Assembly: GCA_000091205.1 (NCBI GenBank) | Contig: AP006491.2 | DNA length: 64,000 bases | Direction: 5' to 3' (one strand) | Source of the DNA: Cyanidioschyzon merolae | Lineage: Eukaryota | Shown here: piece after piece, positions 1 to 64,000 of the stretch | Layout of the letters: each line of letters opens with the position of its first letter | Position numbering within the stretch: the first letter of the stretch is position 1 | Translations under genes and position numbers: made by a program | The notes under the pieces: generated by a model | Told to the model about the DNA's origin: nothing | Database searches by the model: none | What the model saw: only the letters and a program-made list of their open reading frames with translations

Positions 1-407
1 CTTCTCCATCGTTACAGGGTTCTTGAAGGCTCGCTCAACTTGGAGCTAGGTCCTTTTGCCCTGGTTTCAGAGCTTTCGCACACAAAGAGGTTATCAACAA
101 AAGGGTGCACTGGGTTTCTAAGGTTCTTTAAGGGAGATCTTGTTAAGGTTGCCTGCACTCCTTTAGTACGCTGAACGCGCTGGCTTCAAGCTGCAGAGTT
201 TTGGGTGTGGATTCTACGTCAGTCATCGGCACGCCGTCTAGGCTCTGCGGTCGAGAGCTCCCAACCACTCCTCGACAGAGGCCGCTCGCGCTCACAAGTT
301 GCTACGAAGCGTCGTCCGCGCAGCACGGTAGAGCATACCTGTGAGCGCGATTTTTCAGTTTCAGAGCCCGACATACTCGGAAAGCTTCGTTCCGTGGCAG
401 CATATAT

Positions 408-2096
408 TTGGGTACTGAAAACAAGGATCGGCTGCCTTCCCAGATGAATGCGCTGTCTGCCCAAGCCTCTGTGCTCGTAACAAGAGCAGCACTTGTGCAC
501 AAGAACACGGTCGCTCAAGCTGAAATTTTCGGGAGAGCATACCTCTCACTGCCTCGGATCTTTTCCCGGGCGGTGGCGAAAGCCGTTGAACTCCATATCG
601 CCTCCGAGCAAGAAATGCGTTTTCTTTTACTGCTTCTTCTCGCATATGTTTTCGCATTTGTGTATCGGTGTCTGCCATCGGCTAGATGGCGCCACCTGCT
701 ATCGGTCTACGGTGGAGCGCTTCTGGGTCAGAATTTTTGCGGTGCAACGGGTTGGCTCTATCCACTGACGGCAGCGCTCGTCAGTTTTCAGCTAATGCAC
801 TTGATGGGACCATCCCGAGCAGCCCCGATCGTCTTCGCGTTCAATCTCATATTCCTATTCTCTCTCCATCTTCATCGACAACTGACGGATCCTTTTGGAT
901 GGCACCTCGATGCAACATTCATGCAAATGATCGTGACCCAAAAGCTGTCCTCCCTGGCCTGGAGTGTTTCGGACGGTTCACCCAAGTCACTCTCGACGGG
1001 CTTGTCCCGTGCCAGGGCAGAATTTGCGGTGCGGGAGATTCCGCTCTTGTTAGAAACGCTAGCTTACGCCTTCTTTCCGCCCTGTTTTCTAATGGGACCA
1101 GCCTTCGAGTACATGGACTGGTATCGCAATGCGCACGATTTGGCGCCAGCACTTCAGCTCAACAATGCAGGCAGCAATGAATCTGGTGCCCAAGTGCCAG
1201 AGATGCGGCGCCCGAATATACTTGAGCTGTCTGTTGCTTCTCTCGCCCGTTTCCTTCAGGCGGCGCTGTTACTGCTTTGTTTCCAACTCGCGAATATGAA
1301 ATTACCGAGTGATCTTCTTGCTGACCAGAACTGGCTTCTCCGAAACCGTGCCGAAGGATTATGGCGGTTGTACCTGCGAATCTGGCTCTCTCTGCTGGGA
1401 CTCCGTTGCAAGTACTACTTTGGATTCAAAATATCCGAGGGTGCTGCAATCTTGTCTGGAATTGGTTTCAGTGGTTACGTGGACTCGGTGGAGCCGAACT
1501 CTGGTGATCCTGGGACTCGTCCACCGGCTATAGTAAGAACCCGAAAACCGCGACCCCGCTTCGATCGAGTCCGCACCATTGATATCCTGGCATTCGAGCT
1601 GGCTGGTAGTCTGAAAGACGCAGCGGCAGCGTGGAACAAGCCCACAAACACCTGGCTGAGACGTTGTGTTTATGAGCGCTTACCTCGCAAATATCAGCTC
1701 GATCTTTACGGGACTTACGTTGTATCGGCGATCTGGCATGGCATAGCTCCAGGTTATTATATGTTTTTTGTTACAAGTGCATTCTTGACAAGCCTTGAGC
1801 GGGAATGGCGGCGATTGTTCCGAAGCCTCGGCTTGGCTCAAAAGCTTCAGAGAAATCGCCTTTCTGCCGCAGTGGTACGAGTCATCACCTTGGTATGGAC
1901 GAGCGCAACGCTGAACTATTTCATTATATCATTCGTGATGCTTACTCGAGATCGCACCTTGCGCGTTTGGTCAGCGCTCTCATACTGGGGCCACAAAATG
2001 CTTCTGCTGGATCTGCTTGTTTTATTGGTGGCGCGGATCCTTGTCTCTTGCCTGGGCGCAAGCGCTCGAAAAGAAAGATCACAGTTGCGTGCATGA
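408..2096 (+). CDS. MBOAT-family membrane-bound O-acyltransferase (lysophospholipid acyltransferase-like)
   Basis: Uninterrupted 562-aa ORF with a multi-pass hydrophobic profile. MBOAT signature around the conserved His near the C-terminus (…VVSAIWHGIAPGYYMFFVTSAF…). The true start Met is uncertain. Confidence 0.7.
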   Translation: MGTENKDRLPSQMNALSAQASVLVTRAALVHKNTVAQAEIFGRAYLSLPRIFSRAVAKAVELHIASEQEMRFLLLLLLAYVFAFVYRCLPSARWRHLLSVYGGALLGQNFCGATGWLYPLTAALVSFQLMHLMGPSRAAPIVFAFNLIFLFSLHLHRQLTDPFGWHLDATFMQMIVTQKLSSLAWSVSDGSPKSLSTGLSRARAEFAVREIPLLLETLAYAFFPPCFLMGPAFEYMDWYRNAHDLAPALQLNNAGSNESGAQVPEMRRPNILELSVASLARFLQAALLLLCFQLANMKLPSDLLADQNWLLRNRAEGLWRLYLRIWLSLLGLRCKYYFGFKISEGAAILSGIGFSGYVDSVEPNSGDPGTRPPAIVRTRKPRPRFDRVRTIDILAFELAGSLKDAAAAWNKPTNTWLRRCVYERLPRKYQLDLYGTYVVSAIWHGIAPGYYMFFVTSAFLTSLEREWRRLFRSLGLAQKLQRNRLSAAVVRVITLVWTSATLNYFIISFVMLTRDRTLRVWSALSYWGHKMLLLDLLVLLVARILVSCLGASARKERSQLRA

Positions 2097-5016
2097 TGGG
2101 GGTGCTTGCTCGTTTGAAAAATCGCACGCAGTGCGCAAAATGGACACAGTTAGTTGCAGCGTTGCCCGGCAGCTGCCGCGCACTGCGGTGTTTCCCATGA
2201 GTACACTGCAGAGCTGTCGTGTACGCGAGTTGACCGCTTATCCTTTTTTTGAGTCCAGCCCGCATTTATTGCTTTGTAAGGGCTTTGACCAGGGCGGCTT
2301 GACAAGGATCGCGCTCTAGGATTGCATCCGTCCAAGAAGCTTTGTGATTCCGCCTAGTAAGGCGATAGGCTATTAGCTAGCGGTGTTCTGTTTCCGTGGT
2401 GACCATGCAGCGCAAACGCAGAATTCGGGCAGTAAGAGACTCTGACGGACGGTATGGAGAGCAGAACAAGTTGCTACATCACAGGGGCACTTGGTCTGAT
2501 GATGTGTAAAAAGTTATCGGGTGATATGGGCAATTAAAAGTTTTCGGACCCAGTGAAACCCTATGTTTTGATGCCTCTTCACCATGCGTGCATCGCATAA
2601 TCTTGGTTGCGATAAAGCCGTTCGGCATCGACTGGTGTCGGGCCTGAATTTTGAAGGTTCTCAAGTGAAACGAGCACGCCTGTGGGAATGTTGGAGGCCC
2701 ATTCGGCACGGAGCTCCCGGTCGAGGAGGATACGCTGCGAGGTGAAGGGCAACATGTAAGCCTGCTGTTCAGCACTCTGGATGCACGCATCGGGACTCCG
2801 CCATTGTCATGAATCGGAGTGAAGGCACAGGATGAAAAGGAGGCAGTTTTATGGACGAAATGCCCCGATGGCCTCTCCAGCAGTTCCTCGTACCTGCTGT
2901 GTCGAAGCTAACGTGGTCTATGCGTTCCACGAGACGCTCTGCAGATTAAGTTGGATCTCGTTCCTGGGTCGACATTTTCGATGACGCGCATTCCGAAGCT
3001 TCACTGGATACTTGCTGCTCACGCGACCGCGCCTCTGTGAAGTCTCGTGCTTATAGTTTGGGATGCACACTCCAATCAAATCCGGGTTCGGCAAGCAGTA
3101 CTTGTGTCATGCGAATCACGGTTGAGAATGTATGGAAACCGCTTCATGTGTTGATAAAAAGGTAAACAATGTCGAATGCACAAGCACTACCGAAAGCGCC
3201 GGACTTGAATACTATTCGGAAAGGTCTCTGACGTCTGGGCTTTTGTGGAGAATCGGTTTTCGAAGCGTGTCGATGGATTCTAGTCGGAAACGCAAGCAGC
3301 GCGCGTCGCTTCAATGCGCTCTACATATGTTTTTTCAATTTTGTGCAGCACAGCGTTTGACTCGTCATGACCCGCGTAATAACAGGACATGTCATAGAAA
3401 CGCAATCAAGTTGAAGACGCGCGGTCAGTGCTTTTGCTGGGATGTACCTCTATGATCATGTGTGTTACGAAGCGCATGCATGTGCTGGCTTCTGCAAAAC
3501 TCGGCTGCGCCCATGTCAGAATAGAATAGATTCGATACTTGATAATTGCGTACACATTAAAGATTGGCGTCCTGCCCACAGTTATTAATACCAGTTTTTC
3601 GGGCTATTTCCGCGACTGATTGCTTCTCCTCTCGAAATCTAAGGTTTTCAGTATGCTTTTCTGCCCTGTCCCTTCGGCTCCGTCGTCGGCAGTCGAACGA
3701 TATGGATGGATGCGTGAAAGCACCGATTGGGCGCTTCGCAGCTGTTGTCAGTGAAGTCGTGGTCAGATTGTAGTTGCGATCTATGCTCAACATGCGATTT
3801 CCATCATCTTACCACATAGCATCGGTGCGCGTCTCGCAGATGTGGTCCTTCACTGCGCTCAGGCGCTCGCATATGTCCAGGACACCTCCCGCTCGGTACG
3901 CTTCTCTGTTGAGCGTGAACGTTTTCATCAGCGCACTGTACATGTCCGTGACCGGTACAGAAGGCTCTGCTGGATGCGCTCATATATTCCCGCGCCAGGT
4001 GTCTCGCCGCACGATCACAGTCTCCTTCAGGGCTATCTCGTCCGCGAGGACTATGTGTTGTGCAGGCGCAAGCGCACACTGTTCCATTCGATGGCGGCTT
4101 TCTGGAACGCGGTGATGTCGGCCTTGATATGAGAACCAGAATGAAAATCCAGTGTCGAGTAAAGGCTGAGAAATTCGGACAAGTGAACGGCCTCTTTGTG
4201 CGAAATGGTGACACACCCTCCATCGGAGGCGATCGATGCGAGGACTGAATTCCGAGTCCAAGGACCCCCTTCCTTACAAACTGAAGAGACGGGAGCGCCC
4301 GGAAGCGCGTCCCGTGAGCCATTCCGTGCTGCTGCTGTCGAGTGTCGACGCGTCGATAGCCACCAAGAGGGAGGGGTGGATCGTACGAACGGAGTGGGTT
4401 CTAGTTTGACCTGACGACTTCGTTGAAGTTTCGGAGTGTGCTTGAGAGCAAGTCGTCACGGGTCGATGTCGAGCTTTTCTTCTTGTGAGTGTTGCTGCGC
4501 GAGGTGCAGCGCACACGAGCTGCGCTCATGTAGAAAGATCGATAATTTGTAGAATGGGCGATTTGAGCATTCTCCACGGAAGGAAAGGGGAAAGTGGAGG
4601 CTTCCTGACATAGATTGGGTAATTATTTTTGTTCACCACAGACCCTATTTCAACACAGCCTTGGATCAGTTTGATTCCGATGGCGATCACGATCTCCAGC
4701 GGAAAAGCATCGAGGGATCATACCCGAAGAGATGCAAAACATTCTTAAACTATTCATGAATCCGCAAACCCGTATTGCTGCACTTGGCATTTCGTGGCTA
4801 TACATCTAGAAAAAGAGCGGCGAAAGAATGGTTGAGCAGGATCACAGCGAGCACCTCCGTCCTCCAAATTGAACAGACATTGGTGGCGGAGTGTCACGTG
4901 ACATCTCTCGTGCGGATCGCCGATCGCGCCGCGCTGATGCCGCGGCGTTTTCGTTGCGATGTTGGCGTCCAGCACTCTGTGCGCCTTGGAGCAGAGTTTG
5001 AGCAGGAACTACACAG

Positions 5017-5370
5017 ATGGACTCACTGGAGACGACACAGCTTGCTCTTGCATATGCAGCCTTGTTATTGCACGACGCTGAAGCGGAAGTCAGCGCGGAT
5101 AATCTGAAGGCTGTCATCACAGCTGCCGGAATGGATTTGGAAAACTTTTGGTATGGAATGTTTGCACGAGCAATGAAAGGCGCAGATTTGGAAGGAATAA
5201 TCGGTTCCTTAGGTAGCGCCCCAACTGTCGTTGCGGTGCCGGCAGGTGCCGTCCCTCAGGGCAGTGCGGCGGGAGCGTCAACGGGAGCGGCAGCGGCCGC
5301 CGCCGAGGAAAAGAAGGAGGAGGCGAAAGAGGAAAGTGACGAAGATCTCGGATTCGGCCTTTTTGACTAG
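5017..5370 (+). CDS. RPLP1: 60S acidic ribosomal protein P1
   Basis: 117-aa ORF. N-terminal helical P1 pattern (LALAYAALLLHD…NFWYGMFARA), an Ala/Gly/Pro hinge, and the canonical acidic tail EEKKEEAKEESDEDLGFGLFD. Confidence 0.85.
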   Translation: MDSLETTQLALAYAALLLHDAEAEVSADNLKAVITAAGMDLENFWYGMFARAMKGADLEGIIGSLGSAPTVVAVPAGAVPQGSAAGASTGAAAAAAEEKKEEAKEESDEDLGFGLFD

Positions 5371-8300
5371 AGCAAGGCTCAAGTGATGTATTCTTAGAAA
5401 TTAATGACTCGTGGCGATCTCGCTGTTGATTTAGGGTGCTTGTATGAAACCTCCTGAGGGAGTACGCGGCAGAGCGTTCAGCGCTGTGAATCGACAGTGC
5501 TCGTGGATCCATGTGCCGCATTTCTGAGCAGAGTCCTGAAGTGCCGCGTCCACGTCGACAGCTAGAAATGTCGGCGCATCCACTGGCGGCTTTTGAATGT
5601 GGTCGTATGGGAAACATTCGTTGCCGGGGGTCATCATCGGCGCAGAGGATCGCATCCTCGTGATGGGATGAAGATGAGAGAGACGTATTTCTGGTCCACC
5701 TCTCCACATCAAACCTACCCAATTCACATGGTGGGCTGGAAGCGCATTCATCGCGCTCCGCACGAACTACCATTCTCTCACGCGCCTAAACCTTGCCAAA
5801 GTCAATCAATTCCGAAAAATTCGCGAGAAAGCCACCCCGATATCCGACACGCAGTCTGCTGAACTGCGCATTCTGCAGGAGCTGCCCAGTCGCAAACGTA
5901 TGCAGCGCAATTTAAACACATCCAGACTGCTATGCAGAGCTTTGGAATTTCCCAGTCCGTCACGGTTATACTCAGTGATATCAAATAACATAGCACCATT
6001 CTCGTTCCCCAGTTGCACAGGGGAAACGTTCTCATTGTATCTAAATATAGACGCCGCACCAGCCATTCTAGAATGCTGCCTGGATGATACCAGTGCCCTG
6101 CTTCCGTCGAGAGTCCAATGTCCTCACTCCTGGAAACTGATTTTCTCAATCGAAACGCCTCAGACATTCAGCGCAATGTCCAAAAAAGTGCTAACCGTTT
6201 CCACGGAAGCTTCACTCGAAACAGACCCGCTACGCGCCCCCGAAGCACGAGACAGTTCCGGATGTCGATCAAGGCGTTCAAGGGTCGCCGCAGAAAGTGC
6301 TTGCGCGCGTGACTGCTTTCAAAAGCACTCCGTAGATAGCACCTCGCTTTCGATTGCCTCCTCATCTGACATTCGATGAACGTACCGTTCACCATCTCGT
6401 GCATGCGGCTCTGGTTCACGCTCTTCTTCTCTCTCGGTTTCAGCGTGCATCCGTGGCCCTGATGCGTGGACAACGTGCTCGGCTCATCGATGGGCATCTC
6501 GGGGCATCCATGCCTGCTCTCGGTGTATGCTCTAGTAGATAGATCGCACAAGGCGCAACAAGGACAGACACCACGTTCCGACCATCTTTTAGATACGTCG
6601 TCCGTCGCTGCGAGGTCGAGACCAACGCCACGAGCTCCGACGATCCGAGGCGCCTCTCGTACTCGTTGCGGCGCCTCTTCCACACTCGCTACCAGTTCGA
6701 TGTCCTCCGCCGCTGCCAGGTCGGCGCTGGCCTCCATCGACGTCCGCAGGCCTCCTACACACCAGTCCCTACTGTTTGGGGCCGGTGAACGGAGGGAACA
6801 ACAGGCATGAAGCTCGCAGGACGCGCCTCATGAAGCGCTCGACGGCGCTATGTAGGTGGCCTTGGTTTATGAGGGCGGTTGGAAACTTTCCGGCACCTGA
6901 GCTGAAGATGTTTCAAGATCGCCGACGAGCTTTGGAGACACGTCAAGTTGCTCCGAGAAGTATGTGTGCAAATCTCTGATCTGAAGTTCAGGCCATTCTG
7001 TATCTTCTGTCCAGAGCACTAGCTGTGTTCCTGCAAGAGGGTCTGATCGACAAATTCCAGAGGGATGTGGACAGCTCCCAGCCCTGCGTCCGGGACGCCT
7101 ACAAATGATCGGATGAAGAGATGCGCCATTGCATGGGAGTATTTGGGCGGGACTTTCTCGGGTAGAAAGCCGCGCAATCTCTGATCGCGTCCCGCACGTA
7201 ACTACTTCGAAAATTCTACCCATTGATGTGTCTTAGTGACGGAGCCTCGACGATAGTCTCAGACTGATCCTGTCGCTCGCAAGGGATTCCTTCGTGTCCC
7301 TTCTCGTCTTCTTTTCGGGGGGATCTTTCTCGTCCCCCTCCGATGGCTTCTTCCATTTCTCGTTTTTTTGCCTTCTCCTTTACTTGCCAGGCTACTGCAG
7401 ATGTGGTCACTGTTCGCTATATCCGGTGTTCGGCGCGAGACTGCGATGCGCTGAGTGAGGGTTAGCACTGGAAATCGCTTTTTCTATACATTTCCCTATT
7501 ATTCCTGAAGTACCTTTTCTTTAACCTTTTCGTCGAGAGCGCGCTGACAGAACGTAGCCCGCCTTTCCGCTCCCTCCCACGCACGAGAAGACGAATACCA
7601 GTGCAGCCCGGTATGGTGAATTTAGAGACCGACCTGTGGAAGGACGGTGTCACACATGCGAATGATTCGTCTATTGATCCGTGAGCACTGAAAATGTCGT
7701 TGAACAACAGAGCAGACATCCTCGAAGGGACTGAACCTGTTCGAAAAAACTAATACGAAGAGCAATTCGAGGCAAACCTCAGCTGCGTGCTACTTGACCG
7801 CTTTTGAGAGATAAGAATCGACATTGTCGAAGGGCAGGACAGACGACTGTGAAAAGCAGAATCCAAGAGGTGCTTCGAAGAAATATTGTGTTTTCAATAG
7901 TCCTGCCTGTTTTTGGATTTAGAAGCGAATATTCGACTGCATCGCCGTTCGGCCTGAGATCCCCACCATGCTCGCTTATCTTTTGTTTACGAAGAAAAGT
8001 CGCCGTTCTTTGAATACCCCTTTGCAGGTTTATTACTTCCGCGGCATGAAGCCTCACTGAATGAGACGAAAACGTGTCGCTCCTCTATGTAGCTTCCATG
8101 TTTCAGTGCGAGATAAATAAAGTTTGTTAGATATCTTACGACAGTCTCCCATGGAGACGTGCATATTTCTTCGCCCATCCGTGTCTCTTCATCGATGCTC
8201 GTTTCTGCGGAATGGAAACTGCATATCATGCGGCTTCTCTGTTGGTATTCTACAGAGACCACACGGAATGGAATGGATTGACGAACAAGCATTCGAGTAG

Positions 8301-8951
8301 ATAGTGTTTGATAACTTCTGTTTTGAGTGCAAGAACTTCAAGATGAACACTTTGAGAAGGATGGTCCGCCCACCTACTGACCGCAATATGACTAAGTTGA
8401 ACAAGCCAGGTCGCTGTTTGTGCGCTATCAGTCACAGCTTAAAGACTTTTCCCGACCTTTCCCCATTCTACAGTACAAAATCTACGTATTGCATACCTGC
8501 GAGAAAAATAAACAAAGACGAAAGTACGCGATTGCATAGAATTTAAAGGATTCACAGCTCAAAGTTGAACGCCAGTGCAACAGCTCCTAGCTCCCGCTGC
8601 CACACGGCTTCTTTGCCACGTAAAAAGTTGCAGCTCACCAGACGGGGTTCACTGCAGTCGCCAACCATTGCTCAACTATACGTTCAACCACGGGCGCTCT
8701 GACGTATGGCGGATCTCAGCAAACAGCACCTTCCAGCCACTGGAAACTACAGTTTTTCAGGCAGCACTGAAAGCTACTGCTGGTGCATCATTGACGTATG
8801 CAGCCTGCCCATTGGGACGACCGTGTCTCGCCTCTGCGACGCTCGCAGATGCCACTGCGCTTCCACGCATTCATCGACGCAGGCAATTCTGGAAGGACCT
8901 GCTTGCAACGAGGACTTGCTTCATCGATAGCTTAGGAGGGAACTCATCACC

Positions 8952-10868
8952 ATGTCTAACCATACGCTTCAGTTTTTGACTACAACGGAGACGAGTTTTG
9001 TAAAGGGTTCGTTTCCTAGAGACGGTCGCGGGCTTCGGCTGCAGCGCCGAGGGCATCGCGCACTCTTGCGCCACCCACTGCAACCAGTCAAGGGCGCCTT
9101 ATTCTTAAAAGCAGAGGGGCTAAGTGAGACGCCCGCGTCCGGGGTGACGAACCATAGAGTCCGTTCCGCTGCGCTGGTCGGCAGTCAACCCGGTGCACCG
9201 GACTGGATCAAGCGTACGGCGGCGAGAGCGATGTTGCGTGCAGTCCGCTTCAAAGACGAGGACTTCTTCAAGCCACTTATTACAGTATCGTGCACATACA
9301 CCAACGCGACGCCATGTAATGACCACATGATAGAGTTGGCGCGCATCATTGCGGACCGTATTGAGAGCCGCGGAGGCAAACCGTTGCTGCACGGCACCCC
9401 GGTGGTCTCCGATGGAGAGACGATGGGCACCCCGGGCATGCGCTACTCTCTCGTTAGCCGCGATCTCATTGCGGACTGTATCGAGTGTCAGCACGAGGCC
9501 TACATGGCAGATGGTTTGATCACACTCGGTGGATGTGACAAGACGATCCCTGGAGCATTAATGCCACTGCTGCGAAATGATTCGATTGGTGTTTTCCTTT
9601 ATGGAGGATCCATTCTACCAGGTGGGCCTGAAAAAAACCTGGACGTCATTTCTGCCTTCGAGGCCATTGGTGCGCGCTCTGCAAACCGTATAACTGATGA
9701 GCAGCTCTTGGAAGTGGAAAAGCATGCCTGCCCCGGAGCTGGGGCGTGTGCCGGCGCATTCACAGCGAACACCATGGCCACGATTGCGGTTGCTCTTGGA
9801 CTAGCCGTGCCATACTCTGCTGGTCATGTGGCAGCGACCTATGAAGGAAGCGTTTCCGATAACAAAAAACAAGATTGCGTCGATACGGTGGATGCGCTCT
9901 TCACGTGTCTGGAGCGAGGTATCACTGCGCGGCAGATTGCAACACGACAAGCGTTTGAGAACGCGATTGTTGTCGCAATGGCCTTGGGTGGCAGCACGAA
10001 TGCCGTGCTTCACGTGCTGGCTCTCGCACATGAAGCGCAAATCCCGCTCACAATTGACGACTTCCATGAGATTGGTTCCAGAGTTCCTCTCCTGGGGCAG
10101 TTTCGACCATTCAGCAAGTATGTTATGGCAGACCTTGATCGAATTGGCGGGGTACCCGTGCTCATGAAACATCTGCTCGCACACGGCTATTTGCATGGCG
10201 AATGCCTGACCTGCACGGGGAAAACACTAGCAGAGAACCTAGCACATGTTCCAAATGATTTGCCGCCAAATCAAGATGTCATACTTCCGGTTACTAGACC
10301 GTACGCTCCTCCTGGACGCCACATCCTCGTTCTGAAAGGCAATTTAGCGCCGGAAGGAGCCGTCATTAAACTTAGCGGGAAGGAAATTCGGCGACACCAA
10401 GGTCCCGCCAGGGTATTCGATTCGGAATCTTCGGCCCTCGACGCTATCCTGGCAGGCCAGATTCGCAAAGGCGATGTTTTGGTTATTCGCTATGAAGGCC
10501 CGGCAGGTGGCCCCGGCTGTCCGGAGATGCTGTCACCGAGCTCAGCGCTCGTCGGCCAGGGCCTGGGCTCAGATGTGGCGCTGGTCACCGACGGCCGCTT
10601 CAGCGGAGGGAGTCACGGGATCATGATCGGACACGTCTGTCCAGAGGCATACGTTGGCGGACCCATCGCCTTGCTCCAGGAGGGCGACCAAGTCGTCATC
10701 GATATTGATGCCCGCTCGATTGATGTAGTCGGCCTCACGTCTACAGAATGGGATCGGCGCCGAGCCAGCTGGAAACGGATTCAGAAGCCGGCCACTGGCC
10801 TGCTCGCTAAGTACCGCTCCCTAGTACAACCAGCCAGCCGTGGAGCAATTACGATCTGTCAGACTTAA
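8952..10868 (+). CDS. ILVD: Dihydroxy-acid dehydratase (branched-chain amino acid biosynthesis); N-terminal extension probably a transit peptide or upstream read-through
   Basis: IlvD/EDD family hallmarks: …[14 protein letters not shown]… (CDKxxPG Fe-S loop), …[13 protein letters not shown]…, …[16 protein letters not shown]…. Conserved body probably begins near 9230 ([15 protein letters not shown]…). Confidence 0.85.
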
Positions 10869-11926
10869 AGCATCGGTCAACGGAGGCTTTTCGAAGAAGG
10901 GGCGCAGCAAACGACGGTGACAGCCTGGTAGGAATGCTACGCCGTGTATCCCCAGCTTCCATGTACCCACTCGTCAATCCAAGGCAGGGACCTGCATTTA
11001 GATGCCTGAAGGCTGTCTAATAGCCCGTTCTCAGCTGACGGCAGCAGGATCAGTCCCCCTCGAGGCACAGGAGTCGCTGCCATGGCGATCGGAAACGCCT
11101 GGATGCTCCATTTTTGATACCCTCGTCGGTTTGGGCAGCATTCCCCATGAAAGAGCACTCAATGGTGGTCATACCGTGAGGTCTCCGGTTACTGGAAACG
11201 TCCTATCGATCAAGAAAATTCAATATTGATCATGAAAAGGTGCGCAAAAAACGCATTTCACGCGTGTGCCTCAAAAGCTCTGAAAACGCGGATCGAGTTC
11301 TCGATATAAAACCGTCAACAACATCTGGGTGTTATCCATACGCCGGGTATATCTGGGTTTATAAACCTGCGCTACGATGGTAGGCAGCGTCGTCGAATGA
11401 CTTAGCAACTCCATGCATCCCATTTTCCGGACCTGGCGATGTATGCACAGACTTGGTCATCCGATGACTCACTAGCCAAGTCAGTGCGACACCGTCACTT
11501 CCAAAGAATGCTTCCAGCGCATTCATAAGATGTCCTACAAGATGTTTAGAGATTACTCGTCTCTTTCCGCTTCAGTTGCTTCTTGCTAATGATATCGAAT
11601 TGACACATGAGTTCGCCGGAAAGTATTTGTATGTGCAGTCCCGTGCTGTCTTCCATGCAATCGTATCTGGTGATTGCAGCTGAAGTGGCCTCTGTCCGAG
11701 CCAAAAGACACCGGGCGACTTCACTTTGCACGCAGTCGTGTTAGCGTTCGGAACCTGTTTACCAACAGGCGGGGGAACCCACGTGCGACGCCGTCCGCAT
11801 TCATGAAAACGCTGCCTTGGAATTCTTCCTCTACTAAGAATTTTCCAAGAAACACCTCTTTCCATTCCAGCTTTCAATTTCCAAAGCATTGCGCCCTGGT
11901 TACAATTGTGTTTGTGCTCGCGGGGC

Positions 11927-13381
11927 GAAAAAGATTCGCAATTGTGTGCGGTAAAAGAATATCCACTCGCAGAAGCTTATTATCCTTTTTTGACCCGCCG
12001 CCTGCAATCGGTTCCAGTTGATTCACGCACACTTCGAGTCTCAGCAGTTGCCGCATAGCGTTGGATCGTGTCAGCTGCTCGGGTCTCGTCTTCAGCACAA
12101 CGCATCGTCTGATATTGGTAGCAGCGTTCAAGTCTCGGCTTACGAGCTCCATGCGTTTACTGCCGATCCCTGATCTCATCACACCGAGGGTTCTTAGTAC
12201 TCGTGCCCTCTGTTCCGCTACAGTCTCGTCATCGTTCCACTCGACAAACACCGTCCCTCGCCTATCTCCTTCTTCTCCTTCTTCGCCACTTGCTCTTCTT
12301 CGCTCGATGGTCGGCGAGAGGAGGCATTTTTCGTTCTGGCTGCGACGAATCCAGCAATGACGGAACTCAGGATCCCCGACTTCCACATCCATACCATTCC
12401 CTTGGATTCTCTGTTTCTTCAAAATCATAGCGATTGTTCATTCGTTTAGGTGAGGACCTTCCCGCAAAAGCTAGGACTCGCGAAAGTAAGACACCATGCG
12501 CCCGTGTGTCAACGTGTGCCGGAAGCTTCAGCGATGACCCCACTGGAGCGACATCATACGTTTCACAATGGAAAACATTCTTTTGATGAGGTTGAATCAA
12601 GTAGAGCACAGAGGAATGAAAAGCAGCACTATACCTCGACAGGATCGGCAAAAGCCCGAACGCAAGGGGAATGGTGAAATGCCACGGTGTCCAGCAGAAG
12701 GACGTCGCCCGACGTCGGGGCGAAATCTTCCATGATTCGATCAAGTGGCTGGTGTTGGTCGATGAGCCTTCTCCACTAGTGAATCTGAGGCCGCAAATAA
12801 AGTCCACTCCGTCTGAAGCAGATGATGACATCCTCGCTCTCTTCGAGCTCGATCGTACATCCAGCGGGTGCACTGTCCGCGAATACCCATTTACGCTCCG
12901 GCCGCCTCGTCCGAAGCAAGTTTCATCGACTGAACAAGCAAACCGACGTCCGTGTCCCGGTCCCTGTGCTCCATACGGATAGTGGCGTTCCACGAACGCT
13001 GAAGTAGCTGTGACCTCGGTGGGAAATGGCCGTGCACGAACTGAGACTTTCTTTTTGCGACTGTACCCCGTGTATTCAGGACCACTCGAACACGCTTTTA
13101 AGGAACAGGGACGCGCGTAGCGACTACTATTTTCGCATTTGTCTTTCGTAAAAGGTGTCAACGGGCCGTTTTCTACCGTTGATCGCGCGCATTCTCTGAG
13201 AATATCGATGTTTGACGCAGAGTGCATCTACTTCTTTCGGTCAGTGTTCGTCAACCATCTGAGTACTGTTGTACGACCGACCTGGAGGAGGAACGCAGTC
13301 CTCCATGCACTGTTCTGTAAAGAATATGTATGGTACAGGCGATTCGCCTACGATCTATCGGGTACATGGCATCGTGATTTC
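11927..13381 (-). mobile_element. Fanzor/TnpB-like repeat element, copy A (3'-end variant 1)
   Basis: ~1.45 kb, >97% identical to copies at 25846, 42811, 47872 and 55270. Minus-strand ORFs 12367..13227 and 11874..12428 are frame-shifted relative to each other. The second encodes …ELVSRDLNAATNIRRC…, a TnpB/Fanzor RuvC-III consensus D-x-N-A-A-x-N-I-x-R-R-G/C. Confidence 0.6.
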
Positions 13382-13495
13382 GATATCCTGCTATGCACCG
13401 CTGTGTATATGGGGGAGCGGAGTAGGCGAAGTGGAATTGAGTTGAAAGACTTAAAGCGCGCGTAACCTCCGCTCGTTCCGATAAATTGTTGAATC

Positions 13496-14155
13496 TTGTG
13501 GTTGGAGGTCTTCCCGATGGACTCAGGCTTGCTTTCTCTAGCAGATAGGACGCTGTTGCAGACCCTTTTCACGAGAGGTTTTCTACAGAGCGAGGAGGCC
13601 CTGACGTATTATCGGAACTTTCTCGAGGTAACGCAAGGCGAGGAGGTGCAGCCCGCGACACCCAACCTCGCGCAGTTCGAGGCACTTGAACCTGATGTGC
13701 TGGTTTCTCGTCTCAACGGACGTCTCAACGGTGCGGACTTTTCTGTACGTTTGGTCTCAGACGATAAAAGTAAGGCATACCTAACCCTTTGCAACACGAG
13801 AGAGGATGCGTCCTGTAGAGAAGCCTGCCTGTACAGTGCACACGCGAGAGCAGTGTTTGAAGGTATTTTAAAAAAAGGTTTCTTGAACCCGCTTTCCCCT
13901 AGTCACCAGGAAGGCAGCATAACATTCTCGGAATGTGTCAGAATAGCAGAACAGTTACCTGAACACGTGCGCATATCAGGGTTTGAGGCGGAACTCCTTC
14001 AGATTCTCGTGGAGGATGGATGGCTGGAGCGGCTACCGGGTGCTCCAGCGAGCAGAAGTAACAACAAGACGGAGGATTCTTTCCGACCTGGCGTGCGAAC
14101 CTATGCAGAGCTGAGAGAAATGGAGCAATGGAGACTCCGAAGGCTTCAAGGATGA
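13496..14155 (+). CDS. Hypothetical protein (219 aa), no recognised domain
   Basis: Long ORF with protein-like composition, sitting between repeat copy A and the RING gene. No motif I can name. Confidence 0.35.
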   Translation: MWLEVFPMDSGLLSLADRTLLQTLFTRGFLQSEEALTYYRNFLEVTQGEEVQPATPNLAQFEALEPDVLVSRLNGRLNGADFSVRLVSDDKSKAYLTLCNTREDASCREACLYSAHARAVFEGILKKGFLNPLSPSHQEGSITFSECVRIAEQLPEHVRISGFEAELLQILVEDGWLERLPGAPASRSNNKTEDSFRPGVRTYAELREMEQWRLRRLQG

Positions 14156-15174
14156 CCAGATACACGTAACCTGCGTCGAAGCCGGGTTTCCGCAAAATAA
14201 CGCCTCGGGGCTCTCAGCCGGCACTGAATGGCGCCAGATACCAACCACGCGCTTGTTGCTGCAGATTGGTTGTTGTCGCTCGTGCGGTGGTGTTTTCATG
14301 AACTGGGGCGTCTTCGCGCGGTAGCGTATCCCAAATGTTTGTACAATGTGTCTGCAAGCCAGGAAAACGCGTTTTTTGCAACTTATACTGCGTTTTCCAT
14401 ATTTGGTAAAAACGATCATGTGTAGGGCTCAGTGTTCTTCACAGAATATTGGCAATTCACGATGATGATTCTGCCGCCACAAATCCAACAAATATTCTCG
14501 CAAACGACGTGGATCTGTTGATACCAAGCACTACATCCGCGTTGGGCGTAACGGCTCACCGAGCGAATCTCGATCCTACTGACGAAGCTTGTCGCCAAAA
14601 GACCAGCTGCCAAAAGCACGATGCATGAACCTCTGAATTGCCTCCTGAAAAATTCGATGCTTTCTAGACACTGTGCGCATCCAATGGGGGATGCCACATC
14701 AAGAGATTCTTCTGCTGCCAACACAGACTATAGGACGCACTGCGCTCTCCTCTCCACTCAACTTCTCATAGGCTATTGTTTTGACCAATCGCACCTCGCC
14801 CCGCACACTTGCACCATCCAAGAAGCATCCGTCGGTTAATTAGATAGACAAGTCGATCAAAATGACCATGCATGAATCTCTGCTTGTTGGAAAATGTCTT
14901 TCATACTAAAAGAAAACTTCGCGAATTCTGCTAAGACTGCGCTTATTCTGTGAAACAACCCGACTCATCGGTCTGTCATATCTTGGAGTGATCGGCGCTT
15001 TGCTCCTCAAAAGAAAACGCTGCTCGGCGTGAGTCTCGTCGCTTGTCTTCAGACTCGTGCCAGAAATCGCTGAAATACATATCATTCGGTACCGAGCTCA
15101 CAGATAAAAATTATCCAAGTGCCACTTTTTGAATCATTGAAGCTGCTGCTGCTGCTGCACGTCAATCGCTCACT

Positions 15175-16032
15175 CTACGCGAAAAAGAAACCCGATCCGA
15201 GTGATCCCAGTAAGGGATACTGCTGAGCGTTTCGAGGTCTTGGAACAGGTCTATTCTCCTGCGCAGTGCTTCGCGCTGTTCCAGAGATGCTCGAATCCGA
15301 AGGCGGCTGCGTCCTGGCACTGCCGGGGGCGGCTGTTGTGCCGGTGTCCGCATCTTGTGCTGTTCCAGTACTGGAGCCGCTACCTCCCTGGGTCTGTCGC
15401 AGATCCTGGACTACCTCTTCAAGCCGTACGATTTCGTGCTGACACAACGGGCAACGATTCGCCCTCTGAACCCACTTGCTTATGCAATGGGAATGGAACA
15501 AATGACCGCATGAGAGCTTGCGACTCATGTCACCTTTCATAAAAGGATCAAGACAGATTGAACAGCACTGGCAGTAGACGCCGTCGGCTCCACAGAGCCC
15601 TTTGCCCTCACGCTGGCTTTCGTTCGGCACAGTTGCGAGCGCTGCAGCTGCCGCTGGGCTCTCTGCTCCACAGCTTGGACAGCTTGTAAGCGGAGCAGGA
15701 GGAGATGTTTTATCGAGTCTTGCAAGAACGAGCGACGCAGGTATCCGAGTCGGCCCCCAAACGCCGGCTCCTGCTACCCCGCCCGGCGGAGCTCTCTGTT
15801 CTCCACCCGCATTTCCCGGAATGCTGTACAGATACACGCCGTCAACGAAGACAGCTCTCTGGTTCCCCATGCGTGTGGGGTCTTCTGCGTCGCCGACCGC
15901 TCGGTTCGCGGCGCTCTCACGAGTCATAGCCCGGCGCAACGCCCGCCGCTCTCGCACGCAGGCATAGAGCCATGCGGCGAGAAGCAAACAAACACAAACC
16001 GCCGCCACGATTCCGAACACGATTATTGCCAT
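15175..16032 (-). CDS. Membrane-anchored RING-H2 finger E3 ubiquitin ligase (ATL-like)
   Basis: N-terminal TM helix (IIVFGIVAAVCVCLLLAAWLYACV). RING-H2 signature CSICLDPFMKGDMSRKLSCGHLFHSHCISKWVQRANRCPLCQ. Long Ser/Gly/Thr-rich tail. Confidence 0.65.
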   Translation of the reverse strand: MAIIVFGIVAAVCVCLLLAAWLYACVRERRALRRAMTRESAANRAVGDAEDPTRMGNQRAVFVDGVYLYSIPGNAGGEQRAPPGGVAGAGVWGPTRIPASLVLARLDKTSPPAPLTSCPSCGAESPAAAAALATVPNESQREGKGLCGADGVYCQCCSICLDPFMKGDMSRKLSCGHLFHSHCISKWVQRANRCPLCQHEIVRLEEVVQDLRQTQGGSGSSTGTAQDADTGTTAAPGSARTQPPSDSSISGTARSTAQENRPVPRPRNAQQYPLLGSLGSGFFFA

Positions 16033-17244
16033 CCCTCTAGGGGACGTGCCGAAAAAAGCTACCTGGCGGTTGAAGTTCCAAAGTTAAGATAAAAGCGAAA
16101 TTGTGGAAGTAGGGTATCCCAAATTCCATGCGCGTTTTGATTCAACCACACGACGCAGATCGGATGACCAACGGCGCGCTTCACCCGGCGACGCGCGCCG
16201 TGACTCTGGATGAGGGCGGGCTGCGGCCGCAGGACGCAGGACGCATACCCTGTTCACGCGGTCTACGTGCAGGTGCGCGGCATGGTCTGGATCAAATTTG
16301 TTCAGTTATATAAACTTATATACAGTCTACAATTGATTCGCACTCTGGAAGTGCACTGATCTTCGGAAAAGTGGGTCATGCCGAGTGCTCCATTCTTCAG
16401 TTTCTTCGAACACGCTCGGAAGCGCAGGGTCAGCGAGGGTGCGGCAGCAATGCGGCTTCTCGACAGCTTATTGGTGAATGAAGCCACGCACATGGAATAT
16501 GGCATGTTCAAGACTATGGGTGCTGCCTCGGGAAAGGCGAGTTGGGAAAGGATACCACACGCATTGCAGTAGATAACGAATAACGCTGCCGTCGCATGAT
16601 TGAGCAGTGCAGGGCCTTGTGGACGCTCTGCGGTCGATCCAAGGCTAAAGCTTTAGCCGCTGTCGTTTGCTGTTGTTGAATTCTCTCTCCTACGCATCGG
16701 CCTCTGGCTCCGCAGTTGCTGGCCGATCGGGGATATTTCACATGGCTTATTGACTGTAAAATTGTACCAATTCAAAGCGTGCGTCCGTGACGATCTTCAG
16801 TTCACGGCATGCCTCAGAGCGGGGCTCCAGAAAAGCGGTGATTTGATGGGATGCATCGGAACTGTTTTCTTCAGCGCTCGCGTAGGCGATCGAACTATCC
16901 TGAGTGCATCGAGTGAGACGCTGCTTTTTGTAAACGCACAGTGAGCTCTGGAGAGCGTACGTCTCGTGTACAGCCGTTCCCGGTCGTGGAAACCTCCATC
17001 TTCATCTGCTTGCTGCGGGGAGAATTCTCCAAATCCCACGTTCCCGGAAGGTGTCTCGCTTATGCGGGGAATGGATTATAGAGATAATACTTCCTCTGTG
17101 AGGAATATTTCTTCGACTAGGTTAGATCAGGCACAAGGACAAAACTTGTCTCCTGCATAAGATAAGTGCAACGTCTATTTCAATGACTATTATTGTCTCG
17201 CGGATGAGTCATGATGCATTGTCTCCTGCAAAAGTTCGAGAAGC

Positions 17245-18462
17245 GTGCTTCCAAGTGGCGCAGATTTGCATAGCACCGTTAGGTTCGGAAAAGAGCTCAT
17301 CTTTGTTGCTACGGTGAACTGCCGGCATTACCGCCTTGTAGGACTTCAGGGGAAGAGCTTGCGCTGGCCGCACTTACTGCAGAGGTCTTTGGTAAGCAGA
17401 ACATGTTTGACGCTTCGTTGCGGGAACGTTCACAGCTTGGCAGCACTCGCGAGCGACCGGCTCTCGGGGGCCAGTACGCTCCAGGAAATTAGGAAGAGTT
17501 TGTACGTCGCAGGTTCTGGCTTAGAGAAAATGAAACTTATACGCTTACTTCACTTTACGGATATTCATTTTCACTCTGTATCTCTCGCTGGACACCTCCC
17601 CACCTGGAAGGAGCTTCTCGGTTATGCAAACCTGTACATTGCGGGGAGGAGGAAAGCCTTCGCTGCCCTCGAAGCTGCGAAAGCACTCTGTGAACTCGTA
17701 CAAAGTCTAAACCCGGATGTCGTTATTTTTTCGAGTGATCTTACGTCAACGGGTACCTGTGAAGAGTTCGCTACGGCATACGAGCACTTAAGGCCGCTAA
17801 TTGAAAGTAGCAATACTTTTGAGGCAGCGCAAGGTAAAAACAGAAGCACGGCGAGTGGTCCGTTTCTCATCATGGTGGCCGGAAACCATGACGGTTATAC
17901 CCAGTGAAACCGACATTGTATGGAACTGTCCTTTTGAGCTCAGATGCTGGGCGGCGGGGCGGTCTCTCCGCGCTATGTAACGCTCGGAACCGCGAACTCG
18001 AACTTATCCGAATTAAATGATGCTCCCTGCTCGGCATCGCTGGTCGCTATAACGCTGGAGCATTGCAGGCCGTCGTGGCGGAGTAGCGGTAGCCATTACG
18101 TCGAGGGTACGCGTGAACGTCTAGAATCAATTTTAAGCAAACACCATACGCATGCTGTCGTTGTGGGACACTATCCTGTGTTGGAGCAGGACGGAGCAGC
18201 GCTTTACGAAAGGTTCGGGCGCAGTCTATTGGATGTGAGGACGCTTTCGCGAATTCTGTGCAAATATCCTCCGATCGCTTATTTATGTGGCCATCATCAC
18301 GAAGGATACATTGTGAAAGATACTGAGAGCGGCTTTCTACACATTAACTGCGGGTCAAGCGGCAAGATCGGCTCCGGACGCGCGCTGGAGATAATGATCG
18401 GGTCCCATGCTGCAGCTAACAACCTCCAGGTACCTGAGATTGGTTCCTATCCCCATTTGTGA
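17245..18462 (+). CDS. Calcineurin-like metallophosphoesterase, two same-frame ORF segments (17245..17907 and 17944..18462) separated by an in-frame TGA
   Basis: Segment 1 ends …VAGNHDGYTQ* (GNHD/E motif). Segment 2 has …AVVVGHYP… and …LCGHHHEGY… (GHxH motifs). The two segments are in the same frame, 36 nt apart. Confidence 0.55.
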
Positions 18463-18590
18463 ATATTCACGTGCGCTTTTGGTTGCAGTATACAGTGTGC
18501 AAGTTCGAAACAAAAAGAAAGGGAGCAAATTTCATGTACAAGAGTCCAGGCGGTGAATGACAGCCCTCGGTGCGGATCTGTCATATCTCG

Positions 18591-19805
18591 TCAGAGCCTA
18601 TCAAGAAGTTGCGAAATCTGCTCATAACACATGAATGTAATCGCCGATGAAGGTGCCACACGAAGAAGATTCGCGACAATGCCTCTGTAAAGCCCCCGGA
18701 AGCTATTTCGCATGTAGATTGTACGCAACGCACGAATCATACTCCCGTACGCGACCGGATCTGCGCCGCGCTGCTGCATGCGTGTGCGAGCAACCTGCAA
18801 TGGGTACGTGACAAGCGAGGCTATAACTTTGGAAGCGGTAGCTGCAATCAGACTTTCAATGACGCTCAGCCGTTCTGCTTGTCCTGCTGAGTTCCGAAGT
18901 GAAATAGAATCCAAAGATCGTTCCAGCTCGTTCTCAAGTTCTTCCGAACGGCTCAGCTTTGCCATGAAGCGCCTTCGAAGCAGAGACAATCGGATTTTCT
19001 CGTACACAGCGAACTGGATTGCACCGTGCGTCACAAGAAACATCGAGGGCCCAATGCCGCGATAGAAGCCCCTGAGTCCTTCATCTCTCCAGACAGATTG
19101 CATCGTCGAGAATACACCCCCCTGGTTTTGAGATAACTGAGCACCTTTGAAGTTGTCTTTCGAGCCCCTCTCCAGCTGCATACGTGTTTTCAAGAGCCAT
19201 ATGGGATTCGTCAAGAGTACGGTTATGATGCCGGCAATTGTGCCGGATATAAGATGGTTGATGCTGCCTCTTTGGGACAAGTACTCACTTTTAACACGTT
19301 GTCCCAGAAGAGCTACTAGCATTTTCGCTCGTTGGTAGCTTTCAAAATAGATTCCCCAGGAAAGCGAGGAACCTACAACGGCGGGAAGGGCACCTCTGTA
19401 GAGGCCATTTCGGAGACCTTCCTCCCGCACTATTGTTGCTACCGCGTTCGTAATAGTTCGATACGAAAAAGCACCTTGCTTTCCGTGCAAATCGGTCGCC
19501 TGATAGCGCGTCTTTATCAGGTCAAAAGGATGCAAGGCAAGAGTGCTCAAGCAACCAGCGCTCAGCCCCGCGATAGCGCGAGTCACACCAGCTCGGGGCT
19601 GCGCACCTGCACCCGTGCCCTTGTCCTCTGAGGAACCGCTCGGTGCGCCAGTGATGCGTGCGCTTGGTTCTCTTTGAGCCACATACCCCTGAAGAGCCTC
19701 AACGCTGCCCCTCACGCGTGCTGGCGGTGCAAGGCGTTCAGCCTCAGCCTGGTAATCGAGCAGAGGATCAGGTGGACCCCGAAGACCGTCCGTCATACGG
19801 CGCAC
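18591..19805 (-). CDS. Mitochondrial carrier family (SLC25) protein
   Basis: Three carrier repeats with P-x-[DE]-x-x-[KR] signatures: HPFDLIKTRYQ, NPIWLLKTRMQ, YPLQVARTRMQ. About 400 aa with a six-TM pattern. Confidence 0.85.
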   Translation of the reverse strand: MRRMTDGLRGPPDPLLDYQAEAERLAPPARVRGSVEALQGYVAQREPSARITGAPSGSSEDKGTGAGAQPRAGVTRAIAGLSAGCLSTLALHPFDLIKTRYQATDLHGKQGAFSYRTITNAVATIVREEGLRNGLYRGALPAVVGSSLSWGIYFESYQRAKMLVALLGQRVKSEYLSQRGSINHLISGTIAGIITVLLTNPIWLLKTRMQLERGSKDNFKGAQLSQNQGGVFSTMQSVWRDEGLRGFYRGIGPSMFLVTHGAIQFAVYEKIRLSLLRRRFMAKLSRSEELENELERSLDSISLRNSAGQAERLSVIESLIAATASKVIASLVTYPLQVARTRMQQRGADPVAYGSMIRALRTIYMRNSFRGLYRGIVANLLRVAPSSAITFMCYEQISQLLDRL

Positions 19806-20381
19806 ATGAAACCCTACCTTGTGTCAAACTTTTAACCAAGTCTCAAACTGAGCTTCTCGAAACCACCGGAAACTTTGCCGTTCTCATCACTGACTGGAGG
19901 TCCTTTTCAAGCCGTGGAACCTCCGCTGCGGAACTCAAATTTTTCTCATCGCACACCGCCTGTTTCAACGAGTTTTGCACATTTTCCAGAAGCCTGTAGC
20001 AGCGCGAGCGCAAATGTACTTCACATGCGCTTTTGTTTGATGCATAGCGATACAAGCGCGGTACCGGTGACTATCGAATACAAACGGGTTTCTCTCCTAT
20101 GCGACAGATACCACGTTACATGCCACGGAAACATCACGAGCGCTCGTAAGAGTGGTTGCGATGCGTCTGCATGGCCGAGCACGAAAATGATTATTCGCAT
20201 AGGGAAGTACCCCTAGGTAAAAATTTCGATCAAATGTGATAAATGCATCAAGGATGAGCAGTTTCAGCCACAAGGGTACGTTTCAGTCATGCACACTTTA
20301 CCTTTCAAGTTGAAAATACGTTCCATATAGATCTGTCCATGCCAAGATAACTCTTCCACTTTTAGAGCTATTCCCCGTCGC

Positions 20382-20918
20382 TCAACTAGTTCCGTATAAT
20401 ACCGCACCGTGTAAACTCGGAGGAATCAGAACTCCGTTAATGATGTGTATGACACCGAGGTCGAAGAAAACGTCCGGCACTATAACCTTCCGTGTTCCTT
20501 CGACGTAAATCGTTGTCCTTGTAGCGTTCAACATGAGGGTTTCGTTGTCGAACAGCGTTTTCACTAAAATAACCCCTTCGCCGAGTAAAAAGTGCGCCGA
20601 GAGGTTCCCAGGCACGATGTGGTAGAGCAAGACGTCCCTCAAAAGGGTCTCGTTCGTATGAAGCCTCGCGGTGACATTCGCCGGCAAGCTTTCGAAAGCT
20701 GTATTATCTGGAGCGAAAACGGTTATTGTTCTGTTCGCAGCAGCTAGAGCGCTTAGCTGAGTCGAGAGCGTGCTGTTCACGAGGGTTATGAGCGTGCTGA
20801 TATCGGGATGCTCACGTTCGACCTCACTTAACGTCTGTGCCTCAATTCTAACTGCATGTATGAGCGAGAGAATACAAAATAGTCCGAATAAAACCCTTAC
20901 GACCTTCATCTCTTTCAC
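20382..20918 (-). CDS. Secreted fasciclin (FAS1)-domain protein
   Basis: N-terminal signal peptide (MKEMKVVRVLFGLFCILSLIHAVRIEAQ). FAS1 core …ITVFAPDNTAFESLPANVTARL…LLYHIVPG…. Several N-x-S/T sites. Confidence 0.6.
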   Translation of the reverse strand: MKEMKVVRVLFGLFCILSLIHAVRIEAQTLSEVEREHPDISTLITLVNSTLSTQLSALAAANRTITVFAPDNTAFESLPANVTARLHTNETLLRDVLLYHIVPGNLSAHFLLGEGVILVKTLFDNETLMLNATRTTIYVEGTRKVIVPDVFFDLGVIHIINGVLIPPSLHGAVLYGTS

Positions 20919-21115
20919 GCAACACTCTCCCTCGGAGTCACACAGTGGTTACAGAAACAAAATTTTGTGTGGAGGAGAAAATACCCGATCGCATCCGCGT
21001 GTCCTTCACCTGCTCGTCGGGTATTCTGTCACGTGACATTCCGAACAGCCGCGAATCGAGCGAGCGCCGGTGTCGCCCGGTCTACGACGACGACGGGTTT
21101 CTTTGAGTACCGTTC

Positions 21116-22738
21116 ATGAGGCGAGCTACCCCCCTTTTCATCGTAGGTGGGTGTCACCTGCATTTCCCCTCGTGCAACAGCACCGCGTTTCGTCCACTTT
21201 TTCTAAGCAAGCGTTATGGCCAGGAACGTTCGTGGACGAAGACAGGCCTCTGGCGCCTTGCACCGACGCACCAAAGAGGTCAGCGCAGCTCCGTCGCTTC
21301 CATTCACCGGAGAAGTCACGGGAAACTAGTGGCCGCGAACCTGGCTATGGCCGTAGAATCAGAACGACTCGGATCGGAGGGATCGAGGGTGTCACTAAGA
21401 ATCAAGGTCGACGGTGAGAGTACGCGGGCTGCAGTAGACTCGGTGTTGCAGGAGCTCGAGAAAACCGCGACTGTCCCGGGGTTTCGGAAAGGCAAGGTTC
21501 CGAAAAACGTTCTCGTGAGCTACTTTGGAGAGAAGAATATTAATGCCTCAGCGCTGGAAGAGGTGGTCAACGAGAACGTGAAGGTCGCTCTACAAGATGC
21601 AGGCATTCCGTATTTAGGAAACGCCACGTTAATTGAGAAACCAGAGGACGTAGTTGCGCGTTTTGTTCCTGGAGAGCCGCTCTCCTTTGATATCAGCGTT
21701 GAGGTATGGCCCGAGGCGAAGTTGAAAGAGTCTTACAAGAGCACGGAAATCGTCGTTGCGCGACTGCCAGATGATGATCTAGAGGAACTCGTCGAGCGAA
21801 CGCTCGAGGATCTCCGAAAGCGAACCGCACAGCTCCGGGATGTACCGGGTGGTACTATTGATTACGGATACACTGCCATCGCATCCATTCGATGCTATCG
21901 AATGCTTCCGAATGGTAAGCGAGGGGAGCGTATTCGTGGGGTGGCAGCCGAAGATGATGTCCAGGTCCCGATCGAGAAAGGACGCTTCCTGGAGGGCTTC
22001 GTTGAGGGCCTCATTGGCGCTAAAGTCGGCGAAGTGCTACAGATCCCCATACGGTTTCCGGAGAATCACAAAGTGAAGAAGTTAGCGGGGAAATCTGTAG
22101 TATTTGAAGTGAAAATCCACGCTGTCAAGGAGCGGGTGCTTCCAGAGGTGACGGATGAGTGGGTGCGGCAGGTCACAGAGCAGGAAAATGTCGAGAAATT
22201 GAAGGACGTTTTGCGCGCAAAACTAGTGGAAGAGAAAGAGGTAATGCGCGAGCGGAACATGGATCGAGCGATTGAAGACTTTATTTTAAGCATTACTGAA
22301 GTGGATTTACCTGAATCTTTAATTGAAGAGCAGATCAAACGGCAGTTCGCGGAGCTGATGACTGAGCTGAAAAATCAAGGAGTGCCAGATCACAAAATCA
22401 AGGCTATGATTACGAAGGAGAACTACGAACGCTACCGAACTGGACCTGCGAGAGGAACTGCGGAGAGGAGCCTCCGCATCGGTTTCGGTGTTTCCAAAAT
22501 CGTGGAGTCTGAGGGTCTCAAGCTCGACGACTCCGAACTCGAGAGGCGTCTGCAAGAGGAGCGAAAATTGGCTGGTGCTGAAGACTTTGACGAGAAACCT
22601 GTTCGTGACCGCCTCGTTGCTATTATGGAGCGTGAACTGGTCTTTGACTTTATCAGGAAGAATTGCAACTTCAAATTTATCAGCTCCTCTGTGGAAGACG
22701 AGAGCAGACGATCCGTGCCGGCGCAGCTCGCCGCCTGA
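21116..22738 (+). CDS. TIG: Trigger factor (plastid-type ribosome-associated chaperone/PPIase) with an N-terminal presequence
   Basis: N-domain signature …TATVPGFRKGKVPKNVL…. Central FKBP-like region and a C-terminal helical arm rich in E/K/R. The ~90-aa Ser/Arg-rich leader fits organelle targeting. Confidence 0.85.
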   Translation: MRRATPLFIVGGCHLHFPSCNSTAFRPLFLSKRYGQERSWTKTGLWRLAPTHQRGQRSSVASIHRRSHGKLVAANLAMAVESERLGSEGSRVSLRIKVDGESTRAAVDSVLQELEKTATVPGFRKGKVPKNVLVSYFGEKNINASALEEVVNENVKVALQDAGIPYLGNATLIEKPEDVVARFVPGEPLSFDISVEVWPEAKLKESYKSTEIVVARLPDDDLEELVERTLEDLRKRTAQLRDVPGGTIDYGYTAIASIRCYRMLPNGKRGERIRGVAAEDDVQVPIEKGRFLEGFVEGLIGAKVGEVLQIPIRFPENHKVKKLAGKSVVFEVKIHAVKERVLPEVTDEWVRQVTEQENVEKLKDVLRAKLVEEKEVMRERNMDRAIEDFILSITEVDLPESLIEEQIKRQFAELMTELKNQGVPDHKIKAMITKENYERYRTGPARGTAERSLRIGFGVSKIVESEGLKLDDSELERRLQEERKLAGAEDFDEKPVRDRLVAIMERELVFDFIRKNCNFKFISSSVEDESRRSVPAQLAA

Positions 22739-25292
22739 ACCAATAGGCCCTTGTCCATGGGACCCAGATAAATGACTTTATGAGAAAGTTAGCACTATCT
22801 ACAAGCAACGAAGCCGCGTTCAAATGATAGCCACCAGTCTCGATCGACATCTCTGTCCAGTACCATGCCCTTTCCACCTACCAGATGAAGACTGAATCCT
22901 GAACAGCTCGCTCTCGTCCTGCATTTCGATTTTTTCCAAACATGTTTTAGTTTTAAAGCCTCTACATTCAGAATGCAGGACCAAGCGCTGACCAATTCAT
23001 ACTTTGCTTCAGGCTTTACGCTCTTATTTTAGGAGCGACTCTTTCAACTCCCTGCCGCTAGAATTCGATAGGTCTCAAAAATCAAAAAGATTCGGCACGC
23101 GCTGGAGAAAGAAGTTATGAAAATGTCGATGCAATTATCCAATGCATCCACACCTGCCTCCTTTGGTGTCCGTTCCTAAAATGCAGCATGCCAGAATCAA
23201 GCATTTTTCAAGTTTTCGATTTTTCAGTCTCAGCGCATCTCGTAGTGGCAGCGAGTAGCGCAGCTAGGTTCACGAGGAACAATATGAAATCGAAGTTGGC
23301 CATTGATGTTTACTCCACTAGTGCATGCTAGAAGTGCTCTGAACTTCTCACGTCATATAACCGGTTCTTTTCGTAGTACAACTTACCTCTACTTGTGGAT
23401 ATCGACGAAAGGCGCTTACTTGCAGCATGATACCTTTTAGGGAATTTGCTTTCAAAAGATCCCGCTGCGTTTCTTTGATAGGAAATCGTCATGGACTTGG
23501 ACATAAATCGCTGCAGGCATCAATTCCAGCTACGAAAGCTTCGCAGAATCACACGAAGTTATCGTAGACGCCTCGAAATTCTTGATGGTACCTCCAGCAC
23601 GGATTTTTCTTCCGGTAATCGTTTCATCATGAACAACCTCGCTTTCCTCGGATCCAATCCTGTTCGGAAAAGAGAAGAGAAGGCAACAGAGTATGGCTCG
23701 TATCATATGCTCTACCTTATTCTCAATCGTTCAGCCGGGTCTAAAAACCTCATCAGTGCTGTGAAAGAAAGCAAATGTTCAGCAAACGTGTGGAACAGCG
23801 TGCGCTTCCGCGTGCAACGCACGGGGTACTCGTCGACGGAATTGGCGAGAAGATACCCGTGATCGCACGTTACGGCCCTGGGTGAGCAAACAAAGCAGGG
23901 CATCGGTGCCCGCATACGGTAACCTTCAAGAACATGTGCCGAGCAATGAAGCAAACGTTCACGTGCCAAAGAGCGGCTCCCGAATGACCAGGAGATATGT
24001 TGGAAATCTGGGCACACTTGATCACGTCCGTGTCGCAACTGCAAAGCGCGCCGATACTGTATACAAAAAAGATGAATGTGGGGAGCCATCCGTAGATCGC
24101 AAATTCCGTCTGTGCGTGAAATGCGTAGGCAAAGACCGGAAGAAACGAAATCGGCGCTGAAACGATGCCATCAACATCACTCGACTGCTGACAACGGAGC
24201 TGGAGGGACCGAAATGACTGACTTATCGAGAGTCAGAGACAAGGCAATGGAAAAGAAACCAGTCGCAGAAAAAGATCGCAAAAGCTAATCCTCGTGAAAA
24301 GGGGAAGAGATCCAAACCTTTAAATTCCACACCCGGGCTAGATGACGCGTTCGATTTTATTGTGACATGGGTTTATAGAGCGCTCTGGAGCATCGCCACC
24401 GACTTCAAAATGATCTCAGCCTCGCCATCTGTTGTTCGTATCCAAAAATGCACAGCATCGTGAGCAATGCAGTTGTACGAGCTGCGTGATTCAATTGCCA
24501 TCGCGATACAAAATGATAGAAACCTCGTTTCACGTGCAGCCTTGAAATTAGTAGAGAGGCATAGCCGACAAACCGCTCACGGAGAAAATACTTCCAGCCA
24601 AGTCGCCATGAACGCGGGCGCCACGACACGATGCTGCCAGGAGATGTTGTCTTCACGAATTCAGAAACCAGGCCAATGCTTTCAGCAGTTGACTCACAGG
24701 AAAGAACAGTTGGCCACGGGCCAATAAACGGTGAAACCTGTAGCGATGCGCGCGACTCTGTGAGCAGTCGCCGTAAAGGTTTCGGTCGCCCAACCTCGGG
24801 GTTCGCTCTCTGCGACTTTGCCTATTTGTTCGAATGCCGCCAAGCAGATGATCATACGCACTCAGGTCGACCTGATACAGTGCGACGCACTGTACACGCC
24901 AACCTAATGGTCTCAAACTCGGGATAGGAACACCAATGTTCTCTGAGGTAAACTTCCACCGGGTAATTGCCATCTGAGGAGCCAAAGGTTATGATATTTT
25001 GTATTTGCTTTTTCGAATGATCCGTAAAGACAATTCGGTTGGCAGCTGTGCCACTGAACAAGACGTCAGCTACATGGCAAAGCGTGATGTGTGGCGCAAA
25101 TGACGGCTAACTTGAGGTGATCGGTACTGACACCTCCACAGGTATTCTCTGCGCTCGTTAATGCGCCCTGTCAGAAGCAAAATGCCAGACTAAAGGACCA
25201 TAATTCATGAAAAGTTCTAACAATTACGAAAAGTTTTCTATGATACACTCTTATGCGTCGATCCGCAGCTTGAACAGCTGCCGCGGTGCGGG

Positions 25293-25736
25293 TCACGGGT
25301 GGTCATCGTCCTTGGATGCAATAGAAGCTTTTCTCAAGCTTTCCTCATACGCTGCGAGCTTCTCAGCATACGCAACCCATACACAGGTCTCACAGCCGTT
25401 ACCGCAACAATCGTAAGGTCCTGGCTCTTCTGGAGGTTGCAAGACTGAAGCGGCTTGCACGCCAGGAGAGGCTTCTTTCATAGATTCCGCCTTACCGGAC
25501 TTCTCGCCGTCGCGTGCTTCTGTCACACTACCCAGTGTGCTGAGGCCTTGGTTTACACGAGCGGGGATTGACGGCCGAGAAACGAGAGCTTCTGCGACAG
25601 TGCCTTCTGTTCCACGGCCTTCTTGCTCAGCTCGCGGTTCAACGCTCGTAGCACTTGACAATTCACGGACGTGCGAAGTAAGCAACGCTCGTTGAGCACA
25701 ATTTCGGTGACTTGGAGCGAAGTTTCCAGTACGCAT
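25293..25736 (-). CDS. Oxidoreductase-like domain protein (OXLD1-like), probable mitochondrial
   Basis: C-terminal motif …PEEPGPYDCCGNGCETCVWVAYAEKLAAYEE…, which matches the Oxidored-like PF09791 'CC-x-x-GC-x-x-CVW' pattern. Confidence 0.55.
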   Translation of the reverse strand: MRTGNFAPSHRNCAQRALLTSHVRELSSATSVEPRAEQEGRGTEGTVAEALVSRPSIPARVNQGLSTLGSVTEARDGEKSGKAESMKEASPGVQAASVLQPPEEPGPYDCCGNGCETCVWVAYAEKLAAYEESLRKASIASKDDDHP

Positions 25737-25845
25737 ATTCTGAAGCGCTAAGCTTACGAAGGGTGCGCAGCCTTCGAGTCACTGCCGGAATGAGATCCCT
25801 CGAGCCGTCAGTGTTTTCGTCGTCTGAGGTCTTTATTAGAATCTA

Positions 25846-27321
25846 TATATATTCAGTAAAACAAAAAACGTTCTATGACCATTGAGGGTCAATACATATA
25901 CCCACATGCGGACGCCTCCCAGCCTTTTTTGACCCGCCGCCTGCAATCGGTTCCAGTTGATTCACGCACACTTCGAGCCTCAGCAGTTGCCACATAGCGT
26001 TGGATCGTGTCAGCTGCTCGGGTCTCGTCTTCAGCACAACGCATCGTCTGATATTGGTAGCAGCGTTCAAGTCTCGGCTTACGAGCTCCATGCGTTTACT
26101 GCCGATCCCTGATCTCATCACACCGAGGGTTCTTAGTACTCGTGCCCTCTGTTCCGCTACAGTCTCGTCATCGTTCCACTCGACAAACACCGTCCCTCGC
26201 CTATCTCCTTCTTCTCCTTCTTCGCCACTTGCTCTTCTTCGCTCGATGGTCGGCGAGAGGAGGCATTTTTCGTTCTGGCTGCGTCGAATCCAGCAATGAC
26301 GGAACTCAGGATCCCCGACTTCCACATCCATACCATTCCCTTGGATTCTCTGTTTCTTCAAAATCATAGCGATTGTTCATTCGTTTAGGTGAGGACCTTC
26401 CCGCAAAAGCTAGGACTCGCGAAAGTAAGACACCATGCGCCCGTGTGTCAACGTGTGCCGGAAGCTTCAGCGATGACCCCACTGGAGCGACATCATACGT
26501 TTCACAATGGAAAACATTCTTTTGATGAGGTTGAATCAAGTAGAGCACAGAGGAATGAAAAGCAGCACTATACCTCGACAGGATCGGCAAAAGCCCGAAC
26601 GCAAGGGGAATGGTGAAATGCCACGGTGTCCAGCAGAAGGACGTCGCCCGACGTCGGGGCGAAATCTTCCATGATTCGATCAAGTGGCTGCTGTTGGTCG
26701 ATGAGCCTTCTCCACTAGTGAATCTGAGGCCGCAAATAAAGTCCACTCCGTCTGGAGCAGATGATGACATCCTCGCTCTCTTCGAGCTCGATCGTACATC
26801 CAGCGGGTGCACTGTCCGCGAATACCCATTTACGCTCCGGCCGCCTCGTCCGAAGCAAGTTTCATCGACTGAACAAGCAAACCGACGTCCGTGTCCCGGT
26901 CCCTGTGCTCCATACGGATAGTGGCGTTCCACGAACGCTGAAGTAGCTGTGACCTCGGTGGGAAATGGCCGTGCACGAACTGAGACTTTCTTTTTGCGAC
27001 TGTACCCCGTGTATTCAGGACCACTCGAACACGCTTTTAAGGAACAGGGACGCGCGTAGCGACTACTATTTTCGCATTTGTCTTTCGTAAAAGGTGGTCA
27101 GCGGGCCGTTTTCTACCGTTGATCGCGCGCATTCTCTGAGAATATCGATGTTTGACGCAGAGTGCATCTACTTCTTTCGGTCAGTGTTCGTCAACCATCT
27201 GAGTACTGTTGTACGACCGACCTGGAGGAGGAACGCAGTCCTCCATGCACTGTTCAGGAAAGAATATGTATCGCACAGGCGATTCGCCTACGATCTATCG
27301 GGTACATGGCATCGTGATTTC
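25846..27321 (-). mobile_element. Fanzor/TnpB-like repeat element, copy B (3'-end variant 2)
   Basis: ORFs 26306..26932 and 25873..26367 (…SRDLNAATNIRRC…). Shares the variant-2 3' module (ccattgagggt.aata.atacccacatgcggacgcctcccagcc) with copies C and E. Confidence 0.6.
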
Positions 27322-27623
27322 TAGCTGCTATGATTGCCCGCAGCGGGCGTGCAAAACATTGATTTGAAAGACTAAAAAATCGAAATCGCCGGTCTGGTTT
27401 TTGCGCGCGCCCCCAGGAATAAATTCTATCGCGTTTGAAATTTATACATTTCCCACGTTCAGTACTCATCGCAATGGCTCTAGCGAAGCACGTGATACAC
27501 GCAGGGGCCAATAACTGGCTGGCATCATGAGTAAGACTGCTCCAATTTCTTTTTTTGGCAAATGAAGAATTCCGACGGACTGCCCTGTACGGAACGATAA
27601 TTGATTCGCTTTCCTACCACGGT

Positions 27624-28683
27624 GTCAGATTCATAAAGAGAACACTTAACTGCTTTCTCTGTGGCCGTCGTTCGATTTGCTTCTGAACTTTTGTTCAGAC
27701 GTACAGCTTCGGCATTCGAAGCGCATCAGTAATGTTCTACGAACTCATAGGTATGTTGGAGATTCCGGGTCCTCGTTTCTGAGCACTCCTTCGACTCTTT
27801 GGTGCTGAACGTCGTGGACATCACGGTCAGCGAGACGTCGACGACGACCCCGGACGCTGCTTCTGGGAGCAACCGGTATCAGCAGCCAGTTTCTAAACCT
27901 TGGTCGAATATTCCTCAAATACGAGGGCGCCGAGGCGAAGATAGGCCTGCCGCCTGCGAGCGAGCCCGGCGTGAGTCTCAGACGTCTTGGCCGCATCGTC
28001 GCTAATAAACAGTACATGCGGGCTCGACACCCACGAGTTGGCAAGGTGTCTCGATTCGCGTCAAGCTCATCGGCACTTTTTGTGCGAAGAATTGGCAGAA
28101 AAACGAAGAGCGGGCAAGGAGGCGGGGTCCGAGTACTCGAATCCGACAGCGCGCACACAAATGTGCAGCGAACAGAGTACTCGCTGAGGAAATCACCCGG
28201 GAGAGGCCTGTGATCATTGGGCATGGCGCAGCGCGCGGAAACGGAGGACGGCATCGGGCGGAGCCTTCTGGAACGGTAAAGCGCATGTACCGAGGGATGG
28301 TTCAAGCGTTTACGCGCCACACAGTGGCGCTCAGAGGCGGTGGAGGACTGGTGGATGCACATGGGAACACCTGACCAGGTCCAAGTGTAACGGGTGGGGA
28401 GTGCACCCCGAGGCCGTACAGAAAGAGGATGCAAATGGTAAACGAAGCTCAGATCGTGACTCGCGCCAGTGCATAAAACGGGTCTACAACAGCGAGAAGC
28501 CGCGAAACAGAGACTTCAACGCTACGATCAGTATCCTTCGGCTGGTGACCATGGGGCTGGAGAGACATGAGCAACCGGCGTATTCAAAGCCAGAGGCGAG
28601 AGGGGAAATGGAAGCGATAGCGGTAAAAGCCCGCCAAGGCCGTCGTTTGCGGTAACGGTGAGTGGCACGAACTTTCGAGTATA
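27624..28683 (-). repeat. Unclassified ~1.06-1.08 kb dispersed repeat ('Repeat-2'), copy 1
   Basis: >97% identical to 41733..42810 (inverted) and 49411..50489. All three copies lie on the 5'/LE side of a Fanzor-like element copy. Here a 300-bp unique linker (27322..27623) separates it from copy B. Its internal ORFs (229 aa, 134 aa, 84 aa) are compositionally biased and overlap on both strands, so they are probably not coding. Confidence 0.7.
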
Positions 28684-28839
28684 TGCCTGAGATACGTAAT
28701 TAGACCTGTTGCATTTAAGTCTGACGTAGGTCCAGGCGGATCTCCACCGGCTGCCCCAACTTGAATTACTCTACAGATCTTGCGCTATCTGCAACAGCGA
28801 ATAAATGGAGACCCCAGCGCCGCACCCATACAATGTGCT

Positions 28840-31080
28840 CTACAGAGGCTGCGCCATCTGTAACAAGAAATGACCTGCGTGATTGACCGCTGTACCGATA
28901 TCCAAACCGATGTAAGCATCGTCAAGAAACTGAGCGATCCACCGCGGAAGTTTTTGTAGAAGAGCCGGTCTTGCGTATCGCCTGTCGGCAAAAATCATAA
29001 TGCCATAGTCCTGCTTGTTGCGTATAACACGGCCTACGCACTGGGCCGCCTGCCTCATTGCGTCGAAAACAAGAAACTCATCTTCCCGTATCTGATAACG
29101 TTGCTGCAGATATGAGAGACGTGCCTTCAGCAGACGAGATTCACTGTATTGAAAAGGAACACCGAAAAGTAATGCGCACCGCCCATAGTGATTATCAAAA
29201 TCTATGCCCTCTGCTGCGCGGCCGCGAGCGACCGATAGCAGCACAGCGCCCCTGCCCGCGTCACAGGCCATGCGATAATGTTTAATCGCAAGACCAGCCT
29301 CGACAGCGTCCTGAGTTTCAACAAATGTGAGCTTCAGTTTCTGTAGACGCTGGAGGATATCGCTCTCTACCCATTGGGAGACAATGTCATGCATGAATTC
29401 ATAGCTGGGGAAAAAGCAAACAACGCCATCCGGGACAATATCGGCCATATTGAGGAGCAATTCTCCATAGTTCCGAGCAATCGATATTTCCTTCCTCGTG
29501 CTGTACTGCGAGCTGATGGGGGACTGATCGACCCCCCGCGTCACAATCAAGGGACACAGACACGCCCGCTCTAAGGACATTGGAAATGATTCTGCGATCG
29601 CTGCCCTGAAAGTCAGCAACCGCGGATAGAACCACAGAGGGCTCAACGTTCCAGATGTGATCACCACGCTTTTGAATCGAGTCAAGACCGGTCGCATGGC
29701 AAGTGATGCATCCAGGCACGCAAGGTGAAAAATTCTCTCCTCCGGGTCATTGATCACCACAAAGCCTGCAGAATAGGTTCCTAGGAGCGTGCAGAAATCA
29801 CTCAGCTTTTGCAAGGGAGAGAAGGCTGCAACATCAGATATTTCCAGTGCCCATAGCAATGAAACGAGTCTGTCTGAGGCGAGCTGGAGCGCTCTTCGCT
29901 CTGTGCTGAGTCTATGGCATACAGCAAGCGCCATGCGCTGCGCTGTCTCTTCCATGATAAGATTGGAATCGACCAGTTCCTGCACGTAACTCAAGATCTG
30001 GCGCAAAAACTGTAGGAATCCAACAGTCGATTGGATTTCTGGACACAGGGATATTCGCATTTGATCAGGTATCATAGCACTGGCATCCGGCGCTGACTCC
30101 ACAACCAGCGATGGCAGTGCGCTTGGATCGAGGCCAGCTATCTGCATATCCCGAAGCTGCGATTCTCGGTCCGCGGTGCTGATTCCCCATGCAAGACGCT
30201 CATATTCTTGGTGGAGTCGTTCCACACCGCGTCGTTTCATCTCATGGACTCTAGAAGAGAGTGTATTCAGATTCCGAGCCGCGCACTGGAGTAGCTGGTC
30301 ATTCAGCTGTACGCTGAAGGCCTCGGTACAAACATTGTCAATATTATGAGCTTCATCGAAAACTATGATCGTATCGGGACCGAAGTCGCTGCTCACAACA
30401 CGGCTTACTCGAGGATCCAGAATGTACTGATAACTATAAACCACAATATGAGCAAAGGGAACCATCTGACGCGCCAGAAAGTAGGGACACCATCCTACGC
30501 GAGCGCCAAACTCTCGCAAGTCCGAAATAGAATACGCTGCACCGGCTGGTAGAATAAAGTTTTGTGAAGCCGCCGAAGAAAATCGCTCGTAAAAAGGACA
30601 GAGACCTGGTGGAATATCGACCTGGTGTCCATGATCAGTCGACTGGTATGCCCTCTCTCGAACCCACGAAGCAGTAAGCGCACGGCAGGCACTTTCCACA
30701 CCGCGTGGATTGTGTAAAGCCTCCTCGAGCACACACAGGTGGCTCCGGGCAGCGAGGCCAACACATAGAAGCTCGGAGGGATCTCCGCGGTTCGCTTGCA
30801 TTGTTGCAAAGAGGCGCTTCGCCTCAGCCAGCACCTTTTCCATCTCTTCAACCGTTCGGGTGCAGTAAACAAGTTTCCTGTAAACTAGCGGCCAACGGCT
30901 GATGTATGAACTCGCTAGGCTCAGGATGCTAACGGTCTTACCGGTACCGGAGGGCATTTCGATAACGGCATGACCTCCAGCATCAAGGGCACGTTTCAAT
31001 GACCGCATGTACTGTAGCTGCTCGGGGTACGGTTCTCTGTAGGGAAAATTCACGGCAAGGTCCTCGATATCGACTATCAT
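28840..31080 (-). CDS. ERCC2: TFIIH/NER 5'-3' DNA helicase XPD (Rad3/ERCC2)
   Basis: N-terminus MIVDIEDLAVNFPYREPYPEQLQYM. Walker A …MPSGTGKTVSLL…. Fe-S domain cysteines. DEAH box …IIVFDEAHNIDN…. The XPD-specific …IVVYSYQYILDP…. C-terminal …SGTLSP… and …GRVIR… motifs. Confidence 0.9.
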   Translation of the reverse strand: MIVDIEDLAVNFPYREPYPEQLQYMRSLKRALDAGGHAVIEMPSGTGKTVSILSLASSYISRWPLVYRKLVYCTRTVEEMEKVLAEAKRLFATMQANRGDPSELLCVGLAARSHLCVLEEALHNPRGVESACRALTASWVRERAYQSTDHGHQVDIPPGLCPFYERFSSAASQNFILPAGAAYSISDLREFGARVGWCPYFLARQMVPFAHIVVYSYQYILDPRVSRVVSSDFGPDTIIVFDEAHNIDNVCTEAFSVQLNDQLLQCAARNLNTLSSRVHEMKRRGVERLHQEYERLAWGISTADRESQLRDMQIAGLDPSALPSLVVESAPDASAMIPDQMRISLCPEIQSTVGFLQFLRQILSYVQELVDSNLIMEETAQRMALAVCHRLSTERRALQLASDRLVSLLWALEISDVAAFSPLQKLSDFCTLLGTYSAGFVVINDPEERIFHLACLDASLAMRPVLTRFKSVVITSGTLSPLWFYPRLLTFRAAIAESFPMSLERACLCPLIVTRGVDQSPISSQYSTRKEISIARNYGELLLNMADIVPDGVVCFFPSYEFMHDIVSQWVESDILQRLQKLKLTFVETQDAVEAGLAIKHYRMACDAGRGAVLLSVARGRAAEGIDFDNHYGRCALLFGVPFQYSESRLLKARLSYLQQRYQIREDEFLVFDAMRQAAQCVGRVIRNKQDYGIMIFADRRYARPALLQKLPRWIAQFLDDAYIGLDIGTAVNHAGHFLLQMAQPL

Positions 31081-31549
31081 CGGTGAAACTTCTGCAGCGT
31101 ATGCGTTTCAGAAGCTTGTGCCGTCAAGGAGCAGCCGCAGCAGCGTGCTGGAAAGTAGTGCAAAATAGTGCAGCACCCTCGTTCAGTGCACTATAGGTGT
31201 CAAGCGAGCGAAACGCGAAGCCTTGAAACTGTGTCACTGTGTTTCTGAGCACCATTGAAACCGTGCCCTGTGGAAGCTTTTCAGCCTTGAGAGGCCTCGT
31301 TTTCGCCTTCGAAAGTTTGTATCTCCGCGAAAGGTTCGTTCCAGTCACCGAAACGCATAGACAAGCATATGATTATCGAGGAAAAAGTGGCCCGCTATCT
31401 CAAAAACTCACGAAGATGAGTTCAAGAGTGTAGGCAACTTGGACGCAGTCGACCGCCCAGTCAAAAGTTGACCGAACCGCAATCCAACCGCATAAGCGTG
31501 AAATTGCTCAGTAAAACAAAATATGGTGTACGACCATACAGTAACTGCG

Positions 31550-32000
31550 TATACCCACTCGCAGAAGCCAGACAGCAAAACTACCGGCCTCTTGTTATCG
31601 TTTCAGTTAATCCAGGCAAACTTCGAGCCTGAGACATCTCCACGAATTTGGATCGCGCCAGCTCCTCGGGTCTCGTCTGCAGAATCGCTTATCGTCCGAT
31701 ACTGATGGCGGCGTTGAAGTCTCGGTTCAAAAGCTTCTTGCACGTATTGACGCTGTTGAACTCACCAATGCAAAGATTCCTCGAACTCGTGCCCTCCGTG
31801 CCACCATAGTCTCGTCATCGTCCTGTCGGGCAAACACCATTTCTCGCATACCTCCCCATTGTTGTTCTCCTTCGTCATACGCTCTTCTTCGATCGATGAT
31901 ACACAATGAGGGGATTTTTCGTTTTGGTTTTGTCGAACCCGGCGATGACGGCTTTTCGAGATCCTCGACGTCCATGTCCGTACCCTTCCCTTGGATCTTT
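31550..32000 (-). mobile_element. Old, degenerate fragment of the same Fanzor/TnpB-like family (copy F, ~70% nucleotide identity)
   Basis: Nucleotide homology to the 3' ~450 bp of the element, e.g. …cactcgcagaagc…cttcgagcctgagac…ctcgggtctcgtctgcag…. ORF 31727..31975 (MDVEDLEKP…DDDETMVARRARV…) parallels MDVEVGDPE…NDDETVAEQRARV… in the young copies. A shifted frame reads …LLNRDFNAAISIGR*. Confidence 0.55.
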
Positions 32001-33544
32001 TATTTCTTCAAATGGACGCACTGCGGAAGCGTCTGATATAAATCGCGAAAAACCAGTAGACGACATGTAGTAGGGGTGGAACCCAAACGAGGTAAGAGAC
32101 TATAAAATGCGACACTGAACTGCTCGCTCTTTGGCTGCCTTGCGATTTTTCCGAGCTTTTCTTGAGATGCGGATCCAAAATTCCAATTGTAGCAATTAGG
32201 ACCGAGGATATCGTGGGTATAATGGGCTTCTTTGTCGTCTTTTCAAAGTGACACCTTCGACTCTTTGCTTCTAAAATCCGTTATGCCACCGTCAGCAAGA
32301 TGATTTACGATGCCTTCGAAAGCGAGTTCTTAAAATAACCGCGATCATTGTCCAATTCACACATACAAGCCTCCATTCTCTTCTCCTTTCTTTACGTCTA
32401 GTATGCGCACATCGCGCATTCTGCAAGGTTAAAATCTTTCCGTTTCGAGACTGCTCGTAGGATTTGCAATTTGCGCTGCTGGGTGGACGAGAAGAAAACT
32501 CGACGCAGTACCCTGAAGACTTTTTTGCAAGCTCCTGCCGTAAGTTCAAGGAACTGTTCACTTCAAACAATAGGTTCCGTTCGAATCGCCAATTTTCTTC
32601 TGTTTGCGGCCACCGACCATACGATTCTCGACAACAGCATGATGGCTTAAACGAGATAAGCTCCCAGAGGCCCCGTCGATTTTGCTTGCATGGAAAAGGG
32701 TCTTTGACACGAATTCCAGCCTTCGCAGCGATCGCTTTCGGTAGAAATTGCATCCGTGCTTTGCATGGAGTGTAAATGGATCGAGATTCCTCGAGTCGTT
32801 CTCCAATCTACATCCCCCTCCGATGTGTGATTCAAGGCGAACAACATTGCGTTCAACAAATCTATCATCGGATAGAGAGGCATGTCCATGCGCGAGCAGC
32901 AGGCCAAGAACTCGCCGGCTGTATAATCCCGAAGCAGCCCATGAGCGCAGAGTACGCCACGGGGCGCGCAAACGGAGGAAAGCATTGGTAAGATCCTTCT
33001 ATATCCGTCAAGGGCATTTCCTGACCGATAATGCAAATGCTCCCGCGCCGCAGGGCAGCCCGTGGTGCAGATGTGATGGGAAAATGGAAAAACCTGGTTA
33101 CAGCCGAGTGTCACCTCTGCGAAAGGCACACCGGAGCTGTACAAAAAGCAAATGAAAAAGGCGAACGAAGCGTGGATCGCAAATTGGAACTGTGAAAGGA
33201 TTGCGTTGATAGCAGCGGGAAGAGGCGAAATTGGGTCTATAACGCTGGTATGATCCCCTTTAGCTTACGGCCATGGAGCTGGTAGGACGTGAATGATCAG
33301 CGTAACTGAGGCCGGAGATTAGACAGATGAGAAGAAATCAGCTGTAGAAAACGCACTCTAAGGCTGGTGTTGGTGAACGTGGGAAGAAATCCAAAATTTG
33401 AGAGTAAACGTCCGTGTTATTTGAGTGGACCTGTTCAATTTTACTCTATGCTGGGTGTGTCTCTGATCTAAACAAGGGAGTGGCGCTTCCCCTGTTCCAA
33501 AGTCGAATAGTTGAACAATTGCTAACGGCTCGCTTGCTCTCACT

Positions 33545-34738
33545 TTATGTCGAGAGACCATTCCCTGACAGCCAGTGAACCAAGGTTGCGCGAACGCGCT
33601 TCCAAAACCCCGGTCGATTCACCTTTCGCGGACGCGTTTCGGGAACTCTCGAAAAGGTCAGATTGTATCTCGAGGCCTGATCTGCGAACGGTGGAATATG
33701 CAGTGAAGTATTGCGGTGCTCTGCGGACTCGTCAGCATCCGTGACACTTCCATTGACGCCCAACCATTTTGCTGCCTGGAAGCTGTAAAACAACTGCTTG
33801 GCCGCATCGCGCACGTTTGGCTCTGAGCTGTGCTGTAGCTCTCCATAAAGCTTCCGTGCGTCTTCACACGAGCCGAGCGCGTCCTGACAGAGAGCAACTT
33901 GCAGCAAAACACGAGACCCCAGCTCGCCGCGGACTCTTGCAAGTGGCCTCACTGCAGTTAGTTGCTCCAGCGCGGATTCGTACTTCCCGGCCTGAAGCAT
34001 TCGCTCAGCTGACTCCAGAGCAGCGGATAACGCGCTCCTCTCTTCTTCAGTTTCCGCATTTTCGTTTCGTTTCATGCGATACCGTTCTAAAAGCACCCGG
34101 AGTCTCTGTTCTCGTTTTTGGGCGGCATCATCTGGGACAGATACTCCACCAATAGGGATCGATCGGCCACCACCGAATGTTTGTGAAACATCAAGAGGTC
34201 GGGGGAAAACGCCCCAGGTAGAGACCCTGGGCTTGTATACCGAGTCAGGCGGTGCTGCGCGCTCTAGCTTCTCGGGTTCCATGTTGTTCTCAGAACACAT
34301 AGCTGGCCCCGATAGAAACAATTTCATTCGGATAGGAACTCGCTTTGGGTTACCTCGCGCTGCGCCTTTGCAAATTTTCGGGCTAATGATCGATAAAAAC
34401 ACTAAGCAAGGCTGTCGGCAGCAGACCCTTCTCGGAGCAAGCCTCGGGTCCTCGTGCTCTAGCGGGAGTTCGTACAGACCTCCTCGGTCACAAGAGCTCG
34501 CGTGATTGAACGAAAATCTGAGGCGCATGAGACGTTCAAACAGTAGCTTATTCGTCACCGTCTTCGCCGATAGATAGGTGACCCTGAAAAACGAACAGCG
34601 GCAACGTGGCCTCGCCTCGGAGAGAAGTGCGCTGCACAGAATACTTTGCACGCTCGCTTCGAAAAACTGTCGTTCCAGCTGCTCTTGTTTGAGGTTGCTT
34701 TCGGAACCCCACTTTATTGCAAGTTCAGTACCTTCCAA
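33545..34738 (-). CDS. Hypothetical protein (397 aa) with TPR-like helical repeats
   Basis: Long ORF. Segment …MLQAGKYESALEQLTAVRPLARV…LLQVALCQDALGSCEDARKLYGELQ… looks TPR-like. Otherwise unrecognised. Confidence 0.35.
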   Translation of the reverse strand: MEGTELAIKWGSESNLKQEQLERQFFEASVQSILCSALLSEARPRCRCSFFRVTYLSAKTVTNKLLFERLMRLRFSFNHASSCDRGGLYELPLEHEDPRLAPRRVCCRQPCLVFLSIISPKICKGAARGNPKRVPIRMKLFLSGPAMCSENNMEPEKLERAAPPDSVYKPRVSTWGVFPRPLDVSQTFGGGRSIPIGGVSVPDDAAQKREQRLRVLLERYRMKRNENAETEEERSALSAALESAERMLQAGKYESALEQLTAVRPLARVRGELGSRVLLQVALCQDALGSCEDARKLYGELQHSSEPNVRDAAKQLFYSFQAAKWLGVNGSVTDADESAEHRNTSLHIPPFADQASRYNLTFSRVPETRPRKVNRPGFWKRVRATLVHWLSGNGLST

Positions 34739-37700
34739 AACGTTCCGCTCTCTGGGTCTGTGGAAAGCACCAGCGTGCAGGTGACCGTGCTCCAGTGATC
34801 AGACGCCACTGGGGATCAAAATGTTTCACCAGTCATGAACCAAGTTGGCGCATGCGACTTTCTCAGATGACAGAACGTTTAGATTGACCATAGCTCCCAG
34901 AATTCGGAATGGATAATAGCTTTCGGGAGAGGGTCCATGATGAAGCGCCTATCTTAGAGTTCCATTACCCATACTTGCTCTCGGATATACTGGTCGTTTC
35001 GTATGCTCGATCGTGCGACAAGTGCCTGCCGTGAACACCCGCCGTGGCGCTTATACCACTGAAGCAGATGCTGCACGGAGACAGAACGGCTTTGCCATAC
35101 CACTGAGGGCGCCCGCTCGAAGAATGATTCATTCAACATAGGGTCGGAATACATAATAATAATCCTGGGAGCCTGTAAGCTGCGCAGACAGATGCGCTGC
35201 CTGCGACAGCGCGAAGCGATACACTAAGAGTCCACTGCGACCAGGGTGACGCCCAGACGCAGCATCCTGCTCCTAGTCCCAAAGTGAATTCCGTTGCGGA
35301 CGAGCTGCGCAGGTCTCGCCACAGCACCTGCCACTGGTGGAAGCGTGAAGCACTAGGCCTGCAGACTCGTCCGGCTCGCGGGACCTTCTGCCTAGAGGGT
35401 AAACTTTCGAAGATACTGAAACTTTTCCCCATTTCGACGCTTATTATCAATGTCGAAAGAAACTGTTATCGAGTTGCTAGTCAGTGGTTAGTTTCTGTTA
35501 TTTCTTCCCTAGGAGAGTACTTGCTGCTCACGGGACGGGCACAACTGGAGGGCCCACCAGTCCGAGGACTGGCCTTTGCTGCCGCTATCTCTATTCAAAG
35601 CCCTGCCGAGTGCTCTCTCATTTTCTCTCTCTACAACCTCCTGTCCGCGCCCTTGGCCAAACCTGTGAAAAGATATCGCTCGCGTCACTCGTGTTCATAT
35701 GTAGGGTACATTGGCGCATGCGATACCCAATGAAATCGGCGTCGTCATCTAACGGATTGGTTGCTAGACTTTGCGCGGCTGTTGGAGAAGTTATTGTATG
35801 GCCTGGCACCAAAGCATATCAGAGTTTGCGCGAACTTCCCGGTTTGGCTTGACAGGGGTGCCAGCTGTGGAAAATCCATCTGATGAACCATACGCCTTCC
35901 GATACTTCGTGCTACAGTTCAGAATTCGGTGTTCAGTTCGCGATGACGAGTGGCTAGGCGTTTGGGGCTCGCTTCCTCTGCTGCACGATTGTTTCAACGC
36001 ACCACTTCCGATGAAAAAACTACGTCGCTCAAGGGGCCAGATCGAGTGGGCTTTGCGTGTGCGTTTTCCAAAGCATCTTTATGACGGTTGCGAGTTTACG
36101 TATATATACTGCCTGTTACGGAAAGTTTCTGCGGATAGCCAGTATGAATCTTCCTACGAAGTCGTTGGCTGCGAGCCCTGTCCGTTACGCAAAAGTATTC
36201 TGAGCAGCGAAATCTTGCCATACGGTTTCTACGAACATGACGATCGCTGGGGTCATAATGACGGGAAGGTATATCCAAGGCAGGATCGCCTGGGTGTACT
36301 TGTATACAAGCATCTTTCGCGAGACGCCGCTCCATGCCGCATATCATAGGCAAGAGACAAAGTGACAGCTTGAACGCGCACGTCACACTTGTCTGCAGCA
36401 CTTTGACGTTTATGAGAAAGCGCTCAAGGTGTAGTCGAAAATTCCATCTCACGTGGCCCAAATGCACAGCGACACAGCACTTCATAGAGCGCGCTCCACC
36501 GGCAAACACGAACGGCGGCAGGCATCAATCGTGACCCTGTGCCCGAGCGGAATTTCCTCTGTTCTTACGACTTACAGTTGTTCCGCTCGGTGCAAATATT
36601 TCCTACTCAGCTTTAGTTGATAATGAGGCCGAGATCCCCAATATCTGGAATATTGGAATGAGAAGCATGAAGTCGTTTCGTGGTGGCGTCGATTAGCAGC
36701 AGTCTACCTAGAGAAATCGCCTATCCGCTCTTTTGCCCCCGGCTTCTTGTTGTATTTGGAGCTGTAATTTCTGGAATCATTGTACCAGAGCACCTTTTTG
36801 GTTTTGGTCTGTTTTCGTCGCAGTTATGGAACGAAAGCAATGTGTTCTGTAGATTCGAGAGAGGTCCCGGAAGTATGCTATACTGTCACTGTTAACTTGA
36901 GAAAGAATGGCCTTGGCCCTAGAGCTCACTTCTTCCACGGTAAGCAGGTTGATCAACCAAACATGTAGCAGTCCTTATTCTTAACGTCTCGCAATCTAGA
37001 CAGAATTTATGAATCTCCATTCACGCGAACGTCTTTTGATCAATTCATTCTGCACCATAAGCTCCGTGGGAAATTCTATCCAAGAATCCACGCGATTTTA
37101 AGCTTCCTTACCCCTGATACGAACGATAATGAAGAAACACGGATGGACAAGGAAAAAACACATTCTCGTGCGAGACCGTCGCATCTTGAACAACAGACTA
37201 CCGATTCCATACAGAAACGCGAAAGCTCATTACAGGAGTGAAGGGCGATCGCCTCACTCGATGCAGACTCATTAGGAAGAAATGGTAGACCTCTAGATGG
37301 ATAATTAAAGAGGGAGTAAACCATTTTTCATGAAGAAGAGACAAGCGAGAATGAGGACAATATTAGTCGTATCGGCAATTCGATCCTGTGGTCGCCTATA
37401 TGTCACTTAGATGACAGGGCCTGTCAACACCTTATCCATCATCGAAAGCGTCTGAAAGCTTTTCTTTTCAGTATTTCTCTTTAAAACTTGTCGAGAAAAC
37501 AGTTGCCATGACTCCAACGCGTTTAGAACATACGCAGCTGAGATTGGCGTGAAGCCGCTCCACGTGCCCACCTACTTTCACTGGTTCAGCCGAGTCGGGG
37601 GCGCACTCTCTGTGGTCAGACGCCATGATCACGCTCATGGATTCATGAAAGTGTCTTTTGTGTCCATTACACCGTTTTGTGACGAGCCTATTTTCTACAA

Positions 37701-39528
37701 GATGCTCTCTACCTTCACCAGGGTTGAGTTGCAGTGTTGGTCTTCTGCTTGGGCACGGGAGGGAGCCAAAAGGCGAGCCGGACTCGTTGGCGTGCTCGAG
37801 ACGGATAAGGTGACGGAAAATGTTCGTAGAAGTAGTAAATGTACACATAGAAAACGCAAGTCTCAGAGCCATCGTAAACCCAGTGCATCTGAATACCGAG
37901 GAAAAACTGATATGGAGTATAGCGATCACATCTATACCACTTTTCGAAGAAGGGGAGAAATAGAAGAGAACACCAGACAAAGAAGAAAGCTCCATCCTGT
38001 GGGAGGACGAGGAGAGACAGGAAATCATAACACGTCGAAGCGGAAACATCAGTCTGAAACTTTTGACAAAGCCTCCCAGCTAAAACTCATGAGCGGCGAG
38101 AACCTTTGGTAATGTGGGATGCAGAACTCCATTGGGGAACGCGCTGACTGTCACTCCATGTGGGGGCGCTTAGCTTCCCTCGCCCTGGTGCATCTCGCCA
38201 AACGACTGATCGCAACAGTTTCATTCGCAGGGATCCAAGCTGTCAACATTCCTCTGTAACTTCTCGATCAAGCATGCATCTGAAACCTGATGCTCGGGAT
38301 AGACGATGCAATACGACCTGACTTTTTCCATGGCTCTGTATTATCTGGAGTCGGGCGTGATGGACGCCAGGCGGCATGCCAGCGGGTGGAATAGCGGCGT
38401 CAGACCCGATGATAGCGCTCTGAGCACCTGAACGAGTTGAGCGGGATGCGTTGTGCGCGCCACTCACAGAGCGTACAAGAGCGTGTATCTGGCTCACGTG
38501 GGCTATCCCTGGCAGGTTTCCATGAGACCGCATTGAGATCGCCAACCAGCTCGGTGCGATGAAACCACGAGCGCGCACCAGCTCACTTCTTCAATGGAGA
38601 GCAGAGGGAGATGATCGACAATTCGCGTCGTTTGGCGGTAGCCTGTGGCGCTCGACGCGCAGTGCTGCGCACAGGCTGTACTCCCGTGCCTTCGACGGCG
38701 GCGTGCAACGAGTGCACGAGTCGATTCTGCACTATTGCTGTCAATGCGAACAGGGCGATGGACGCGCATCACAGGCAGGGGTGCACGCTGGAGCTGGTAG
38801 AGAGGAACAGCGTAGAAGCGTGTCGGATGCACGGGCTGGTCAACGGCAAACTGACCGGGCGTCAGTTGACGAGGCCATCGAAGATAGGAGACTTGCTATG
38901 CCGCGGCTCGATCCGCAACAAGTGCACATGCACTTGCTGCACCCAGACCTGAGCGCCTCGATCAACTTACGGAAATGCCGGGAGCGTTCGGAGCGTCCCG
39001 CGGCATTGTGTCGAGCGAACTCTTGAGGGAATCCTTTAGTGCTCAGTGGAGGTATTGTGCTGGGAAGCTGATGCGTTGCGATGAATACGAATCGGTGGTC
39101 AGGTGGGCGGACATTGGATATCCGCCCTGGGCGAGTCGCTGGTGTAGCACGGGTCAGCGAACCGGAAAGGCTGGAGCATTACACAGATGTATATAATGGG
39201 AACCTTTTCTCCTGGGTGATTGGTGGACCACAATGAAGCTGGATAATCCCATATTACCGCGTATCCGTATTCCGACGCTCCCATGACTTTACGTGCATCG
39301 CATATGAACTCTACAGCCACGTCGCGCTGCACTGTCGCAGGGCCTGGGCCCGTACGCGTTCCGCCATCCCAGCTATGATCGCATAACCGATGCGGGCCGC
39401 TCATCGTTTCGCGTTCTGGGCACGCGGTCACCGCGATTCGCGGTAACATTACAGACCAGCTTTTTAACATTTTTTGTCTCGGTGACTTCGCGAACGGTGC
39501 TCACGACGCGAGTTACTTTACATAGGAC

Positions 39529-39795
39529 ATGAGTAGCGCGGATACACCCGAGAGGGTGCAAGCGTTCAAAGCTTACCTCGAAGAACAGGGCGTGAACGCT
39601 TTTCTGGTCGAGGCGATCAGCGATCTGTACGCTTCGCAACCACGACCGACGAACGCGCTGCAGTTTCTCGAGCAACGATTGAGTGAAACGCTTAAAAAGC
39701 GGAAAGATCCTTCGAAAGTCGCAGCTCCAGAAGCAAGCAAGACGGACGAAGGGATAGGTCCCGAAACTACAGGGAAGGAGACGGAAAATTATTAG
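39529..39795 (+). CDS. c-Myc-binding protein (MYCBP/AMY-1)-like small protein
   Basis: 88 aa. …VQAFKAYLEEQGVNAFLVEAISDLYASQPRPTNALQFLEQRL… parallels the MYCBP core (FRRYLEKSGV…LVALYEEPEKP…ALDFLK). Confidence 0.5.
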   Translation: MSSADTPERVQAFKAYLEEQGVNAFLVEAISDLYASQPRPTNALQFLEQRLSETLKKRKDPSKVAAPEASKTDEGIGPETTGKETENY

Positions 39796-40201
39796 CGGAA
39801 GGAACAAGAGTGCTGGGGACAACGCCGAGAACTGCGCACGTTGAGTTCTCAAAGAACTCCACTGGTTGATAGCGCCTTCCTTGCAGAACGCTTCTACCGG
39901 CTGGCAGTTCCCAAGCTTGCTGTACGACGTCAGACGAGATGCGCAAGTGACTAGTATCCATGCGGATAACTTGGACAATGTAAACGACGTCTCGCAGCGC
40001 CGCGCCAATGGCTGGCGCCTTTCCAAGAATGCAGCTGTTCAGGAAAGTCTTTACTCCTCGGAAAACGCTCAGATTTGGGATACTAGAATCTCTGCTTCCT
40101 GCAAGAGGGTGTATGTTGGAATCGTCTCAATTTGCCTCGAGTTCTAGTCCAGGCTCAAGGTGATCGTGCCCCTTTTAAATATGGTGGGAATTCTACAGAT
40201 T

Positions 40202-41551
40202 TCAGTTATATACCATGTAGCGCCCTGTCGCGCTGAACTTGGCGTAACCGCGGATGACCTTATTGATCGCATCCAGAAAGTCCTGCTCACAGACAGTCTT
40301 CCTCCGAGCTCGAATGGCGAACATTCCCGCCTCGGTGCAGACACTGCGAAGATCCGCGCCGGTCGTGTTTGGGCACAGACGCGCCAAAAGTTCAAACCGG
40401 ATGCCTCGTTCACAATTCATGCTGCGTGAGTGAATGCGTAGTATCGAGGTTCTGCCTTCTAGGTCGGGCAAACTGAACTCAATCTTTCGATCGAGCCGTC
40501 CAGGACGTAAAAGTGCTGGGTCCAGCGTGTCGGGTCGGTTTGTAGCCATAAGAACCTTGATATTTCCCCGTGCATCGAATCCATCGAGCTGGTTAACAAT
40601 CTCAAGCATTGTTCTTTGTACTTCGTTATCACCTCCTTGCCCATCATCGTATCGCGCTCCACCAATCGCGTCCACTTCGTCAAAGAATACAATTGCAGCC
40701 CTTTTTGAGCGCGCCAACTGAAACAATTCACGCACCATGCGGGCGCCTTCTCCGACATACTTTTGCACAAGTTCAGATCCTATCACTCGAATGAACGTCG
40801 CATCGGTCCTGTTCGCAACTGCACGAGCAAGGAGAGTTTTTCCAGTACCAGGAGGGCCGTACAACAAGACTCCTTTCGGCGGATCGATGCCAAGTTCAAT
40901 GAACCTTTCCGGATGCAGAAGAGGTAATTCGACAACTTCCCGAATCCGTTCAATCTGCTCTTTGACACCGCCAATATCTGCATAAGTCACGTCAGGTTTC
41001 TCTTCCACGGTCATCATTGTAACGCTGGGATCAATACGTGGCGGCAGAGGAAGCTGGATTTGGAACTTGTTACGGTCGACGCCAACACGCATTCCCTCCT
41101 CAATGTCCGTGGGCGCAACGCGCTCCCCGAGACCCACAACGTACTTTGCAATCTGGCGGATGTTAATGACGTACTTTGCTCGCTCAGCTCCTTCATCGAT
41201 GATTTTGGTGCAACGCGCCACTTGTAGGGGCTGCTCTTCTTGCATAGCCTGTTTATCGGCAACGAGATCCCACGAACTCGGGGCTGCTAGACCCGTGTCA
41301 AGCTCGCGAACGCCCACAAGCTCGTCAATATTTTTCGTACACTCCTCTATCTCTTTCTCCAACTGCTTGATTCTGTTGCTGTAAGGGCCGAGACCGTAAG
41401 ACCGGAGCAGTTGTATATCTCCAGCATCAAGAGGTTTCGTGCTCTTACTTCCAGTACCCGTCTCAGAGTCCCCTGCCATGATTAAGAAAGGTTGCCGCTG
41501 CAGGGCGTTCAACTCGCTAACAAATTGAGAGAAGACAATATTGTACGCCAC
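40202..41551 (-). CDS. RPT1: 26S proteasome regulatory subunit 7 (AAA-ATPase Rpt1/PSMC2)
   Basis: Walker [16 protein letters not shown]. Walker [13 protein letters not shown]. Subunit-7-type C-terminus …[18 protein letters not shown]. The likely start is at MAGDSETG…, about 25 codons in. Confidence 0.9.
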
Positions 41552-41732
41552 GGGAATACAAAGAGAAGTGCGCCAGTGTCCGCCCTAAACTAATAGCGCC
41601 TCAGCGGTACTTCCCCGTGCTGAAAAGAACTCAAAGAATTCAACAGTCGGACCTATAGCTAAGATTCAGCGGCGCGCACACGCCATCAGAGCCACCGTAC
41701 GCCGCGTGCACCCATGTTGCCATAACACGGGC

Positions 41733-42810
41733 TATGTTCCCGAACTCACGACTATACTCGAAAGTTCGTGCCACTCACCGTTACCGCAAACGACGGCCTT
41801 GGCGGGCTTTTACCGCTATCGCTTCCATTTCCCCTCTCGCCTCTGGCTTTGAATACGCCGGTTGCTCATGTCTCTCCAGCCCCATGGTCACCAGCCGAAG
41901 GATACTGATCGTAGCGTTGAAGTCTCTGTTTCGCGGCTTCTCGCTGTTGTAGACCCGTTTTATGCACTGGCGCGAGTCACGATCTGAGCTTCGTTTACCA
42001 TTTGCATCCTCTTTCTGCACGGCCTCGGGGTGCACTCCCCAGCCGTTACACTTGGACCTGGTCAGGTGTTCCCATGTGCATCCACCAGTCCTCCACCGCC
42101 TCTGAGCGCCACTGTGTGGCGCGTAAACGCTTGACCCATCCCTCGGTACATGCGCTTTACCGTTCCGGAAGGCTCCGCCCGATGCCGTCCTCCGTTTCCG
42201 CGCGCTGCGCCATGCCCAATGATCACAGGCCTCTCCCGGGTGATTTCCTCAGCGAGTACTCTGTTCGCTGCACATTTGTGTGCGCGCTGTCGGATTCGAG
42301 TACTCGGACCCCGCCTCCTTGCCCGCTCTTCGTTTTTCTGCCAATTCTTCGCACAAAAAGTGCCGATGAGCTTGACGCGAATCGAGACACCTTGCCAACT
42401 CGTGGGTGTCGAGCCCGCATGTACTGTTTATTAGCGACGATGCGGCCAAGACGTCTGAGACTCACGCCGGGCTCGCTCGCAGGCGGCAGGCCTATCTTCG
42501 CCTCGGCGCCCTCGTATTTGAGGAATATTCGACCAAGGTTTAGAAACTGGCTGCTGATACCGGTTGCTCCCAGAAGCAGCGTCCGGGGTCGTCGTCGACG
42601 TCTCGCTGACCGTGATGTCCACGACATTCAGCACCAAAGAGTCGAAGGAGTGCTCAGAAACGAGGACCCGGAATCTCCAACATACCTATGAGTTCGTAGA
42701 ACATTACTGATGCGCTTCGAATGCCGAAGCTGTACGTCTGAACAAAAGTTCAGAAGCAAATCGAACGACGGCCACAGAGAAAGCAGTTTAGTGTTCTCTT
42801 TATAAATCTG
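41733..42810 (+). repeat. Repeat-2, copy 2 (inverted relative to copies 1 and 3), continuous with Fanzor-like copy C
   Basis: Near-identical to 49411..50489 and 27624..28683. Joined to copy C through the same ~110-bp linker sequence seen in copy D. Confidence 0.7.
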
Positions 42811-44370
42811 ACATGGACTAATGGTCTATAAACTCAACTGTATTCCTGCCGCACTGTGTATGATCGAATGCTGTTTGCGGTCTAGGGCGGGGGCCAGAAA
42901 TCACGATGCCATGTACCCGATAGATCGTAGGCGAATCGCCTGTGCGATACATATTCTTTCCTGAACAGTGCATGGAGGACTGCGTTCCTCCTCCAGGTCG
43001 GTCGTACAACAGTACTCAGATGGTTGACGAACACTGACCGAAAGAAGTAGATGCACTCTGCGTCAAACATCGATATTCTCAGAGAATGCGCGCGATCAAC
43101 GGTAGAAAACGGCCCGCTGACCACCTTTTACGAAAGACAAATGCGAAAATAGTAGTCGCTACGCGCGTCCCTGTTCCTTAAAAGCGTGTTCGAGTGGTCC
43201 TGAATACACGGGGTACAGTCGCAAAAAGAAAGTCTCAGTTCGTGCACGGCCATTTCCCACCGAGGTCACAGCTACTTCAGCGTTCGTGGAACGCCACTAT
43301 CCGTATGGAGCACAGGGACCGGGACACGGACGTCGGTTTGCTTGTTCAGTCGATGAAACTTGCTTCGGACGAGGCGGCCGGAGCGTAAATGGGTATTCGC
43401 GGACAGTGCACCCGCTGGATGTACGATCGAGCTCGAAGAGAGCGAGGATGTCATCATCTGCTCCAGACGGAGTGGACTTTATTTGCGGCCTCAGATTCAC
43501 TAGTGGAGAAGGCTCATCGACCAACACCAGCCACTTGATCGAATCATGGAAGATTTCGCCCCGACGTCGGGCGACGTCCTTCTGCTGGACACCGTGGCAT
43601 TTCACCATCCCCCTTGCGTTCGGGCTTTTGCCGATCCTGTCGAGGTATAGTGCTGCTTTTCATTCCTCTGTGCTCTACTTGATTCAACCTCATCAAAAGA
43701 ATGTTTTCCATTGTGAAACGTATGATGTCGCTCCAGTGGGGTCATCGCTGAAGCTTCCGGCACACGTTGACACACGGGCGCATGGTGTCTTACTTTCGCG
43801 AGTCCTAGCTTTTGCGGGAAGGTCCTCACCTAAACGAATGAACAATCGCTATGATTTTGAAGAAACAGAGAATCCAAGGGAATGGTATGGATGTGGAAGT
43901 CGGGGATCCTGAGTTCCGTCATTGCTGGATTCGACGCAGCCAGAACGAAAAATGCCTCTTCTCGCCGACCATCGAGCGAAGAAGAGCAAGTGGCGAAGAA
44001 GGAGAAGAACGGAGATAGGCGAGGGACGGTGTTTGTCGAGTGGAACGATGACGAGACTGTAGCGGAACAGAGGGCACGAGTACTAAGAACCGTCGGTGTG
44101 ATGAGATCAGGGATCGGCAGTAAACGCATGGAGCTCGTAAGCCGAGACTTGAACGCTGCTACCAATATCAGACGATGCGTTGTGCTGGAGACGAGACCCG
44201 AGCAGCTGACACGATCCAACGCTATGCGGCAACTGCTGAGGCTCGAAGTGTACGTGAATCAACTGGAACCGATTGCAGGCGGCGGGTCAAAAAAGGCTGG
44301 GAGGCGTCCGCATGTGGGTATATATTTACCCTCAATGGCCGGGAAGCATGTCTCGTTTTACTGAATATAG
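42811..44370 (+). mobile_element. Fanzor/TnpB-like repeat element, copy C (plus orientation, variant-2 3' end); with Repeat-2 it forms a 2.6 kb composite at 41733..44370
   Basis: ORFs 43286..43912 and 43882..44364 (…SRDLNAATNIRRC…). The 3' end is …ccattgagggtaaatatatacccacatgcggacgcctcccagcc. Confidence 0.6.
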
Positions 44371-44604
44371 TGTTGGACCGCAGGCCATACTATTACCCTC
44401 TGTGAAGACGAACATCCCACTTCTGGGTTTCACTCGAGCGGAGCGAATGCTTCCCGCTCGGGGCATGCATCGGCACGTACTCCATGCAGCGCGTTGCGCA
44501 GCCGTCGTAGCACTGGCGCGCAGCTCGTTGGATTGTGAACTGGACATCGGGGCGCTGCGCGCTGCGCGCCAGTGTCCAATCTCCGGTAGCATGATGATCG
44601 CTGG

Positions 44605-47016
44605 ATGCGTCCAGGCCAGGCGAGCGTGCTCATCTCCGTACGTGCGCAGGCGTGTGTGTCTGGATGTGCGTACATACTTTTTGCTGGAACGCCGGTTATT
44701 AAAGGCCGCATGTCTGCTGCAGGTTTCCCTAGAGTTTCGACGGCACTTTCCGCCGCGCTGAGGTCTAGGGGAGCACAACGCTGTGGAAGAGTATGGTGGG
44801 CGAGGGCGCCATCGCAGAGCTTGCGGGTTCTGCTTCGGAACTACACACCAAGTCTGGGTTCTTTCGGGCTACGGCGGCAGCTTTATCGTCTGGAGCGAGA
44901 AGCAGACTTGTACCCTGAAGATTGGAGAAAGCAGATGATACTCTTAGAACAGCTAAACCGAGAAGGATCTGTTCAAAGTGCCGAGAAAGTTATTCAACGC
45001 ATCGAATCCGGGAGGTATGCTCTCGGAGAAGAGGCAAAGTACGAGTACATCAAAGCCCTTGTACGAGTTGGAAAACTGGAGGAGCGGTCGAAAACTGGCG
45101 GTGGCCTCGAGTCCGTGTTGCGAAATATTCCAGGCTCTGGAAGTGTCCTTTCTCGAACTGGGAATAGTTCGGAAAGTGGTCGCCTTCCCAGAGGCGCTGC
45201 CGAGCCTCCGACTGCCGCGCGCTACACAGACAACTTTAACAGTCCTCTCCAAATGTATGCCGGTGAAGGCACGCACCCAACGAGCGCCGGTGCGACAGCT
45301 CCCTCCTCAGCGCGAGCGTTGATGGGAGGTGCCTCCGGCGGAGCGTCCGGCAGCACCGAGGAACCGCTTGTCGTCACCCTTGCTGAGCCTACCTTCAGGA
45401 CGCAACTGTGGAAAACGATCCGCACGCTTGGCACTGTATTTCTGCTAATGTCAGGAGTTGGTGCAGTTATGGAGGAGCGGGGCCTATCCCGAGGAATCAG
45501 TATGCAGCAAGAGGTGCTACCCGAAGAAGGCAACAAAAATCTGCGACGGTTCTCTGATGTGAAAGGCTGTGACGAGGCGAAGGATGAACTCATAGAGATA
45601 GTCGAGTATTTGAAGGCGCCACAGAAGTTTACGCGCCTCGGCGGAAAACTCCCCAAGGGCGTGCTTCTAGTCGGGCCACCTGGAACAGGCAAGACACTGT
45701 TGGCGAGAGCGATTGCGGGCGAGGCTGGCGTTCCGTTTTTCTACGCATCCGGCTCTGAATTTGAAGAAATGTTCGTAGGCGTCGGCGCTCGCCGCGTGCG
45801 GGAACTCTTTAACGCAGCTAAGAAGCGGGCTCCCTGTATCGTGTTCATTGACGAAATAGACGCAATAGGCGGCAAGCGGAACCCCAAAGATCAAATGTAT
45901 ATGAAAATGACCCTGAATCAGCTGCTTGTTGAGCTCGACGGATTTTCGTCCTCTGAGGGTATTATCGTGATCGGAGCTACGAACTTCCCGGAATCGCTCG
46001 ACAAGGCGTTGATTCGTCCGGGCAGATTCGATCGCCATGTTATCGTTCCGAACCCTGACGTTCGTGGACGAGAAGAGATCCTCACCCTTCACACCGAGAA
46101 GATTCCGCTTGCGGACGATGTGAATCTCGAAATACTTGCTCGGAGCACGCCTGGATTTTCTGGCGCAGATCTAGCGAATCTGGTGAACATGGCAGCTTTG
46201 AAGGCGGCCCGTGAAGGCGCTTCCCTCGTTACTATGGAGAACTTTGAGTTCGCCAAAGACAAGATAATCATGGGTGCCGAGAGACGCAGCGCAGTTATAT
46301 CAGAGGAAAACCGTCGTTTAACTGCTTACCACGAAAGCGGGCACGCGCTAGTCGCGCTCTTCACGGATGGCGCGCTGCCGGTGCATAAGGCAACCATTGT
46401 GCCGCGTGGCGTCGCTCTCGGCATGGTCGCGCAGCTCCCGGAAAAGGATATGACGTCTATGTCACGCAAACAGATGCTTGCTAAACTCGACGTGTGCATG
46501 GGCGGCAGAGCTGCTGAGGAACTGATTTTCGGACCTGAAAATGTCACGAATGGGGCGGAGTCTGATATAGAGCAGGCAACAGAGCTGGCAGAGGCAATGG
46601 TGACCCGCTTTGGTATGAGTCCCAAGCTGGGTAACATGGCTTACGACATTCAGAGGGAGGTATGTGGGGAGCTTCTGCACGTGGTGGAGAAGGAGGTCAA
46701 ACGATTTTTGGACGAAAGCTACCAGCGGGCAAAGCAAGTGCTGCTGACTCATGAAAAGGAACTCCATCGAGTGGCAGCGGCCCTACTGGAGAAAGAAACC
46801 TTGGGCCGGGAGGAGATCATTCGTATCGTGAGGGGCGATCCTCTCCGCGAGCAGTTGTCGGAGGAAACGACCGTGAAATCCGAAGAGGAGGCCGCCGACA
46901 CTGGCAGCCTGGCTGAAAACGTTGCAGCAAGAGCACGAGGCGCTGTCGCCGCAGCAGCGGCAAAAGCTGGCGTGCCTCGGCCTGGAAAAGTCCCGGCAAC
47001 AGCGAAAACGGCCTGA
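44605..47016 (+). CDS. FTSH: ATP-dependent zinc metalloprotease FtsH (organellar AAA protease) with N-terminal targeting/extension region
   Basis: Walker [24 protein letters not shown]. Walker [17 protein letters not shown] …[21 protein letters not shown]…. Zinc-binding HEXXH …[11 protein letters not shown]…. C-terminal helical domain. Confidence 0.9.
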
Positions 47017-47871
47017 GCATAGAGCTGAAGGTGCAAATGCGATTGCTTTGCACCTCATCAGCTGAGCAGAAGAGCAACCTGGATTCTGCGTCCGGCTTCG
47101 GTTTGTTTCCGGGAACCGTGTCCTGTACAGGTATGACGATGCTCAAAGGTACATGAACCCGAATCGCTATTTCGAATGTGTGCAAATGCAAGTCTCCTCT
47201 GGAAAATTTCGTTCTGGATATCTCAACAGGTCGCAATGACCGTTGATTCGACGTACACCTGTACGCCCAGAAGACAGGATGAAAAGGAATGGATCTAGAT
47301 CTATCCGGGTCCGAACTAAATGCACATAAAATCAAAAATCCCACGATGCTAGGTGCTGCATGTTTCAGCGCTGACGCATTCTCTCTATAGGTGATGATGC
47401 TCTTCGCGTCGGCGGGATTTGGTAAGCTTCTTAAGAGAGGTACGAGGCACCCAGTCACCACCAAAACCATACATGCGTCATCATTTTTGACGGAAAGTAG
47501 GAATTCGCTCCTCATCGGACACTACAAACGGGTTTTGAGTCGCCACCCGAGCAGTTCGTTCCACGCATGCAGTTCGCTTGCGGCATTTTGAGGTTGAAGC
47601 ACTCTTGGTCCAAGAAAAAGCGTTTCGATATCCTGTTCGCGGCTGAGGGACTTTACATTGTTACTGGAACGAATATGTCGGTTCACAAACCTGGATATAT
47701 TGTCGAAACACTTCAGTATAAACAATCCTCAGAAACGAGAAATTTCAGACGTCGTAGTGCAACGTTTTTACTGGCACTCGAGCATCGTCACAGAGCTTTT
47801 TTATTGCCTGCTTCGAGACCGGCCTTAGAGCCAATTTTGAAGTTTGCGGCATATACATATGTTAAGCAGAA

Positions 47872-49410
47872 AAAAAGATTCGCAATTGTGTGCGGTAAAA
47901 GAATATCCACTCGCAGAAGCTTATTATCCTTTTTTGACCCGCCGCCTGCAATCGGTTCCAGTTGATTCACGCACACTTCGAGCCTCAGCAGTTGCCACAT
48001 AGCGTTGGATCGTGTCAGCTGCTCGGGTCTCGTCTTCAGCACAACGCATCGTCTGATATTGGTAGCAGCGTTCAAGTCTCGGCTTACGAGCTCCATGCGT
48101 TTACTGCCGATCCCTGATCTCATCACACCGAGGGTTCTTAGTACTCGTGCCCTCTGTTCCGCTACAGTCTCGTCATCGTTCCACTCGACAAACACCGTCC
48201 CTCGCCTATCTCCTTCTTCTCCTTCTTCGCCACTTGCTCTTCTTCGCTCGATGGTCGGCGAGAGGAGGCATTTCTCGTTCTGGCTGCGTCGAATCCAGCA
48301 ATGACGGAACTCAGGATCCCCGACTTCCACATCCATACCATTCCCTTGGATTCTCTGTTTCTTCAAAATCATAGCGATTGTTCATTCGTTTAGGTGAGGA
48401 CCTTCCCGCAAAAGCTAGGACTCGCGAAAGTAAGACACCATGCGCCCGTGTGTCAACGTGTGCCGGAAGCTTCAGCGATGACCCCACTGGAGCGACATCA
48501 TACGTTTCACAATGGAAAACATTCTTTTGATGAGGTTGAATCAAGTAGAGCACAGAGGAATGAAAAGCAGCACTATACCTCGACAGGATCGGCAAAAGCC
48601 CGAACGCAAGGGGAATGGTGAAATGCCACGGTGTCCAGCAGAAGGACGTCGCCCGACGTCGGGGCGAAATCTTCCATGATTCGATCAAGTGGCTGCTGTT
48701 GGTCGATGAGCCTTCTCCACTAGTGAATCTGAGGCCGCAAATAAAGTCCACTCCGTCTGGAGCAGATGATGACATCCTCGCTCTCTTCGAGCTCGATCGT
48801 ACATCCAGCGGGTGCACTGTCCGCGAATACCCATTTACGCTCCGGCCGCCTCGTCCGAAGCAAGTTTCATCGACTGAACAAGCAAACCGACGTCCGTGTC
48901 CCGGTCCCTGTGCTCCATACGGATAGTGGCGTTCCACGAACGCTGAAGTAGCTGTGACCTCGGTGGGAAATGGCCGTGCACGAACTGAGACTTTCTTTTT
49001 GCGACTGTACCCCGTGTATTCAGGACCACTCGAACACGCTTTTAAGGAACAGGGACGCGCGTAGCGACTACTATTTTCGCATTTGTCTTTCGTAAAAGGT
49101 GTCAACGGGCCGTTTTCTACCGTTGATCGCGCGCATTCTCTGAGAATATCGATGTTTGACGCAGAGTGCATCTACTTCTTTCGGCCAGTGTTCGTCAACC
49201 ATCTGAGTACTGTTGTACGACCGACCTGGAGGAGGAACGCAGTCCTCCATGCACTGTTCAGGAAAGAATATGTATCGCACAGGCGATTCGCCTACGATCT
49301 ATCGGGTACATGGCATCGTGATTTCTGGCCCCCGCCCTAGACCGCAAACAGCATTCGATCATACACAGTGCGGCAGGAATACAGTTGAGTTTATAGACCA
49401 TTAGTCCATG
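47872..49410 (-). mobile_element. Fanzor/TnpB-like repeat element, copy D (variant-1 3' end); with Repeat-2 it forms a 2.6 kb composite at 47872..50489
   Basis: ORFs 48311..49171 and 47788..48372 (…SRDLNAATNIRRC…). The 3' module aaaaagattcgcaattgtgtgcggtaaaagaatatccactcgcagaagcttattatcc is shared only with copy A. Confidence 0.6.
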
Positions 49411-50489
49411 TCAGATTTATAAAGAGAACACTAAACTGCTTTCTCTGTGGCCGTCGTTCGATTTGCTTCTGAACTTTTGTTCAGACGTACAGCTTCGGCA
49501 TTCGAAGCGCATCAGTAATGTTCTACGAACTCATAGGTATGTTGGAGATTCCGGGTCCTCGTTTCTGAGCACTCCTTCGACTCTTTGGTGCTGAATGTCG
49601 TGGACATCACGGTCAGCGAGACGTCGACGACGACCCCGGACGCTGCTTCTGGGAGCAACCGGTATCAGCAGCCAGTTTCTAAACCTTGGTCGAATATTCC
49701 TCAAATACGAGGGCGCCGAGGCGAAGATAGGCCTGCCGCCTGCGAGCGAGCCCGGCGTGAGTCTCAGACGTCTTGGCCGCATCGTCGCTAATAAACAGTA
49801 CATGCGGGCTCGACACCCACGAGTTGGCAAGGTGTCTCGATTCGCGTCAAGCTCATCGGCACTTTTTGTGCGAAGAATTGGCAGAAAAACGAAGAGCGGG
49901 CAAGGAGGCGGGGTCCGAGTACTCGAATCCGACAGCGCGCACACAAATGTGCAGCGAACAGAGTACTCGCTGAGGAAATCACCCGGGAGAGGCCTGTGAT
50001 CATTGGGCATGGCGCAGCGCGCGGAAACGGAGGACGGCATCGGGCGGAGCCTTCCGGAACGGTAAAGCGCATGTACCGAGGGATGGGTCAAGCGTTTACG
50101 CGCCACACAGTGGCGCTCAGAGGCGGTGGAGGACTGGTGGATGCACATGGGAACACCTGACCAGGTCCAAGTGTAACGGCTGGGGAGTGCACCCCGAGGC
50201 CGTGCAGAAAGAGGATGCAAATGGTAAACGAAGCTCAGATCGTGACTCGCGCCAGTGCATAAAACGGGTCTACAACAGCGAGAAGCCGCGAAACAGAGAC
50301 TTCAACGCTACGATCAGTATCCTTCGGCTGGTGACCATGGGGCTGGAGAGACATGAGCAACCGGCGTATTCAAAGCCAGAGGCGAGAGGGGAAATGGAAG
50401 CGATAGCGGTAAAAGCCCGCCAAGGCCGTCGTTTGCGGTAACGGTGAGTGGCACGAACTTTCGAGTATAGTCGTGAGTTCGGGAACATA
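49411..50489 (-). repeat. Repeat-2, copy 3, directly abutting Fanzor-like copy D
   Basis: Near-identical to the other two Repeat-2 copies. Its far end (…gttcgggaacata) is shared with copy 2. Confidence 0.7.
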
Positions 50490-51816
50490 ATCCTTTTTGT
50501 AGTTACCTGGGTCTAAAATCGAAGGCTTGAACGAGATGCCCTATGGATGCGCGGTAGCTGCTATCATCTTTGGAGGAGACGGCTTCCCTTTTCTAATCAT
50601 CACGACGTTACACAAGCTTGGGCCCATTTCTTTCGTCGAAAATGGGGCCTGGATCGTTCCAGCGATGGATCCGCGCAACGCGAAGGCACCAAAGACAGAA
50701 ATTAATGGTAAACTGCGAACGGGTATACTGGATTAATCTGCTGCCCGGGGGGTTCCGTGTAAATTACATAGCACGTACGCGTGGTGGGCCTCATGCTCAG
50801 TAACTTTCGCGAAACTTCTCTCGGGCGCGATGCGGTTTCCAATCAATACCCTCGAATCAGTATTGTTTCGAGTCGTGACGGATTGAAGCATCCCCTGCGC
50901 TTTTCCCCCGAGCGATCGCAAGCAATGATTCACGGAATTCCCTGGCAAGAGCTCCACGAGATGCTTTTTTGCTCTAGGAGCACATGGTGCCGGATTGAAT
51001 TACCTGAGACTTATCTTGGCATGGTAGCCCTACCCTCCAAGGTAGCTACTGTCAGCCAACTCAGATACTAAAAAGCGAGGCATCTCGTTCAGATATCTGC
51101 TCACGCGCGTCGAACCGGACTGTGGGGATTTCGTGAGCTTTCCTGGCGCGTTTACCTCAGCCATAGGCATTTGCTGTAGTCACTGGAACCGAGGGCACAC
51201 TCGAGGTCTCATGCAGAATATCGCTTGGCGCTGGTATATTACCAAATCATATGCAGAGAATTAATGATTTGAGCGTATTGCACAAAACCGCTGTTCAACG
51301 AAAGAGAGGAGATTCATTTCGTGTAAAGCGGGCGAACGGAGACTCTTAAAGCCGGAACGGGATCGACGACATCAGATTTGCACGCGCGCTTCGGGTCCGA
51401 AGCTGAACGTGCGCGACTCCCGACAAGAGGCCCCGTCCATTTTTTTACCTCTGGAAGATTTACACTGACTATGGATCTCCCGTGGCGCGATTTGTGTTTG
51501 CATCCGGAAAAACGATCATTTTTCCACACTATATCATCACGTCCTGTCGCCCGCCACCCACATTTTCCAGACAGAGACACCGTTCATATTGCTTCCTCAG
51601 TAGAGCACCAAACTGTTGTGAGTACCGAAATTAGCGCCTAAAATGCCAGGGTAGACGCCCCAACGAGACGGAACGGCTTTGCCTTACCCTCATGGGCATC
51701 GGCCTCAGAGGCCACGTCCATGAGCGGTCGCAATCGCCACTTATGTGGAGCGTAGCGCACGCTTGCTGCACGAATCCCGGACTTCTTACAAGTGTGGCGC
51801 ATGGAAAAGTTGGCAG

Positions 51817-52509
51817 TCACATTACTATCGCCCGTGAACTCCAAAATTCAACGGCTTGAAGGTACAACTGCCTGTCGAAAGGCACACTGCTACCACCTTC
51901 CGTCAGGATTGCGTTTCGCATAATAGTTATTGGTTGCATGGGAGTCTCATACGGTTCATCCTGCGCTTTAATGCTCACAACGCGCCACGGGGCAGGGTCC
52001 TCCGGTGGCTTTTCAGCCATCGCTAGCGCCTCTTTGATGCACTGCTCTCGGGAATACAGAATAATGTCAAGATAGCGAGCAACGGGCAAACTTTCGTAAC
52101 CACCGATTTTTTCAAGTGGAAAATATCGAATTAGTACCGGAACCTCTTTCTCTGTGCGGGCATCATATTTCGTCCTCAAAAGAATTTCGTTCTCGGGTGT
52201 TATCTTCCAAACTGAAACGCGTGCGTTTGTAAAGTTTGGGATGAACAAATGCTTACAGAAATCAGCGTACCCTTGTACGAGAGCAGGTTTGTCTCTGAAC
52301 TCTAGCTCTAGAGCGAGTCGTTCCCTGTAATACTCGTTCAGCTTATCCTCGAACAGCTGAGGTTCAAAGAATATTCTCGTCCCACTGTGAGCAGGGTTAT
52401 TAAACTGACGCAGAACGAAGCGATCGAGCTTAAGGAAACTAGAAGTTGCCATAGAAGCGTCAACGACGATCGGAAATGTGGCGTCCAGATGGCTCTGATT
52501 TACGGCCAT
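51817..52509 (-). CDS. Conserved hypothetical protein (230 aa), domain not recognised
   Basis: ORF with protein-like composition (…FEPQLFEDKLNEYYRERLALELEFRDKPALVQGYADFCKHLF…), divergent from P5CR. No family I can name. Confidence 0.4.
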   Translation of the reverse strand: MAVNQSHLDATFPIVVDASMATSSFLKLDRFVLRQFNNPAHSGTRIFFEPQLFEDKLNEYYRERLALELEFRDKPALVQGYADFCKHLFIPNFTNARVSVWKITPENEILLRTKYDARTEKEVPVLIRYFPLEKIGGYESLPVARYLDIILYSREQCIKEALAMAEKPPEDPAPWRVVSIKAQDEPYETPMQPITIMRNAILTEGGSSVPFDRQLYLQAVEFWSSRAIVM

Positions 52510-53372
52510 GGAAGATTGGAGTTCTCATTAGCCCGAAAGTCAAAATGGAGCCCCTAAGAATAGGTTTTCTTGGCGGAGGTGCCATGTGTGAAGCCATACT
52601 CCGTGGGCTGTTGGACAAAAAGGTTGTGCAGAGCTCCGATGTATGGGTAAGCGACGTCGCTGAGTCTCGTCTGGAAGTAATGCGAGGTCTCGGCGTCAAC
52701 GCCACTGCAAACGGTCGAAAGGTAGTTGAAAAAGCCTCTGTGATTTTGCTTGCCGTCAAACCGGACACGGTACCTGAGGTACTACGCGATGTTCACGACC
52801 TGATCAAGCAGAGCCAACTCCTTGTGTCAATCTGCGCTGGAGTGCCTTTACAAGCTTTGGAGGACCTCGTGCCGGACGGTGTGGCGGTCGTCCGAGTCAT
52901 GCCCAACACCCCGTGCCTCGTCGGCGCCGCAGGCTCCGCCTATGCTCTCGGAAAGAACGCTTCACTCGCAAACCATGCGAATATCGTGGAGGCAATATTT
53001 GGAGCCGTTGGACTGACTGTCCGTGTTCCAGAGAAGCTGCTCGATGCAGTTACGGGAGTGAGTGGCTCCGGACCGGCATACGTTTTTATGTTCATGGAGG
53101 CGCTCGCTGACGGAGGCGTTTGTGCGGGGCTCCCACGTGACATTGCAAAGAAACTGGCTGTCCAAACAGTGTACGGATCAGCGAAGATGGCCATGGAAAA
53201 CGAAAACATGCATCTCGCAGAGCTCCGTAACCGCGTTGAATCACCGGGTGGAACAACAATAGCAGCGTCTCGCGCTCTAGAGGCAAACAGCTTCCGTGCA
53301 ACTGTCATCGGCGCGGTCATGGCCGCGGCCCAGAGAAGCGCTGAAATGCGAACAAAGCCGTCGCCGTTCTAG
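52476..53372 (+). CDS. P5CR: Pyrroline-5-carboxylate reductase (proline biosynthesis)
   Basis: NAD(P)-binding start …MEPLRIGFLGGGAMCEAIL… (likely true start ~52545). …LAVKPDTVPEVL…. ProC signature …GVSGSGPAYVFMFMEALADGGV… and …SPGGTTIAA…. Confidence 0.85.
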   Translation: MWRPDGSDLRPWKIGVLISPKVKMEPLRIGFLGGGAMCEAILRGLLDKKVVQSSDVWVSDVAESRLEVMRGLGVNATANGRKVVEKASVILLAVKPDTVPEVLRDVHDLIKQSQLLVSICAGVPLQALEDLVPDGVAVVRVMPNTPCLVGAAGSAYALGKNASLANHANIVEAIFGAVGLTVRVPEKLLDAVTGVSGSGPAYVFMFMEALADGGVCAGLPRDIAKKLAVQTVYGSAKMAMENENMHLAELRNRVESPGGTTIAASRALEANSFRATVIGAVMAAAQRSAEMRTKPSPF

Positions 53373-53459
53373 AAAGGGGGCATGGCCTTCGTCAGACTGA
53401 ACCGTAACATAGTGGAACGAGAATTGTTTTAAGACCGCAAAACCAGAAAGTAATTTCTC

Positions 53460-54284
53460 TCATGAATCTATATCCTCAGCAGAGCCAAGTCTTTGGCCAG
53501 TACCCCAGTGATGCCCCCGTATTTGTGAAAGAATGGAAGCGCTGCGGGGCTGAGTTATTTCGTTTCTCTGATTGCGAGGTTGGTTGCGTGGACGTTCTCC
53601 AAACAGTCGGTACATCCAACTGGGCGTTTTGGTGATTCCCGCTCTTTGGTGTCCATGAAGCGATGGATATATCGCATCCAAGAAGTAGAAGAGGTGACCA
53701 CTGAGCACGCCAACGATGCCTGGGATATCGAGCCGTCCTGCGAGCAGCGTATTAATTGCCAAAAGCGCGAAAGAAAGGTACGCAGCGGGGACGGCAAAGA
53801 CAAAGACATGAACTCGTTCACGTGGAAACTTTCGCGACCATACATGCATTATGGCCATCATTAAACATCTGCCGAGAATCGGAAGTGGTACCAAGACCAT
53901 TGAGGCCAAACACAAGAAAAACTCGATTACTACCAACATCCAAGTGTACTCAGCGGAAGAGCCCATGAAGACTCCGGTTTCGAGGGATTTTGAGAAGCGA
54001 TAAAGAAACACTAGATCGAACAGGAAATTCAAGCCGAGCGGCCCCAGAAGAAATGACGCTGTCAACGGCCGCCAGATCTCGTACTTTCGAAGGACCCGAT
54101 CCCAGTCAAGAAGTACCGCCCCAAACGGAACGAAACCCAGACCACAGGCAAGGGTGAATAAAGTGGCAGCAGTCAGCCAAGTTCTTGTCACCCGGGGAAT
54201 AGAATAATAGAACGAGGTTAGAGACAGCTCGTCCCCTCTCCAGTCACGAACGTTTGCCATTGTGCAGCAAGCAGTACGAAACAA
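53460..54284 (-). CDS. Derlin (Der1-like ERAD membrane protein)
   Basis: …FYYSIPRVTRTWLTAATLFTLAC…WRPLTASFLLGPLGLNFLFDLVFLYRFSKSLE…, with four TM segments typical of Der1-like proteins. Confidence 0.8.
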   Translation of the reverse strand: MFRTACCTMANVRDWRGDELSLTSFYYSIPRVTRTWLTAATLFTLACGLGFVPFGAVLLDWDRVLRKYEIWRPLTASFLLGPLGLNFLFDLVFLYRFSKSLETGVFMGSSAEYTWMLVVIEFFLCLASMVLVPLPILGRCLMMAIMHVWSRKFPRERVHVFVFAVPAAYLSFALLAINTLLAGRLDIPGIVGVLSGHLFYFLDAIYPSLHGHQRAGITKTPSWMYRLFGERPRNQPRNQRNEITQPRSASILSQIRGHHWGTGQRLGSAEDIDS

Positions 54285-54303
54285 TTAGATTTAGGTTTCG
54301 CTC

Positions 54304-55284
54304 ATGGAATCGTGGAGACGTTCTTGCAAGTCGTGGAGGGAGCGCTTTTCCGATGATCTGGTTTATGAAATAAATATTCATACCGACGAATACTTCGGAA
54401 AATTGAAAATTTTTCTCCAACAGGCACCGTCTGGGAGTTACGTCAAGAAAAAGTTTAGAAGCTGCGAAGCCTCTGGTGGAGCAACTGTAGTGAAAAACTT
54501 GAGCTGCGGAGCACCAGTAACGTCAGGAACTCTGGCGTCGCACGGTCCACATCCCAGCGATTTCCGAATCGTCGGTTATGCTCTTAACGAAAAGCGCCTG
54601 TGTCGAGATATTACACCTCCAGAAGAACCGAATCGTTTGTGCGACAGCGCTGCCACTGGCTGGACCGCCTGGGATGCTAGCCTAGTACTAGCGAAGTGGT
54701 TGGAAAGGCGGCCTTACCTCGTGTGTAACAAGTTATGTCTTGAGCTCGGAGCTGGTATCGGCTTAGTATCCTCAGTAGCCTACTGCCTCGGGGCAAAGCT
54801 AACTGTATCCACAGACCGGGACGATGTGATATTCCTCCTGAAAAGCAACTTAAACCGTACAGTGGAGGCCTACATAGCGTATAATAATCAACTTAGGGTG
54901 AAACGAGCAGTTGACTCGAAGCTCGCGGCAGAAGTACTTCACTGGGAATCGAAGGAACATTTGGAGCGTGTACTGGCCGTGTATGGCGCTCCTGAAGTCA
55001 TTTTATGTTCAGATCTGGTTTACGAAGAGTTAGCTTCCCGCGCGCTTGTGCACGTACTTGTCCGAATATCGCGAGCAAGCTTGCAAATGGGGAGAAAACC
55101 TTTGATCATAATGGCGCAGGACGAGCACGTCCCTGAAGTTCTCGAACAATTCTTGGCCGGCATAAGTGCGTTTTTCACTGTTGACCGTGTGCCATGCTTA
55201 GATTTTAATCCGAATTTTAGCAGTGAGTTGATTAGAGTTTACCTTTTCCGGCCAAAAGCTGAACACTTTTTATATAATCAGTAA
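54304..55284 (+). CDS. Methyltransf_16-type (FAM86/METTL21-like) protein-lysine methyltransferase
   Basis: …TGWTAWDASLVLAKWLERRPYLVCNKLCLELGAGIGLVSSVAYCLGAKLTVSTDRD… (SAM-binding motif I and post-I), then …ILCSDLVYEE…. Confidence 0.7.
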   Translation: MESWRRSCKSWRERFSDDLVYEINIHTDEYFGKLKIFLQQAPSGSYVKKKFRSCEASGGATVVKNLSCGAPVTSGTLASHGPHPSDFRIVGYALNEKRLCRDITPPEEPNRLCDSAATGWTAWDASLVLAKWLERRPYLVCNKLCLELGAGIGLVSSVAYCLGAKLTVSTDRDDVIFLLKSNLNRTVEAYIAYNNQLRVKRAVDSKLAAEVLHWESKEHLERVLAVYGAPEVILCSDLVYEELASRALVHVLVRISRASLQMGRKPLIIMAQDEHVPEVLEQFLAGISAFFTVDRVPCLDFNPNFSSELIRVYLFRPKAEHFLYNQ

Positions 55285-56810
55285 CACGAGACATGCTTCC
55301 CGGCCATTGAGGGTAAATATATACCCACATGCGGACGCCTCCCAGCCTTTTTTGACCCGCCGCCTGCAATCGGTTCCAGTTGATTCACGCACACTTCGAG
55401 CCTCAGCAGTTGCCACATAGCGTTGGATCGTGTCAGCTGCTCGGGTCTCGTCTTCAGCACAACGCATCGTCTGATATTGGTAGCAGCGTTCAAGTCTCGG
55501 CTTACGAGCTCCATGCGTTTACTGCCGATCCCTGATCTCATCACACCGAGGGTTCTTAGTACTCGTGCCCTCTGTTCCGCTACAGTCTCGTCATCGTTCC
55601 ACTCGACAAACACCGTCCCTCGCCTATCTCCTTCTTCTCCTTCTTCGCCACTTGCTCTTCTTCGCTCGATGGTCGGCGAGAGGAGGCATTTTTCGTTCTG
55701 GCTGCGTCGAATCCAGCAATGACGGAACTCAGGATCCCCGACTTCCACATCCATACCATTCCCTTGGATTCTCTGTTTCTTCAAAATCATAGCGATTGTT
55801 CATTCGTTTAGGTGAGGACCTTCCCGCAAAAGCTAGGACTCGCGAAAGTAAGACACCATGCGCCCGTGTGTCAACGTGTGCCGGAAGCTTCAGCGATGAC
55901 CCCACTGGAGCGACATCATACGTTTCACAATGGAAAACATTCTTTTGATGAGGTTGAATCAAGTAGAGCACAGAGGAATGAAAAGCAGCACTATACCTCG
56001 ACAGGATCGGCAAAAGCCCGAACGCAAGGGGAATGGTGAAATGCCACGGTGTCCAGCAGAAGGACGTCGCCCGACGTCGGGGCGAAATCTTCCATGATTC
56101 GATCAAGTGGCTGCTGTTGGTCGATGAGCCTTCTCCACTAGTGAATCTGAGGCCGCAAATAAAGTCCACTCCGTCTGGAGCAGATGATGACATCCTCGCT
56201 CTCTTCGAGCTCGATCGTACATCCAGCGGGTGCACTGTCCGCGAATACCCATTTACGCTCCGGCCGCCTCGTCCGAAGCAAGTTTCATCGACTGAACAAG
56301 CAAACCGACGTCCGTGTCCCGGTCCCTGTGCTCCATACGGATAGTGGCGTTCCACGAACGCTGAAGTAGCTGTGACCTCGGTGGGAAATGGCCGTGCACG
56401 AACTGAGACTTTCTTTTTGCGACTGTACCCCGTGTATTCAGGACCACTCGAACACGCTTTTAAGGAACAGGGACGCGCGTAGCGACTACTATTTTCGCAT
56501 TTGTCTTTCGTAAAAGGTGGTCAGCGGGCCGTTTTCTACCGTTGATCGCGCGCATTCTCTGAGAATATCGATGTTTGACGCAGAGTGCATCTACTTCTTT
56601 CGGTCAGTGTTCGTCAACCATCTGAGTACTGTTGTACGACCGACCTGGAGGAGGAACGCAGTCCTCCATGCACTGTTCAGGAAAGAATATGTATCGCACA
56701 GGCGATTCGCCTACGATCTATCGGGTACATGGCATCGTGATTTCTGGCCCCCGCCCTAGACCGCAAACAGCATTCGATCATACACAGTGCGGCAGGAATA
56801 CAGTTGAGTT
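55270..56810 (-). mobile_element. Fanzor/TnpB-like repeat element, copy E (variant-2 3' end, partial LE linker, no Repeat-2)
   Basis: ORFs 55729..56355 and 55278..55790 (…SRDLNAATNIRRC…). The element terminus …tatataatcagtaacacgag… overlaps the methyltransferase stop codon at 55282..55284. Confidence 0.6.
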
Positions 56811-57238
56811 GAAAAACTCTAGTATCCGAGGTCGATTTCCTTCAAGTCAATGCGTTCCGGTTCGTCGTCTTATGCGCAAGTTGTGGAAGCTACGTGCTGT
56901 ATTCCGTGTTGCCGCATTTAGGTACGCATTCGCATCCAGAGCGCTCTTTGATGCGAACCGGTCCGCAATATGCAGCGCACATGGCAAGGACTCACACCGT
57001 CAAAGCACGCCGAGCTTCGCACATGAAACTTTTCGAAAGCTGGGAAAGATAATTTGCTCGTCGGTTACCGGACGGGCATCCAGAAGAGACGTATCGACCT
57101 TGTCGAGACATCAAAGGTTTTAGGTTTCTCGTTGCAGCGTCAAGTCGCGCGGACACAAATCCAAGTTTCTTAAGATGATCATCGAGCGGTCGAGGTGGTG
57201 CTCTGTGAGAATAAAGCACATCGCTCGCATCGGTGCTC

Positions 57239-59296
57239 TCAGTACGATGGATACGTGCCGGATGCCTGGCCTGGCAGCGCTCCCGGAACATTCCCAGTGC
57301 CTCCAGTGTTAAAGGGTGACTGCATGCCCCCGCCGGCGGCACGCTGGCCCTGCCATACAGGGTATTGCTGGCTGCCATATGGTTGTGTGGCATACGGTTG
57401 ACCAGCAAACGCCTGTCCAGTATAACCGGAACCGCCGAAAGACTGGTTTCCGTAGCCCTGGGCGTTATACATCATTCCTCCATATGGTTGCGACGCGGCT
57501 GCCTGGTGAGATGTCCCGTAAAATGAACCGAATCCACTGCCGTAGTTGCCTCCTACGGACATGCTTCCACTCGCTGGGTAGAAGTCTGGGTTGCGATTGC
57601 GTCGGACGCTACGAGTCTGCTCATTGGGGACGCCGACCCCTAGGCCTCCTGATGAAATGCCATACGCAGCGGCGTACTGCTGGGGATACGCACCGCTACC
57701 GTAATACAACTCAGTTTGGTTGTAGCCAGTGCTGTGCGTGGGTGCTGCTCCCGAGCTGCCCATTGATGCCGGTTGCGCATGGGGCATCGTACTCAGTTTC
57801 GGTTCACCAGGACCGGCAGCATATGAAAGGTTTTGGTTTGTCATATTCGGCGCTGCTTTCGGGGGGTATGCTGTGTCGGTGTAGCCACCATACGGCTGGT
57901 AATACGGATAGCCCTGGAGGCCATAATTTGGAACATGGCCCGGCACTCCGTAGGGGTAGTATCCGTAATAGTTAGGGGGTACACCGTTCACTTGTGCCGG
58001 ATAATGTTGTGGTGACTGAATGTGCTCCGCAGGCGCCGAGTAAGTTTGTCCGCTGTTATTCTCATTCGATGTGTTCGCAGCGGTTTCAGAACCCGACTGC
58101 TGGTTCTCTAACCGCGCATTCTCGCGTGGTTGGCTGCGAACTGCGTTCGGGTTTGGTGCCATCGACCATGATTCTGGCGTGCTGAGTTTTGCATTTGATT
58201 CAACCTGCAAGGACTTGCTCTGCGCAGCAGAAATTGTTGCAGGGGGCTGCAGGCCCGACGGCAGTCTTTCGGCCCCATCGTACGGAACTTGCCTCGAGGG
58301 CTCTAATGGCCGGCTCCCTTGTGCAACACCGCTTTCCGTACTGTCCAATGATTGGTTGGGCAGAGGCTGCCCGTTCACCGCCATGTTGCTAAAGCTCATG
58401 CTCAGATGGTGCTCTTCATTCGGGTAATGCTTCTCTATAGTCGGCATATTCGATACAGGCGGAGCATTAGCCCGGCTTTCAGTCGATACCATGCGTCCGT
58501 GACTCACTGTCTCCGCTCCGGTCTCCGCTGATGTCGCTACCGCAGAACTCGAGGCAGTGTACTGCGCTTTGTGAGACTCGAGCGACGAGCCAGTAGGCGC
58601 CGTGCTAGGCTCGAGACTCGAATTCGCACCAGCATCCACGGGCTGATTATTCTCAGTGGGTGCTGTTACTTCTTGCACTTTCTTCGCCTTCAAACGATCC
58701 GCCCAGGTAGGGCCCGCTGGTTTCGGTGGGGCGAGCCCCGCAGCCTTCGTCGGAGCTGGTGCGTTGTCCGCTTCCTCTTTAGCAGCGGTCTGCTTCGAGC
58801 GCTCCCCGTTCCTGGCGCTAGCGTTTGCCTTGCGTTCAGGAAACGGCTTCCCTGATTTAGCGCCACCTTTTGGTCTCGACGGACCGGGGCGTCTCGGCTT
58901 GATTTTTGAGTCTGGTTCAGCAGCAGCGCTCGAGGCTCGACTATTCTGCTGACGCACCTGCGCGCCCTCCGTGTTGGGCACTCCCCGCCCCTGGTGCACC
59001 TTCCTGGGTGCACCACCGGTAAGGGGCACCGATCGATTGTTATTGTTGTTTTTTGTCTGGCTCCCGGGACGTCTCTTCTTGTCGCCAACCTCGTGCCATA
59101 CGTCGACCTTGCCCGTGAGAAACTTTTCAACAGCCACTTCCTCGTCCATATGTACCTGCTGGAGAATCCTGTACGCGTCTTCCTTCCCAACGTTACAAAC
59201 TTCCGCGACGTTCGCGACTTTCTTAGCTGCCGAAGCAGGGATACGAGTGGAACTCATTGCTTCGTTCTCGCTAGAAGATAGCTGGCTCCAACGCAA
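57239..59296 (-). CDS. Low-complexity Q/G/Y/P-rich protein with an N-terminal DUF1296/CUE-like domain (GBF-interacting-protein-1-like)
   Basis: N-terminus …AAKKVANVAEVCNVGKEDAYRILQQVHMDEEVAVEKFLTG… resembles the plant GIP1 DUF1296 domain. The remaining ~600 aa is S/P/A/N/Q-rich, ending in a Y/G/Q/P prion-like tail. Confidence 0.45.
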   Translation of the reverse strand: MRWSQLSSSENEAMSSTRIPASAAKKVANVAEVCNVGKEDAYRILQQVHMDEEVAVEKFLTGKVDVWHEVGDKKRRPGSQTKNNNNNRSVPLTGGAPRKVHQGRGVPNTEGAQVRQQNSRASSAAAEPDSKIKPRRPGPSRPKGGAKSGKPFPERKANASARNGERSKQTAAKEEADNAPAPTKAAGLAPPKPAGPTWADRLKAKKVQEVTAPTENNQPVDAGANSSLEPSTAPTGSSLESHKAQYTASSSAVATSAETGAETVSHGRMVSTESRANAPPVSNMPTIEKHYPNEEHHLSMSFSNMAVNGQPLPNQSLDSTESGVAQGSRPLEPSRQVPYDGAERLPSGLQPPATISAAQSKSLQVESNAKLSTPESWSMAPNPNAVRSQPRENARLENQQSGSETAANTSNENNSGQTYSAPAEHIQSPQHYPAQVNGVPPNYYGYYPYGVPGHVPNYGLQGYPYYQPYGGYTDTAYPPKAAPNMTNQNLSYAAGPGEPKLSTMPHAQPASMGSSGAAPTHSTGYNQTELYYGSGAYPQQYAAAYGISSGGLGVGVPNEQTRSVRRNRNPDFYPASGSMSVGGNYGSGFGSFYGTSHQAAASQPYGGMMYNAQGYGNQSFGGSGYTGQAFAGQPYATQPYGSQQYPVWQGQRAAGGGMQSPFNTGGTGNVPGALPGQASGTYPSY

Positions 59297-60991
59297 TCCC
59301 AGCGACAGTTGCTGCAGCGCGCGTGATGGGAGCCGCCGCGCATGCGGCCGGCCGCGTTCCCGGCGGCGGGCGATTGCTGGCGGCGCTCATGCCAAGGTGT
59401 CCAGCACCTGCGGAGCAGTACGGATGCCAGTGCTGGTGCTAGTGTTAGAGGCGTCCTTATTGGGTGGAGCTCGAAGGTCTGTAGAGTCCACATCGACGAT
59501 GAGGATATCGGGTAGGGTGCACAGCGGTCAGGCATAGTTCACAGAAGCGTCAAGCAAAATTCCACGAAGCCGAAGAGAGCTTGCGCACACATGAGCGGAG
59601 ATCGCGGAGGTCATTCTGTGGGTACCGCCCACCTTATATGCATCATCTCTTGATGAGCTTGCCTTGGCGTTCGAGGAATGCACCTGTGCAGCTTATCCAG
59701 GTCTGAAACGCTGCTGCGCTGCGCCTCACCTGCTCTGGCAGCTGCGACGTGACGGAGTTGCGGTTGCAGCTACGTCAAAGACAAAAACCTTTCAGTGATG
59801 GTCTCGGAAGGATTTTGTTGAAGAACAGGTTGCATTATTCAACGGACATGGAGAGTGTGATTCAGCTTAGATTAGGCGGGAACAGCAAGGAATGGGGCGT
59901 GGCCCTTGGGTGAGGCTTTGGGAATGTCGGAGACGGTCATGAAGGTTGCGCACGGCCTGGTGGGCACCAGTACGGACAGCACCATACGGCAGCGCTTGAA
60001 GGCATTCTCAGGCAGCTGTCCGTCGAGGGCGCGGATCAGCCAATTGCTCAATTCTAGCGATGATTTTTTTCATTTCGCTCTCCGAGTGACAGGCTCGCGC
60101 TCCCTGTAAACTTCATCCCATGCCTGGAATGGCGAGCATGTATCGACTCAAACCAGATTTCTACGAATGTATATTTTCAAAGCGTGCAGAAGCTTTTTGA
60201 CCGCTGCTCGCAATGCTTTCCGAGACAGGTATTCCAAAACTAACCGGAAAGCACCGAGATAGGAACGAGGCCGTCAAAAGGTTTTCCATCTCGCGGAAAG
60301 CAAGGTTCATTTTTTCTTAAACTTTTCATCTAAATATTTAACACGACTGCCGATAAAACTACTGAGAAAGCACGGCCTGAGCATTTCATCTGTGCTACCG
60401 CTGGTGTTGAACGCACCCACAGCTCGCCTGCTTCTATGCAGCTTCGCGGCCTTACAAGCCTTACGAACCGGAGCGCGCTCACTCGTAGGTGCCATTACTT
60501 CTCGTGTCAGCGCATAGAGCGTGTACGTTCAAGGCACGCTTTCCCGAAGAATATGCACGCACAGCCGTCTCCCCTGGTAAACCAAGCGTATCGTGCACCG
60601 TTGCAATGATTAGGATTCGTCCTGCATAACGTACAAAGCTCGTCGAGAACTTGCAGCAAACGTCTCACTGCCCTTCGTTCGTCTGTAATATGAAAGCAGA
60701 AACTCCAAAGAGGCACCGTATCCAGCGCATAGCAAAGCTGCGCAACAGACACTGCACGAAGCGCGTGCGGATCCATCGCTCAGATCGCGCGCGATGCAAC
60801 CCGGCGAGCCGTGCGACGTTGCGTGACAACGGGACGCCCTGCAGCGCACAGCCGCCGGATCCGCTCGATCCAGAAAAGCTGCACGCCTCCGCTGGAGGAT
60901 CGCAACTGATGCCGGTGCGCGTGTAATGCAGCCGGACAGACGGCACTTCGGAGCGCTGTTCCTGGGTACTCTTGCGTAGCCTTTACTCACG

Positions 60992-62419
60992 ATGAGCCTG
61001 CCTGCCCGGGTGCCGTCTAATTCTGCAGATGATGAGCTCCACCCTTACACAAGGATTTTGTCCCCACGAGAAAACCTGCTCGGAGGTGAGCCTGTCGGTA
61101 AGTTTGGCGTCCCGCACTTGCGACAGTTCTTTGAACATATAGGGCGCTTCCCTTCGCCCCTTTTGACGGCGACGGAGACGCACTCTCTTGGAAGGTCATT
61201 CATACCCGACGATGAGACTGTGCTCGTGGACATTGTGACCAGATGGGGTGAACCGTCTCCATCACGCGAATATATGCGTTCTGGTCCACGGGAGTTTCTT
61301 GCATTTCATCCGCAAACGGTTCGCGCAGCTATTGTTACTTGTGGTGGCCTTTGCCCCGGTATTAATACGGTAGTGAAAGAAATTTACCAATCGCTACGCA
61401 ACATCTATGGCGTGAAGGAGGTTCACGGTGTACAAATGGGCTACCGTGGCTTTTACACTGCCGAGCTCGATACCATTCTCTTGAACGACGTGTACCTGAA
61501 GGGAATACAACATCGTGGTGGCAGCGTTCTGGGCACCACAAGAGGCGGCTTCGACTTAGGGCTGATTGTCGACTCGATTGCTTCCAGGGGTTTCAATCAG
61601 GTGTATATTATCGGCGGGGATGGCACGCATCGAGGCGCATACAAGATCTTTGAAGAATGCATCCGGCGGAGACTCATGGTTTCCGTCGTTGGCATCCCGA
61701 AGACAATTGATAATGATATTGCAATCATCGACCACAGCTTCGGATTTGTTACTGCTGTCCAGGAAGCGCAGCGCGCTATTCGGGCTGCTTACGTAGAGGC
61801 CACCTCCGGATACAATGGAATTGGACTCGTGCGTCTTATGGGACGAAACTCGGGCTATATCTCTATGATGGCTACGCTGGCGGCCGGTGACGTTGACGTC
61901 TGCCTCATACCTGAGATCGACTTCGACCTGGATGGGCCTCACGGCTTGCTTGTGCATATCGAAAATCTGCTTCGGCACAAGAAATACTGCGTCATTGTGA
62001 TTGCGGAAGGAGCGGGACTGCAGTATACTCAGAATGCTCAAGAAGAGAAGAAGGAAGTTGACGCGAGCGGGAATATTAAGATGCAAAATGTGGGGCTGTG
62101 GTTGGCCGAGAGGATCAACAGTTGGTTCAGCCTCCGAGGAATTGAGGTCAACCTGAAATTCTTGGATCCGACCTACGAGATCAGATCAGTTCCCGCCGTG
62201 GCGACTGACAACATTATGTGCACGTTGCTGGCGCAGAGCGCAGTACACGGAGCTATGGCTGGATTTACTGGCTTTACATGCGGGACGGTGAATACACACC
62301 ACGTCATGATACCGATGAAAGAAATTATCAGCAGAGGGCGAAATCGTGTGGATCTCAGCTCCCGTATGTGGCATCGAGTGCTCGCGGCGACCATGCAGCC
62401 ACCACTGAAGAACAAGTGA
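60992..62419 (+). CDS. PFK: ATP-dependent 6-phosphofructokinase (plant/protist PFK-A type)
   Basis: …IVTCGGLCPGINTVVKEIYQSL… (GGxxPG). …IIGGDGTHRGA…. …GIPKTIDNDIAIIDHSFGFVTA…. …MGRNSGYI…. Confidence 0.9.
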   Translation: MSLPARVPSNSADDELHPYTRILSPRENLLGGEPVGKFGVPHLRQFFEHIGRFPSPLLTATETHSLGRSFIPDDETVLVDIVTRWGEPSPSREYMRSGPREFLAFHPQTVRAAIVTCGGLCPGINTVVKEIYQSLRNIYGVKEVHGVQMGYRGFYTAELDTILLNDVYLKGIQHRGGSVLGTTRGGFDLGLIVDSIASRGFNQVYIIGGDGTHRGAYKIFEECIRRRLMVSVVGIPKTIDNDIAIIDHSFGFVTAVQEAQRAIRAAYVEATSGYNGIGLVRLMGRNSGYISMMATLAAGDVDVCLIPEIDFDLDGPHGLLVHIENLLRHKKYCVIVIAEGAGLQYTQNAQEEKKEVDASGNIKMQNVGLWLAERINSWFSLRGIEVNLKFLDPTYEIRSVPAVATDNIMCTLLAQSAVHGAMAGFTGFTCGTVNTHHVMIPMKEIISRGRNRVDLSSRMWHRVLAATMQPPLKNK

Positions 62420-64000
62420 TGTCACTGGAGAGCTCCGTGTCTATGCGCTCAATCATGTATGTCGAAGGAAACGGGTTCTGGTTGGTGGCCCTTTCACAAT
62501 AACTGAGATTGCCGAGACTTTGCACGCCCAGAGCGGAACTCAGGTTCCAGCGTATAGTTTTCGAGACCAGGAACTATGGAATATGCTGCCAGCCTGCTCA
62601 AGTAGTCCGACGAGGAGATGTCGATGCCAGAATTGAGAGCCTTTCACGGTAAATGTATGGCGAAGTCTCATTTACGAGTGCAGCTCTAAAGCCGTGGTGG
62701 AGCGATTCAGCGGGCTAAGCCAGAGGCTTCCATACGAAGATGGGTCGCTCCACAAGGAATCGGTCGACGACTGATCCTCGGAACGCACACAACATTGGAG
62801 AATCCCGAAGAGCACCATCACTCAGGAGGCCCAGGAGTGAATTGTGCGATGCGCTCAGCCAGCCGACATCGTTCTGGTGACCAGGCAAACGCACATCCCG
62901 CATCTGTCTGCCCTGAAAACTCAATCCCCAAGACCACTGCCGACGACATATGGTGAGTTGCTATGCACTCATGGCCCTTTCTGACAGCATGCCACGGACT
63001 TGGCAAACATCATGCGAAGGGTAACCTTTGCAGGATTTGCCGCTTGCCACCGAATACGGCAAACATGTCGAAACCAAGTGCTAAGGATATCTGTGGTAAA
63101 ATGCAGTGCTGTTCTGTGCTCTGGCACAGACTATTATAGGTGAAATCTGAACCGAAGTTTCTGCGACCTTTCTTCGAATAGAATGACCCAGCACCGCTGG
63201 TTCACTCAAGCCCAAAAGCGCAGAGCTTTTTGTGACCTGCAAGGAGATTTGGTGCGTTTCTGGGAGGCAAACCATGTACACATATTTGCCCAAAACATGT
63301 ATATGCATTTACACAACTTTACGTCCATAGACACATGTACACGGACACACGAGAATATCCGCATCTGCACGAAAGTTCACGCACACGTGCGCGACTAGAG
63401 GCATATACATACATAAATGCGGACGCAGCGATATACGCAAACACGCACTGCCTGAGGGACTATAGAAAACTTGGTTCTCTAGCCATAAACAACCGCATGC
63501 AACACCAATACTCGAAAGTAGTTCTTCAGCAGCGCAATGAACATGTCCAGGACGTATGAAAAAGTGCATGGCGATCTCTCCCGCGTCTATCGAGTACAGC
63601 AGATGAGTTGAAAGGCTTCCTTGTTTTCCACAGCGCCTCCGAAGCACAGACCAATGGCAGCGAAAACTGTTTCCAGGCGTCGCATGAGAGAGTCTCAAGA
63701 CAAGTACCGTCGGGAAGGGCCAACGCATCAGTTGACTTATACAACCGCGAGCACTATCCACTTGAATGCGAGATGTTCAGTTCGTCTTTGAGACATAACA
63801 TCCTGAACATTAAGTTTAAAATCGATAGCAAACAGGACCCAATGAAGCCTCTCCACATATGCTCGCGACCAGTTAGCCACGAAGCCCATGTCACAGACGT
63901 GAAATCTTTCAGAGCTGGTATGCAAAAGAATGACAAAACCTGGTTTGACGGAGCCATCGGACCAGCAGGAATGTCTTCGATTGGACAGATGTGATGTGCG

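Follow-up and report, generated by a model that had tools for sequence, protein, structure and literature searches.

Repeat-2 as the probable 5' arm of a non-autonomous composite relic in the interspersed Fanzor1 repeat family of Cyanidioschyzon merolae

Background

The compact genome of Cyanidioschyzon merolae is already known for repeats derived from Fanzor1, a few hundred in number, whose transposon class is unknown. An interspersed element about 3.2 kb long was described by Nozaki et al. (2007; PMC1955436), who counted 253 copies; these occupy about 5% of the genome and contain a truncated ORF that resembles WSV486 of WSSV. Bao and Jurka (2013; Mob DNA 4:12; PMC3627910) reported CMe-1A, an element of 3169 bp with a 734-aa Fanzor1 ORF, which has neither TIRs nor TSDs and belongs to an unknown class. 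The 5' 635 bp of CMe-1A are a separate repeat, TE-N2_CMe (Bao and Jurka 2013; PMC3627910). We took the CMe-1A consensus and the CMe-1 protein (CMe-1p) from the supplement of that paper and compared them with a 64-kb stretch of C. merolae 10D DNA (64,000 nucleotides, referred to below as the window), in which an original prediction had pointed out a repeat of about 1 kb, Repeat-2 (R2), next to copies of a Fanzor-like repeat.

Results and discussion

Layout of the young copies

Self-BLAST of the window confirmed that R2 occurs in three copies, each beside a Fanzor-like copy, at coordinates that had been correct to within 1-3 bp. The R2 copies (about 1.06 kb, n = 3) are 99.3-99.5% identical to one another, with 99.3% for copy B versus either C or D, and three 1-kb copies at more than 99% identity are far beyond chance. 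The Fanzor-like repeat (about 1.45 kb, n = 5) has a common core of 1398 bp at about 99% identity by the same method. Copies C and D have one continuous block of 2564 bp in common (99.5% identical in self-BLAST), and the last 20 bp of R2 in copy B (28684-28703) are a diverged version of the C and D end. The coordinates are as follows.

27623..28703, + strand: R2 copy B, a frameshifted relic from the 3' part of a Fanzor1 gene of the R2 type
41733..42813, - strand: R2 copy C, in an inverted composite with the relic gene on the - strand (orthologous metagenome contig, L009)
49409..50489, + strand: R2 copy D, from self-BLAST and tblastn
11928-13395: Fanzor-like copy A
25846-27332: Fanzor-like copy B, gene on the - strand
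44369-42831: Fanzor-like copy C, inverted
47872-49391: Fanzor-like copy D, gene on the - strand
55271-56810: Fanzor-like copy E

R2 had been placed 5' of the Fanzor reading frame. This holds in B, C and D, given that the frame is on the - strand in B and D.

The 1.45-kb unit proved to be a less uniform thing than the name Fanzor-like element implied, as only about 450 bp are Fanzor-derived and about 960 bp form an orphan block, here called X.

47872..48367, - strand: Fanzor piece, copy D
11928-12423: Fanzor piece, copy A
25846-26362: Fanzor piece, copy B
43855-44369, + strand: Fanzor piece, copy C
55271-55785: Fanzor piece, copy E
48368..49326: block X, copy D, about 960 bp, with breakpoints set by alignment with CMe-1A and with an old copy (31551..33425, below)
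~12424-13381: block X, copy A
~26363-27322: block X, copy B
~42896-43854: block X, copy C
~55786-56745: block X, copy E

The Fanzor piece consists of a CMe-1-type start codon and the first ~12-38 codons, joined directly to codons ~615-729 and the 3' end. By blastn, CMe-1A nt 895-1019 (the start codon region) and 2811-3088 match all young copies and nt 777-969 match the old copy, while the mini-ORF of about 150 codons is 41% identical to CMe-1p aa 615-729 in BLASTP (E 1e-24). The composite is thus homologous to CMe-1A at the ORF start, the 5'-UTR and the 3' end (blastn, UTR alignment and BLASTP), which places it in the CMe-1 family. Neither RuvC-I nor RuvC-II is left in the mini-ORF, which in copy C also has a frameshift, and no reading frame of the composite can encode a nuclease.

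Block X lies inside the 5'-UTR of all five young copies; neither the old copy nor the CMe-1A consensus has it. X gives no Pfam match on either strand, no database homologue beyond itself and no match to the N-terminal parts of R2-type proteins. An ORF in X is 286 aa long in A (12367-13227, - strand) and D (48311-49171, - strand) and 208 aa long in B, C and E; its composition is Ser/Arg-rich and antisense-like. We also considered X and R2 together as one + strand Fanzor gene, and rejected this because full-length R2-type proteins do not match X; the sole support for such a gene is a 27-aa patch at 49176-49256, on the strand opposite to that of the 286-aa ORF, with a weak resemblance to CMe-1p aa 116-142 (E 0.005-0.05).

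Repeat-2 as a relic of a second Fanzor1 gene

R2 is the pseudogenised 3' part (RuvC-II, zinc ribbon, RuvC-III and C-terminus) of a second, divergent Fanzor1 gene. This relic lies head-to-head with the internally deleted CMe-1-type Fanzor1 remnant, on the opposite strand. A short + strand ORF in R2 reads 'NRDFNATISI...EAIAVKARQGRRLR', and its CMe-1 counterpart reads 'NRDFNAAINI...EAVVGGRSKKTGRRLHV'. A tblastx comparison of R2 with the rest of the window identified older relatives at ~3.9, 24 and 33 kb (E down to 5e-16), the translations of which retain CxxC, 'NRRxNDAINI' and RD motifs. A conceptual R2 protein matched CMe-1p across 152 collinear residues (BLASTP, E 8e-5) and an R2-type profile matched Fanzor1 C-terminal halves with 96.8% probability (hhalign, E 2.7e-10, 133 columns); both results are somewhat biased in that the frameshifts were mended by hand with Fanzor sequences in view, a bias from which the uncorrected tblastn and tblastx matches of R2 are free. 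At the DNA level, an inverted match was found between R2 and the Fanzor piece of the old copy.

Better-preserved relatives bear on the same question. A database search returned P0014, an R2-type relic that is less decayed than R2 and matches all R2-type loci in the window without frameshift correction (E down to 1.7e-12). An exhaustive search with P0014 then yielded intact R2-type relatives of 680-875 aa, and four of the seven tested passed the Pfam cutoff for PF07282, the TnpB/Cas12f zinc-ribbon domain. The intact 756-aa metagenomic Fanzor1 P0015 maps onto R2 by tblastn with aa 542-627 and 667-750 (E 1.2e-20 for copy B; combined E about 1e-20), the match being on the - strand in C and on the + strand in the other two copies. 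P0015 and CMe-1p are distant from each other (22% identity, E 1.4e-8).

At least two frameshifts, together with in-frame stops across 27623-28703, leave no intact RuvC nuclease ORF in R2, and the coding remnant of copy B is recognisable from ~28102 to 28620. Measured against the motif D-X(125-275)-[TS][TS]-X-X-[C4 zinc finger]-X(5-50)-RD, as defined by Bao and Jurka (2013), R2 retains 'WEHLTRSKC' and 'NRDFNATISI' and has lost most of the cysteines, and a RuvC-I Asp cannot be recognised. The full set of four Cys positions was recovered only by pooling the older relics (CHLC at ~33.1 kb and CVKC at ~24.1 kb) with P0014 and P0015. A PDB sequence search with the R2-family profile gave no match. 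We rejected the idea that R2 is a decayed TnpA recombinase (IS607-like), since it has no Pfam matches and is Fanzor-derived; no gene for an IS607/IS605-type serine or Y1 recombinase was found, nor a Pfam family for any ORF of R2 or X.

The best-preserved or intact R2-type relatives are located on metagenome contigs L010 (P0014), L019 (P0094) and L020 (P0015), where their neighbours resemble giant-virus genes: Prim-Pol, PIF1 helicase and SET on L010 (44.7% GC), and RNA ligase, 2H-SAK and Peptidase_S74 on L019. Such a neighbourhood fits the spread of Fanzor genes by viruses.

The segment between the two remnants

The Fanzor-like part and R2 had been described as fused through a linker of about 110 bp, identical in C and D. 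The features between them are these.

49327..49408, - strand: 82-bp 'linker', copy D, homologous to CMe-1A nt ~790-870 and to 32013-32100 of the old copy
about 42814-42895: 82-bp 'linker', copy C
56746-56810: first 65 bp of the 'linker', copy E
27323..27622, - strand: '300-bp insert' of copy B, with a diverged 5'-UTR segment of about 60 bp followed by 240 bp

In the junction alignment the segment is indeed identical in C and D, although its length is 82 bp rather than about 110 bp. The same alignment upheld the presence of 300 bp in its place in copy B (27323-27622) and of only its first part, 65 bp, in copy E. Copy A, for which no linker had been reported, is not devoid of it, as A, B and E all carry diverged versions of the segment that end in a common ATTGAGTTGAAAGACT-like motif. 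The notion of a fusion joint was not sustained by alignment with CMe-1A, in which the segment corresponds to conserved CMe-1 5'-UTR; the 88 bp of the old copy, the young linker and the stretches that follow the core in A, B and E are versions of this UTR, with three variants among the young copies. R2 and the CMe-1-type remnant are therefore joined through normal CMe-1 5'-UTR.

The diverged UTR version of copy B (~60 bp) ends ATTGATTTGAAAGACT. The 240 bp that follow (27383-27622) have no match elsewhere in the 64-kb window and are missing from three metagenome assemblies of locus B; they represent older sequence left behind as an unconverted island or, alternatively, an insertion specific to the strain.

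The ATTGAGTTGAAAGACT-like motif is present at 13436-13455, 27358-27377, 56804-56818 and ~32085-32100, as well as at CMe-1A nt ~790-805. It marks the point on the 5' side where homology among different CMe-1-type copies stops, and its second half is similar to the first bases of R2-type units. The motif may be a junction or target motif.

An old composite and solo R2-type units

Three further loci in the window carry older R2-type units.

31551..33425: old diverged composite, with Fanzor piece, 5'-UTR segment and R2-type unit, and without X
31551-32012, gene on the - strand: its Fanzor piece, 70.7% identical to the young copies
32013-32100: its 5'-UTR segment
32101-~33425, relic on the + strand: its R2-type unit
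3559..4860, - strand: solo R2-type unit, 59.6% identical to the R2 part of the old composite over 1321 bp
22899..24345, + strand: solo R2-type unit, with CxxC and 'NRRxNDAINI' remnants at 24053-24244

The old composite aligns with copy D in three stretches (47903-48367 with 31551-32012 at 70.7%, 49418-49667 with 32101-32347 at 64%, and 49951-50433 with 32896-33371 at 60%). It is collinear with a young composite minus X, having 88 bp where the young copies have about 1050 bp, and its Fanzor ORF carries the same internal deletion. Its junction is homologous to that of C and D and differs only by an indel of about 19 bp. Because a copy that is only 60-70% identical has the same order and a homologous junction, the composite must be much older than the young copies suggest. 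The identical junction of C and D and the same order in the old copy likewise bear out the original prediction that R2 and the Fanzor-like part are one composite that was copied whole.

The R2 part of the old composite is about 60% identical, across about 1.3 kb, to 4860-3559 and to 22899-24345. In both of these solo units homology begins at the proximal boundary of R2, and no CMe-1 piece is attached. Overall, four of the six R2-type units in the 64-kb window are linked and two are solo, so the description of R2 as always linked applies to the three young copies (and there is an old linked copy as well) but not to the two old solo units. R2-type units are thus a repeat family in their own right in addition to being part of the composite. 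This agrees with one half of the proposal that R2 is an independent element, namely the occurrence of two solo units with the same proximal boundary; the other half, that of a preferred neighbour, is disfavoured by linked junctions that are identical or homologous. As assessed in this one 64-kb window, the linkage of R2 and Fanzor is one of descent. Among the metagenome contigs, an exact scan with R2 25-mers found loci B and C only, and a look-up by means of a spurious R2 ORF returned only locus B or short contigs containing nothing but the repeat.

Surroundings of the copies

The helicase ORF at 28840-31080 is 100% identical to XPD of C. merolae 10D (XP_005536319.1). At least 12 Fanzor-derived relics take up roughly a quarter of the 64 kb, versus a genome average of about 5% (Nozaki et al. 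2007), and between 3 and 57 kb nearly every intergenic gap contains one. Those listed are 3559-4860, 6216-6656, A, 22899-24345, B, 31551-33425, 34866-35507, 38318-39038, C, D and E. Two Fanzor1 relics are nearer to CMe-1 than to the R2 type: 6168-6737 (- strand; CMe-1p aa 561-694, E 7e-11), in which a 189-aa ORF remains, and 38318-39038 (+ strand; CMe-1p aa 462-702, E 1e-27). Directly downstream of a solo copy of TE-N2_CMe at 34866-35507 (83% to CMe-1A nt 2-640) there is no recognisable Fanzor ORF, and a second, weak TE-N2-like stretch (59%) occurs at 51459-51703. Contigs from hot-spring and other metagenomes (L001-L006, L011-L018 and L021-L025, from JGI, ENA and Logan) are 99.6-99.9% identical to C. 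merolae 10D here; they include repeats, and almost all of them break at the edges of the young repeats.

How the young copies became alike

The five young copies do not differ from one another in a tree-like manner. Sites 47997 and 48696 group A and C against B, D and E, whereas sites 49100 and 49105, together with the type of 3' end (T1 in A and D, T2 in B, C and E), group A and D against B, C and E, so that the four-gamete test is violated. Just outside the 99% core the sequence is homologous yet strongly diverged, and in copy A divergence climbs within the last 66 bp of X. This mosaic pattern, which comprises only about five informative sites in addition to the end types, fits ectopic gene conversion that may have overwritten older copies. 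The same reading accounts for the shorter copies, for which internal deletion or template switching had been suggested; these processes were neither demonstrated nor needed. Metagenome contigs L001, L023 and L024, from near-identical strains, show locus B with the 82-bp linker in place of the 300 bp, and loci B and C have alleles in common in L001 and L009. Because other contigs stop exactly at the R2 boundary, the 82-bp joins at locus B may be assembly-path artefacts, and with repeat collapse or a path artefact possible we regard the strain comparison at this locus as suggestive only.

Signs of a transposition event were sought at the ends of the composite. No TIRs were found there, as end-to-end inverted alignment scored no better than shuffles, and there was no duplicated flank that would represent TSDs. 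No empty site was found in related strains, as every contig anchored on flanking genes has the copy or ends within it. Since no empty site, TSD or TIR was found, the mobility of the composite is a property that we infer.

Could the young copies nevertheless be a recent transposition burst of a single master, with A and E 5'-truncated and conversion unimportant? We consider this unlikely, even though five intergenic sites within 45 kb are 99% identical across 1.4-2.6 kb. On the R2 side C and D stop at one and the same base, and the 3' boundary 'TCAGTAAAAC' is common to the T2 copies (B, C and E) and the old copy; for such precise common termini, a defined unit that transposed is an explanation equal to conversion, or a better one. 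A burst, however, predicts identity that is uniform up to the ends of the element and SNPs that follow a tree, and it is at odds with the diverged homologous segments outside the 99% block (the UTR variants of A and B, the T1 versus T2 3' ends), with the rise of divergence that copy A shows towards the end of X (last 66 bp) and with the four-gamete violation. A different objection would be that R2 is fully independent and that its adjacency to CMe-1-type sequence results from repeated, separate insertions of the latter beside R2 ends and not from one inherited composite. The solo units with the same proximal boundary speak for this, as does copy B of strain 10D, where a different UTR variant and a 240-bp spacer precede R2. 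The 5' end of CMe-1A is itself a whole other repeat, TE-N2_CMe (PMC3627910), a case which hints at a recurrent positioning of CMe-1 5' ends against the ends of other repeats. Independent events, though, would not recreate the same joint, and the junction is identical in C and D and, save for the ~19-bp indel, homologous in the old copy, so that separate insertions are disfavoured and seem to us quite improbable. One composite, inherited as such and homogenised by conversion, is the reading that we retain.

The possibility that R2 has a function of its own was also weighed. R2 cannot supply 5' exons to the neighbouring gene, as had been proposed, because it is what remains of a Fanzor1 C-terminal part encoded on the other strand; that, together with the homology of X to nothing but itself, led us to reject R2 and X alike as sources of 5' exons or of an N-terminal extension for that gene. 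A structured non-coding RNA, another suggestion, found no support from either Rfam or folding. Rfam gave no match at the gathering threshold in the whole window, nor at E<=1 in 25700-28850, and eight segments of R2 and element ends (144-150 nt) folded no more stably than shuffles (z -1.3 to +0.9); near-identical R2 copies yield no covariation signal for RNA structure. A search for tRNAs found none. Fanzor and TnpB systems encode their guide RNA at the 3' end of the gene, and R2 retains a gene 3' end, so one might suppose that it is kept for a role in cis, either as promoter or 5' leader or as a distal omega-RNA-type end on the opposite strand. R2 does lie directly upstream of the conserved 5'-UTR and start codon, and the interspersed elements are transcribed according to Nozaki et al. 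(2007; PMC1955436). We nevertheless hold such a role to be highly improbable given the Rfam result at E<=1 and fold energies equal to those of shuffled controls, and also because, in the old copy, R2 has diverged at least as fast as the rest (60-64% versus 70.7% identity), the downstream ORF is non-functional and is broken in copy C, and copies A and E persist without R2. Homing driven by Fanzor could explain clustered mosaic copies in yet another way, although we think it very unlikely. An intact Fanzor1 elsewhere, guided by RNAs from the composite ends, would cut related older relics, and homology-directed repair would then install the young sequence in those relics, X included and in some cases R2 as well; the whole of this sequence of steps carries the same low expectation. 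The pattern relevant to it is that two outward-facing Fanzor 3' ends bound the composite, that five 99% copies lie within 45 kb and that each identical block is flanked immediately by diverged homologous sequence. If true, homing would be a eukaryotic example of 'cut and copy' maintenance in the manner of TnpB between paralogous sites.

Conclusions

Our preferred explanation, to which we assign a probability of roughly 0.7, is that a non-autonomous composite transposon relic, which belongs among the interspersed Fanzor1 repeats of C. merolae, has R2 as its 5' arm. A truncated R2-type element would first have become a separate repeat family. A single deletion derivative of CMe-1 type would then have come to abut the proximal end of an R2-type unit, in the way that TE-N2_CMe forms the 5' end of CMe-1A, and the pair would have propagated as one unit by means of factors acting in trans. 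A later lineage would have gained the 960-bp block X. The 99% near-identity of the five young copies, with their sharp and differing block edges, would be largely due to ectopic gene conversion, copies A, B and E being older copies that were only partly overwritten. R2 would on this account serve neither the cell nor the element, its linkage being kept by inheritance with its neighbour. What each part is, how the parts are oriented, that the arrangement is old and that R2-type units also stand alone is shown by the data; the order of these events, the reliance on factors in trans and the homogenising role of gene conversion are what we infer.

One repeat lineage in this genome consists of a head-to-head pair of two different Fanzor1 remnants that have long travelled together. 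On at least two occasions an entire other repeat, TE-N2_CMe in one case and R2 in the other, has come to form the 5' end of a CMe-1-type element, and nearby copies are apparently held near-identical by recombination. These observations should be of use in annotating the genome and in working out how Fanzor1 elements without a recognisable transposase multiply.

In comparison with Fanzor1 RNA-guided nucleases, the eukaryotic homologues of TnpB, the gene ancestral to R2 has the same layout ('VIIGYG..G..KG..PVK', 'E..TT..CxxC', a second CxxC and 'NRDFNAAINI'), whereas R2 itself is a pseudogene fragment of about the last 215 recognisable codons, frameshifted and with cysteines lost. The composite resembles non-autonomous, nested or composite transposons subject to ectopic gene conversion in being internally deleted, in its mosaic of near-identical blocks with diverged edges and in its presumed dependence on trans factors. 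The term 'non-autonomous' refers here to the lack of coding capacity and not to a known transposase.

The closest described element is CMe-1A. It occurs in the same genome and likewise has no TIRs or TSDs, and its sequence is homologous to the Fanzor piece and 5'-UTR of the composite (65-68% DNA identity; 41% amino-acid identity for aa 615-729). In both, the 5' end of a Fanzor element is formed by a second repeat that also occurs alone, although the partner here is R2, an inverted Fanzor1 relic, and not TE-N2_CMe; the possibility that TE-N2_CMe is a diverged homologue of R2 was rejected because the similarity is not significant (E 0.3-0.5). The composite differs further in that its Fanzor ORF has lost codons ~39-614, in the extra 960-bp X of the young copies and in the 99% identity among these, CMe-1A copies being about 80% identical to their own consensus. 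With no TE-N2_CMe 5' end and an ORF of about 150 codons versus 734 aa, the composite is a different subfamily from CMe-1A. The composite with R2 is a subfamily-level addition to a repeat family already described, and not a new kind of element, mechanism or RNA.

Follow-up and report, generated by a model that had tools for sequence, protein, structure and literature searches.

The minus-strand region 31505-32104 of the window (the whole 64,000-nt stretch of Cyanidioschyzon merolae contig AP006491.2 analyzed here) is very probably a dead, non-autonomous deletion derivative of the Fanzor1 family CMe-1, which has decayed neutrally since its amplification and inherited its D-x-N-A-A-x-x-I block from near-invariant functional ancestors. 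The sequence-only reading that had singled out this old copy was right to call it a homologue of younger repeats in the window; it is an ordinary transposon fossil of an already known family. Fanzor1 is a eukaryotic TnpB-like, RNA-guided RuvC nuclease. The full-length CMe-1 element measures ~3.2 kb and encodes a 734-aa Fanzor1; the CMe-1A and CMe-1 sequences were taken from the supplement of PMC3627910.

Extent and homology of the old copy

The old copy and its parts are:

31505..32104, minus strand: old copy, a decayed, internally deleted Fanzor1/CMe-1-family element (blastn, tblastn, consensus match)
31698..31724, minus strand: remnant of the RuvC-III motif, R-D-F-N-A-A-I-S-I (alignment with the young copies and CMe-1 aa 671-679)
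31803..31915, minus strand: internal-deletion junction zone joining Fanzor codons ~45 and ~631, partly low-complexity and GAA-rich (CMe-1A nt 969 falls on 31915, nt 2833 on 31803)
31973..32104, minus strand: start codon (31975-31973) together with what is left of a 5' UTR of the canonical CMe-1A type (blastn to CMe-1A nt 786-969)

An identity of roughly 70% to the 3' part of a young element had been proposed for 31550-32000. Pairwise alignment bears this out (70.9-71.9%, E down to 2e-59), and the family homology goes beyond these limits, spanning roughly 31505-32104. By blastn, the counterpart of the old copy is the 3' ~430-510 nt of R1, a set of five ~99%-identical repeats, with 71-72% identity. 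When 31001-32600 was compared with the window, 31508-32012 aligned with 25853-26362 at 70.9% over 516 columns (E 2e-59), and the remaining four young copies aligned at 71.5-71.9% (E 1e-51 to 1e-54). Within the MAFFT alignment, CGAGACTTCAACGCCGCCATCAGTATC of the old copy shares its columns with CGAGACTTGAACGCTGCTACCAATATC of the young copies. Since RDFNAAISI and RDLNAATNI thus occupy the same columns, the objection that the two blocks are not positionally homologous falls away. A chance likeness between unrelated sequences, which has nothing but the shortness of the motif in its favor, can be discarded altogether: the motif sits inside a colinear ~500-nt alignment, the same region matches both the published CMe-1A consensus and the CMe-1 protein, and seven more metagenome lineages match it as well.

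Membership of the old copy in CMe-1 is shown by DNA homology to the consensus of the same genome at both its 5' and 3' parts. CMe-1A nt 786-969 correspond to 32104-31915 (67%, E 1e-9) and nt 2833-2971 to 31803-31669 (72.7%, E 5e-15), and aa 640-698 of the CMe-1 protein are recovered by tblastn (E 6e-9). About 90 nt at the 5' end correspond to the 5' UTR of the published CMe-1A consensus. In element orientation, the old copy consists of a 5' UTR remnant, N-terminal codons, the deletion junction, the C-terminal ~100 codons and a 3' tail that terminates ...GTTTTACTGA. Its N-terminal MDVEDLEKPSSPGSTKPKRKIPS resembles MEKEVEDPGGPVSPAAGKKRKTVPS of CMe-1, and the CMe-1 C-terminus ...EEQMERRAKVRGLLALVSTTSDGKKRMEFVNRDFNAAINIRRCAVLEKRPPELTR... 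matches the old and young translations alike.

Relative to the consensus ORF, the old copy has suffered at least four frameshifts and two in-frame stops. The 82-aa ORF MDVEDLEKP...ARSF is present (31727-31975, minus strand) and the neighboring frame reads ...KLLNRDFNAAISIGR*, with D..I of the motif at 31721-31698. The parallel drawn earlier between the old and young ORFs stands in part: DDDETMVARRARVRGI lies in the ancestral frame, but IIDRRRAYDEGEQQ / TIERRRASGEEGEEG is out of frame in both copies, so that this stretch of the parallel exists because of DNA similarity only. The ancestral reading at that place is ...SSRRPSSEEEQVTKKKKK.... Neither the old nor the young copies have the intact ORF with RuvC-I, RuvC-II, zinc finger and RuvC-III that a functional Fanzor1 gene would carry.

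Fanzor1 affiliation of the CMe-1 family

A profile of 10 full-length relatives had a single match in PDB, 8GKH (SpuFz1; E 4e-6, profile positions 283-653). The D of GADPGN, the E of VDEFRTS and the D of NRD align with 8GKH residues 777, 935 and 1000, which equal SpuFz1 D383, E541 and D606 if a 394-residue MBP offset is assumed; these three are the catalytic residues of SpuFz1 (PMC10432273). The full-length family thus has the RuvC triad D...E...D, for which the order D-x(125-275)-[TS][TS]xx-[zinc finger]-x(5-50)-RD has been described (Bao & Jurka 2013, PMC3627910), and the full-length relatives hardly ever deviate in the D and N of the RD.N block. The block had been called a catalytic motif; it is indeed the RuvC-III motif of a TnpB/Fanzor-type nuclease, its D aligning with SpuFz1 D606. 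The zinc finger is degenerate in the CMe-1 clade (H-H-C-C in CMe-1).

Single-sequence searches returned little. The best Pfam hit of CMe-1, PF07282, covers residues 669-679, i.e. the motif, and stays below the cut-off (E 0.52, 11 bits against 26.3). The full-length relatives, the 752-aa P0004 and P0043-P0046, had no Pfam match, and neither had any of the repeat ORFs of the window; phmmer against PDB returned nothing for the 194-aa ORF, the 286-aa ORF or CMe-1. A first protein search with the young ORF gave three matches only. It is by the profile match, together with its published classification, that the family is placed in Fanzor1.

A shared internal deletion defines a mini subfamily

The old and young copies share one internal deletion of about codons 45-630 (~1.75 kb of the ORF). 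These mini elements still have the 5' UTR and the 3' tail, and of the ORF they keep ~45 codons at the start and ~100 at the end. As RuvC-I (GADPGN), RuvC-II (VDEFRTS) and the zinc-finger region are gone, with RuvC-III (NRDFNAAINI) the sole catalytic motif left, the copies cannot give rise to an active nuclease. The junction is common to the old copy, the young copies and seven metagenome lineages, which are colinear across it with small indels only, in the GAA-rich stretch; in lineages L013/L014, aa 1-55 are followed 10 nt later by aa 647-729.

Building a consensus from diverged copies had been suggested as a check, and that of the nine mini lineages, 539 nt long, restores an intact 155-aa ORF. 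It matches CMe-1A only at nt 865-969 and 2840-3084 and is 77-79% identical to it in the common parts. The old copy is 80.6% identical to this consensus (across 31505-32028) and the young lineage 82%. The nine lineages form a star phylogeny with 64-72% pairwise identity, each lying ~18-20% from the consensus and 18-25% from a leave-one-out consensus. Seven of the nine came from a metagenome scan seeded by a peptide pattern on the motif; because the pattern lay on the motif, these loci were not used to measure motif conservation.

Two other readings were rejected. The young CWIRRSQNEKCLLSP was aligned by tblastn with CMe-1 aa 615-630 (CTLQRVEMEKCQRSP), as a simple 5' truncation would have it, but at the DNA level CMe-1A nt 865-969 have a clear homologue here that takes in 5' UTR, start codon and initial codons (79%, E 6e-21). 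A Cys-rich frame upstream of the motif (GVCPTGR*RDYGG / GACPTGQCRDCSG) was considered ancestral and hence a zinc finger; it was abandoned because the CMe-1 protein gives DDDETMVARRARVRG as the true frame.

The structure of the copies suggests that they are non-autonomous transposons. The subfamily would have amplified long ago from a master in which the 155-aa mini ORF was still open. Its copies, among them the old one and that from which the five young ones derive, have since decayed neutrally by ~18-20% each. The 5' and 3' parts were probably kept as carriers of cis signals for mobilization in trans, possibly including a guide-RNA gene.

Recent multiplication of one lineage

The five young copies of R1 and the adjoining repeat R2 are located as follows:

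11928..13395, minus strand: young copy A, a mini Fanzor1 element with a ~950-nt 5' region and an A/D-type 3' tail (megablast, 98.9-99.2% to the other copies); motif RDLNAATNI at 12134-12111
25846..27332, minus strand: young copy B (blastn, megablast, alignment)
42831..44369, plus strand: young copy C, with a 1-nt insertion (blastn, megablast, alignment)
47872..49391, minus strand: young copy D (blastn, megablast, alignment)
55271..56810, minus strand: young copy E (blastn, megablast, alignment)
49409..50489, plus strand; 27623-28683, plus strand; 41733-42813, minus strand: repeat R2 (megablast, 99.3% among copies)
32112..33433, plus strand: diverged R2 copy, head-to-head with the old copy (blast matches to R2 copies and L004)

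Copy C is inverted relative to D, the two flank the FtsH gene, and the predicted protein P0001 (160 aa) corresponds to the C variant. R2 adjoins three of the young copies in the same head-to-head layout as beside the old copy. In the diverged R2 copy, 32112-32275 match 27642-27809 at 67%, 32964-33179 match 28233-28456 at 64%, and 33356-33433 match L004 871-795 at 72%. R2 itself holds a much more decayed Fanzor C-terminal remnant, NRDFNATISI (50292-50321), in the orientation opposite to R1; it is similar to CMe-1 aa 614-685 at E 0.12-0.16 (tblastn) and to the old-copy motif over a 30-nt match of 87%.

The young element had served as the intact reference, a role it cannot fill. It carries the same ~1.75-kb deletion, its N-terminal part is frameshifted, leaving the ORF outside the ancestral frame for codons ~8-41, and its motif SRDLNAATNI deviates more from the family consensus NRDFNAAINI than NRDFNAAISI of the old copy does. 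The further proposal that the family shows both ancient and recent activity holds insofar as one lineage was copied five times recently, but the old and young lineages are equally far from the consensus (18-20%). The young copies stem from a progenitor at least as old as the old copy; 'old' and 'young' denote a difference in copy number, not in lineage age.

The five near-identical copies probably arose by recent re-mobilization of one decayed copy. Local segmental duplication or gene conversion of older copies within the 64 kb is the less likely origin, though one with several observations behind it. All five copies lie inside 64 kb, C and D belong to a 2.56-kb inverted duplication (R2+R1, 99.5%) around FtsH, and the amplified lineage is as distant from the consensus as the old copy. 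The copies are moreover mosaic: a central 1.4 kb is common to all, and it is combined with two 3'-tail haplotypes (A/D versus B/C/E) and three 5' variants. Yet every copy has its haplotype breakpoints at the same place (11984 / 25923 / 44296 / 47928 / 55346), so a single recombinant master copied several times fits better than repeated independent conversions, and the flanks of A, B and E are mutually unrelated beyond the element. Neither target-site duplications nor terminal inverted repeats were seen at the ends of the copies; the lack of the former agrees with duplication but is normal for the CMe-1 family (PMC3627910). An empty site, too, was not found: exact-protein look-ups of two neighboring ORFs gave nothing, and metagenome contigs carry all five copies at the same sites.

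Selection in ancestors, neutral decay in copies

Persistence of the block had been taken as a sign of past purifying selection. This is sound for the functional ancestors, where the motif is near-invariant and dN/dS is 0.27-0.52, but the old-young comparison carries no such signal. The motif is not better kept than its flanks (5 of 27 versus 151 of 475 positions differ; Fisher p=0.20), dN/dS between the two copies is 1.04, and their differences spread evenly over the codon positions (25/24/26). Old-young identity shows no peak in the motif window (0.70-0.73) and is higher in the start-codon region (0.80-0.83).

Among mini lineages, dN/dS is 0.80-1.04 and every lineage has private frameshifts or stops; their divergence is neutral. 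Signs of selection appear solely in comparisons between master or full-length lineages. The mini consensus differs from the CMe-1A consensus with a dN/dS of 0.27 (11/11/22 differences by codon position), individual mini lineages differ from CMe-1A with 0.37-0.52, and the motif [NS]RD.N[AG]A.NI hardly varies among intact full-length relatives that are 31-43% identical. Two things keep D-x-N-A-A-x-x-I readable in the old copy: functional ancestors hardly varied in it, and neutral decay of 20% is too little to erase nine codons. When a neutral simulation was run with the measured decay of 20%, all five residues (D, N, A, A, I) were kept in 8% of runs; this P of ~0.08 makes their joint retention somewhat lucky under pure neutrality, and the young lineage retains them too. 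Mean identity to the consensus is 0.86-0.91 in and just after the motif versus 0.75-0.86 elsewhere, a comparison biased by the ascertainment of lineages through the motif.

Elsewhere in the window, two further remnants retain the region of the motif:

38318..39038, plus strand: decayed Fanzor1 remnant, aa 462-702, including RuvC-II and the zinc-finger region (tblastn, three linked HSPs, E 1e-27); motif now HPDLSASINL
6186..7278, minus strand: decayed Fanzor1 remnant, aa ~56-214 and 549-694 (tblastn versus CMe-1, E 7e-11; P0044, E 2e-13; P0043, E 1e-4); motif now RRPLNALIDI

Together with NRDFNATISI of R2 and with TRGFNAAINI and NKAFNAAINI, these are the decayed motifs found in the window and in metagenome copies, and the decay is as expected for fossils.

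It is very improbable that the mini ORF, with ~45 N-terminal and ~110 C-terminal aa of Fanzor1, encodes a functional small protein (a regulator or dominant-negative form) whose motif is under ongoing purifying selection. The intact 155-aa consensus ORF and the low dN/dS between the mini and CMe-1A consensuses would agree with such a protein, as would the 137-194-aa open frame kept by the young copies, in which gene callers predicted P0001 and P0002. The low ratio between consensuses may, however, predate the deletion. The neutral ratios and private lesions of the extant lineages argue against a function, and so do the departure of the young ORF from the ancestral frame, the loss of the catalytic D in L004 (G) and L011 (KA), and the failure to find Pfam or PDB similarity.

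Guide-RNA and right-end signals

In Fanzor/TnpB systems, transcription of the guide RNA (omegaRNA) runs from the gene's 3' end out across the right end of the transposon. The block and the retained 3' ~270-430 nt might accordingly persist by a constraint on DNA or RNA, the minis being guide-RNA-only or right-end-signal elements served by Fanzor1 and a transposase in trans; we consider this doubtful. The 3' part is kept by all deletion derivatives, and the mini lineages are slightly better conserved in and after the motif, an excess that is confounded by motif-based ascertainment and has no counterpart in the old-young motif window. CMe-1A copies end in a 3'-terminal hairpin, CGTTCGA-CTT-TCGAACG in one form and CGTYTTTC-TTTT-GAAAGRCG in the other. 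Some of the changes are compensatory; 80.8% of cells are paired versus 35-44% when the pairing is slid, and the covariation was equalled in 23 of 500 shuffles. Over 25 full-length CMe-1A 3' regions, however, RNAalifold gave a weak consensus (-12.9 kcal/mol, covariation term ~0) and no support for a helix over the motif, and the Rfam and tRNA scans were both empty. Precedents exist in SpuFz1, for which an omegaRNA overlapping the 3' end of the Fz gene and ORF-less 'ghost' elements have been reported (PMC10432273), and in Chlamydomonas Fanzor1 families, with reported 3'-biased retention and internal deletions (PMC3627910).

A specific form of this reading, equally doubtful, takes the minis for long-lived 'guide-only' Fanzor1 satellites. 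[quoted passage not shown] If true, it would explain how five recent copies came from a lineage whose ORF was already 18% decayed. As to Helitron-type features, the CMe-1A 3'-terminal hairpin shows weak-to-moderate covariation, and the termini do not match the Helitron1 consensus ends.

Comparison with known systems

The closest known elements are CMe-1/CMe-1A of the same genome (Bao & Jurka 2013, Mobile DNA 4:12, PMC3627910). CMe-1A shares NRDFNAAINI and the downstream RRC.VL..RP.ELTR with the window copies, and the published CMe-1 copies, like those of the window, are old (~80% to the consensus) and lack terminal inverted repeats and target-site duplications. Unlike CMe-1A, the window copies lack codons ~45-630 and comprise either a ~0.55-kb core or, where an alternative 5' region is added, 1.4-1.5 kb; in the mini subfamily, the final ~80 nt after the stop codon also differ. 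A description of the mini subfamily was not found in the text of PMC3627910, to which the search was confined.

The 'ghost' Spu-1 elements of Spizellomyces punctatus (Saito et al. 2023, Nature 620:660, PMC10432273) are likewise non-autonomous Fanzor1 relatives that keep their ends; they have lost the Fanzor ORF and are more numerous than full-length copies. They are defined by 30-nt inverted repeats (a Mariner/Tc1-type element), of which the C. merolae family has none, whereas the minis retain ~145 ORF codons including the RuvC-III motif. CRe-1, CRe-2 and CRe-3 of Chlamydomonas reinhardtii are non-autonomous Fanzor1 families of the Helitron2 type (PMC3627910). Like the C. merolae family, they often carry internal deletions, their 5' parts vary or are truncated while the 3' ends are almost always complete, they have a 3'-terminal hairpin, and Fanzor1 is their only protein. 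The Chlamydomonas families also have a documented RepHel partner and Helitron2 termini, with asymmetric terminal inverted repeats and a 5' hairpin; for C. merolae, the sources consulted name no HUH or Helitron transposase.

With the bacterial TnpB-only IS200/IS605-type elements (IS1341 group), the family shares a RuvC nuclease with the C-terminal motif ...RD.NAA.NI, the lack of terminal inverted repeats and target-site duplications, subterminal hairpins and, presumably, dependence on a transposase acting in trans. The guide RNA of IS1341-group/OMEGA systems is encoded at the 3' end. Unlike that group, the C. merolae family falls in a eukaryotic Fanzor1 clade with a long N-terminal extension, a degenerate zinc finger and no significant direct Pfam match.

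Beyond annotation, these results have little importance: remnants of a single published Fanzor1 family crowd this part of the chromosome, and the ORFs read from its repeats are fossils, not genes. The Fanzor1 elements of C. merolae have spawned a deletion subfamily, reduced to the ends and the last ~100 codons, in parallel to the Spizellomyces 'ghost' elements. C. merolae is a genetically tractable, nearly intron-less alga, and the recent multiplication of one decayed copy makes it a possible system for questions on Fanzor1 mobilization and 3'-end guide RNAs.

Other features of the window

One further element relates to the 5' part of CMe-1A:

34866..35507, plus strand: TE-N2_CMe-like element, equal to the 5' 640 nt of CMe-1A (blastn, CMe-1A nt 2-640, 82.8%)

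The relation of TE-N2_CMe to CMe-1A has been described (PMC3627910). The XPD protein encoded at 28840-31080 is exactly XP_005536319.1 of C. merolae 10D.

Family identity of the decayed copy

The decayed copy studied here (the old copy) is a neutral fossil, a non-autonomous derivative of a Fanzor1 family published for the C. merolae genome. The sequence-only reading was correct in calling it a homolog of the young repeats, and the object itself is ordinary; the family was already known from this genome. Self-comparison of the window delineated five near-identical R1 repeats of ~1.4-1.5 kb (the young copies, mutual identity 98.6-99.7%) and a ~1.06-kb repeat, R2, adjoining R1 in copies B, C and D.

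Repeats and old locus in the window
11928-13395, minus strand: R1 copy A
25846-27332, minus strand: R1 copy B
42831-44369, plus strand: R1 copy C
47872-49391, minus strand: R1 copy D
55271-56810, minus strand: R1 copy E
27623-28683, plus strand: R2 next to B
41733-42813, minus strand: R2 next to C
49409-50489, plus strand: R2 next to D
31505-32104, minus strand: old copy, internally deleted
32112-33433: R2 counterpart at the old locus

In a blastn search of 31001-32600 against the window, old 31508-32012 aligned with copy B 25853-26362 at 70.9% identity (516 columns, E 2e-59) and with the four other young copies at 71.5-71.9%, which bears out the proposed homology to the young 3' part. The old locus is colinear with the R1 3' part and then with R2, which 32112-32275 and 32964-33179 match at 64-67%. 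An ORF listing of the region returned an 82-aa ORF, MDVEDLEKP...DDDETMVARRARVRGIFALVSSTASIRARSF, at 31727-31975 (minus strand); the frame beside it reads ...NTCKKLLNRDFNAAISIGR*, with D..I of the D-x-N-A-A-x-x-I motif at 31721-31698. The 27-nt stretches for RDFNAAISI (old) and RDLNAATNI (young) share columns in three independent MAFFT alignments and are thus positionally homologous, as had been proposed.

The XPD helicase in the window is identical to XP_005536319.1 of Cyanidioschyzon merolae 10D. The old copy ends ~425 nt upstream of its start codon (31080; gap 31080-31505) on the same strand, and therefore sits within or beside the XPD promoter region.

None of the repeat ORFs matched Pfam or PDB. 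Bao & Jurka (2013, PMC3627910) reported the Fanzor1 family CMe-1A in C. merolae: each of its ~150 copies shares ~80% identity with a consensus of 3,169 bp, terminal inverted repeats and target-site duplications are lacking, and the encoded protein has 734 aa. The DNA consensus and its protein, CMe-1, were taken from the supplement of that paper and compared with the window. The young copies align with CMe-1A nt 2882-3088 at 71-79% and with CMe-1 aa 615/640-729 at 39-51% (E down to 6e-20); for the old copy, the matched parts are nt 2833-2971 (72.7%) and 786-969 (67%, E 1e-9) of the DNA and aa 640-698 of the protein (E 6e-9). Since the CMe-1 C-terminus reads ...LTEEQMERRAKVRGLLALVSTTSDGKKRMEFVNRDFNAAINIRRCAVLEKRPPELTRENFVGQPLKVELY..., the DDDETMVARRARVRGI frame is ancestral. 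The parallel IIDRRRAYDEGEQQ / TIERRRASGEEGEEG drawn from the sequence falls in a stretch that is out of the ancestral frame, and stems from similarity of the DNA only.

The 64-kb window contains at least 11 pieces of the CMe-1 family. A TE-N2_CMe copy at 34866-35507 (plus strand, 82.8% to the published consensus) equals the 5' 640 nt of CMe-1A and has no attached Fanzor ORF. Two more decayed Fanzor1 remnants of other lineages lie at 38318-39038 (plus strand, aa 462-702) and 6186-7278 (minus strand, aa 56-214 and 549-694).

At the old locus and at three of the young loci, R2 is arranged head-to-head with R1; it bears a much more decayed Fanzor C-terminal remnant on the opposite strand (NRDFNATISI, 50292-50321). 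R2+R1 may move together as a unit, or the two may be nested or adjacent. In metagenome loci L004 and L015-L017, R2-like sequence lies tail-to-tail directly past Fanzor 3' ends.

Catalytic residues

CMe-1 itself matched only PF07282 in Pfam, below threshold (E 0.52) and on the motif, and phmmer gave no PDB match. A database search with CMe-1 found 43 relatives, every one from a hot-spring metagenome; some are intact, full-length proteins with identity as low as 31%. An alignment of ten full-length relatives, in which the [NS]RD.N[AG]A.NI block is nearly invariant (NRDFNAAINI in the CMe-1 family), matched a single PDB entry as a profile: 8GKH, the Spizellomyces punctatus Fanzor1 (E 4e-6). The D of GADPGN, E of VDEFRTS and D of NRD align with chain residues 777, 935 and 1000. 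Subtracting a 394-residue MBP fusion, an offset inferred from the chain length (1032 versus a 638-aa protein) and corroborated by N779 = N385, gives D383, E541 and D606, the reported catalytic residues (Saito et al. 2023, PMC10432273). The D of D-x-N-A-A, falling on D606, is thus the third RuvC aspartate, and the motif was rightly read as catalytic.

A subfamily with a shared internal deletion

The C-terminal alignment served as the seed for a metagenome scan, which yielded 79 loci, many with full-length CMe-1A-like ORFs. Several (L013, L014) retain only aa 1-55, followed by aa 647-729 within 10 nt, and the junction is colinear in the old copy, the young copies, L004 and six further lineages. 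The 539-nt majority consensus of these deletion derivatives (the mini subfamily) matches CMe-1A nt 865-969 (79%) and nt 2840-3084 (77%), with no match in between. Codons ~45-630, and hence RuvC-I, RuvC-II and the zinc-finger region, are therefore absent from the subfamily. The consensus restores an intact 155-aa ORF, MDMEVEDPGGPASPGSTKETEKSSSRRPSSEEEQVTKKKKKGDRREKVFARRDDDETVVAQRARVLGILALVSSTSGSKRMEFVNRDFNAAINIRRCVVLKTRPEELTRSNFVGQPLRLEVC.... Measured against this ORF, at least four frameshifts and two stops disrupt the old copy, the frame of the young copies is shifted over codons ~8-41, and each remaining lineage carries its own lesions. The text of PMC3627910 does not describe the subfamily, but derivatives of this sort are known, the 'ghost' Spu-1 elements being an example.

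In R1, the 5' part of ~950 nt forms an alternative 5' module, which L011-L014 carry at 68-69% identity. In L056 the module (~900 nt; 905-1698) precedes a full-length Fanzor ORF (from ~1880); the same arrangement with full-length or longer Fanzor1 ORFs was seen in L063, L073, L074, L078 and L083. The 5' modules of the family therefore appear exchangeable, which had been described for TE-N2_CMe and CMe-1A (PMC3627910). At 49176-49319 (plus strand, and equivalents in other copies), the R1 5' part is also weakly similar, in antisense, to CMe-1 aa 116-157 (FFRSVFVNHL...RRNAVLHAL versus FFDKTFIRHL...RRNERVHAL, tblastn E 0.05-0.25), which may be chance or the trace of a further inverted Fanzor fragment.

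Selection, drift and the retained 3' end

Persistence of the motif in the old copy had been taken as a sign of past purifying selection. Old and young copies differ at 5 of 27 motif positions and 151 of 475 flanking positions (Fisher p=0.20), and a sliding window has no peak at the motif, so the motif is not better kept than its flanks. Neutral simulation at 20% divergence kept all of D, N, A, A and I in 8% of trials, not a striking rate for an observation made post hoc. The motif has eroded, as expected, in further fossils of the window (NRDFNATISI in R2; HPDLSASINL, 38928-39038; RRPLNALIDI, 6216-6299), and L004 (TRGFNAAINI) and L011 (NKAFNAAINI), both metagenome copies, have lost the catalytic D.

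Nei-Gojobori dN/dS on the CMe-1 frame (aa 639-727) was 1.04 for young-old (25/24/26 differences by codon position), 0.80 for young-L004 and 0.85 for old-L004. Against the CMe-1A consensus it was 0.37-0.52 for each mini lineage and 0.27 for the mini consensus (11/11/22). The block was thus truly under purifying selection, but in functional or master lineages; once inserted, the copies drifted.

That the retained 3' part acts in cis or as RNA is a plausible, if improbable, contributor to its persistence. Fanzor/TnpB guide RNA is transcribed from the gene 3' end through the right end (PMC10432273), and intact 3' ends with internal deletions are the rule in Chlamydomonas Fanzor1 families (PMC3627910). 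At the 3' terminus of CMe-1A copies, a hairpin occurs in either of two forms, and some of the changes in it are compensatory (80.8% of cells paired versus 35-44% when slid; covariation reached by 23 of 500 shuffles). Against such a role, RNAalifold supported neither a global structure nor one over the motif, and Rfam gave no match.

The two hairpin forms, CGTTCGA-CTT-TCGAACG and CGTYTTTC-TTTT-GAAAGRCG, occupy the last ~25 nt of CMe-1A-type loci (L026, L033, L059 and others; columns 309-329 of their 3'-end alignment), followed by GGCGTT. Compensatory variants occur in L028 (TTCTA/TAGAA) and L039 (CGTCTTT/AAAGACG), and a second small hairpin, AGACG-TTT-CGTCT, spans the stop codon. In the mini subfamily another palindrome, GGGTATATATATACCC, lies ~45 nt from the end, with variants in L064 and L023.

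Recent copying of one lineage

The mini lineages are star-like (pairwise identities 64-72%; leave-one-out consensus distance 18-25% each). Identity to the mini consensus is 80.6% for the old copy and 82% for the young copies, which makes the two lineages equally old. One decayed lineage was certainly copied recently. The young copies differ by 0.3-1.4% and have unrelated flanks; they show no visible target-site duplication at their ends and occupy the same sites in every overlapping metagenome contig. They are mosaics of three 5' variants and two 3'-tail haplotypes, which are only about half identical.

3'-tail haplotypes
11928-11983 and 47872-47927: A/D type
25846-25922, 44297-44369 and 55271-55345: B/C/E type

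All five copies change haplotype at an identical position, which points to a recombinant master and not to conversions that occurred independently; the copying itself may have been trans-mobilisation, duplication or conversion.

In copy B, ~300 nt separate R1 and R2 (27323-27622), versus 83 nt, similar to the C/D/E junction, in the metagenome contig L001, which is otherwise 99.5-99.7% identical; a strain polymorphism or a difference in assembly would account for this. Copies C and D with their R2 (41733-44369 and 47872-50489) form a 2.56-kb inverted duplication, 99.5% identical, flanking FtsH, and homologous recombination between them could invert this gene. The FtsH/ATP-dependent zinc protease gene lies at 44605-47016, where the 803-aa ORF exceeds RefSeq model XP_005536323.1 (768 aa) in length.

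Follow-up and report, generated by a model that had tools for sequence, protein, structure and literature searches.

In composite transposons of the Tn10/Tn5 type, two copies of one element flank a cargo gene, and long arms of high identity also accompany inversions by non-allelic homologous recombination, as in plastid inverted-repeat isomers and inverted IS or Ty copies. Fanzor1 proteins, recognized by the signature D-X(125,275)-[TS][TS]-X-X-[C4 zinc finger]-X(5,50)-RD (PMC3627910), are encoded by elements such as CMe-1A (PMC3627910) and by mariner/IS630 transposons such as PUl-1 (Bao and Jurka 2013). The repeat content of the Cyanidioschyzon merolae genome is 12.7%, versus 0.59% in Cyanidiococcus (PMC9812998), and in C. 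merolae 10D repeats have been shown to undergo intrachromosomal homologous recombination (PMC13353863). Here we analyse a 64,000-nucleotide stretch (the window) of the 10D nuclear contig carrying BAM80026-80043, in which relics of such elements enclose an FtsH gene that they have probably helped to invert.

Results

At 41733-50489 the window holds two composite repeats, arms C and D, and the spacer between them:

41733-44369, plus strand: arm C, composite of module X, linker and module Y, 3' end toward FtsH
41733-42813, plus strand: X module of arm C, from an old repeat family whose relatives are about 66% identical; X is also present in copy B and arm D
41883-42083, minus strand: decayed Fanzor1 C-terminal relic, reversed inside X (tblastn against CMe-1 aa 614-685, E 0.002)
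42814-42896, plus strand: 83-bp linker between X and Y in arm C
42897-43950, plus strand: 5' part of Y, a probable frameshifted IS630/Tc1-mariner-type DDE_3 transposase pseudogene (approximate limits)
43990-44319, plus strand: 3' part of Y, remnant of a CMe-1-type Fanzor1, last ~130 codons, with the RuvC-III motif RDLNAATNI
44297-44369, plus strand: 3' tail variant 1, common to arm C and copy E
44370-47871, no strand: unique spacer of 3501 bp, opposite to its orientation in Cyanidiococcus and in a second cyanidialean lineage (L101)
44605-47016, plus strand: FtsH-type AAA metalloprotease ORF with domains AAA, AAA_lid_3 and Peptidase_M41
47872-50489, minus strand: arm D, composite of tail variant 2 (47872-47927), Y (47928-49325), linker (49326-49408) and X (49409-50489)

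The first-pass annotation had described 2.6-kb, near-identical inverted arms, and this geometry holds (41733-44369 on the plus strand against 47872-50489 on the minus strand). Its estimate of about 98% identity is likewise accurate for whole arms with their diverged inner tails counted (~98.3%; 41733-44369/70 and 47872-50489). By BLAST, 41733-44296 and 50489-47928 are 99.53% identical over 2564 nt (10 mismatches, 2 gaps). Identity between the arms forms a gradient, from 100% in X plus linker (1164/1164 nt) through 99.5%, 99.2% and 98.3% in Y to just ~57-62% in the inner 3' tails (the last 56-73 nt), which are two different variants. The outer parts are perfectly identical over 1304 nt, and the outer ends of both arms are the 5' ends of the element. 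Long, near-identical and inverted, the arms are indeed substrates for recombination, as had been suggested. Cruciform or hairpin extrusion, proposed alongside, finds no support, as nothing in the data favours such behaviour; it is not expected of long inverted repeats with a 3.5 kb spacer.

FtsH is the sole conserved gene of the 3.5 kb spacer, in agreement with the original reading, and the distances given from the ends of the Fanzor-like ORFs to FtsH (235 bp upstream, 855 bp downstream) are correct. The GenBank protein (BAM80037) begins at Met36 of the ORF (44710), and the gene is the ortholog of plant mitochondrial FTSH4/5. We rejected an antisense ORF (46817-47515, minus strand) as a second spacer gene; it has no Pfam match and no counterpart in Cyanidiococcus or L101, and the same is true of the ORF at 47567-47965 (plus strand). 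Pfam searches found no recombinase domain in spacer or arm ORFs, so the locus does not have the make-up of a site-specific invertible switch.

Besides the arms, the window holds three further copies of the repeat, all within 45 kb:

11928-13381, minus strand: copy A, Y alone, with tail variant 2
25848-28683, minus strand: copy B, X, a 300-bp replacement (27323-27622) and Y
55273-56817, minus strand: copy E, Y with 66-73 nt of linker, tail variant 1

In the 10D copy B, the ~300 bp stand in place of the linker and the last ~30 nt are a third tail variant. The tail of arm D is that of copy A, 32 kb distant.

The designation of the arms as Fanzor-like is right only for a fragment, the last ~130 codons, which match CMe-1; as Fanzor ORFs they fail, the signature being incomplete. 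The 3' part of Y aligns with CMe-1 aa 615-729 (BLASTP, 41% identity over 133 aa, E 4e-22) and with CMe-1A nt 2882-3088 (blastn, 72%), and tblastn matches to CMe-1 occur in all five copies (E 1e-17 to 1e-20). Nothing upstream of aa 615 of the 734-aa CMe-1 aligns with Y. From the Fanzor1 signature, the arms lack the first RuvC Asp and the [TS][TS] pair, and the C4 zinc finger is incomplete; what remains is a single Cys pair and the RD at the end. ORFs in the frame of the RD motif reach at most 160-194 aa, with several upstream stops and frameshifts in 5/5 copies, and no ORF spans the element in the window copies or in two diverged relatives (L080, L030). The reversed relic in X reads GC..KC...NRDFNATISI, and the X-family consensus has NRDFNAAISI. 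This homology emerged only with the CMe-1 consensus (PMC3627910 supplements) and a family consensus built from metagenome relatives. Neither the arm ORFs nor a frame-stitched translation had any match in Pfam or the PDB, OrfB/Cas12f-type domains and Fanzor/TnpB chains included, and a large-database protein search with the decayed translation returned one hypothetical fragment (P0061). In a search for a structured guide RNA (omega RNA) at the 3' end, no Rfam family or tRNA was matched, and folding of both tail variants gave no excess stability (z-scores +1.18 and +0.37).

The 5' part of Y probably derives from a different source. Against Pfam DDE_3, the stitched Y-family consensus reaches 55.8 bits (gathering score 28.6, E 6e-15), with weak HTH_Tnp_Tc3_2, HTH_33 and IS630 matches; a stitched translation of the window's own Y copy has no Pfam match. 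The window Y DNA is 66-70% identical to this family over its full length, and full-length relatives begin at 42897. Neither candidate 5' end (41733 or 42897) pairs with the 3' end as a terminal inverted repeat (TIR). Read by eye, the flanks show no consistent target-site duplication (TSD); a TA is possible at variant-1 ends and absent at variant-2 ends. The arms are thus dead, non-coding mosaics of the C. merolae nuclear genome and not working Fanzor elements. The idea of a composite-transposon-like unit accordingly fails, with no TIRs, no consistent TSD by eye, no intact transposase and outer ends that are the 5' ends of the element.

The copies demonstrably exchange sequence, and ectopic gene conversion keeps them near-identical. 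Within 10D, copies B and E differ at 0/1400 nt, compared with 6/1400 between 10D copy B and environmental copy B. A 1-nt deletion in a non-homopolymer context (44010) is present in 10D copies A, B, D and E and missing at 5/5 orthologous loci in environmental contigs, and a substitution/indel pair (43117T/43121del) is common to 10D copies A and D and missing in environmental A, with the caveat that, within repeats, contigs assembled from short metagenome reads may carry the allele of the most frequent copy instead of that of a specific locus. Copies A and D also share identical element ends and body/tail junction, as do C and E. Conversion alone is unlikely to have homogenized old, diverged (~68%) copies, because recombination at 68% identity is inefficient and because these ends and junctions are shared. 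The high identity is better accounted for by recent copying and subsequent conversion.

Comparison with outgroups reveals that FtsH is flipped relative to its conserved neighbours Rpt1, orf685 and PFK. In Cyanidiococcus (n=3 sources, an NCBI assembly and two JGI contigs) and in L101 the order is orf685(+) FtsH(+) Rpt1(+), whereas in C. merolae, flipped for comparison, it is orf685(+) ... FtsH(-) ... Rpt1(+). X, Y and CMe-1 DNA are absent next to FtsH in both outgroups, where the gene has the same neighbours, and the arms occupy the two intergenic intervals in which the breakpoints lie. No second FtsH locus exists (one FtsH cluster at 90% identity, always in the same context), and fetched contigs that reach past the spacer all enter the same repeat tails. 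The window also differs from the outgroups in an inverted XPD, an inserted 4-gene block and the absence of FKBP. The inversion could thus be part of a more complex rearrangement history. Each of the five near-identical copies (5/5) marks a local break in synteny with at least one of the two outgroups and terminates in the 3' end of a Fanzor1. Fanzor-tail relics also flank XPD (28840-31080) on both sides, another gene that is inverted in place.

Discussion

We consider it fairly probable that inverted relics, homogenized by gene conversion, mediated the inversion of FtsH by homologous recombination. Dead mosaic copies sit upstream and downstream of mitochondrial FtsH in opposite orientation, and the demonstrated ectopic gene conversion among the five copies maintains their near-identity; recombination between the inverted arms would then have turned around the 3.5 kb segment with FtsH in the lineage of C. 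merolae. The flip by arm recombination is suggested by the two-outgroup comparison and by the coincidence of the breakpoints with the arms. That the insertions came first and the inversion later we infer solely from the difference between the tail variants. The arrangement would then be a by-product of the genome's repeat expansion, neither a mobile unit nor a dedicated switch.

Other readings need to be weighed against this one. A Sanger read is shorter than these 2.6 kb repeats, of which 1.3 kb are perfectly identical, and the inverted arrangement might be a misassembly of repeat copies. This is barely credible given that 4/4 junctions are reproduced in independent contigs. Both inner junctions (tail to spacer) occur in at least 15 independent metagenome contigs, both outer junctions (flank to X) in L110, L103 and L108, and the four recur, 99.4-99.9% identical, in independent contigs (metagenome and Logan) that represent many samples. 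The 10D genome was, moreover, reportedly finished to completion. The contigs reached through FtsH, Rpt1 and P5CR all end inside the arms without crossing one completely, so that only the finished 10D reference shows how the spacer is oriented against its flanks. These breaks would also be expected of an active flip-flop, in which both orientations coexist through frequent arm recombination, possibly altering FtsH expression; however, any long repeat breaks assemblies, and the breaks are uninformative. The 1304 nt of perfect identity, the efficient homologous recombination in 10D (PMC13353863) and a contig (L002) whose junction is the one that recombination of copy A with copy C would produce are compatible with ongoing flipping, although assembly through the repeat may have made L002 a chimera. 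The alternative isomer was seen in no read or contig (contigs end inside the arms), and the arms keep 12 differences and different tails, indicating incomplete homogenization. We regard active flip-flop as improbable.

It is unlikely that the arms represent two independent insertions forming an incidental, inert inverted repeat, with the orientation of FtsH changed by unrelated rearrangements. The further differences from the outgroups, at XPD, at the 51817-55284 block and in where the Nse1 block lies, give some weight to this idea, as does the abundance of repeats (PMC9812998), which makes coincidence of a breakpoint with a repeat not very improbable. Yet the inversion involves one gene only, turned round where it stands, with co-oriented conserved neighbours on either side; both breakpoints lie in the two arm-holding intervals, and homologous exchange between arms is demonstrated. 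Duplication and inversion might instead have been one event, by intramolecular replicative transposition, of which inverted copies bracketing an inverted segment are the textbook product, or by a replication-based fold-back or template switch. The identity of X and linker in C and D (1164/1164 nt) is compatible with such an origin, but gene conversion explains the identity of the outer parts equally well. One-step duplication would also have copied the tail, and the arm tails are different variants; nor does the element have TIRs or an intact transposase. On balance, a single event seems quite unlikely. A more speculative idea, to which we give very little credence, is that intact Fanzor1 nucleases elsewhere in the genome cut at or beside the 3' ends of the copies and repeatedly trigger homologous repair between them. 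If true, an RNA-guided transposon nuclease would drive concerted evolution and gene-scale inversions in a eukaryotic nucleus, and might still be flipping FtsH.

Under recombination between homogenized relics, the preferred reading, the FtsH locus would be a clean, small-scale case of Cyanidioschyzon-specific repeat expansion reshaping gene order: a single essential-type organellar protease gene turned around between a pair of dead transposon relics with continuing sequence exchange. Micro-inversions like that of FtsH would have escaped the published synteny comparisons, in which a block had to contain five or more genes (PMC9812998). The locus is also a warning that Fanzor-like motifs in the C. 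merolae genome are mostly truncated relics inside mosaics. The event is of a known kind and involves a known repeat family, and no new mechanism is revealed; new here are the inversion of FtsH relative to the outgroups and the sequence exchange among copies.

Among known systems, the locus resembles composite transposons of the Tn10/Tn5 type in that two inverted copies of one element bracket what would be the cargo gene, but it lacks a functional transposase and TIRs, shows no consistent TSD around the unit by eye, and the unit occurs only once. With the CMe-1A Fanzor1 element the arms share homology of their 3' ~400 nt to the CMe-1 C-terminus, including the RuvC-III motif RD.NAA.NI; like CMe-1A (PMC3627910), the arm repeat is without TIRs and without clear TSD. 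In contrast to CMe-1A, the arms hold only aa ~615-729 of 734, the rest being the probable DDE_3 pseudogene and another relic, and no coding capacity remains. Identity among copies of the arm family is 98-100%, against ~80% between CMe-1A copies and their consensus (PMC3627910). In mariner/IS630 transposons with Fanzor1, such as PUl-1 (Bao and Jurka 2013), the order is that seen in Y, a DDE transposase and then Fanzor1 on the same strand. Unlike that type, Y has no TIRs or evident TA duplications, both genes are decayed and of Fanzor1 only the final ~18% is left. Inversions by non-allelic homologous recombination share with the locus long arms of high identity in which the breakpoints lie, a segment whose orientation varies between lineages, and gene conversion between the arms. 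At the FtsH locus, the difference in orientation that is seen is a fixed one between genera.

Repeat copies around FtsH

The window holds five copies of a modular repeat, two of which, arms C and D, face each other around FtsH.

Repeat copies (window coordinates, strand)
11928-13381, minus: copy A
25848-28683, minus: copy B
41733-44369, plus: copy C
47872-50489, minus: copy D
55273-56817, minus: copy E

Module Y (42897-44369 in copy C) occurs in 5/5 copies. Module X (41733-42813) and an 83-bp linker are carried by C and D; copy B keeps X with the linker replaced in strain 10D, and copy E retains part of the linker. The replacement in 10D copy B is ~300 bp of unrelated sequence (27323-27622) without a match among the fetched loci; at this locus the environmental contig L012 carries the ordinary linker. 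The tails, the diverged 3' ends, fall into three variants in our site table: A/D, C/E and B.

Repeat search and BLAST bear out the large inverted repeat reported in the first-pass annotation: the 2564-nt alignment of 41733-44296 with 50489-47928 is 99.53% identical. Its figure of 98% is accurate, because identity is ~98.3% once the inner tails are counted, and the arms as it delimited them (ends 44369/70 and 47872) enclose 3501 bp. Segment-wise comparison shows that identity is uneven along the arm.

Identity between arms C and D by segment
X module and linker: 1164/1164 (100%)
Y module, three successive bins: 99.5%, 99.2%, 98.3%
Tails (last 56-73 nt): ~57%

The spacer contains one ORF (44605-47016, 803 codons) with AAA, AAA_lid_3 and Peptidase_M41 domains. 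It corresponds to BAM80037, and exact protein look-ups place BAM80026 to BAM80043 on the same C. merolae 10D chromosome as the window. The label "organellar protease" is fair, given that plant proteins annotated as mitochondrial FTSH4/FTSH5 are numerous among the best matches outside Cyanidiophyceae. The reported distances from the arm ends to the ORF, 235 bp and 855 bp, are correct. The former counts from the ORF start at 44605; the GenBank annotation (768 aa) begins at Met36, the ORF being open for 35 codons upstream (44605-44709), and gene callers picked 693- or 796-aa versions in environmental contigs. The true start is uncertain, and so therefore is the distance to arm C. An influence of arm C on FtsH expression, also proposed earlier, would be possible in principle because 235 bp separate the ORF start from the arm.

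Inverted orientation of FtsH with respect to the ancestral gene order

Gene order around FtsH (strand in brackets)
Cyanidiococcus yangmingshanensis (GCA_026122185.1): PFK(-) orf685(+) FtsH(+) FKBP(-) Rpt1(+) orf217(+) orf397(+) XPD(-)
L101, a more distant cyanidialean contig: orf669(+) FtsH(+) 178aa(-) Rpt1(+) ... XPD(-)
C. merolae window, reversed: PFK(-) orf685(+) copy E, four genes, copy D, FtsH(-) copy C, Rpt1(+) orf217(+) orf397(+) XPD(+)

The order and orientation of PFK, orf685, Rpt1, orf217 and orf397 are conserved, and between these genes only FtsH, placed exactly between arms C and D, is flipped. JGI contigs from two other samples have the order of Cyanidiococcus yangmingshanensis. 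Because the two outgroups agree, the inversion is the derived state and belongs to the C. merolae lineage. No X, Y or CMe-1 DNA (CMe-1 being the published C. merolae Fanzor1 family) lies beside FtsH in either outgroup, which fits the published repeat shares of 12.7% of the C. merolae genome versus 0.59% of Cyanidiococcus (PMC9812998). Every short-read contig ends inside the arms, so the C. merolae orientation of FtsH rests on the 10D reference.

Other rearrangements lie close by. Compared with Cyanidiococcus and L101, XPD (28840-31080) is also flipped in place, and it is bracketed by inverted Fanzor1 C-terminal relics (28353-28553, plus; 31641-31813, minus) whose 3' ends face the gene; this geometry is that seen at FtsH, and the match between the two relics is only 30 nt. 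Copies D and E, here direct repeats, flank four genes at 51817-55284 (DUF3228, pyrroline-5-carboxylate reductase, Derlin and Methyltransf_16), a block that Cyanidiococcus and L101 do not have between orf685 and FtsH. Each of the five copies marks a place where local synteny with one or both outgroups breaks (L101 and L098 compared): A has IlvD on one side and the Nse1 block on the other, B adjoins XPD, and E separates the four-gene block from orf685.

Composition of the arms

The arms had been described as Fanzor-like, which holds for the last ~400 nt of Y, to which homology with CMe-1A is confined. CMe-1A, described by Bao and Jurka, has a 3169-bp consensus and ~150 copies ~80% identical to it, without TIRs or TSDs; the comparison used their consensus DNA and the 734-aa protein (PMC3627910). 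The 3' end of Y matches CMe-1 residues 615-729 (41% identity, E 4e-22) and CMe-1A nt 2882-3088 (72% identity). The Fanzor signature is incomplete: the arms cannot encode a nuclease, because the first RuvC Asp, the [TS][TS] motif and the full zinc finger, of which one Cys pair is left, are missing. The arm ORFs have no Pfam or PDB match.

Scanning metagenomes with the tail peptide gave 79 loci, several of which carry full-length Y relatives (66-70% DNA identity) starting exactly at 42897; neither L080 nor L030, the two inspected, has an intact ORF. A majority consensus of the Y family, stitched across frames, matches Pfam DDE_3 (55.8 bits, gathering score 28.6; E 6e-15) and, weakly, Tc3/IS630 HTH models; the stitched translation of the window's own Y copy has no Pfam match. 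Through the family consensus, rather than the window copy, the 5' kilobase of Y is therefore recognizable as a probable decayed IS630/mariner-type transposase gene. Gene order in Y is the same as in the mariner-borne Fanzor1 elements of Bao and Jurka. A further Fanzor1 C-terminal relic, "GC..KC...NRDFNATISI", lies on the minus strand of X (~41883-42083) and is older than that in Y. There are no TIRs between any candidate element ends, tail folding is unremarkable (z +1.2 and +0.4), and the region has no Rfam family or tRNA. Given the module identities and the lack of TIRs and intact coding, each arm is a defunct mosaic made up of two or more transposon relics and was copied as a unit.

More CMe-1 family debris elsewhere in the window
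34866-35507: copy of the first 640 nt of CMe-1A (TE-N2_CMe part), 83% identity
6216-6656, minus: decayed Fanzor1 coding fragment
38318-39038, plus: decayed Fanzor1 coding fragment, aa 462-702
31597-32104, minus: decayed Fanzor1 coding fragment

Sequence exchange and possible structural variants

The repeat copies exchange sequence homologously. In 10D, copies B and E are identical across a 1400-nt Y core (site table), while 10D copy B differs from orthologous environmental B copies (L012, L014) at six sites. Four 10D copies (A, B, D and E) carry a 1-base, non-homopolymer deletion at C coordinate 44010, which is missing from 10D copy C and from all environmental contigs covering the site (loci A, B, C-side, D-side and E). 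Because the derived state is common to one strain's paralogues and the insertion sites are common to 10D and these environmental strains, the shared deletion means gene conversion. Repeat-internal alleles in short-read contigs may represent the majority copy, but the majority state still differs between 10D and the environmental strains.

Two contigs from one sample (JGI 3300050748) depart from the 10D arrangement. L002 (6822 bp; window 15267-13382, Y, 44297-47832) runs from the copy A 5' flank on the Nse1 side into a hybrid Y, whose alleles are A-type in the 5' part and C-type in the 3' part, and on to tail variant 1 and FtsH. Such a junction is what recombination between the inverted copies A and C, inverting 29.5 kb, would be expected to leave; L002 could just as well be a chimera assembled through the repeat. 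L102 follows 10D (window 50347-55264) until 8 nt before the copy E 3' end, beyond which are genes for a sigma-70-type factor and a chlorite-dismutase-like protein, neither in the window. L103 and L107, from other samples, have the 10D arrangement at copy E. L102 may be a structural polymorphism with its breakpoint at copy E.

Origin of the inversion

The arms are long, near-identical inverted repeats, copies of the family exchange sequence, and the gene between them is inverted. We infer that recombination between arms C and D caused the inversion: two separate element insertions, one on each side of FtsH, would have been followed by recombination that flipped the gene. Alternatively, the inverted copies could have been made in a one-step inverted duplication. 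Arguing against this, arms C and D bear different tail variants, and that of D matches the tail of distant copy A; the differing tails point to separate insertions and later recombination.

The first-pass annotation is thus confirmed in its observation and partly supported in its interpretation. Its view of the arms as recombination substrates agrees with the exchange between copies and the inverted gene. A composite transposon fits in geometry alone, as there is no working transposase, there are no TIRs, and both outer ends are 5' ends. Against mobilization of the FtsH unit, a 90% identity threshold yields a single copy of FtsH, whose context does not vary and whose neighbours are shared with the outgroups. 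With a 3.5-kb spacer, cruciform or hairpin extrusion is not expected, and no observation supports it.

The repeat family of the arms is already described for C. merolae. Experiments in 10D have demonstrated intrachromosomal homologous recombination between repeats (PMC13353863). The same paper describes a T2T assembly, and one inversion and one reciprocal translocation are mentioned there in a comparison of strain MS1 Ha3 with 10D. The FtsH locus adds a new case to a well-known process, in which inverted transposon relics give rise to inversion and gene conversion.
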